A DNA stretch of 32,000 nucleotides from an uncultured Erysipelotrichaceae bacterium (GTDB lineage: Bacteria > Bacillota_I > Bacilli_A > Erysipelotrichales > Erysipelotrichaceae). The stretch spans positions 1,890,001 through 1,922,000 of the forward strand of contig OW818668.1 in the NCBI GenBank assembly GCA_942493105.1. The letters are read 5' to 3'. Shown piece after piece: positions 1 to 32,000 of the stretch. The notes under the pieces are model-generated. The model ran no database searches, was not told where the DNA came from, and worked only from the letters and a program-made list of their open reading frames with translations. The translations under genes were made by a program, and so were the position numbers. How positions within the stretch are numbered: position 1 is the stretch's first letter; each line of letters opens with the position of its first letter.

Positions 1-71
1 AGTGACTTAACTGATCGAACAACACCATTTACGTCTGGATCGTATGTATCCGTAAATATTCCGATTCTCAT
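1..71 (-). CDS. GT4-like glycosyltransferase, first 23 codons only (gene continues left of the window)
   Basis: The reverse complement of 1-71 reads MRIGIFTDTYDPDVNGVVRSVKS from ATG at 71. GGAGGA lies on the minus strand at 78-83. The N-terminal pattern MRIGIFTDTY.P..NGV is typical of GT4 diacylglycerol/lipid glycosyltransferases. The fragment is too short for a firm family call. Confidence 0.5.
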   Translation of the reverse strand, partial: MRIGIFTDTYDPDVNGVVRSVKS

Positions 72-94
72 ACTTGTTCCTCCTGGTTATCAAC

Positions 95-685
95 CTAACT
101 TATCATTGCCACTCTAAACTTGTCGTAAATAATATCGCCTAATTTCATACTAGTTACAAACATAATGAATGAACCTTCATAGACTTTCTTTGTTTTGTTA
201 GTTCTCGCGAAATCGTAGGGTTTTAAAAGCTCAATAGGTTTGTCGAAGCTAATAATCCCAGCATTCTGAAGTATCTCGCCAACGAATTGAGAGCAGAAGT
301 ATGCATTTTTTCGCTTAATTGGATAGTTTACCACAAATCCTGCAAACCCAACAATGTTGTACTTGAAGTTAGCTTTGCTGTATTTAAACCTTCCAACTTC
401 ATCTTCCAATTGCTTGTATTGAAGTTCAGTAACGTCAAGCTTCAGAATAAGACACTTTGTCTTCTCAAAATGATCATAAACTTTAGTTTCAAACTCATTT
501 ACAAATCCCCCAATTACGGGGTTCCTCTTCTTTAGCCTTCCGAAACTGTATATCTCAGTAAAATCATCATTTAGCACCAGGGACACATGATTATAAGGCT
601 CATTTGTGAACAGTCTTATTGATCTTGACAATAAACTTCTAGTATTAGTCAACAAGATGTAAACGACTTTATCATCGTTTTTCAT
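95..685 (-). CDS. Permuted NlpC/P60 papain-like thiol enzyme (YaeF/YiiX peptidase C92 type; His-before-Cys order as in LRAT/PLAAT acyltransferases)
   Basis: The ORF track gives 95..691 from TTG. I prefer ATG at 685 (MKNDDKVVYILL), 2 nt after the DegV stop. The candidate catalytic His in PYNHVSLVL precedes the candidate Cys in AYFCSQFVGEIL. A paralogue with YNHASI / YYCSEFVAEIL lies at 19476..19994. Confidence 0.7.
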   Translation of the reverse strand: MKNDDKVVYILLTNTRSLLSRSIRLFTNEPYNHVSLVLNDDFTEIYSFGRLKKRNPVIGGFVNEFETKVYDHFEKTKCLILKLDVTELQYKQLEDEVGRFKYSKANFKYNIVGFAGFVVNYPIKRKNAYFCSQFVGEILQNAGIISFDKPIELLKPYDFARTNKTKKVYEGSFIMFVTSMKLGDIIYDKFRVAMIS

Positions 686-687
686 TA

Positions 688-1557
688 TCAAATGGACTTT
701 TTTCTAATGTACGAAATCACAAGTGTTCCGGGACCAGAATGACTTCCGATAACTGGGCCAAGATCGTTTAAAAAAATGTTTGAAGATTTCAATCTCATTT
801 TGACGCGGTCACGTAGATCTGATGCCTCAGCGTAACAATCAGCATGATTGATAAAAATTGTCAAATCTAAACTTTCATCAATTTCTTCAACAACAGAATC
901 AAAAAGAAAATTTATCGATTTTTTTCGACCCCTTACTTTTCCGAATGGAACTAATGCCCCAATCTCATTAATTTCAAGTATCGGCTTAACTTCAAGCAAA
1001 TAACCGAAAGCTGCGCTCGTTGCAGAGAGGCGACCGCCTCTTCTTAGATATTCAAGACTGTCAACTGTAAATATCGTCCTGATCTTTTTCTTTTCTTCTT
1101 CCAACAACTCAATCATTTCACCAAATGTTTTACCTTCTTTCAGAAACGATACAGCTTTGTGCACCAATAAACCTTGACCCGAGGAAGCCTGCCTAGAATC
1201 AATAATCGCTATATCCGCATCTGGATAGGATTCCAAAATACTTTTTCTAGCGAGACAAGCACTATTGTATGAACCACTTAAGGCGGATGAAAAACTAATG
1301 TAAACTACATCGGACCCTTCCTTTATGCACTTTAAGAATTCAATTTCAAACACTGATGGAGGAATAAGAGTTGTGGTTGACATCGAGCCAGATCTTAATT
1401 TCTTATAAAACTCCGAGTTTGAAAGTGTTTTAACAAAATCGTCTACATAGTCGGTTCCATCAATGGAATAATGAAAAGGGATAATTTCAATTTGGTTCTC
1501 TTTAAAATACTCAGGGGGAAGGTCGCAATTCGAATCTGTGATTAATTTTAGTTTCAC
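688..1557 (-). CDS. DegV family fatty-acid-binding protein (FakB-like)
   Basis: 289 aa. It shows the DegV hallmarks MKLKLITDSNCDLP, SSALSGSYNSA, IIDSRQASSGQG and LRRGGRLS. AAGGAG lies 8 nt upstream of the GTG start. That GTG overlaps the radical SAM TAG stop by 1 nt (TAGTG). Confidence 0.9.
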   Translation of the reverse strand: MKLKLITDSNCDLPPEYFKENQIEIIPFHYSIDGTDYVDDFVKTLSNSEFYKKLRSGSMSTTTLIPPSVFEIEFLKCIKEGSDVVYISFSSALSGSYNSACLARKSILESYPDADIAIIDSRQASSGQGLLVHKAVSFLKEGKTFGEMIELLEEEKKKIRTIFTVDSLEYLRRGGRLSATSAAFGYLLEVKPILEINEIGALVPFGKVRGRKKSINFLFDSVVEEIDESLDLTIFINHADCYAEASDLRDRVKMRLKSSNIFLNDLGPVIGSHSGPGTLVISYIRKKSI

Positions 1558-2939
1558 TATGTTAACTCCTTGGCTTTCATTTTGTTACGACTTAGGTCAG
1601 ATTTTCTCTTAATTTCATCAGCTACCTCTGCCCAATCAATCGATGCTTTTTTACACTTATCACATAGATCGCTAACATCTTCGGGATGTAGCATCTCTGT
1701 AGACCTGGCACCAGATTGTTTTACCATCATTTCCAGTTTTTCCGGATTATCAAGCAGGGGGCAAGGTCTTAAGTGGTTTTGATTGAATGGTTGATTTCTA
1801 TAATACTGCATAAAAAGCGGTGATTTATATGCCTGAAGTAATGTTTTTGAATTGATATTTGAATCAGAGTAATGAATAAAAGCACACGGTTCAATGTCAC
1901 CGTTAGCATTAATGTGCAGATAGCTTCTTCCTCCGGCTATACAACCCTGGACAAACTCACCATCATTCCAAAAGTCCATTGTAAACAAGGGCTTTTCGTT
2001 TCTAAATCCTCTAATCTTGTCATACATATACGATCTTTGTTCTGGTGAAACCATTAAATTCGGATGCGCATCAACGCCAACGGGCATATATGTGAAGAAC
2101 CAACCAAATTTCGCACCTTTACTGATCATGTCATCAAAATATTCTTCACTCCCAATGTCTTTTGTGTTCATACTTGTATAACAACTCGAAAATCCAAATG
2201 GCAACTTGCTTTCTTTCATTAGTTTCATTGCGGACAAAACTTTTGAATAAGTACCTGCACCTCTTCTAGAATCTGTAGATTCCTCAAAGCCTTCGACACT
2301 GAAAGCTAAGATGAGATTTTTCACTCTTATCATTTCTTTGATAAAAACCTCATCTACCAGGGTACCGTTGGTAAATGCTAAAAAGACACAATCACTATGT
2401 TCCTCGCAAAGTGTGATGATATCCCCTTTACGAGTAAGTGGTTCTCCACCAGAATAAATGTACATGTATGTTCCAAGTTCTTTACCTTGTCTAATGATCG
2501 AATCAAGAGTACTCAAATTCATCGATAGTTGATTACCATAATCTGCAGCCCAGCAACCAATACACTTCAGATTACATGCCGAAGTTGGGTCCATCAGAAT
2601 TGCCCACGGTATGTTGCATGCATGTTCATTTCTATTTGCTTCTTGTCTTTTCCCTCCAATTATGGTCGCATTGATAATTAAGTTTTCAAATAGTTTTTTT
2701 CTAACTTCATCATCGATATCAGTCCAAAGGCTATTAACCAGTTTATACCAGTTACCATCTTTGTTTTTAATGATATCTTTTACAACGGCTAATTGACTCC
2801 CTAAAAATTTTCCTTCATCAATTCGTTCAAGTAGATCCAGAATAATTGGAATATTTTTATCCGGATTTGATTCCACAAGATTTAAGATAGTCTTCATGCT
2901 TAACGACTCAATTTTCTCTTTCATACTTAAATTTGACAT
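1557..2939 (-). CDS. Radical SAM enzyme with a Cys-rich C-terminal (SPASM/twitch-like) extension, substrate unknown
   Basis: A CX3CX2C motif occurs in SACNLKCIGCW. Later Cys motifs are GCIAGGRSYLHINANGDIEPCAF, RPCPLLDNP and LCDKCKK. The ORF track starts at TTG 3056, but that extension reads through the TetR stop and a palindromic operator. ATG at 2939 (MSNLSMKEK) follows GGAGG at short spacing (3 nt), so the start is probable rather than certain. Confidence 0.85.
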   Translation of the reverse strand: MSNLSMKEKIESLSMKTILNLVESNPDKNIPIILDLLERIDEGKFLGSQLAVVKDIIKNKDGNWYKLVNSLWTDIDDEVRKKLFENLIINATIIGGKRQEANRNEHACNIPWAILMDPTSACNLKCIGCWAADYGNQLSMNLSTLDSIIRQGKELGTYMYIYSGGEPLTRKGDIITLCEEHSDCVFLAFTNGTLVDEVFIKEMIRVKNLILAFSVEGFEESTDSRRGAGTYSKVLSAMKLMKESKLPFGFSSCYTSMNTKDIGSEEYFDDMISKGAKFGWFFTYMPVGVDAHPNLMVSPEQRSYMYDKIRGFRNEKPLFTMDFWNDGEFVQGCIAGGRSYLHINANGDIEPCAFIHYSDSNINSKTLLQAYKSPLFMQYYRNQPFNQNHLRPCPLLDNPEKLEMMVKQSGARSTEMLHPEDVSDLCDKCKKASIDWAEVADEIKRKSDLSRNKMKAKELT

Positions 2940-2953
2940 ATTCCTCCATTTCG

Positions 2954-3007
2954 TCTCACGACATGTGAGACCAGTATTGATAAATTCGGTCGTCCGACCG
3001 AATTGTA
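2954..3007 (-). promoter_or_regulatory. Candidate operator/promoter of the radical SAM-DegV operon: perfect 22-bp palindrome, a -10-like hexamer and a 5' UTR hairpin
   Basis: AATTCGGTCG-TC-CGACCGAATT at 2983-3004 has 10-bp arms with perfect dyad symmetry. A minus-strand TACAAT (3002-3007) abuts it. A hairpin TCTCAC-gacat-GTGAGA (2954-2970) lies 6 nt upstream of the SD. The whole region sits in the 113-nt gap between the TetR stop and the radical SAM start. Confidence 0.6.
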
Positions 3008-3052
3008 TCCCAAATAAGTTCACGAACTCGATCCTTCGAATACTCACTGGTG

Positions 3053-3634
3053 TCAACTGGTTGTATAGATTACTTCAACCAAATTCATTGCTTTGTATAA
3101 GTCCTTATCATCCGGATTCAAGAGAATCTGAATTGAGGTTCCAAAAAGTGAACCAAAAATCGCCTTTGCTAGAGTCTTAGCCGAACTGTAGCCTAAACTG
3201 GCTTGTGTAACTTGATCAGCTAGAATGTACTTTTCGATCAAACTTGATAGATCATCAAATAGATCGTTTAGCAGATTCCTGAAAGTATTTGACCACATAG
3301 ACATATTTGTCAGATCAAACAAAAGTCGAAATAGGTTCGGATTGGTCATTAGCATATTTTGAAAGTATTTCACCAAATTACTCATTTTCTCTTGAGAGCT
3401 CGTCCCAACTTTCAAGATCTCTTCAATTTCCACCATATATTGACGAGCAGTCATTCTAACTACTTCCATCAAAAGACCTTCTTTATTTTTATAGTAATAA
3501 TTCAATTGGCTCAATACAACCCCTGCTTCATCAGCAATTTCCCTAAGTGAAACATTTGCATACCCTCTTTGGGAAATATGTTTAAAGGCTGCATTGATAA
3601 TTAATTGAGATTGATGATCTTGTTTTGCACGCAT
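3053..3634 (-). CDS. TetR/AcrR family transcriptional regulator
   Basis: 193 aa. The N-terminal HTH block is AAFKHISQRGYANVSLREIADEAGVVLSQLNYYYKNKEGLL. GGAGG lies upstream of the ATG. A paralogue lies at 9356..9934, with 30 of 32 residues identical across the HTH block. Confidence 0.9.
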   Translation of the reverse strand: MRAKQDHQSQLIINAAFKHISQRGYANVSLREIADEAGVVLSQLNYYYKNKEGLLMEVVRMTARQYMVEIEEILKVGTSSQEKMSNLVKYFQNMLMTNPNLFRLLFDLTNMSMWSNTFRNLLNDLFDDLSSLIEKYILADQVTQASLGYSSAKTLAKAIFGSLFGTSIQILLNPDDKDLYKAMNLVEVIYTTS

Positions 3635-3646
3635 GAATGCCTCCGT

Positions 3647-3706
3647 TTAATACGGTTGTCCGAATTAATACACTCTTAGAATACGTCTAGTCAACGCGTT
3701 TGTCAA
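3647..3706 (-). promoter_or_regulatory. Sigma-70-type promoter plus palindromic operator upstream of the TetR gene
   Basis: On the minus strand: TTGACA (3701-3706), a 17-nt spacer, TATTCT (3678-3683), then the palindrome TTAATACGG-TTGT-CCGAATTAA (3647-3668) between the predicted transcription start site (TSS) and the SD. The same layout is found at 9948-10006. Confidence 0.6.
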
Positions 3707-3754
3707 TAGACTTTCGAAATCCTACAAAAATTGCTCATATGCAAGATTTGAAAC

Positions 3755-4612
3755 CTATCTAGTAGCCGCTATGATTTGACTAAGTTGTGTTCCGGCTTCA
3801 AGATAGGCTTGCTCTACAATCTTCTTTCCTTTACCAGCATCAAACGTATAATACCTAGATACATCAATGTTGATATTATAGTCCGATAGTAGACGATCAC
3901 TTTCCTGATTTGCACTGGTCATGATATCAATGATTCGAAATGCCACATTTAAAAGTTTATTTGACGCTTTATATCTTTGCTTGCCATCCATGGTCACTGA
4001 TAGAATTTTATTCGCTTTCATTGTCCTAAGCAAAGTGACGGGCAGATTCATTTTTACACCCCCATCCACAAGTTGCATGCTTTCGTATTTCTTCGTACTG
4101 AAGACAATCGGAAACGAACAAGACGCTCGTACCGCTTCCGTGACAGCTGAATCCGAAATGATAATCTTATCGGGTTGATCTTTGAAAACTTCAGGAGTGT
4201 TTGTAAACACAACTAACTTCCCGGTTATCAAGTCCACTGATGTTATCGAAACTGGCTTTTTCAGATCATCTAGATTTCTTACACTGAATTTGTCAAACTG
4301 TTCTTGTATCATATCTTCGAATTTGTCAGCATCAACGAGCCCATTCATTTTTCTTTTTGACATCGGCAATACCCTAAGGTTTGGCTTTAGAAAAATCTGT
4401 TTCTCTAGAAACCCCTTCTCAAGTTCATACATTGCCTTTTCAAGTTGACTATGATTTGCACCTGCCGCGATCAAACAAGCAATGATTGAGCCCATACTCG
4501 TACCACTTAATGATTCAATTTCGAAGTTGTTTTCATCTAGAATCCTGTATACGCCTATCTGTGCATAAGCTCTTATTCCACCGCCGGACAAAGCCAGACT
4601 GATCTTTCTCAT
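3755..4612 (-). CDS. Patatin-like phospholipase
   Basis: 285 aa. It has the glycine-rich loop SGGGIRAY, the nucleophile elbow GTSMGS (GxSxG) and the catalytic Asp motif VDGGV. GAGGTG lies upstream of the ATG. Confidence 0.9.
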   Translation of the reverse strand: MRKISLALSGGGIRAYAQIGVYRILDENNFEIESLSGTSMGSIIACLIAAGANHSQLEKAMYELEKGFLEKQIFLKPNLRVLPMSKRKMNGLVDADKFEDMIQEQFDKFSVRNLDDLKKPVSITSVDLITGKLVVFTNTPEVFKDQPDKIIISDSAVTEAVRASCSFPIVFSTKKYESMQLVDGGVKMNLPVTLLRTMKANKILSVTMDGKQRYKASNKLLNVAFRIIDIMTSANQESDRLLSDYNINIDVSRYYTFDAGKGKKIVEQAYLEAGTQLSQIIAATR

Positions 4613-5306
4613 TTTGTCTCACCTCAATTTTATCTTACATTAGTTCTCCCTAACACTACAGTTAATATTCGAACATTGGATCAACTACGCTAAACAAGAT
4701 TAATTACTTAGTAATGACTAAACAAAGAACGAGAAGAATAGGAGAGTTATACGAAGGGATAGAAGAAATAAAAATCTAGTTAAAGCAGAAACGAAAACCA
4801 CAAATCGAAAGCATTCAGGAATACGATCTGAGTTCCGCGGTGTTTGAGCGCTAGAAAGCGCTAGATGAAATACAGCAAGAACTTCAAAGAGAAAGATAAC
4901 TGGTCGCCAAAAGAGAATGCACTAGTAATATTGTACAAGGAAGTATGGCAATTTAAATGGAGAATATTATATTGAAGTAGGCGGTGCCAATCAATCGGTT
5001 CTAAATGCTTACTTCTCGATAACTTGGTCTAATAAACAAGCATAAATTGATCAAAAAGAACTCGTTCAACTAATAAGGTTTGTGCCACTAAATCAATTAC
5101 AAATCGGATTAATTGCAAAGCATGTTGGTTCTGTGTGTTGTGGATTCGTTTATACCTGATTGTTCTGGGTTAGGTTGAATATAATCAAACACATTGTGAA
5201 TTATAAATAATTTGTCGCCTACTAACTAGTCATCATTAGTGATGAAGGGTTGAGCAGTAACTGCAAGTGAGCTAATCCATTTGAATTAGGTTAAACTAGA
5301 TTAGTT

Positions 5307-7697
5307 CTACTCACTTCTCAAAGCTTCAACAGCATCCTTTCTAGATGCGATTTTTGCTGGAATGTGACCGCCAATGACAGTTAGAATAGTGCTGATGACA
5401 ACAAGCATAAATGCATGCAGTATTTGAAGATTAGCTACTCCTTTTAACCCAGTTAAGTCATAAATAATCGTATTGATTGGTATTGTCAATAGCCATGCTA
5501 TCCCAATTCCAAGGAGACCTGAAAATATGCCTAAAATAAAGGTTTCAGCATTAAACACACGCGTAATATCTTTTTTCCTTGCCCCTAATGCTCGCAGTAC
5601 TCCAATTTCCTTGGTACGTTCCAACACTGAAGTATAGGTGATAATACCGATCATAATCAAACTGACAACAAGTGAAATGGAAGCAAACGCAATCAAAATA
5701 ATAGTTATAGCATCCATAATGCCGCCCGTCAGTTCTGTCATTGTTCCTGCTAAATCAGAATATATTATTTGATCTTCTATTTCTTTATCCTTGTTATATG
5801 CATCTAAATAAGCAAGAACCGCAACCTTGTCATCGAAGTTGTCCGGATAAACCATGACCATAAAGGGTATGGCATTTCCACCAAGATACGATAGAAAATT
5901 CGCCTTAGTTTCTTTGTCCATATCTTCCAACGACATGATGTTTTTGTCACTCAAAAGCTGTGCTTTGACAATATCTGAATTCACCGCATCATCAATAACA
6001 ATTTGTGTCAACTCATCACTATAAGCAATACCAGAACCAAGAATTCCTATCCGCACATCTTGCTTTTGTCGTATTACCCCGACAATTTTCACTGTTATAC
6101 TTTTATCTGAAGCGTACATTGCTGCGTAATCTCGACCAGGCAGATATGATCCAATCTCAGTTTTAACATAATAATCATTGTTGGTAATGATTTTAAACTC
6201 CGTACCTAAAATATCATTTAGTTTGATGCTCTTAATGTTTTCGGTGTCAAATCCTAACCCTTTTAGAATATTGAAATCAATTCTGTTCTTGGCATCTATA
6301 ACAAGAACTAAATCAGTTGCGCTTTTCGGATATTCGCCTGCGAGTATTTCATAATTTTTTAGAAGGTAGGATTCATCACCCTCTTTTAACTGTTTGGGAT
6401 ACGAGGAGAGCCCTATAGAACTCATGCTTTGCAAATTCGCCATATTAGTGATGCTAGAGATGCTCATGCCTTCACCCATCGTGGACATAATATTCGAAAT
6501 CATCACAGGTTTAATTGCATTATTTACTTCGCGAAGTAGATTCATGCTGACAATACGGGCATAACCAATATTGTTACATACTTCAGGATCAATCTTGTTC
6601 AGGTAATCAATAAATTCATCCGTGAATTTATTCTTGTGTGCAAAACTAGTTTTTGTCGGATCATAAAGGAATACTTCATCAGAATCAGCATATTCCTCAG
6701 TACCTGTTATTTTGTCCTTTATTATATCCTGCATGCTGGCTATATTTTCTGCATCTAGTTGAATGGATGATTGAGATATGAGGATTGGGAACTCAGACAA
6801 AGCATCACTTTGGAAAGTGTCTATCTGCGTTTGAAACCCTGTTGAAAGGCTGAGGATAACAGCTATTCCTATTATCCCGATACTAGAGGCAAGTGCTGTT
6901 AAAAAGGTTCTTCCTTTTTTTGTCCTTAGGTTGGTAAACGAAAGCTTCAATGCCATTAAAAATTTCATGCTGGTTTTCTTGAGAATAAAGTTATCCGGTT
7001 TCAATCTTTCCTGATGGGGATGACTATCGGAAATTATTTTACCATCCTGGAATCGAATAATTCTGTCTGCATATTTATCGGCAATCTCAGGATTATGTGT
7101 GACCACGATAACCAAACGATCCTTTGATACTTCCTTTATTAAATCCATAATCTGAATGCTGGTGACAGTGTCCAATGCGCCTGTAGGTTCATCACAAAGC
7201 AGGATTTCAGGGTTGTTAGCCAGCGCTCTGGCAATGGCAACGCGTTGCATTTGTCCACCAGATAACTGGTTCGGCTTCTTATGCAAGTGATCTTTAAGCC
7301 CGACTTGCTCTAATACCTCAAGCGTTCTCTTGCGTCTTTCTGAAGCAGATACTCCGCTCAGCGTCATGCCAAGCTCAACATTGGCAATGATGCTCAGGTG
7401 CGTAATCAGGTTATAGTTTTGAAACACAAAACCTATCGAATTATTACGATATGCATCCCAATCTTGATCTTGGAAATCGGAAGTCTTCTTTCCTTTAATG
7501 GTTAACTCACCCGAATCATAATGATCAAGTCCGCCAATAATATTCAAGCATGTAGTTTTACCTGAACCGCTCGTACCAAGAATTGCCACAAATTCTTTTT
7601 CGCGAAACGCAACACTGATATCGTCCAGTGCCCTCGTTTCAATCCCCCCTACATGATAGGTCTTCTTTATGTTTTTAAATTCAAGCATCTTTTTCAC
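5307..7697 (-). CDS. Fused ABC transporter: N-terminal ATPase plus MacB/FtsX-type permease with a large extracytoplasmic domain
   Basis: 796 aa. It has Walker [10 protein letters not shown], signature LSGGQMQR and Walker [12 protein letters not shown] helix and a roughly 350-aa soluble domain follow, then a C-terminal FtsX-like module ([22 protein letters not shown]). The start is GTG at 7697 or ATG at 7688. Confidence 0.9.
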
Positions 7698-7710
7698 TCT
7701 TTCTTTAATG

Positions 7711-7743
7711 AATTCGGTCTAAGCAGTTGAAACTTCCGAATAT
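7711..7743. promoter_or_regulatory. Inverted AATTCGG / CCGAAT half-sites just upstream of the ABC transporter start
   Basis: AATTCGGTCT (7711-7720) matches the 2983-2992 operator arm AATTCGGTCG at 9 of 10 positions. The partner half, TTCCGAATAT, lies at 7734-7743. The spacing is much wider than in the 22-bp operators, so the function is uncertain. Confidence 0.3.
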
Positions 7744-8014
7744 GTTTTATTTTTGCGTTTAGGATAAATTCTACATATCACGCACGCGCGTTTCTTCTAG
7801 CATCGAAGGGTAGCCAAGAATATTGTTGATTTTGCATCATGTACCATACTGACTGTCCAGCTGGTCATTTTAATCTGCATTAACTGTATCTGTTCTGAAC
7901 TGCACAAATTTGACCCTTTCTTCTTAGTTATACCAAAATTTACTAGTGACTGTGAAAAAAGTGTCTTTATCACTTTATGAAAATTATGAACTCATAATCA
8001 CTTTGATTTTCTTT

Positions 8015-8884
8015 TCAGTCTTCTTGATTTCCTAAAAAAGCAATCGCTAAAGACCCGGGTCCGGTATGAGATCCAATTATCGGTCCCATATAATTAATAA
8101 AAACTTCGTTTGCTTTATTACTACTAGTAATCATGGTCTTTAAGAATTCCGCTTCTTCTAAGCAATCTGCATGATGAATGAAAACTGTTTGCAATTCCTG
8201 TTCAGATGCTAACTCATTAAATTTGTCGAGAAGTGTTCTGATAGATTTTTTTCTCCCTCTAACTTTATCCGCAACGACGATTTTTCCTTCACGATCCAAT
8301 TTAAGAATTGGTTTGATTTCCAGTAAATATCCGAGGGCTGCGTTAGTGGCAGAGATTCTCCCACCTCGTTTTAAGTGTTCTAGACTATCTACGATAAACC
8401 AAGCATTTACCCTCTTTCTCAATATGCTCAAACTTTCAATTAGTTCTTCCTTTGTTTTTCCCTTTTTGAGCATTTCAATTGCCTGATATAAGATTAACCC
8501 TTGGCTAGCGGAAGCACTCCGAGTATCAAAGACAGTAATATCAGCATTGCTATTTTTCGCCAATACTGAATTCTTAGCAATCTGTGCACAATTAAATGTT
8601 TCACTTAGAGCTGATGAAAACCCAATATAGATAATGGCGTATCCTGCGGCTATATACTCATCAAATAGGTTTTCGAAAATATATGGATTGATTTGTGCGG
8701 TGGTTGACATTTCACCTTCGCGAAGCTTGTTGTAAAAATCTTTATAACTTATCCCTTTTCCAAAATTATCTTCATACTCAATTCCACTTAATTGGAAGTA
8801 GAATGGCACAACATGCACATTATTTTCTATTAAATATTCCTGTGATAGTTCACAATTTGAATCTGTTATAATTTTTGTTTTCAT
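8015..8884 (-). CDS. DegV family fatty-acid-binding protein, second copy
   Basis: 289 aa, the same length as the copy at 688..1557 and colinear with it (MKTKIITDSNCEL, FSSALSETFNCA, FDTRSASASQG, LKRGGRISAT). AAGGAGAA lies upstream of the ATG. Confidence 0.9.
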   Translation of the reverse strand: MKTKIITDSNCELSQEYLIENNVHVVPFYFQLSGIEYEDNFGKGISYKDFYNKLREGEMSTTAQINPYIFENLFDEYIAAGYAIIYIGFSSALSETFNCAQIAKNSVLAKNSNADITVFDTRSASASQGLILYQAIEMLKKGKTKEELIESLSILRKRVNAWFIVDSLEHLKRGGRISATNAALGYLLEIKPILKLDREGKIVVADKVRGRKKSIRTLLDKFNELASEQELQTVFIHHADCLEEAEFLKTMITSSNKANEVFINYMGPIIGSHTGPGSLAIAFLGNQED

Positions 8885-8889
8885 CTGTT

Positions 8890-9340
8890 CTCCTTTTTCG
8901 ATGTTTTTTTATCAATTTGATTTTCATACTGAATTCATCTTCTATTATTTTTGCCACCCGACTTTTGTGGCGCGCCTGCACTTATTACATAAATAAGGAA
9001 TATATTCTTGTTGTAGTTTCAGTGGGCTTTGCGCCAATCGTCAGGATCACCTGTCCCAACATTTCGGGATTATCAATGCAGGCTTGAATTCTAAATACGA
9101 CTAAGATAAAGGCGTTCCATATGAGTCAATCCATAATTTCGATCAAGTATCGAAATCCGTATAATGAATGATTTATCAAGGCTCAATATCACCCTTTGCA
9201 TTATGATGTTGGATACTACTACCGCCAGTTATGCAGCCATAAACATATTTCCCTTATTCGATTAATTCCTTATGAAGGTGGGTTTCATTTTACGAACTTT
9301 ACATATTCGTTCGAGTTTTAGCATCTATACAACTAACCAC
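8890..9340 (-). pseudogene. 3'-terminal remnant of a second radical SAM gene (paralogue of 1557..2939)
   Basis: Minus-strand translation gives three matching stretches, read across shifting frames with stops. NETHLHKELIE*GKYVYGCITGGSSIQHHNAKGDIEP* corresponds to NEKPLFTMDFWNDGEFVQGCIAGGRSYLHINANGDIEP in the intact copy. CIDNPEMLGQVILTIGAKPTE corresponds to CPLLDNPEKLEMMVKQSGARSTE. YLCNKCRRATKVGW corresponds to DLCDKCKKASIDW. Only about 0.45 kb remains where 1.38 kb is needed, and the CX3CX2C region is gone. Confidence 0.8.
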
Positions 9341-9355
9341 ATTTTTCTCTTCTCA

Positions 9356-9934
9356 CTAAAGCATGGTTCCGATTACATCTAGTGCCTTCGGTAATTCTTT
9401 TTCATTTGGGTTCAATAGTATTTGTATTGATGTCCCGAAGAGTGCTCCAAATATCATTCTGGCAATAGTGTGTGATGTATAACTAGCCAGTTTGTAATCC
9501 GGGGTTGCGATATTAAGAATATTATCTTCAATCAATTGGGCTAGACCATCAAACAACTCATTAAGTAGCTTCGCAAAATTATCTGACCACATAGCCATAC
9601 TTGTCAAATCAAACAGCAATTTGAATAGATTTTTGTTATCTCGTAAAGTATCTTGAAAATAATCAATGAGATTACTCATCTTCTCGTTAGTGGTTGATCC
9701 AATTTTCAGGATTCCATTAACTTCATCCATATACTTTTTGATGGTCATCCGGATTACTTCAATAAGTAACCCTTCCTTGTTGATATAATAGTAATTCAAT
9801 TGACTAAGTACGACTCCAGCATCATCCGCTATTTCTCTTAATGATACATTCGCATATCCTTTCTTTGAGATGTAGTCGAATGCAGAATTCAGTATTCTTT
9901 GCGACTGATGAACTTCTTGTTTGATCTGAAGCAT
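9356..9934 (-). CDS. TetR/AcrR family transcriptional regulator, second copy
   Basis: 192 aa, colinear with 3053..3634 (GYANVSLREIADDAGVVLSQLNYYYINKEGLL; GALFGTSIQILLNPNEKEL). GGAGGG lies upstream of the ATG. Confidence 0.9.
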   Translation of the reverse strand: MLQIKQEVHQSQRILNSAFDYISKKGYANVSLREIADDAGVVLSQLNYYYINKEGLLIEVIRMTIKKYMDEVNGILKIGSTTNEKMSNLIDYFQDTLRDNKNLFKLLFDLTSMAMWSDNFAKLLNELFDGLAQLIEDNILNIATPDYKLASYTSHTIARMIFGALFGTSIQILLNPNEKELPKALDVIGTML

Positions 9935-9947
9935 TTACGCCCTCCAA

Positions 9948-10006
9948 TTAAATCGGACAACCGTTTTAATTGGATACAGTTTACTACCTGAATGATTTAT
10001 TGTCAA
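9948..10006 (-). promoter_or_regulatory. Promoter plus palindromic operator upstream of TetR2
   Basis: On the minus strand: TTGACA (10001-10006), a 17-nt spacer, TAAACT (9978-9983), then the palindrome TTAAATCGG-ACAA-CCGTTTTAA (9948-9969). The geometry is identical to 3647-3706. Confidence 0.6.
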
Positions 10007-10989
10007 TCATTTTGATATTTTTGAAAAGTTTCATGAAAACCGGATCATCCTATGATTAGTTGGATCGCTATGTGGCTCATCGACTCTTTTTTTCATTTGC
10101 ATTTCTGATATATCTCTCCGCTCTCCTTAACCCGAAACTCGTTGCACATCCTTGCAACAGGAAACTCTGAACGATTCTCCACATAAATTAAACTTCATCA
10201 CTAGTTTTACATAAATGAATGACTAACTCTTCGTAATTATCGAATTCCTTTTTCCTTTTGAGTGTCAAAGTGAGGTCAATTCTATTTTAGATTTAGTCTC
10301 CTTGTGTCCTACTTTCTCAAGGACTAATTCGCAGTTGACATACCCTTCTACGTTCACATCCTCTTTAATGACAATATTCTGATTCTTTTCAAATCTTTAG
10401 CAACAATTTTTACTAATTTTCTACTTTCTAAGATGCCTTTCCCAGTTCGGTACCTTAACTCTAGGAATATTTACTGTTGTTCATTATAAACTTGTTGATT
10501 ATTTCACCAGAAAACTCTAATACCATGATTTGACAAAAGTCGACCTATCCCAACTCACATAAAGTCAAAATACGGATCCTAATTCGATTTTACTAATTTT
10601 TTGTCGTGAATAATCGCAGAGAATTCTCAACAAAATCTGATGGTTTTTAACTGAAACATGATGAATCAAACGATTAGGGCTGGGACAGTCGGTCTCTATG
10701 ATATATGGAATCGAAGCAGATGGTCTAGTCTAAAGATCTAGATCATCTGAGTTTTGAGGAGATCATTTACTTCAGCAACCTAGTTACTGCGAAAGGGCAC
10801 TCTGAAAGCTTAGTGATCAATATTTCAAGTTGGAAGAAGAAATAATTTAGAAATATTCTAATACAAAAAGCACATAATCATCAAAAAGCGATTTAGTTGA
10901 GATGATTCTACGAAAATTCCGAATAAGGTTGTAGTTCTTATAAAAACTATTCTAGTACTACGACATCTATTGGTATTTTAAAAAACCAC

Positions 10990-11303
10990 AAGAACCTACT
11001 TCCTTAAAACGGATACGATAAATAAATAAGTGACATGTGTGAGAGCTGACTGTCGATATTTAGTCGGAGTAAGCTCTTTTAGTTATTCTTAAAGTCTATG
11101 CTGATTGTAAAAGATTACGTAACCGGACACAAGTTGTTTGACGAAATTTCTCGATGTTAATCGAATAATTTGAGCGATTCGCACTTCAGAAGTGAAAACC
11201 AGGATTCAATCGGGACGTTATCGACACAGCTGCCTTTGTAGGAGACACCGTGTTTGACCTGACGCCTTTTAAGGAGTTTCCTGTACGCGATTGAAGTGAA
11301 CTG
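10990..11303 (-). pseudogene. C-terminal fragment of an IS3-family (rve/DDE) transposase, cut off by the neighbouring IS
   Basis: Minus-strand translation gives QFTSIAYRKLLKRRQVKHGVSYKGSCVDNVPIESWFSLLKCE. It then continues frameshifted with stops as FYNQHRL*E*LKELTPTKYRQSALT. An IS-end-like sequence (CTTCCTTAAAACGGATACGATAAA) lies near 10998-11021. The left boundary is approximate. Confidence 0.65.
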
Positions 11304-11332
11304 TGGAAAGGCAACAGTAAACTAGACAAAAT

Positions 11333-12180
11333 TTATAAGGGGGGGGGTTTGTAATCAACCGGACTCTTATAGTCCAGGGTTGAATGGATCCGTTTCGTAT
11401 TGAACCAAGTCATATAGCGGTCCAATTCGACCTCAAGCTGACTTAAGCTCATAAACCTTCTAGGATAAACAAACTCTTTCTTGATTAACTTATAGGTAGC
11501 CTCAGCGACTGCGATATCGTAAGGACAGCCTTTCATACTTAAGGAACGCTTGATTTCGAAGGTCTCTAGAATCTTATCAATCTTTTGATTTTTGAATTCT
11601 AAGCCCCGATCGGTATGAAAGAGTTCGATTTGAGATAACGGTCCTTTGACCTTCGCGAAAGCTCGAATAACCAGCTCAGCGTCTTTGTGTCTTTTACAGC
11701 TGTACCTGATAATCTCTAGGTTATACAGGTCGATCAGAAAACAAATATAGTTCCAATCATTCCCGACTCTGACGTAGGTCAGATCACTGACAATGCGTTT
11801 TATCGGAGTCTGACTGGGGAAGTCACGATTGAGCACATTAGGAATAAAGTCTTCATTACACTTATCCTTATGAACATTAAATTGAGCGATCGTATGGACC
11901 GAAACCAATCCCAATTCGCTTATTAATCAGTTGATTCTGCGCCGTGAGACCCTTTGGCCCAATTTCTTCAGTTCTTTCTTGATTTTCCTTGAACTATACA
12001 CTTTCTCGTTTTCATCGAAGATCGTTTGGATCATGACTTTCGGGTGGATATCTGATTTATCTTTACTCTTCAGCTTTGATTTCGTATAGACACTGCTTCG
12101 ATTAACTTTTAATATTCTGCATAGCGCTGAGATCGGATAGCGTTCCGCATTCTGGCGAATGACTCTTATTATCGTCCAAA
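11333..12180 (-). pseudogene. IS3-family transposase OrfB with one in-frame TGA
   Basis: The frame is continuous: TIIRVIRQNAERYPISALCRILKVNRSSVY...RRIN*LISELGLVSVHT...DLTYVRV...FHTDRGLEF...SMKGCPYD. The TGA at 11927-11929 sits where IS3 relatives usually have Arg (CGA). A G9 run at 11339-11347 encodes the C-terminal PPP. Confidence 0.75.
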
Positions 12181-12462
12181 GATCAACGCTGCCTGCTTTA
12201 AAATATCGTTCTCCATCCTCAATTGTGAATTCTCCTTACGCAGTTGAATTAACTCATTCTCTTCCGGTGTTCGGTTATCTTTCTCTTTAAAGGATCCGCT
12301 GCGTTCACTCTGCATCACCCAGCGATCAAACGCCGTTGAGCTCAGACTATATTCCCGGATGATGTCGATCCGAGGCTTTCCGCTCTGCCTAAGCTGAACC
12401 ATCTGACGTTTAAACTCTTCTGTATAGCTCCTTCTTTCTCTTCGCATTTCCATCACGTTCAC
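12169..12462 (-). CDS. IS3-family transposase OrfA (HTH/leucine-zipper part)
   Basis: 97 aa: RRSYTEEFKRQMVQLRQSGKPRIDIIREYSLSSTAFDRWV followed by a coiled-coil ELIQLRKENSQLRMENDILKQA. This is typical of IS3 OrfA. Confidence 0.85.
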   Translation of the reverse strand: MNVMEMRRERRSYTEEFKRQMVQLRQSGKPRIDIIREYSLSSTAFDRWVMQSERSGSFKEKDNRTPEENELIQLRKENSQLRMENDILKQAALIFGR

Positions 12463-12604
12463 TTTCTCTCTTTCTTAGTTTAATGTCCCCTAAGAAATCT
12501 GTCTAGTTTAGTGTAGCCGATCCAGTAACAAGTCGGAGGTACTCACACTTCTTTATACACTCAAGCTTCCACAAATAAAAAGCCATCCTTTTTGTACTGA
12601 CCCC

Positions 12605-13453
12605 CTAAAAGTGGACAGTAGAAAAAAGCTCTGGCTCTAGAGATGAAATTCGTTTCATCTCTTTTTCTTTGAATTCTAGTGGAGTCAAGTATTCCAAAGC
12701 TTTTTGTCGACGCTTCGTGTTGTATCTCACCTTGAAACGATGAAGTGCTTCAATAAGTTCAATATCTGTTTTAATGTGTAAGGTATCGTTATGAATCACT
12801 TCAGATTTTAAGATACTGTGCAGACTTTCATTCGGTAAATTATCCGTCGGTTTGCCTTTTCGTGACATACTTTGAATAAAATTATACTCCACAAGTTTCT
12901 CCTGAAAGAGCCGATTTGTATATTGAGATCCGTGGTCGGAGTGTATGAAAGTCCCGTATAGAATGGCCTTATCGTGAACTTGATTAAGTGTTTTAAGGAC
13001 AAATTCAATGGTTGGGTGATACATGATTTCATACGCTTCAATCATTTTTGTGTACATATCTTTGATTGAAGAAAAATATATTTTCTTACCATGAATATGA
13101 AACTCTGTGATATCGGTATACAGTTTATCGAAAGGAACTGAACACAGGTTATTACCTCGGATAATATTGTCTTTTGGGTATTCCTCAGGGTGACTATTCG
13201 TTTTATCTTTACGACGTTTTACGTGCGAAAGAAGACCGCAATCACGCATGATTCTTAAACAGTGCTTATGGTTGACTGTCAATTCGTTTTCGATTTTCAG
13301 GTACTTAGATACTGTCTTGGCTCCTAAAGTGAAATCATTCGCCAGCTGAAGCCGTTTAATCAGAAAAGCAATTCCCAGATATTCATTACTGATTTGATCA
13401 CATCGCTTAGCCCCGCGTAATAACCAGCTTGACTTACGTGGCAGAATCGGCAC
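12605..13453 (-). CDS. IS3-family transposase OrfB (DDE/rve domain); the N-terminal region is probably frameshifted
   Basis: It contains YTDITEF, IHSDHGSQYT and SMSRKGKPTDNLPNESLHSILKSE. Upstream, the expected N-terminus (LYSVTRMCRFCHVSQAGYYAG) is in a different frame, and the -1 frame after the slippery site hits a stop. The element is therefore likely decayed. Confidence 0.65.
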   Translation of the reverse strand: MPILPRKSSWLLRGAKRCDQISNEYLGIAFLIKRLQLANDFTLGAKTVSKYLKIENELTVNHKHCLRIMRDCGLLSHVKRRKDKTNSHPEEYPKDNIIRGNNLCSVPFDKLYTDITEFHIHGKKIYFSSIKDMYTKMIEAYEIMYHPTIEFVLKTLNQVHDKAILYGTFIHSDHGSQYTNRLFQEKLVEYNFIQSMSRKGKPTDNLPNESLHSILKSEVIHNDTLHIKTDIELIEALHRFKVRYNTKRRQKALEYLTPLEFKEKEMKRISSLEPELFSTVHF

Positions 13454-13531
13454 ATCCTGGTCACTGAGTATAGTGATCTTAAATCGTGAATAGCCAGGAA
13501 GATTATTTCTTTATCAACTCCTCTTTCAAGG

Positions 13532-13810
13532 TCAATACTTTTTTAACAGATCACGTTCCATCTTAACCTGTTTCAGTTCTTCAGTAAGGGTCTCATATTT
13601 CTTCTTTGGGTGACCTCTACTTTTTCCTCCTCGGGTTTCTCGAAACAATTCCACCTCTCCACCGGAGCGATATTTACGAATCCATCGTCTTACAACCGTG
13701 TGATCCGCGCCTAGTTCTTCAGCCAGTCTTTCTGGTGCTTCTCCATTCTCAAAATATCGCTTCACAATACTGAGCTTCAATTCATTTGTGTATTTCTGGT
13801 GCTTTCCCAT
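13532..13810 (-). CDS. IS3-family transposase OrfA
   Basis: 92 aa: YTNELKLSIVKRYFENGEAPERLAEELGADHTVVRRWIRKYRSGG followed by a coiled coil ending in KMERDLLKKY. Confidence 0.85.
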   Translation of the reverse strand: MGKHQKYTNELKLSIVKRYFENGEAPERLAEELGADHTVVRRWIRKYRSGGEVELFRETRGGKSRGHPKKKYETLTEELKQVKMERDLLKKY

Positions 13811-14001
13811 TAGAAAACCCCCTTTAAGTTCAGTATAAGAGTTTTTTCTAAACTGTCTACTTATTGGGGGGCAGTATATTTTCAGATGGCTTCATCGACT
13901 TTTGTCAGAAGTGAAATGACTAAATAGCCCAATATCATGTCCTTTTGAAGTAGCAAAATTTGTCAATAAAAAAGGGTGATTTTCAATCTACCCTTAATTG
14001 A

Positions 14002-14559
14002 TTACTTACGCAATGGTTTTAATGCATTGGTCCAAGGGATCAGTTGATCCAACACAGAACCTAGGATGTCATTGTGCATCGCATGTGGCTTAAATTCGCT
14101 AAAATTTACAAAGTCAGTGAACAAGGATAATTGAACACCTTTTTGCACGTCCGCCATTTGAAGTTCCGCAACGATGACACGTAAGTTTTCAACCGCACGA
14201 ACACCCATTGCGCTACCGTAACTTACAAAGCCAACCGCTTTGTTATTCCATTCAACATTTAAGAAATCGATGGCATTCTTTAAAGCGCCGCCCACAGCAT
14301 GGTTGTATTCAGGGGTCACAAAGATAAAGCCATCCATTTCGGCAATTTTCTTAGACCATCTCTTCGTATGTTCATGGGTATAGTTTTGATAGATTGCAGG
14401 ATAAGGTTCATCCAGAAGTGGCAATTTGTAGTCTACCAAATCAATGAGTTCAAACTCAGCATCCGTCCGTTTTGAAGCAAGTTCAAGAGCCCACTTCGCA
14501 ACCGCTTCACCGTTACGTCCAGGACGTGTACTACCGATAATAATTCCAATTTTAGTCAT
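14002..14559 (-). CDS. NADPH-dependent FMN reductase family flavoprotein
   Basis: The ORF track starts at 14640. I prefer ATG at 14559 (MTKIGIIIGSTRPGRNG), which is preceded by GAGGAGAA. The motifs GSTRPGRNG and TPEYNHAVGGALKNAIDFL are typical of the PF03358-type FMN reductases. Confidence 0.85.
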   Translation of the reverse strand: MTKIGIIIGSTRPGRNGEAVAKWALELASKRTDAEFELIDLVDYKLPLLDEPYPAIYQNYTHEHTKRWSKKIAEMDGFIFVTPEYNHAVGGALKNAIDFLNVEWNNKAVGFVSYGSAMGVRAVENLRVIVAELQMADVQKGVQLSLFTDFVNFSEFKPHAMHNDILGSVLDQLIPWTNALKPLRK

Positions 14560-15178
14560 CTTAATTTCTCCTCGTTTATTGATTGATATTTTGATATCAC
14601 AAACGTTATTATATAGATAAATATCTGTATATCCATTCATGTGCTCATTTAAATATTATTTTCGTAAACGACGAGGATTAATACAAGGTCCCTCAATTGA
14701 ATATCATTTGGTTGCTAATTAAGCCATCCTTCTCAGAATGGAATGATGGTCTTATCACTTACCTGCATATCAAAAAAAACGGCATCTATATGTTTCATTC
14801 CTATTCTGATAAATTGGAAGATAATTTCCTTCACAATTAAAATCGCCCACATAAAACCATGTCATTTCATTATGATATAATCAAAATATTTTATACTGTC
14901 ATAGAATTTATCTAAATTCTCTACAATTAGTAATGCGCTTATTCAGTAATGAACTATAGTGATCTTCTGGTGAGTGCTACTACAATTGAAAGGGCTATAC
15001 ATTATCGAATTGAGCCCAGAATGCAATATTAATAGCTGTTAAATTATCTCTTGGATCGTTCATCCACAAATTGGTCAATATCAGTTCATATTTTCATCAT
15101 AGTGGCAAAGTAAGGTTTGGCAATACAGATTCCCCCACCTGCAAATGTCTGTACTAAAGTAAAACTGAGGAGAACAGT

Positions 15179-15670
15179 ATGTATAAGAACCGGATTGATA
15201 AATTATCTGAAAAAGCACCGTCTGAGATACTAAAACTTGTTATCAATTCGATGACTTATTCTGTATTCTTCAAGGGACTGGATGGCAAATACTTGGGATG
15301 CAATTTGGAATATGAAAAGTTAATTGGCAAAAATGAAGCGGAAATTATCGGGAAAACTGCCTATGATCTCAATGTGGTTGAGTCGGCTGATGAGTTTACA
15401 TCCAGTGATCTGGATGTCATAAATACTGGGCAGCCTATTAAAATTGAAATTTGATTCGCAAAAGCAGACGAGTCTAGGGCTTTGTATGAAAACCAAAAAT
15501 CTCCCTTTGCAATGATCGCGGCAACATCATTGGCATTATCGGGGTATTTCAAGAAATCACCAGACAGAAAGAAATGGAAGAAGCCCTAAGGATCAGTGAA
15601 GAAAAATATCGCATCATAACCGATAATTCCCAGGACGTCATCTGGGTACAAAACTTCAAATCATCGAAAT
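15179..15670 (+). pseudogene. Broken 5' part of a multi-PAS sensor gene, truncated by an IS remnant
   Basis: ORF 15179..15454 is PAS-like (YSVFFKGLDGKYLGCNLEYEKLIGKNEAEIIGKTAYDL) and preceded by GAGGAG. After its TGA the sense continues in another frame: NDRGNIIGIIGVFQEITRQKEMEEALRISEEKYRIITDNSQDVIWVQ. That reads as the end of one PAS domain, a linker and the start of the next. No output domain follows. Confidence 0.65.
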
Positions 15671-15674
15671 TCAC

Positions 15675-16559
15675 TGGCTCCATTGATCGGAGTGAAGGAT
15701 AAGACCGATCCGTTTTGATCTTGGGACTTTGGTGAGGGACTCTTTCACGGTTTCAATGACCAGGGGGTTGTCGGTATGCTATAATGCTTTTGTCGTAGAG
15801 GTCTTTGATAACACAGAGATACTCTATGCCCTCAGATGTATGGATATAAGTGATGTCGATCGACCACTTCTGGTTGGGTCCAGTGGTGGTGAAGTTGCGT
15901 TTGAGAAGGTTAGGAATCTCGTGATGGGGAATCTTATCGTACTTCTTGGGCTTGCGGCCGGTGATTGACCTTATGTCCAGAAGTCTCATGTAGCGGTAAA
16001 CGGTCTTGTTGGTTAAACTGATCCTGTTTACAGCTTTTATATTCATCCTCAGGCGGACGATCCCTTGTCGGGTGTCGCTCAGTTACTGGTTAAATATCAG
16101 ATCACTCAATGCTTCGTTATGCGCTTTATATACCGGTCTACCTAAGCGGATCCAATCATAATACCCGCTTCTTGAACACTTCAGAAGAGTACACAGGGTC
16201 TTGATCGGATATTTCAGTTTCAATTCATCGATGACTTGATACTTTTCCTTTACACTCTTAGGTAGGCCCTTGGGTCTGCCTCCCGGTTTTTTTTACCTCG
16301 TCGATCGACCACCGTTCCGAATAACCTGACCTACTTGATCCATCGCTCCAATACAGATCTACCGCTGATGTCATAGGTTCGCAAACAACCAAGATACCCA
16401 ATTTCTCCGATTAGATACCTTTTTACGATCAGATTCTTTTCTTCAATACTGTAGACTGTATGTTTCTTCGATTTTCTCATTTTCTTTACACCTAAAGAAA
16501 AACACCAATGTTTATTTTACGTTAGTGTCTTTTTATTGTGTCCATTTTGCGGATATACA
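15675..16559 (-). mobile_element. Decayed, 3'-truncated IS3-family element (copy E)
   Basis: The end sequence is TGTATATCCGCAAAATGGACACAAT (reverse complement of 16535-16559). The orfA-like MRKSKKHTVYSIEEKNLIVKRYL is followed by several stops and frameshifts. The orfB part reads YPIKTLCTLLKCSRSGYYDW, QKWSIDITYI (ORF 15753..16046) and LVIETVKESL..LILHSDQWSQ. The remainder is missing. Confidence 0.7.
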
Positions 16560-16577
16560 TTCTTATGGTTTTTTTGT

Positions 16578-17429
16578 CTATTTTTTAAAGAAAGCGATGA
16601 TTGCTTCTCTCTTGGCACTACAATCCGCTTTTCCTAATTCGTAAAGATCATTGACTTGTTCGTATTTTGCTGAGAAACGTTTGACGCCAGAATCCTTGGA
16701 CGGTCGAATATGAATGGCTTTACCTTGATCAACGAGTGCTTTGACTTGGTCCATTTCACGATAATAGACTTCTTTTCGTGCTCTAAACTCTTGTAACAAT
16801 TTTTTATGTTTGAAGTAAAGGACATCCAATAAGAACTGAGTTAAAGGCGCATTGTCTTTTCGAACGAAATTGGTTGGCTTGGTAGTGACCACAATAAACT
16901 GATCTGCACCTAATTCTTGAGCATGCCTGATCGGGATCATCGTTCTAACACCAGCGTCCATATAATACTTCTTACCGATTTTGATATTTCTGCCTGCAAT
17001 GGGCAACACGCATGCTGCTTTGAGCCATTGCAAATTTTCGGATAGATCTTTTTGCGTTTTCCATATGACATCTTCCTCAGCAAGATCATAGACCCCATAT
17101 TCGATCAAAGGCTTTATTTTAAGTATTCGTCTGGGGGTTAGATTAACCTTTCTTGGCAAGACAATATTGAATAAGTAGTTATACCCAACAGGTTGCCCTT
17201 CCAACAACAAAGCTTGAAGTCCAGTATTTCTTCGTGAAACTGCATATGTGGTTGCACAATCATGAAGCATGTCAATGTCTTTAAGGCCTGTGCAGATTGC
17301 AAAAAGAGCCCCTGAAGAGATGCCCACATACATGTCGAAATCTATCTTGTTCTCAACGAGCCAAGCACACACGCCTGCTGTATAGGCACCACGTAAGCCC
17401 CCGCCTTCTAAAACCAATGCTGTTTTCAT
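16578..17429 (-). CDS. Patatin-like phospholipase, second and more divergent copy
   Basis: The ORF track starts at 17519. I prefer ATG at 17429 (MKTALVLEGGGLRGAY), which is preceded by AGGAGAA. The motifs are GGGLRG, GISSGA (GxSxG) and MDAGV. Confidence 0.85.
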   Translation of the reverse strand: MKTALVLEGGGLRGAYTAGVCAWLVENKIDFDMYVGISSGALFAICTGLKDIDMLHDCATTYAVSRRNTGLQALLLEGQPVGYNYLFNIVLPRKVNLTPRRILKIKPLIEYGVYDLAEEDVIWKTQKDLSENLQWLKAACVLPIAGRNIKIGKKYYMDAGVRTMIPIRHAQELGADQFIVVTTKPTNFVRKDNAPLTQFLLDVLYFKHKKLLQEFRARKEVYYREMDQVKALVDQGKAIHIRPSKDSGVKRFSAKYEQVNDLYELGKADCSAKREAIIAFFKK

Positions 17430-17659
17430 GAGTTCTCCTATAAGACTCTGTTGAAGAAATTCAACAGCAGATGTCCACACTTGTTCAATAGATTGACAAC
17501 CAACACTTCGTATGCTCACATATTTTTAGCCATCAAAAGCTTTTAAAAATCCTTTTTCTTATCATTCAGGAACTTTAAAATCGTGATCAAAGTCGCGCAT
17601 TTAGAATGCATAGGATAACATTTGAAATCAATTTTATGGTTCTGACAATCACCAGAATA

Positions 17660-17882
17660 TTATTGACCTGTCCCATAAATTGTTTCAAAACTGAGTAGAG
17701 TTTCTATGCTCAGTTTAATTGTCAAAGGAGCCGGTGCTTTATACTGTAGTGAACTGTGTGGCCTAACGGAATTATAATACAAAATCCACACTTTCGTAAG
17801 AGCTTTAACTTCAGTTAGCGAAGTAAATAATTCAATGTTGAGAAATTCATCTTCCAGTTTACTGGTCTGTTTCGACTTTTTG
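17660..17882 (-). pseudogene. C-terminal fragment of another rve-type DDE transposase
   Basis: Minus-strand translation gives SKLEDEFLNIELFTSLTEVKALTKVWILYYNSVRPHSSLQYKAPAPL...*, the conserved C-terminal tail of IS3/IS481-type transposases. The upstream part is replaced by the end of IS copy D at 17883. Confidence 0.65.
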
Positions 17883-18840
17883 TAGAATGACTGACGAAAA
17901 CGTCCCTATATTCGAAACCCTACATTCATACGGATATCCCACCTTCTTTCCTGCGGCAATACTCTACTGGACTTAAATATCCCAATGATGAATGAATACG
18001 TTTCCTGTTATAGAAGATCTGGATGTATTCAAAGAGATCGTTCTCTATTTCTTCCATTGTATCATAGGCTTTACGATTGATACATTCTCTTTTGGTGGTG
18101 GCGAAGAAACTTTCAACACAGGAGTTGTCATAAAGGCAGACGGGTTTGCTCATGGATGAAATGGTGTTGTTTTCACTTAAGAAATCATGGTAACCGTTCC
18201 TGCTGTATTGTACGTCCCGATCACTGTGAAAGGTCAGTTTAATCGGTTTGTTTCGACTGGCCAACGCATTGCCCAAGACGCGTTTCACTAGCTCAGAGCC
18301 AGGATTCTTACTGATCGAATAGCCTACGACTTCACAATTTAAAAGATCAGTGACTACCGAAAGATAGACCCATTTTAAAATGGATTTAATGTAGGTGATG
18401 TCGCCTGCCCATACGCGTCCAGGTTCATTCACGTTGAATTTCTGTTGTAAGACATTCTCGCTGTGTCAGGCGGCCGAAGCTTGTTTGGGAATGGTGTGAA
18501 CCGTTTGAGGACTACTTGTTACAGCCCTGTTTCTCGCATTATTCCTGCGATTTTGTATTCACTTATCTTGTGCTCCTGACTTTCAAGAACTCTGTTAGTC
18601 TTCTGTACCCGTACGATCTTTTCTTTCTTCAAAGGCTTTCTCGACCTGATTGATGATGATCGGTTTTGCTCTTGCTTTTGGTTGTCTGCGACAGCCACCC
18701 TTCAGCCATTGGCAGAATCCGCTCTGTTTGATCCCTAATGCTTTGCACATCATCATGCGACCTCTCGAATGAAGTATGAAGTCGTATCGGCAAACCGATC
18801 AAGTTTTTCGGTGGTGAAGATGTGCAAGGATTTTTTTCGT
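17883..18840 (-). mobile_element. Truncated, rearranged copy (D) of the IS3-family element found intact at 22274..23633
   Basis: ORF 17926..18432 closely matches the C-terminal 168 aa of OrfB at 22684..23559 (WAGDITYIKS, HSDR, YDNSCVESFFATTKRECINR, IFYNRKRIHSSLGYLSPVEY). The end sequence TAGAATGACTGACG compares with TGGAATGACTCGAC. The 18433-18743 region carries frameshifts. The 67-nt junction segment is inverted (see findings). Homology stops inside orfA at about 18840. Confidence 0.8.
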
Positions 18841-19236
18841 ATTATAAAGTTAAGAGATCCATGATTTTCTAAGCTTAATAAAAACAAAGTTGGAGTATAT
18901 TTGGATTGAGGAAGAGATTGTCACTCTTGGGGCAATATGACCCCGCAAACAAACCATTACACTATCAAGCCTTAATCGTTCATCTCTATCGTGAGGTTTT
19001 AGGGTAAGAAAGTAAGGACGTGGATTTTTTCGAGAATCCATCTCGCATCCCAAAATGTCCCACTTTCGATTCTCAAGCTATACTGGCATATGACTAATTG
19101 GGCAAGTCCCTGTATCAACAACGAAAATCAGTATTTGAGGATACGAGAGAAGAGCCAGAAAGGACTTAATTGGATGATCCAGCTGCTTTCAACGATAAAG
19201 AGAAAAATCGATTATCATCTCTCTAAGTCTTTTTTT

Positions 19237-19264
19237 AACTGTCCACTTTTAGGGTGTCAGCATA
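19237..19264. repeat. Solo terminal inverted repeat of the copy-B IS type
   Basis: The reverse complement, TATGCTGACACCCTAAAAGTGGACAGTT, compares with TGTACTGACCCCCTAAAAGTGGACAGTA at 12593-12620. They differ at 4 of 28 positions. I could read no transposase frame next to it. Confidence 0.6.
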
Positions 19265-19475
19265 AAACAGGGCTAGGATTGGACTAGATTCTTACTTTTA
19301 CCTGGTTTTATCAGGTCTACAAACCATTAATTATTCCGCAATAACTTTCAATTCTTTCACTATCTTAAACACCATATATAGTCAGAATTTTACCGAAATT
19401 CTGTCAACTGTCTACCACCATGGCATTTTCCAAAGGGACTCCTATTTTCTCGACACACTCCACCCGTTGTTGAAG

Positions 19476-19994
19476 TTATTTCGTTAAGTCTAGATCTTGA
19501 GCAGATCCCTCATAAAACAATTTCACTTCCTCTTTATGAAAATCTTTTGGAAAATAAATCGAAGAGTCTTTTGCCAAATTTAGAGCACCCGAAGTACTGA
19601 GTATTTCAGCTACAAATTCAGAACAGTAATATCGATTTAGGAAATGATGTTTTATACCCAAAACACTCAGAAATAAGCTTAAGTACGAATAATGCAAATC
19701 ATTCTTTTTGAGTTTGAATCTTCGAATTTCATTTTCAATTTTCAAATAAACATCGGATGATACGTTTATTTCATAGATTGTGCACAGAAGTGTCCTTTTA
19801 TATTCCTTGTTGAAATAAAATGGGTGTTCTTCACAAAATCCCCATTTTGAACGAAAACTGTAGAATTCACTCATATTTTCACATATGCCAATTGATGCGT
19901 GGTTATAAATATCGCCTTTAAAAGGACAATATAAACCACCAATTAATCCCTTGTGCTTCTGCAAAAGAATATATATCTTAATACTTCTTGTCAT
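19476..19994 (-). CDS. Permuted NlpC/P60 papain-like thiol enzyme (YiiX/LRAT-like), second copy
   Basis: 172 aa. DIYNHASIGI (His) precedes RYYCSEFVAEILS (Cys), and the protein ends KLFYEGS like the copy at 95..685 (KVYEGS). GAGAGG lies upstream of the ATG. Confidence 0.7.
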   Translation of the reverse strand: MTRSIKIYILLQKHKGLIGGLYCPFKGDIYNHASIGICENMSEFYSFRSKWGFCEEHPFYFNKEYKRTLLCTIYEINVSSDVYLKIENEIRRFKLKKNDLHYSYLSLFLSVLGIKHHFLNRYYCSEFVAEILSTSGALNLAKDSSIYFPKDFHKEEVKLFYEGSAQDLDLTK

Positions 19995-20259
19995 CGTTAA
20001 CCTCTCATAAGACTCTAGTTGTGGGATCGTCAGTAGTAAATTGTGCGGTTCATATCTAGGTCTTCTTTGCGTATTTGATTTGCTTTATACACTTAGTTTT
20101 GACTGATATTTATCCTGTTTAAACAGAAACTATGTAAATTAACAGTAATTCAATTGATTCAAAGAATTATACTACATTTTTTGAGCTAGTGTCATGAGTC
20201 TTGTGTAAACTGACTTTATTGTATTAGTGATATTGGGATTCTTGAAGTTGACTTAATTA

Positions 20260-21595
20260 GCAGAGAGTATAACTAAAGTTGTGGGAATTCGAAATTAATT
20301 AAAATAAAGGGACATATCTACTAGGATAAAGTTACGACACTAACCCAAGGAGAGTTGCCCATGTCCAATTCTACCTTAGATTTATTCAAATTACTATCCT
20401 CGCCAGAGGAATTACGGGAGTCAATTCGCCAGATGGTTCAAGCAGCGATGAATGATCTGATGAAAGTAGAGTTGGATTCTGTCTTGGGTTATCAGAAATA
20501 CAGCCGTAAAACTGAAGGCAGTGATAACTGCCGAAACGGAAGTTATCAGCGCACTTTCGATACTGAATATGGGTCTGTCGAACTGAACGTCCCCAGAGAT
20601 CGAAAGAATGAATTCAATACTGCTCTGTTTGATGCTTACCAACGACGCAGTCATTGGTTGGAAGACATGGTGATCGCACTCTATCAGACAGGATCTACGA
20701 CCTCTGAGATCTGTGAGCTGATTGAGAAGTTGTATGGCCACCACTACACTAAGTAGACCATCAGTAATATTACCGAAGCGACTCAGGAGCTGGTGGAGCG
20801 CTTCAATCAGAGAGCGCTCAAGACGCGTTATAGTATCCTGTATATCGATGCCATCTTTACGAAGATTCGCCGTTCTACGGTCTCTAGTGAGGCGGTATAC
20901 CTGGTTTTAGGTATTGATGAGGAAGGAAAACGAGAGATTTTGAGTTATTGTATAACGTCTCACGAATCCAGTGAGATCTGGAAGGATGTCTTTGAAGATC
21001 TCAGGAACCGAGGTGTGAAAGAAGTCTTACTGGGCGTCGTGGATGGATTGAAGGGATTAGATGAATCCTTCCTGAGTTATATCCCGAAGGCAGATATCCA
21101 GCGCTGCACGGTTCACTTTATGCGTAATATCTGTAAGCGCGTTAGAGTTCAGGATCGTCTTGAGGTGGCCACAAATCTGAAAGAAATCTTCGCCAGTCAT
21201 TCTGAAGCTCAAGCCTTAGAACGCTGTGAAGCGATGAAACGGAAGTGGAAGAAAGTCTATCCAAAGTTATTCGAAGATTACCTCAACCGGTCAAATATGT
21301 TTACTTACTTCAAGTATCCAAAGATGATTTGGGGATCAATCCGAACTACCAACAGGATTGAAAACACGAATAAGCAGCTGAAGCGTCAAATTAAGAAGAA
21401 GGAACAGTTTCCTAACGAAGGCTCCGCTGAATGCTTTCTGGTCAACTTATTTACGATCCAAAATGAGAAGCTGTCTGGTAGAATCATGAAGGGATTTGAA
21501 TTGGCTTACCCACGATTATCTGAAATGTTTGAAGAAAGAAGTGATTATTCTGGAAGTTCCCTATGAAAAAACACAACTTTTGTTATACTCTCCCC
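20260..21595 (+). mobile_element. IS256-family (Mutator-type) insertion sequence, about 1.34 kb
   Basis: The terminal IRs are GCAGAGAGTATAACTAAAGTTGTG (20260-20283) and the reverse complement of 21572-21595, GGGGAGAGTATAACAAAAGTTGTG. There is a single transposase frame. No clear target duplication was seen. Confidence 0.8.
20361..21566 (+). pseudogene. IS256-family transposase interrupted by one in-frame TAG
   Basis: ORFs 20355..20756 and 20793..21566 are in the same frame. Reading through TAG at 20754-20756 gives YGHHYTK*TISNITEATQELVERFNQR. The signature blocks ILYIDAIFTKIRR and QRCTVHFMRNI are present. The likely start is ATG at 20361, after AAGGAGAG. Confidence 0.85.
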
Positions 21596-21937
21596 AATTC
21601 CTGAAGAATATGTCACATTGTTTCTTACTTCATATGATCTACCACATTTGAGTGCAGTCCCTCCACCACCATCTTCAATTAACTGAGCACCAACAGGTAG
21701 TGCACTGATAATTAACAAAATAGTTGCAATACAAAAAATCGAAGCAATTCAATTATTCTTCCGCCAATTCATTTTTTCCCTTTCATTGTTGTTTCTAACA
21801 ACACCCATGCAATGATATTATATTAACAAATCGTGACATTATCAATTTTATCTAGAATTTTAACACCAAAAGCTCCCTATGAGCCACACTTCTCTATGGA
21901 TTATTCTCACAGATAGTCATCAGTCATTGATTTTGGT

Positions 21938-22212
21938 GACCATACATTTGACCATACAAAATGTACAAGCCAGGAAACAATGGGAAAGGAATTGCGAAAA
22001 TGTGCTTGAATTATCGGACCTTGAAGGCTAGGGAAAGGTTTCTTTCTAATCTCATGTACTCCGCCATTACAAACAAACCCACTCATTTTGAACTATACCC
22101 CATAGAACAGTCACAAGGTATTTCTTTTCGTGTCCATTATATGGGGTATAGTATATTTTGCGGGTTTTTTGATGGTTAGAGACCATTTACCTATACAATC
22201 ACCATACAAAAC
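21938..22212 (+). repeat. Degenerate duplicate of the tRNA-Ser 3' end, terminator and GACCATACAA repeats (att-like remnant)
   Basis: 22044-22066 (TTCTAATCTCATGTACTCCGCCA) matches the tRNA-Ser 3' end 28799-28821 at 21 of 23 positions. 22160-22177 (GCGGGTTTTTTGATGGTT) is identical to 28846-28863. GACCATACA-type decamers lie at 21938-21960 and 22181-22209, compared with 28876-28896. Confidence 0.75.
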
Positions 22213-22342
22213 TATTCTCACTTGAAAGTCAGCCCAAGATGGAGCGGATGATGAGATTTAATTTTTTCTTTTCTGGACTGCAGTGGATTTATAAGAGAGC
22301 CCTCTGAGGAGCATCATATGGGTACAACAGAGGAAAAACAGA

Positions 22343-22687
22343 ATGCCAAGCAATAATAGCAAGTATACTCAGGAGATGAGAGATCAGACCGTGAAGTATA
22401 TCTTGGAGAAGGGCATTTCCGCGACTCAGATGGCAGAAGAAACCGGCGTGGACAAAAACACGGTGTGCAGTTGGGTCAGAGAGTACAAGCGGAGAAACAA
22501 TCTTCCCAGTTATGCGGAAGCCAAAGGGTTCAAAAGAAGCGAACCCAAAACAAACATAGAGTTAGGTTATCGGGTTAAAGAGCTGGAAAGAGAGGTCAAG
22601 AAGAAAGAGAAGGAACTTGAAGACGAGAAAGAGAAGGTAGAAATCCTAAAAAAATCCCTGCACATCTTCATGCGACCTCCCGAATGA
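22343..22687 (+). CDS. IS3-family transposase OrfA
   Basis: 114 aa: YTQEMRDQTVKYILEKGISATQMAEETGVDKNTVCSWVREYKR followed by a Lys/Glu-rich coiled coil. Confidence 0.9.
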   Translation: MPSNNSKYTQEMRDQTVKYILEKGISATQMAEETGVDKNTVCSWVREYKRRNNLPSYAEAKGFKRSEPKTNIELGYRVKELEREVKKKEKELEDEKEKVEILKKSLHIFMRPPE

Positions 22688-22741
22688 AGTATGAAGCCAT
22701 ATCGGCGAACCGCTCAGAGTTTTCGGTGGTGAAGATGTGCA
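22648..22741 (+). promoter_or_regulatory. Programmed -1 ribosomal frameshift signal of IS copy C
   Basis: The slippery heptamer A AAA AAA (22648-22654) lies in the orfA frame (CTA AAA AAA TCC). Four nt downstream is the 8-bp stem TGCACATC (22659-22666) paired with GATGTGCA (22734-22741). A -1 reading gives KKIPAHLHATSRMKYEAIS, in frame with OrfB. Confidence 0.7.
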
Positions 22742-23559
22742 AAGCCTTAGGGATCAAACAGAGCGGATTCTACCAATGGCTGAAAGGTGACCGTCGCAGA
22801 CAAGCGAAAGCAAGGGCGAAACTGATCCTCATCCATACGATCGAAAAGGCCTTTGAAGATAGCAAAAGAACGTACGGGTACAGAAGACTGAGTCGGGTCC
22901 TTGAAAGTCAGGGGTATAAAATCAGTGAATACAAAATCGCTGGAATAATGCGGGAAACAGGGCTGTATCCGGTGATCGTCAAACGGTTCACCCCATATCC
23001 TAAGCAAGCTTCGGACGGCCGATACAGCGAGAACGTCTTACAACAGAAATTCAACGTGAGTGAACCTGGCAGCGTATGGGCCGGCGATATCACCTACATC
23101 AAATCCACGCTGGGATGGGTCTTTCTTTCGGTAGTCATCGATCTTTTCAATCGTGAAGTGGTGGGATACTCGGTCAGCAAGAACGCATCAACGGATCCGG
23201 TCAAAAGAGCGTTGGGAAATGCGTTGGCGACGCGCAGAAAGAAAGAGAATCTCGTCTTTCACAGTGATCGTGGCTGTCAGTACAGCAGTATCGGATTCAA
23301 TCAGTTCTTACAACAACACAAGATCCAAGGAAGCATGAGCAAAGCAGGATGTCCTTACGACAACTCCTGCGTCGAAAGTTTCTTCGCCACCACGAAAAGA
23401 GAATGTATCAATCGTAGAGCCTATGATACAATGGAAGAAATAGAAAGCGATCTCTTTGAATACATCCAGATCTTCTATAACCGGAAACGTATTCATTCAT
23501 CATTGGGTTATCTGAGTCCAGTAGAGTATCGCCGCAGGAAAGAGGGTGGGGCCCTATAA
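22684..23559 (+). CDS. IS3-family transposase OrfB (DDE/rve)
   Basis: 291 aa with WAGDITYIKS, VFHSDRGCQYSS and SMSKAGCPYDNSCVESFF. The ATG overlaps the orfA TGA (ATGA). The frame is also reachable by a -1 shift at 22648-22654. Confidence 0.9.
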   Translation: MKYEAISANRSEFSVVKMCKALGIKQSGFYQWLKGDRRRQAKARAKLILIHTIEKAFEDSKRTYGYRRLSRVLESQGYKISEYKIAGIMRETGLYPVIVKRFTPYPKQASDGRYSENVLQQKFNVSEPGSVWAGDITYIKSTLGWVFLSVVIDLFNREVVGYSVSKNASTDPVKRALGNALATRRKKENLVFHSDRGCQYSSIGFNQFLQQHKIQGSMSKAGCPYDNSCVESFFATTKRECINRRAYDTMEEIESDLFEYIQIFYNRKRIHSSLGYLSPVEYRRRKEGGAL

Positions 23560-23698
23560 TTTCAGGTATTGAATCAGCTGTGTTTGTATGAGAGGGCTCT
23601 CAAAAACCTCTCCATAAAAGTCGAGTCATTCCACAAGTATTAACTGTTTGTATTCAGATGATATTCATAGTGATCCATTTTCATTAAGTTCGTCACTT

Positions 23699-24148
23699 CT
23701 AAGCGTCTTCACTTCCAAAGAATTCCAATTCAAAACCCGGATCATCATCATCTTCGAATTCCCAAGGAGTTTTTAATCTTTGTCCGAGCAAATGCGCTTG
23801 ATATGTTTCCTCCGATCTAGCTCTGGCATGTCTTAATTTATCCTTATCGTCACCATGAACCGCTATGACATACTCCTTGATCATCTTGACTTCTTTAAAT
23901 ATTTTCACCATAAGCTTACCAGCCTCGTATTCATTGTAAAGTGAGTCCATTATCCCCTTAAGATATGCCTTTTGTTTTTCCCCTGGGATGATGTCTCTTC
24001 GTCTGTCCATCTCCATGATTAATAAATTATTAATCATCTCCGACTTACTTTCAAAACCATTTTGTTCACAGTATTCATTGATTTGATTAAATTGTTGCTC
24101 AGTTACCAAAATCTCAAATGAAACACTATTATCATTCTTTTTACGCAT
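23699..24148 (-). CDS. Small island protein with an RHH-like N-terminus and an acidic tail
   Basis: The ORF track starts at 24178. I prefer the ATG at 24148 (MRKKNDNSVSFEILVTEQQFNQINEYCEQNGFESKSEMINNLLI), which follows GGAGG and overlaps the upstream stop by 8 nt. The strand-helix-helix pattern resembles ribbon-helix-helix proteins. The C-terminus is WEFEDDDDPGFELEFFGSEDA. Confidence 0.6.
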   Translation of the reverse strand: MRKKNDNSVSFEILVTEQQFNQINEYCEQNGFESKSEMINNLLIMEMDRRRDIIPGEKQKAYLKGIMDSLYNEYEAGKLMVKIFKEVKMIKEYVIAVHGDDKDKLRHARARSEETYQAHLLGQRLKTPWEFEDDDDPGFELEFFGSEDA

Positions 24149-24455
24149 CATCTTCCTCCATGAGTTTAATAAACTCAATATCCGCCATGATCACTCGTTC
24201 AACTTTTTGGAGCTCGTGCAAATGATCATCAAGATGATTTCTAATCACTTCAATTACCGCAACCCGATTATTATGAATAGAATAATTAATTGGCCCTTGA
24301 ATCATATTTTCTTCGATTACTTTCCAAATGAACACAGAAGCTGATTTATCGGCAATCGTTCCACGTTCAAGACCACTATTAATCTTTTTAAGAAATCTTG
24401 TCTTGATATAAAACCTTAAACGTTTTGTCTTTTTTTCATCAATCATATTGTTCAT
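24141..24455 (-). CDS. Small island protein, RHH-like, with an acidic C-terminus
   Basis: 104 aa. KRLRFYIKTRFLKKINSGLERGTIADKSASVFIWKVIEE fits a strand-helix-helix pattern. It ends MEEDDA. AAAGGA lies upstream of the ATG. Confidence 0.55.
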   Translation of the reverse strand: MNNMIDEKKTKRLRFYIKTRFLKKINSGLERGTIADKSASVFIWKVIEENMIQGPINYSIHNNRVAVIEVIRNHLDDHLHELQKVERVIMADIEFIKLMEEDDA

Positions 24456-24670
24456 ATAATCCTTTCATTTGAAAATCGTGTTTTACTTTTATGTTATAGG
24501 ACAAAAAGTAGTTTGACCCAACTTGTAAACACACATAGTAAAGATGATAATCCTAAAGGCTAAACATCCTTTGATTACTATAAATAATGTGTTCTCAATT
24601 TTATCTTGACAAAGTCAACTCGTGCTCATTTACAATTCGTCAAGTTCGAAAGAAGGGGTAGATTCACCCC

Positions 24671-25129
24671 TTACCTCTCAGATTCTTGTTGATTAATTCT
24701 TTGATTAGTAAAATCAATCATCTTTTCTACCATCTTCGAGAGTTTATTATCATAAATCTCTCTATTAGCATACAAAATATCAAGAGCATTCTTAACCATG
24801 ACTTGATAATCCGAGTCAAGAGCCCCCATCTCACTTAGCCTAAATGAGCCATCATAGAACTCATTGGCTGTTCTGCTAATATCACTTACGTCTTTGTCCG
24901 ACGACTTGCATCTCGCTTTGTTTGACTCATAGAGAGATTCTATTGTGATCTGATCGAAATCAATGTCCTCAACTACTAACCCAGATAAAAACAGAAATGC
25001 AGGTACGGTTTGGAAATCATCATCAAATCTTTGCTCGTTATCTCTCTTATCTAGCAGGTTGAACAGACTTACTGTGTATGAAATATGATCATCATCCAGA
25101 AATAGATAATCTCTATCAAAGTTGGTCAT
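24671..25129 (-). CDS. Strongly acidic hypothetical protein (152 aa)
   Basis: The ORF track starts at 25186. I prefer ATG at 25129 (MTNFDRDYLFLDDDH), after AAAGGAAC. My hand count gives about 32 Asp+Glu against 17 Lys+Arg. I recognise no motif. The hairpin AAGGGG-tgaatcta-CCCCTT follows the stop. Confidence 0.6.
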   Translation of the reverse strand: MTNFDRDYLFLDDDHISYTVSLFNLLDKRDNEQRFDDDFQTVPAFLFLSGLVVEDIDFDQITIESLYESNKARCKSSDKDVSDISRTANEFYDGSFRLSEMGALDSDYQVMVKNALDILYANREIYDNKLSKMVEKMIDFTNQRINQQESER

Positions 25130-25388
25130 TTTGTTCGTTCCTTTCTTTTCTATAACAATCCTCAACATCGATACCAAAATATTCAATTACCGCGGATGTA
25201 AGAACAATACTCTCAATAAAAGTCCAATTATTCTTACCAGCGGTTGATGCTCTTACTGCACGTTTAATCTTGATTGCATTTGTCATACAAACATCAAAGA
25301 AAATCGCGAAAGATGTATTATCAAAATGAACCTTTCTAAGACAATCACATTTAGCTTTCCACGACGACTTCGCTACTCTTGCTGGCAT
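25116..25388 (-). CDS. Hypothetical small protein (90 aa)
   Basis: A strong AAGGAGG lies 7 nt upstream of ATG at 25388. The ORF overlaps both neighbours. No motif recognised. Confidence 0.55.
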   Translation of the reverse strand: MPARVAKSSWKAKCDCLRKVHFDNTSFAIFFDVCMTNAIKIKRAVRASTAGKNNWTFIESIVLTSAVIEYFGIDVEDCYRKERNEQNDQL

Positions 25389-25641
25389 TTAACTTCCTCC
25401 TTGCTTTGTATACCGGACAGCTATGACAATGATCGTTACTTAACTTGATATCCTCGTAGAGTTCTACCATCAAAGCAACAATATCTGCTTCAGGAAAAGT
25501 TCCATTCTCTATGTCAGCAAGTTTGTTTTTGCTTATTCCTAAGAGCTCTGCACAAAATTCACGACTCGTATATCTACCCTTCCCAGATTTTTTCACCGAC
25601 CTCATTCTAGCCAAATAATATTTCGAGTGTTTCTTGTTCAT
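25351..25641 (-). CDS. XRE-family HTH regulator with a C-terminal Cys motif
   Basis: 96 aa. SREFCAELLGISKNKLADIENG is an XRE-type HTH. The following PEADIVALMVELYEDIKLSNDHCHSCPV resembles the HTH plus Cys-x2-Cys-Pro regulators of Firmicute phages and integrative elements. Confidence 0.7.
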   Translation of the reverse strand: MNKKHSKYYLARMRSVKKSGKGRYTSREFCAELLGISKNKLADIENGTFPEADIVALMVELYEDIKLSNDHCHSCPVYKARRKLNASKSSEVVVES

Positions 25642-25705
25642 ACCCTAAGTATAAAGCCCCATGAATGTAAGAAAAATGTAAATGTATTCTGTCCAATAAA
25701 ACGGA

Positions 25706-26827
25706 CTATCTATGTAACTTATTGAGTGTATCAAGGGTCCCCCTTTCGACCGAAGGAATCAAATGTGTGTAGACTTTCAGGGTCATATTGATGTTAGAAT
25801 GACCAAGTCTTTTAGATACGGCAGCGATATTTACATCGTTACAAATCAAGACACTAGCATGAGAATGGCGGAATTGATGAATAGTTATTCGCTTTACTTT
25901 TCCCAAGATACAATGCAGATTCTTTCGATTTGTAATCGTGGTATCTGCATATGGAATCCGGTCATCCACGGATCTGATGAAAATAAATTCATCGAGAGAG
26001 AAATTCGGTTCTCTTTCTCTCATTCTCAAAACATTCGTCAGCATCGCTAGTGTAGAATCATCCAAAGAGATCACTCTTCTGGATGACACAGTTTTTGTAT
26101 CTCGAAGTTGAGTTCCCATGCCTGTGATTTTCTGGCTGACTGACTTAGTGACATTGAGAGTCCTATTCTCGAAACTTATGTCTGAGAACTTGAGTGCTTT
26201 GATCTCTCCCCTTCTTTGACCGGTCCAGTACAATAGGGTAAAAAAAGTTGCCCAAAGATACTGATTCTTATCTTTAAGATCGAAGGTTGAAATAAACTTC
26301 TCAAACTCATCCACTTCCCAAACCTTCACATTCTCATGAACAGACTTATCCGATTTGAACGCCTCAACGATGGAGCAAGGGTCATTAATGACACTGAAGT
26401 ATATCTTTCCATGCTTATAGATGCCTTTGAATAATTGGAGAATCTCGTTCTTGTATTTTGTTGATTTAGGCAACAATGTAATATAATCCACCCAGTTTCT
26501 CACTTCAATTCGGGATATGGTTTCCACAAGTCTTTTTCTGAACTTAGGATAAAGATACATATTCACTTCTCGAACATCATTCTTGTAAGTGTTGATTTCA
26601 ACTTTCCCTTTCTTGTGTGAAAGAAAGTCTTCTGCCAACGCTTCGAAGGTCATATCTACTGCTCTGGATAAACGTAAGCTTGATAAGAAATCTCTCTCAG
26701 CTTCTTTGGCTTCTCTGAGGGTTTTGAATCCAGACTTGTATTGACGTTTCTTCTTACCGGTGACCAGATCGGTATACTGAGTCCAGAAACAGTATGATTT
26801 TCCATTCTCTGCTTTTTTTGCTGACAT
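25706..26827 (-). CDS. Tyrosine recombinase / phage-type integrase with an N-terminal arm-binding domain
   Basis: 373 aa. The N-terminus YCFWTQYTDLVTGKKKRQYKSGFKTLREAKEAE is an AP2-like arm-binding fold pattern. The catalytic residues sit in WTGQRRGEI (R), HQFRHSHAS (HxxR) and LGHSNINMTLKVYTHL (H..Y). AAAGGAGAG lies upstream of the ATG. Confidence 0.9.
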   Translation of the reverse strand: MSAKKAENGKSYCFWTQYTDLVTGKKKRQYKSGFKTLREAKEAERDFLSSLRLSRAVDMTFEALAEDFLSHKKGKVEINTYKNDVREVNMYLYPKFRKRLVETISRIEVRNWVDYITLLPKSTKYKNEILQLFKGIYKHGKIYFSVINDPCSIVEAFKSDKSVHENVKVWEVDEFEKFISTFDLKDKNQYLWATFFTLLYWTGQRRGEIKALKFSDISFENRTLNVTKSVSQKITGMGTQLRDTKTVSSRRVISLDDSTLAMLTNVLRMREREPNFSLDEFIFIRSVDDRIPYADTTITNRKNLHCILGKVKRITIHQFRHSHASVLICNDVNIAAVSKRLGHSNINMTLKVYTHLIPSVERGTLDTLNKLHR

Positions 26828-26940
26828 GTTAACTCTCCTTTGAGTTCATCATAGGTAGAATCCAGTGCTGCAACAATCGCAAATATAGGCCACATATAAC
26901 TGAACAAGATGGTATAAGATTACATACGATTGCATATAAT

Positions 26941-27000
26941 TCTGCACGATAATAATACTCCGTGCAAATATCGTGCAAATGCCTCGTTTTTGACCATCAA
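26941..27000. repeat. Short repeats between int and tRNA-Leu: CGTGCAAAT x2, one inverted copy, and GACCATCAA
   Basis: CGTGCAAAT occurs at 26961-26969 and 26972-26980. TCTGCACGAT at 26941-26950 is the reverse complement of ATCGTGCAGA. GACCATCAA at 26992-27000 is one base shorter than the GACCATACAA repeats at 21938-22209 and 28876-28896. Confidence 0.5.
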
Positions 27001-27020
27001 TTTTTACCCAGCTAAATATG

Positions 27021-27045
27021 AAAAAAACCGCCTATTTATGCGGTC
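27021..27045 (-). terminator. Rho-independent terminator downstream of tRNA-Leu
   Basis: The minus strand reads GACCGC-ataaatag-GCGGT followed by T7. Confidence 0.7.
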
Positions 27046-27079
27046 TTTTCACTATATCCTTAGAATTACTTTAAATTAT

Positions 27080-27164
27080 TGGTGCCCGGGGACGGACTCG
27101 AACCGTCATGACTCTCGTCGGTGGATTTTGAGTCCACTGCGTCTACCAATTTCACCACTCGGGC
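27080..27164 (-). tRNA. tRNA-Leu(CAA), class II, with encoded CCA
   Basis: The reverse complement is GCCCGAGTGGTGAAATTGGTAGACGCAGTGGACTCAAAATCCACCGACGAGAGTCATGACGGTTCGAGTCCGTCCCCGGGCACCA. It has the anticodon loop CTCAAAA, a long variable arm and the T-loop TTCGAGT. There is one A-C mismatch in the acceptor stem. Confidence 0.9.
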
Positions 27165-27243
27165 ATTGCTTTATTATTCTATCTTATTGTTTAGAAAAGG
27201 TCAATTCTTTTCAGTATTGAATTTAATCAGTTATAATAAAAAC

Positions 27244-28665
27244 ATGACGATGAAAAAACTGCCCTTAATTGACAAAATTGCTTATGGATTTGGTGATCTA
27301 GGTAATGGGTTGGCCATGCAAGTGGTTGGATCTTATCTTGTTTTCTTTATGACTTCAATTTTACATATTCCTGGAACGATCGCAGGATTAGCGATTGGTG
27401 TCAGTATCTTTTGGGATGCAGTAACAGATCCCATCATGGGTTATATATCCGATAACACAAGATCTAAAAAGTTCGGAAGAAGACATGGTTACCTATTAAT
27501 AGGAGCCATCGGAGTATCAATCAGTATCATTGGTCTGTTCTTTATTCCTGTGGATTCCTCTTTGACTTTAAAAGTAATCTTGATATTTGGATTCATCATC
27601 TTATATAAAACAGCGATCACTGTATTGGTTACACCTTATACAGCTTTAGGTTCTGAATTATCAGGGGATTATTCAGAACGTACACAGATCCAATCCATTC
27701 GTTCAGTGTTTTTTATGATTGGAATCGCAGTGATGATGGTTGGTGGTATGTATGTCTTCTTTCAGCCCACAGTGAATTATCCGATAGGACAACTTAATCC
27801 CCAAGCTTATACTTCCCTTGCTTTATTTACTTCAATTGCTTCTTTGGGGACGATCTTGGTCGTGTATTTCAGAACACGAAAATACATTGGGCCTTTAAGT
27901 CAAAACCATGGCTTATTGGGTGAAACATCTTCAATCAAGAAAATCATACAAACATTTATGGATACCTATAAAAATAGAGCCTTTGTGTTTGTCGCGACAG
28001 CGTATATGTTTAGCAACATTGCAACGGCCATCGTCAATAATATCGGGATCCATGTGTTCACGTATACCTTTGGATTTACTTCGACCATGATCGCAACCGT
28101 TATTGGTGTTCAGTTTGTGTTCAGTATCCTCTCACAGCCATTTTGGGTTTATCTGGTAGGCAAAACTGATAAGAAGAGTGCTTTATTACTCGGTTTATTT
28201 TTAACCTTCCTAGCCACAGTTGTGTTCCTTTTGGTATCTGTCTTCCATACGACATTCCAACAAAACATTTGGATCTTTATGCCTTATGCGATTTTGGGTG
28301 GTGTTGGGACAGGTGCCATGTTTAGTATTCCCGCTTCTATGGTTGGAGATACGATCGATATTGAAGAACTTCAAAGTGGGACCCGGAATGAAGGGGTTTA
28401 CTTTGGAAGCATGACTTTGTTTTATAAGAGTTCGCAAGCCATCGTTGTCTTTTTCATTGGTGTTTTATTGGATGTGATCGGTTTTAATTCGCACATCACG
28501 GTTCAGGCTCCTTTTACTCAATTGGCTTTAGGTCTTATATTAAGTTTAGGGTGTGCCTTCGCAGTCATCATGTCGGCAGCCAGTATTTATAAATATCCTT
28601 TAACTAAAAACAAAGTATTAGAGATTCATAAACAACTCAGCATCAATCGCTCTCATAAATCTTAA
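27244..28665 (+). CDS. MFS transporter of the glycoside-pentoside-hexuronide (GPH):cation symporter type
   Basis: The ORF track starts at 27121, inside the tRNA. The realistic start is ATG at 27244 or 27250 (MTMKKLPLIDKIAYGFGDLGNG). The GPH-like motif is WDAVTDPIMGYISDNTRSKFGRR. About 12 hydrophobic segments are visible. No obvious SD. Confidence 0.85.
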   Translation: MTMKKLPLIDKIAYGFGDLGNGLAMQVVGSYLVFFMTSILHIPGTIAGLAIGVSIFWDAVTDPIMGYISDNTRSKKFGRRHGYLLIGAIGVSISIIGLFFIPVDSSLTLKVILIFGFIILYKTAITVLVTPYTALGSELSGDYSERTQIQSIRSVFFMIGIAVMMVGGMYVFFQPTVNYPIGQLNPQAYTSLALFTSIASLGTILVVYFRTRKYIGPLSQNHGLLGETSSIKKIIQTFMDTYKNRAFVFVATAYMFSNIATAIVNNIGIHVFTYTFGFTSTMIATVIGVQFVFSILSQPFWVYLVGKTDKKSALLLGLFLTFLATVVFLLVSVFHTTFQQNIWIFMPYAILGGVGTGAMFSIPASMVGDTIDIEELQSGTRNEGVYFGSMTLFYKSSQAIVVFFIGVLLDVIGFNSHITVQAPFTQLALGLILSLGCAFAVIMSAASIYKYPLTKNKVLEIHKQLSINRSHKS

Positions 28666-28733
28666 ACATTTATCTTTTATCTCAACTATCTAATGACAAT
28701 TCTCTCTACATTAGGTATAATAAAAAAGCACTT

Positions 28734-28821
28734 GGAGGATTGGCCGAGCGGTTTAAGGCACCATCTTGGAAAGGTGGCGAAGTGCAAGCTTCCGTGAGTT
28801 CGAATCTCATGTCCTCCGCCA
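28734..28821 (+). tRNA. tRNA-Ser(GGA), class II, with encoded CCA
   Basis: The sequence is GGAGGATTGGCCGAGCGGTTTAAGGCACCATCTTGGAAAGGTGGCGAAGTGCAAGCTTCCGTGAGTTCGAATCTCATGTCCTCCGCCA. It has the anticodon loop TTGGAAA, a long variable arm and the T-loop TTCGAAT. TATAAT at 28715-28720 lies upstream. Confidence 0.9.
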
Positions 28822-28829
28822 TAGTACTC

Positions 28830-28856
28830 AAAACCCGCTAAATCAGCGGGTTTTTT
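28830..28856 (+). terminator. Rho-independent terminator of tRNA-Ser
   Basis: ACCCGC-taaatca-GCGGGT followed by T6. Confidence 0.8.
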
Positions 28857-28896
28857 GATGGTTTTATGCAACTCTGACCATACAATGACCATACAA
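28855..28896 (+). repeat. TTGATGGTT followed by a tandem GACCATACAA pair
   Basis: The sequence is TTGATGGTT ttatgcaactct GACCATACAA t GACCATACAA. TTGATGGTT is the reverse complement of AACCATCAA, so the block is an inverted repeat around a 12-nt spacer plus one extra direct copy. The same arrangement, degenerate, occurs at 22169-22209. Confidence 0.6.
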
Positions 28897-28912
28897 CTTC
28901 TTGATAACCAGT

Positions 28913-29593
28913 TTATGTATTCAACTGGAAATCAATTAAGTTACGGATGTCACAATCTAAATACTCAATCTCATACTTTCTATTTATCTTTTTTATGAAA
29001 AGAACATTCCTTGTATTTGGTGCAATCAGATAGATATCATTCACAAACTTCTCCCTATCAACAATATTTTGAAGCCAAACTTCAATTGGGTTCCCTGCAC
29101 TAAAACGCGAAGCAAGGGACTCAGGTTCTTTCAAGACACACAGAGGAAAGAATAATACTATATTCTTGATTTTACAATGTTTAACAATCTTGATTTCCCA
29201 CTTCGATATGCACTCTATCATTTTTGGATCAGGAACATCAACTTGAAATTCACGTGAATTCAAACCAATCAAATTATTGAAAAGATTATGAAACTCAAAC
29301 AACCTTAGAGTGTATTGCCCATCTGATTTTATAATAAATTCATCCCAAAACACTTTGGGCAAGAAAAGTTTCGCATCCAGCGAATATCCCGTTTCAGTAT
29401 TTTCGAAATCCGGTTCCCCATGACTTTGACTCTTAACTAATGTGAAGGGACCCTTTCCACGAAACATGTATGAGGTGGAATTAATGATTTCCAAGACTAG
29501 ATTCTCATTGAATCCCTTTTTCCTTAACCGAAAAAAGTCGTCACTAATATTAATTTTTATTACCCCACTAATCAATTGTCCTCCACTGTTCAA
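28913..29593 (-). CDS. Hypothetical protein with a PD-(D/E)xK-like nuclease motif
   Basis: 226 aa. SQSHGEPDFENTETGYSLDAKLF contains PD, then 11 residues, then D-A-K, the spacing typical of restriction-endonuclease-fold active sites. The start is uncertain: TTG at 29593 or the internal TTG after GGAGGA. No other motif recognised. Confidence 0.5.
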   Translation of the reverse strand: MNSGGQLISGVIKINISDDFFRLRKKGFNENLVLEIINSTSYMFRGKGPFTLVKSQSHGEPDFENTETGYSLDAKLFLPKVFWDEFIIKSDGQYTLRLFEFHNLFNNLIGLNSREFQVDVPDPKMIECISKWEIKIVKHCKIKNIVLFFPLCVLKEPESLASRFSAGNPIEVWLQNIVDREKFVNDIYLIAPNTRNVLFIKKINRKYEIEYLDCDIRNLIDFQLNT

Positions 29594-29658
29594 TATTTTT
29601 TGAACAAATATCTGAGACTTATGGTCTCAGGCAACTGCGAATACTAATATTATTACAA

Positions 29659-32000
29659 TCAAATTATTTCTAAAAAACCTCGCTCGATTGCGTCTGGAAA
29701 CTTAAACTTCTTCTCACCGCTCTCAAAACTTATTAACATCAGGTTTTCATCAATTGATATCAGGGTACCTTCTCCAAATTGTAAATGACGCAATTTTGAA
29801 CCAGATTTGACTTTACTTATCTTCTTGGCATGACCGTGATCATGTTGTGGTGAAGGTTCTTTCACATTAATAAGACCAAAATTCTCTATATTTTTCTGAT
29901 CCAAAGTTATCATTGATTGTAGTGCACCTTTTCTGCCGGCGACATCTTCTTTTGAGCTCTGATTTTTATTTAATGAAGCGCTCTTTAATTGGTTCTTTTC
30001 TTGTGTTGAGACAATTATTGAAGATTTTTGAAGTGACGAAAGCCGATTGTAATCATCGAAACTTATTACAGTATCATAAAGTCCAATATTTTCACCAGAA
30101 TGTTTGTTTATTCCAGTATATCCTAAGCTAGCATCTTCGTAGCGCTTAAACTTGTAAATTGCATCATTCATTAACGATGCATTGAATAAGCCAATTGACA
30201 CTAGTAGTTCAAAATCTTTAACTTCGAGACCTGTAACTTTTCTAAATAGTCCCGGTTCGAGCTGAACAATTACTTCCTTTAAAGATCTTTCTCTGAAATC
30301 AGTAAGGTACATAAAAATTGGTACTCTTGTTGCAAACTTCAACAATTTTTCTTGAATTTGCTTTCGTTTGCTCTTAAATTCCTTTTCATCCTCAGTGAGT
30401 TTCCTCTTTTCACTACTTGGCAATTTACCAACACCATCCCTTTTCGCCTTCTTGACACCTTCAGATTTGTTAATAATCGTCTGAATCTCGGAATTTAGAT
30501 TTCGGAATCCCTCGATTTTTAAAAGTGCTGCCATCGCAACTGGGTTGGCCATAAGTCTTTGAAGAGTATCATTATCAACGTTTACTAAAAGTGCACTCTC
30601 CCAACGTCTTGCTAATAGTGTAGCCGATGTTCCAGCCATTGTGATATCTAAAATATCAGCTGCATCTACTTCTTTCATAGAACTACCATCATATGCAAGA
30701 ACAGGTAAAAAACTTATAAACTCACTTACTTTTTTTTCTGGATTATTCTCATTTATATTCAATCGACAACTATAATCCGCAATTTGCTTAAGCGCTCGAT
30801 CAAGCGCAAAATCAAATATATAGCATTCATGCTTTATGATCTCAAATTGTCCATTCTCGGTCGGAACTATCCATGGACTCTGTACTCGAAATGCCGCTTG
30901 GAAATATGTTTCAGGACTTGAAAGATTACGAAGCATAAATATGCCCGACCATGGTCTTACAGTAATTCCAGTGGTTAACTTTCCACACGAAAGAGTTATA
31001 GTCTTTGATTTCAAAGGATCTGCCATTGATTTTTGTACTGGCACTAATGCTGCTACACCAATCCCTGCACTTGAGCCCGCAGCGACATTTATCGAATAGT
31101 CTTTATAAAATGTGTTTTGTTTCTTTCTTAGTAAATTCCTCATAGCATAGCATGATGCCACATTAGGCAAGAACCATAATGTATGTGATAGTATATTTAG
31201 TAATCTAATATCGGAAAACGGCATTGGGGGTTTCTGATTTTTAAGTTTTAAATCTGCAATGGATGTCTCCATGTATGATCCTCTGATCAAATCAAGCCAT
31301 TTCTGAACATATTCTTCATAAACAAAGCAAGCATCATTTCCTTTTCCTTTAGCAGAAAAGAAGACATTCAAATCAAATTCATTGAACTCTCCCTGTAACG
31401 CGATTTGCCTAATACTTTCAGGTATTTTATAAGTTAAAAGAACCATTCTAGGCAAAATTGCATATGGATTACCAGTACCAATCCAATTGTTCTTTGCTCT
31501 TTGCTCATCAGAGTATGTCCAATTATATATTTGATCTTCAATAAATTCTCCTGAGTTTAATGCTCTAAATGGGGTCCCAGACAAGAAAAGGTAATATTTA
31601 GTTGTTATTGGTAGAAAGGTTTCGTTATATGCATTATCTGCTTCATCCTTTTTATATTCTTCTATGTTCAGTGAGTCATACTCATCTTCGTCTTCAATTT
31701 CGAATAGTTTCTTTGCATTTTCCCGCCATGCACCAAAATGATATTCATCGAACACAACTAAATCCCAATTTGTAGTATGAACCCATTCATTCTTAACTTT
31801 TATGCCCCCCGTTTCTCGATCGACTCCTAAATAATCTTGAAATGAGCCGAAACAGACGATTGGTTTGTCTTTATTCGATTGCTCATAAGTTTGCCCGTCG
31901 CGGCTTATAAACTGCCAACCTTCGAAATCTAGATGCGTCAAAAGGTCTTCTTCCCAAGCAACCTCAACTGCAGGTTTGAATGTTAAGACAAGTACTCTTT
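29659..32000 (-). CDS. Large SF2 (DExH/SNF2-like) helicase-domain protein, N-terminus outside the window, with a UvrD/PcrA-like C-terminal Tudor-type domain
   Basis: The frame stays open to the window edge (..RVLVLTFKPAVEVAWEEDLLTHLDFEGW). Motif II is VVFDEYH and motif III is FLSGTPFRAL. The later helicase motifs are GKLTTGITV and ETYFQAAFRVQSP. The last 40 aa, LRHLQFGEGTLISIDENLMLISFESGEKKFKFPDAIERGFL, follow the HxxFGxGxV...F pattern of the PcrA/UvrD C-terminal domain. Confidence 0.75.
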   Translation of the reverse strand, partial: RVLVLTFKPAVEVAWEEDLLTHLDFEGWQFISRDGQTYEQSNKDKPIVCFGSFQDYLGVDRETGGIKVKNEWVHTTNWDLVVFDEYHFGAWRENAKKLFEIEDEDEYDSLNIEEYKKDEADNAYNETFLPITTKYYLFLSGTPFRALNSGEFIEDQIYNWTYSDEQRAKNNWIGTGNPYAILPRMVLLTYKIPESIRQIALQGEFNEFDLNVFFSAKGKGNDACFVYEEYVQKWLDLIRGSYMETSIADLKLKNQKPPMPFSDIRLLNILSHTLWFLPNVASCYAMRNLLRKKQNTFYKDYSINVAAGSSAGIGVAALVPVQKSMADPLKSKTITLSCGKLTTGITVRPWSGIFMLRNLSSPETYFQAAFRVQSPWIVPTENGQFEIIKHECYIFDFALDRALKQIADYSCRLNINENNPEKKVSEFISFLPVLAYDGSSMKEVDAADILDITMAGTSATLLARRWESALLVNVDNDTLQRLMANPVAMAALLKIEGFRNLNSEIQTIINKSEGVKKAKRDGVGKLPSSEKRKLTEDEKEFKSKRKQIQEKLLKFATRVPIFMYLTDFRERSLKEVIVQLEPGLFRKVTGLEVKDFELLVSIGLFNASLMNDAIYKFKRYEDASLGYTGINKHSGENIGLYDTVISFDDYNRLSSLQKSSIIVSTQEKNQLKSASLNKNQSSKEDVAGRKGALQSMITLDQKNIENFGLINVKEPSPQHDHGHAKKISKVKSGSKLRHLQFGEGTLISIDENLMLISFESGEKKFKFPDAIERGFLEII

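Follow-up and report, generated by a model that had tools for sequence, protein, structure and literature searches.

Results

Organization of the locus

On what does the radical SAM enzyme of this locus act, and do the genes around it form one system with it? The locus lies in a 32,000-nucleotide stretch of DNA (the window) from an uncultured Erysipelotrichaceae bacterium, where sequence and profile matches identify six genes on the minus strand, all in one direction. They encode a patatin-like phospholipase (285 aa, 3755..4612), a TetR-family regulator (193 aa, 3053..3634; PF00440, E = 2.8e-12), the radical SAM enzyme (460 aa, 1557..2939; PF04055, E = 1.6e-14), a DegV/FakB-type fatty-acid-binding protein (289 aa, 688..1557), a protein weakly similar to C92 (YaeF/YiiX-like) permuted papain-fold proteins (196 aa, 95..685), and the first 23 residues of a GT4 glycosyltransferase truncated by the window edge (1..71).

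The original prediction gave these six co-directional genes and their junctions correctly, as confirmed base by base. The radical SAM stop codon (TAG, 1559..1557) and the DegV start codon (GTG) have the G at 1557 in common, a 1-nt overlap. The DegV TGA (690..688) is followed after 2 nt by the C92-like ATG at 685, and the C92-like TAG (97..95) by 23 nt containing AGGAGGA and then the GT4 ATG at 71. These overlapping or nearly overlapping junctions indicate co-transcription from the radical SAM gene to GT4. However, the common direction does not amount to a single operon. A sigma-70-like promoter candidate for tetR was found in a consensus scan (3678..3706, minus strand; TTGACA-17-TATTCT, 10/12 matches), although it is a candidate only, as the total of promoter-like sites in the region was not above that in shuffles. 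An inverted repeat also overlaps a -10-like hexamer in front of the radical SAM gene. The six-gene stretch is therefore likely to comprise three or more transcription units.

Sequence and structure of the radical SAM enzyme

The radical SAM gene begins with an ATG preceded by a GGAGG ribosome-binding site, and its 460-aa translation is identical to the NCBI/Logan protein P0140. A longer version starting at a TTG (3056) was rejected, as homologues gave it no support. Residues 6-106 form a five-helix domain at the N-terminus of the protein, which also carries the cluster motif C122-x3-C126-x2-C129 and three further cysteines, C333, C352 and C393, that are conserved across the wider family and may hold an auxiliary cluster. 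The prediction of three extra Cys motifs was right as to number, but these are single cysteines rather than a full 7-Cys SPASM motif, and the match to Pfam SPASM was sub-threshold (20.7 bits).

The AF2 model (pLDDT 85.4) is closest among solved structures to SuiB, SkfB and anSME (Foldseek E = 6e-15 to 1e-11), and a profile search of the PDB likewise returned anSME (8.8e-12). The top NCBIfam matches were NirJ2 (E = 1e-19) and AhbD (E = 1.5e-17). Such matches favour a SPASM/twitch maturase of peptides or proteins (RiPP or anaerobic sulfatase), or an AhbD/NirJ-like heme or cofactor enzyme, to which the lipid genes would be unrelated. We consider this very improbable. The structural matches are generic, with TM-scores of about 0.5 at 16-20% identity, and the NCBIfam scores fall far below the family cutoffs (NirJ2, 71 of 500 bits; AhbD, 64 of 500; anSME, 41 of 349; HpnH, 37 of 225). 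The SPASM/twitch enzymes (SuiB, SkfB, anSME, PqqE), which are the closest structural matches, do share a Cys-bearing C-terminal extension after a partial TIM barrel, but the window enzyme has only the three conserved extra cysteines, and its N-terminal helical domain of 100 residues is not a RiPP recognition element. The identity of 61-76% that the family maintains across Bacillota classes is atypical of RiPP maturases. In addition, no sulfatase, heme-pathway or peptide-export family was found among the frequent Pfams of immediate and second-upstream neighbours at 80 related loci; an M3 peptidase family turned up twice, among 73 neighbours. This bears out the earlier view that the enzyme lacks the context of a peptide maturase.

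A further candidate was the archaeal tetraether synthase Tes/GDGT-MAS (PDB 7TOL/7TOM), a radical SAM enzyme for which a like sp3-sp3 tail-to-tail coupling, helped by auxiliary clusters, has been proposed (PMC13459092). It differs from the window enzyme in length and domain make-up; its profile match was marginal (E = 0.065) and spanned some 75 residues of the radical SAM core, and it was absent from the top 50 Foldseek matches. The window enzyme does not belong to the Tes, HpnH, sulfatase-maturase or RiPP-maturase families.

Placement among Mss homologues

[quoted passage not shown] The window enzyme is 63.3% identical to WP_249279789.1 (Guopingia tenuis), 65.9% to WP_023387328.1 (Youngiibacter fragilis) and about 64% to WP_177190735.1, WP_227208121.1, WP_172611259.1 and MBS6339375.1 (Eubacterium callanderi/limosum). 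All of these accessions are entered as Mss homologues in the supplementary tables of PMC13274423, a list that the discoverers of Mss built by BLASTP against Mss (e<=1e-30, >30% identity), and the G. tenuis protein is the sole one in its entry. By this exact cross-reference of accessions, rather than by direct alignment, the window enzyme is placed in the Mss-homologue family. As family members are listed Mss homologues, unactivated carbons of acyl chains are its most likely site of action, which is the chemistry originally proposed.

The system is less novel than had been supposed. Sahonero-Canavesi et al. 2022 (PMC13159169) describe two experimentally tested members, T. ethanolicus WP_129545148.1 and T. 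maritima Tmari_0825, whose activity was demonstrated through anaerobic expression in E. coli. Searched under operon, synteny and neighbouring-gene terms, the text consulted of that paper gave no description of a TetR, DegV or pseudo-radical SAM neighbourhood. Some genomes have two or three entries in the homologue list (Y. fragilis has two; PMC13274423). Given these multiple entries, and a list drawn up by BLAST threshold, the window clade could be a paralogue of the tested Mss enzymes.

Other properties agree with those of Mss, which is likewise a radical SAM protein of about 450 aa from anaerobes, with lipid genes in its neighbourhoods and a broad spread over Bacillota, Spirochaetes, candidate phyla and some archaea. 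The window family is large and slowly evolving (61-76% identity across Bacillota classes). It is confined to anaerobes yet broad, with 742 clusters at 50% identity (E<=1e-30), and reaches Spirochaetia, candidate phyla and Actinomycetota, as reported for Mss. It differs in that the window clade is a tight sub-group in which we saw no named member with a demonstrated product. The discoverers of Mss found that, in Clostridia, an Mss homologue and detected membrane-spanning lipids do not always coincide.

DegV and the neighbourhoods of related genes

We surveyed the neighbourhoods of the radical SAM gene in 80 related genomes, counting 71 or 73 immediate and 58 second-upstream neighbours, and measuring the distance to DegV at 78 loci. 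The immediate downstream neighbours (n = 73) included DegV (7), Glycos_transf_1 (7), SAM synthetase (5), VTT/DedA (4) and MGDG_synth/GT28 (2), and in Paradesulfitobacterium the gene is adjoined by PlsY, FabH and FabK. The survey therefore supports a lipid-flavoured setting elsewhere, comprising DegV, GT4/GT28 glycolipid synthases, PlsY, FabH/FabK and DedA/VTT.

The DegV of the window is a full-length, confident member of its family (PF02645, E = 1.4e-79; TIGR00762, 278.7 bits, cutoff 99.7), although it scores below the FakB1 equivalog cutoff (149 against 350 bits), and no fakA was found in the window. The original prediction had DegV present a fatty acid to the radical SAM enzyme, which would modify it in an undescribed way, with the patatin and C92-like proteins exchanging the product into membrane lipid. 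Several observations favour such a dedicated pair. Beyond the 1-nt overlap, 13 of 78 loci have DegV no more than 2.5 kb from the radical SAM gene, 10 of them directly adjacent, and DegV is enriched on the near over the far flank (binomial p = 4.6e-4, a test that ignores kinship), also in distant lineages. Its position varies between lineages (downstream, upstream or convergent), suggesting repeated recruitment, and no link between the two genes was found in the literature searched.

Nevertheless, we regard a dedicated pair as decidedly unlikely, and DegV presentation of the acyl chain as unsupported. The remaining loci (83%) have no DegV nearby, and in the closest relative (locus L007) only 68 aa of DegV are left while the radical SAM, C92-like and GT4 genes are kept. 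Identity to the window proteins is 61-76% for the radical SAM enzymes but only 26-51% for the DegVs linked to them, which argues against a co-evolving partner. In FakB structures the end of the acyl tail is buried within the protein, so that DegV would offer the wrong end for chemistry at the tail. Finally, the tested Mss enzymes made diacids in E. coli, and DegV co-expression is not mentioned in the text consulted (PMC13159169).

TetR and an operator-like repeat

TetR control of the radical SAM gene fared better. An operator-like inverted repeat, AATTCGGTCG-GA-CGACCGAATT (2983..3004), lies 44 nt upstream of the radical SAM ATG and overlaps the -10-like hexamer TACAAT. It had been described as a perfect 22-bp palindrome; the two 10-nt arms are indeed perfect, but the 2-nt centre is not palindromic, giving matches at 20 of 22 positions. 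None of 100 shuffles matched it, even with 3 mismatches allowed, so it is not a chance occurrence. L007 (1 mismatch) and L008 (genome UBA6182; 4 mismatches), the two closest relatives, have the repeat at the same position, and related sites precede tetR genes in L005, L007, L008, L035 and L053.

Orthologues of this TetR stand directly upstream of the radical SAM gene in L005, L007, L008 and L017. Across the 80 related genomes, a TetR gene lies one or two genes upstream at up to about 45% of loci (immediate neighbour in 9/71, second neighbour in 22-24/58), many loci of the wider clade carrying another type, TetR_C_8. Together, the conserved repeat and the frequent upstream TetR support the proposed TetR control. 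The regulator is most similar to the Bacillus-type fatty-acid regulator FadR (NF053878, 59.5 bits), the top NCBIfam similarity of both TetRs in the window (57-59 bits). As with FadR/YsiA and FabR, a palindromic, here operator-like, site lies beside lipid genes, but both proteins fall far below the 200-bit equivalog cutoff.

Patatin, C92-like and GT4 genes, and a second module

The remaining genes are more narrowly distributed. The patatin (PF01734, E = 4.8e-31; GGGIR, GTSMG and DGG motifs) is conserved upstream of tetR and the radical SAM gene only in L007 (76% identity) and L002/L008 (60%). The C92-like protein matches PF05708 below cutoff (E = 1.6e-3, 19 against 27 bits) and NF008552 YaeF at E = 4.6e-4 (3.1e-5 for the L007 orthologue, which is 71% identical and in the same position). 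Its single-sequence AF2 model is poor (pLDDT 45), but the noted order of His before Cys holds, with His35 (YNHVSL) ahead of Cys134 (YFCSQFV). The 23 GT4 residues match the N-terminus of alpha-monoglucosyl-diacylglycerol synthase (NF049988, E = 1.4e-4), also the top match of the full-length syntenic gene (L007:9108-10271; E = 2.6e-79, 267 bits, cutoff 400), and the enzyme is probably a glucosyl-diacylglycerol synthase relative.

Upstream lies a paralogous module in the same direction (5307..9934, minus strand), made up of TetR2 (9356..9934; 60% identical to TetR), DegV2 (8015..8884; 48-50% identical to DegV) and a MacB-type fused ABC exporter (5307..7697). The TetR-DegV module is thus present twice in the same 17 kb, which also contains a second patatin gene. 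Beside the cluster, 10-27 kb is taken up by an integrase together with fragments of IS3 and IS256, and in UBA6182 transposases stand on the flanks of the cluster.

Some gene adjacency in so IS-rich a region may be recent and accidental. At the extreme, there would be no functional unit beyond tetR and the radical SAM gene: the six would be common genes of lipid metabolism brought together by chance, and the nearness of DegV would reflect the many DegV paralogues found in such small-genome Bacillota. The duplicated modules and mobile elements fit this reading, and in UBA6182 the radical SAM gene is flanked by a TetR and a DegV nearer to TetR2 (80%) and DegV2 (79%) than to the copies flanking it in the window, which shows reshuffling. 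As the patatin, C92-like and GT4 genes accompany the radical SAM gene only in the two closest relatives, L007 and L008, the coherent six-gene system first envisaged is not supported. We still think wholly accidental assembly rather unlikely, as the tight junctions indicate co-transcription, L007 retains the order radical SAM-(DegV remnant)-C92-GT4, and DegV is enriched in distant lineages.

The mobile surroundings also invite comparison with anti-phage or conflict systems, with the patatin as effector beside a viperin-type radical SAM enzyme. Models of CBASS-type phospholipase effectors hit the patatin (PADLOC, E = 3e-19; NCBIfam CBASS lipase, 57 bits), and pVip models hit the radical SAM core (E = 5e-10). 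These matches are domain-level and below cutoff (57 against 200 bits for the CBASS lipase), PADLOC returned none for TetR, DegV or the C92-like protein, and the cluster lacks a cyclase, a sensor and any further defence component. With a radical SAM family that is chromosomal and conserved as housekeeping genes are, a defence role is scarcely credible.

Discussion

The reading we prefer, at a probability of roughly 55%, is a lipid-remodelling neighbourhood of an Erysipelotrichales-like low-GC anaerobe, with, as its core, a TetR-repressed transcription unit of radical SAM, degV, C92-like and GT4 genes in which the radical SAM enzyme is a member of the Mss-homologue family. The enzyme would reductively cleave SAM at its CxxxCxxC cluster, and the 5'-deoxyadenosyl radical would take hydrogen from a fatty-acyl tail at its omega or omega-1 carbon. 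The putative auxiliary cluster (C333, C352, C393) could then help to join the activated tail to a second one through a C-C bond, giving a bipolar lipid of the diabolic or iso-diabolic-acid type. The FadR-like TetR probably sits on the 10-2-10 repeat across the -10 region and would let go on meeting a lipid-derived ligand. DegV, the patatin, the C92-like protein and the glucosyl-diacylglycerol-synthase-like GT4 may supply, recycle or decorate acyl lipids, by releasing acyl chains, recapturing them by way of fatty-acid kinase and providing head groups for glycolipids, and would be accessory neighbours rather than obligatory partners. The radical SAM enzyme would thus be an ordinary new member of a described family that joins two fatty-acid tails into membrane-spanning lipids.

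Gene content of the cluster

Region 1-4612 of the window contains six genes, every one of them on the minus strand. The outermost encodes a patatin (4612..3755; PF01734, E = 4.8e-31, 108.9 bits against a cutoff of 27.7), which belongs to the Patatin-like phospholipase family and shows a GTSMG nucleophile motif and a DGG motif in translation. It is followed by genes for a TetR regulator (3634..3053; PF00440, E = 2.8e-12), a radical SAM enzyme (rSAM, 2939..1557; PF04055, E = 1.6e-14, with a sub-threshold SPASM match), a DegV protein (1557..688) and a C92/YiiX-like protein of 196 aa (685..95), and by the start of a GT4 gene, of which the window includes 23 codons (71..1; NF049988, E = 1.4e-4). 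The rSAM and DegV genes overlap by 1 nt, the DegV and C92 genes lie 2 nt apart, and the 23 nt between the C92 and GT4 genes include AGGAGGA ahead of the GT4 start. A base-level check thus bore out the six co-directional genes, and the overlaps and gaps between them, of the original prediction. Translated from its ATG at 2939, the rSAM gene gives a product identical to P0140, a protein present in both NCBI and Logan.

The DegV match was strong (PF02645, E = 1.4e-79, 267.8 bits against 27; TIGR00762, 278.7 bits against 99.7) and covered residues 2-285 of 289, effectively the full length. The score against the FakB1 equivalog NF038249 was 149.4 bits, below its cutoff of 350. On these profile scores, the protein is assigned to the DegV family with no specificity within it. 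The C92-like protein had been proposed to be a permuted NlpC/P60 enzyme. The permuted order is present, with His35 N-terminal to Cys134, whereas the family match is weak and below cutoff (PF05708, E = 1.6e-3, 19 bits against 27; NCBIfam YaeF, E = 4.6e-4). A phmmer search of the PDB gave no match for this protein, and its single-sequence AF2 model had a pLDDT of 45, too low for use. The full-length syntenic GT4 of HGW-Firmicutes-10, the closest relative, matched NF049988 best (E = 2.6e-79), at 267 bits and below the equivalog cutoff of 400. By its profile match, the GT4 is related to alpha-Monoglucosyl-diacylglycerol synthase, without reaching equivalog level.

The radical SAM protein as a probable homologue of membrane-spanning lipid synthase

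A sequence search with the rSAM gave at least 8,000 relatives; among the matches listed, the best named ones were 64-70% identical and belonged to Clostridia and Tissierellia. At E ≤ 1e-30, exhaustive searching yielded 742 clusters (50% identity). Across 36 close family members about a third of residues were invariant columns. In a more diverse set of 72 representatives, C122-x3-C126-x2-C129 and G164-G165-E166 were conserved in at least 92%, and the conserved cysteines comprised this triad plus C333, C352 and C393. Beyond the triad, then, conservation extends to three cysteines only, and not to a 7-Cys SPASM motif. [quoted passage not shown]

In the AlphaFold (AF2) model of the rSAM (pLDDT 85.4), residues 6-106 form an N-terminal domain of five helices, in addition to the rSAM barrel and an extension at the C terminus. 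As Foldseek against the PDB returned only generic SPASM/twitch and viperin cores, structure provided no functional discrimination. The archaeal tetraether synthase Tes/GDGT-MAS was not among the top 50 Foldseek matches, and its similarity to the rSAM (7TOL, E = 0.065) was confined to core residues 116-189, with none beyond the generic core.

Could the rSAM instead be a peptide, sulfatase or heme maturase? No curated NCBIfam family was matched above cutoff. The scores for the adenosyl-hopene transferase HpnH (TIGR03470, 36.8 bits against 225) and for the anaerobic sulfatase maturase (TIGR03942, 40.9 bits against 349) fell far short, as did those for NirJ2, AhbD and the RiPP maturase models among the matches listed (DynA, StsB, PapB, GggB and others). 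The gene context expected of a maturase was also lacking: no sulfatase or precursor-type family was among the frequent neighbours tabulated in a survey of 80 loci. We therefore consider all three maturase identities very unlikely.

The link to Mss came from the literature. Sahonero-Canavesi et al. (PMC13159169) demonstrated that two rSAMs, from Thermoanaerobacter ethanolicus (WP_129545148.1) and Thermotoga maritima (Tmari_0825), on anaerobic expression in E. coli produced long-chain diacids by tail-to-tail coupling of fatty acids. According to the same authors, Mss homologues (e ≤ 1e-50 in that study) occur throughout anaerobic bacteria, and a homologue in Clostridia is not always matched by detected membrane-spanning lipids. 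A 2026 paper from the same group (PMC13274423) lists the accessions of Bacillota Mss homologues selected with BLASTP (e ≤ 1e-30, >30% identity). We translated the family members of named genomes and matched them to these accessions by exact sequence. The Guopingia tenuis protein is WP_249279789.1, the sole Mss homologue tabulated for that species, and that of Youngiibacter fragilis, a species with two entries, is WP_023387328.1. The Eubacterium callanderi protein falls into a 90% cluster with WP_177190735.1, WP_227208121.1, WP_172611259.1 and MBS6339375.1, all of which are on the list. The window rSAM is 63-66% identical to these tabulated proteins over its full length, and so falls among what the discoverers call Mss homologues. 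Its placement as an Mss homologue is by sequence, through tabulated relatives rather than by alignment with the two tested enzymes. The comparison of 1557..2939 with candidate families thus favoured Mss, whereas Tes/GDGT-MAS, HpnH, sulfatase maturases and RiPP maturases gave no support. Contrary to the original prediction, the rSAM is not of an uncharacterised kind, since its relatives stand on the Mss list and two Mss proteins have been tested.

Some genomes encode two or more tabulated Mss-like proteins (Y. fragilis has two), while G. tenuis has only the window-type protein. The second paralogue is WP_023383182.1 in Y. fragilis and WP_013381689.1 in E. callanderi. Proven producers with Mss homologues include Butyrivibrio fibrisolvens, Sarcina ventriculi, Thermoanaerobacter, Caldicellulosiruptor, Keratinibaculum and Sporanaerobacter. 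Searches seeded with a thermophile-like distant representative (P0192) or an Anaerocolumna protein (P0353) contained no entries from Thermotoga, Thermoanaerobacter or Butyrivibrio, and the clusters of ten distant representatives led to MAG names alone.

A conserved operator-like repeat precedes the rSAM gene

The perfect 22-bp palindrome reported ahead of the rSAM gene proved to be a perfect 10+10 inverted repeat (2983-3004) around a 2-nt centre that is not palindromic. It lies 44 nt ahead of the ATG of the rSAM gene, overlaps a TACAAT hexamer, and does not arise in shuffled sequence. HGW-Firmicutes-10 and UBA6182 keep the repeat at the corresponding position, with 1 and 4 mismatches, respectively. 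At five other places, tetR genes belonging to the same subfamily are preceded by related sites (AATTnGGnCG-NN-CGnCCnAATT). No second copy of the motif was found in the window, allowing up to 3 mismatches. The tetR gene has a promoter-like site of its own. The likeliest arrangement is one of three units, with patatin and tetR each forming one and rSAM-degV-C92-GT4 a third, repressed by TetR. Both TetRs of the window were closest to Bacillus FadR, at scores far below cutoff; we infer that the ligand may be lipid-derived.

By eye, weak palindromes are also visible just upstream of the tetR ribosome-binding sites, at ~3647-3668 (AATTCGG-ACAA-CCGTATT) and ~9953-9975 (AAAACGG-TTGT-CCGATTT), and appear to share the CGG/CCG half-site core of the rSAM operator.

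Gene neighbourhoods of the rSAM family

Of more than 565 genome matches we surveyed 80 loci from species-representative genomes (rSAM identity 59-86%), searching them with the window proteins and scanning neighbours against Pfam. A DegV gene lay within 2.5 kb of the rSAM gene in 13 of 78 informative loci, and was directly adjacent in 10. These loci came from unrelated lineages (Youngiibacter, Christensenellales, Tissierellaceae, Fusibacter, Thermacetogenium), with varied orientation. The larger far flanks gave three DegV matches only (near versus far, binomial p = 4.6e-4, a value that ignores phylogeny).

It had been proposed that the cluster is a dedicated system in which DegV presents the substrate to the rSAM. 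The enrichment of DegV is in keeping with some relationship, but the rSAM-linked DegVs are only 26-51% identical to that of the window, and in HGW-Firmicutes-10, whose rSAM is 86% identical, DegV is reduced to a 68-aa remnant while C92 and GT4 are kept. In UBA6182, it is to the second TetR-DegV pair of the window (8-10 kb) that the TetR and DegV beside the rSAM are orthologous. This divergence, the remnant and the swap count against a fixed partnership. Moreover, Mss is active in E. coli, and DegV co-expression is nowhere described in the accessible text of PMC13159169. We therefore disfavour DegV as the substrate carrier and conclude that the rSAM-DegV association is real but loose.

TetR was much commoner near the rSAM than DegV: at 9 of 71 loci it was the gene directly upstream, and at 22-24 of 58 it was the second neighbour. 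Other recurring neighbours were GT4/GT28 glycolipid-type transferases, DedA/VTT proteins and SAM synthetase. The rSAM gene of Paradesulfitobacterium adjoins genes for PlsY, FabH and FabK. The patatin, C92 and GT4 genes of the window, which had been read as parts of one linked system, were found with the rSAM in the two closest relatives only.

About 32 of the 80 loci, though not the window, have a divergently transcribed rSAM paralogue of ~345 aa as a neighbour (for example 6721-7767, minus strand, in locus L010). Its identity to the rSAM is 19-24%, and BLASTP against the enzyme of the window gave E = 2e-17. It has neither CxxxCxxC nor the C-terminal Cys region, matches no Pfam or NCBIfam family, and usually adjoins a regulator of TetR_N+TetR_C_8 type. 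This paralogue may serve as a partner subunit that is catalytically dead.

Copies of the rSAM that are 59-62% identical were present in archaea, namely Methanocorpusculum and a Methanomicrobiales MAG (loci L060, on the complete chromosome OZ245878.1, L062, L074, L079 and L086), and in four of the five a gene for an ABC1/UbiB-type kinase is adjacent. A bacterial-type rSAM thus seems to have been transferred between domains, into a methanogen lineage. We found no mention of Methanocorpusculum in the accessible text of the 2022 Mss paper (PMC13159169). A plasmid search gave distant homologues only, with no informative neighbours: one on a Methanosphaera plasmid (33%) and two, 36-39% identical to the window rSAM, on the enterobacterial IncF plasmids pEA5_1 (E. 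albertii, L087) and pFF1023_1 (K. pneumoniae, L088). The latter two are annotated only as "radical SAM protein", and their hosts are unexpected for a lipid enzyme family of anaerobes.

The surrounding DNA

The second pair, TetR2 (9934..9356) and DegV2 (8884..8015), is paralogous to the TetR and DegV flanking the rSAM (60% and 48-50% identity, respectively) and precedes a MacB-type fused ABC exporter (7697..5307). Between exporter and patatin, ~700 nt (4613-5306) contain no ORF; these may hold remnants of two ORFs, as the counterpart gap in UBA6182 has two ORFs (148 and 239 aa) that carry no annotation.

The stretch 10000-27200 is riddled with IS elements. It includes IS3-family fragments (11333-11914, 12169-13453, 13532-13810, 17926-18432 and 22343-23559), a split IS256/Mutator transposase (20355-21566), and a tyrosine integrase (25706-26827) adjoining tRNA-Leu(caa) (27080-27164). 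No repeat of the tRNA end that could mark an att site was found within the window. ORF-free gaps at 9934-11333, 14640-16578 and 18432-19476 look like decayed genes. A second patatin-like phospholipase gene (16578-17519, minus strand) encodes a C-terminal DUF6363 domain. At one of the 80 loci a Patatin + DUF6363 gene lies directly upstream of the rSAM, and in Guopingia tenuis (L059) a patatin-like tblastn match occupies that position.

Because the adjoining 10-27 kb is so rich in IS fragments and contains an integrase, it is plausible that the outer genes of the cluster are partly an accidental assembly. We also rejected a reading of the cluster as a defence system, for which PADLOC gave matches at domain level only.

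Proposed mechanism and implications

How might the cluster work? TetR would let go of its operator on a lipid signal, and the rSAM would join two acyl tails by radical chemistry, assisted by a three-Cys auxiliary cluster, a mechanism proposed for Mss on the model of Tes (PMC13459092). Acyl-chain supply, recycling and head groups could be the business of DegV, patatin, C92 and the GT4, which is glucosyl-DAG-synthase-like. The general direction of the original prediction, radical chemistry on lipid tails under TetR control, was right, given the relatives on the Mss list, the operator-like repeat and the TetR neighbours.

It is conceivable, and we think rather unlikely, that the window's Bacillota clade, at least 59% identical across classes and transferred into Methanocorpusculum, is not a diabolic-acid synthase but an Mss paralogue that modifies fatty acids or glycerolipids by some other radical reaction, as yet undescribed. 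In that case DegV/FakB-type proteins would be recurrent acyl-chain-handling partners, a role that a catalytically dead rSAM paralogue would fill elsewhere. If true, this would be the first functional pairing of an rSAM with FakB.

Read as an Mss homologue, the rSAM has wider relevance. The membrane-spanning lipids of bacteria are products of Mss-type enzymes and are presumed to give rise to the branched GDGTs that serve as palaeoclimate proxies; they also matter for the 'lipid divide' that separates bacteria from archaea. The window adds one putative producer, of an Erysipelotrichales-like lineage. We found no description of a TetR operator, a DegV link or a dead-paralogue neighbour of an Mss-like rSAM in the accessible text of the Mss papers. 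Alone, these features are not surprising enough to change the picture of Mss. The conserved operator, the statistically enriched but facultative DegV link and the frequent dead-paralogue neighbour elsewhere are useful leads for Mss biology, offering testable handles on the control of Mss expression and the delivery of its substrate.
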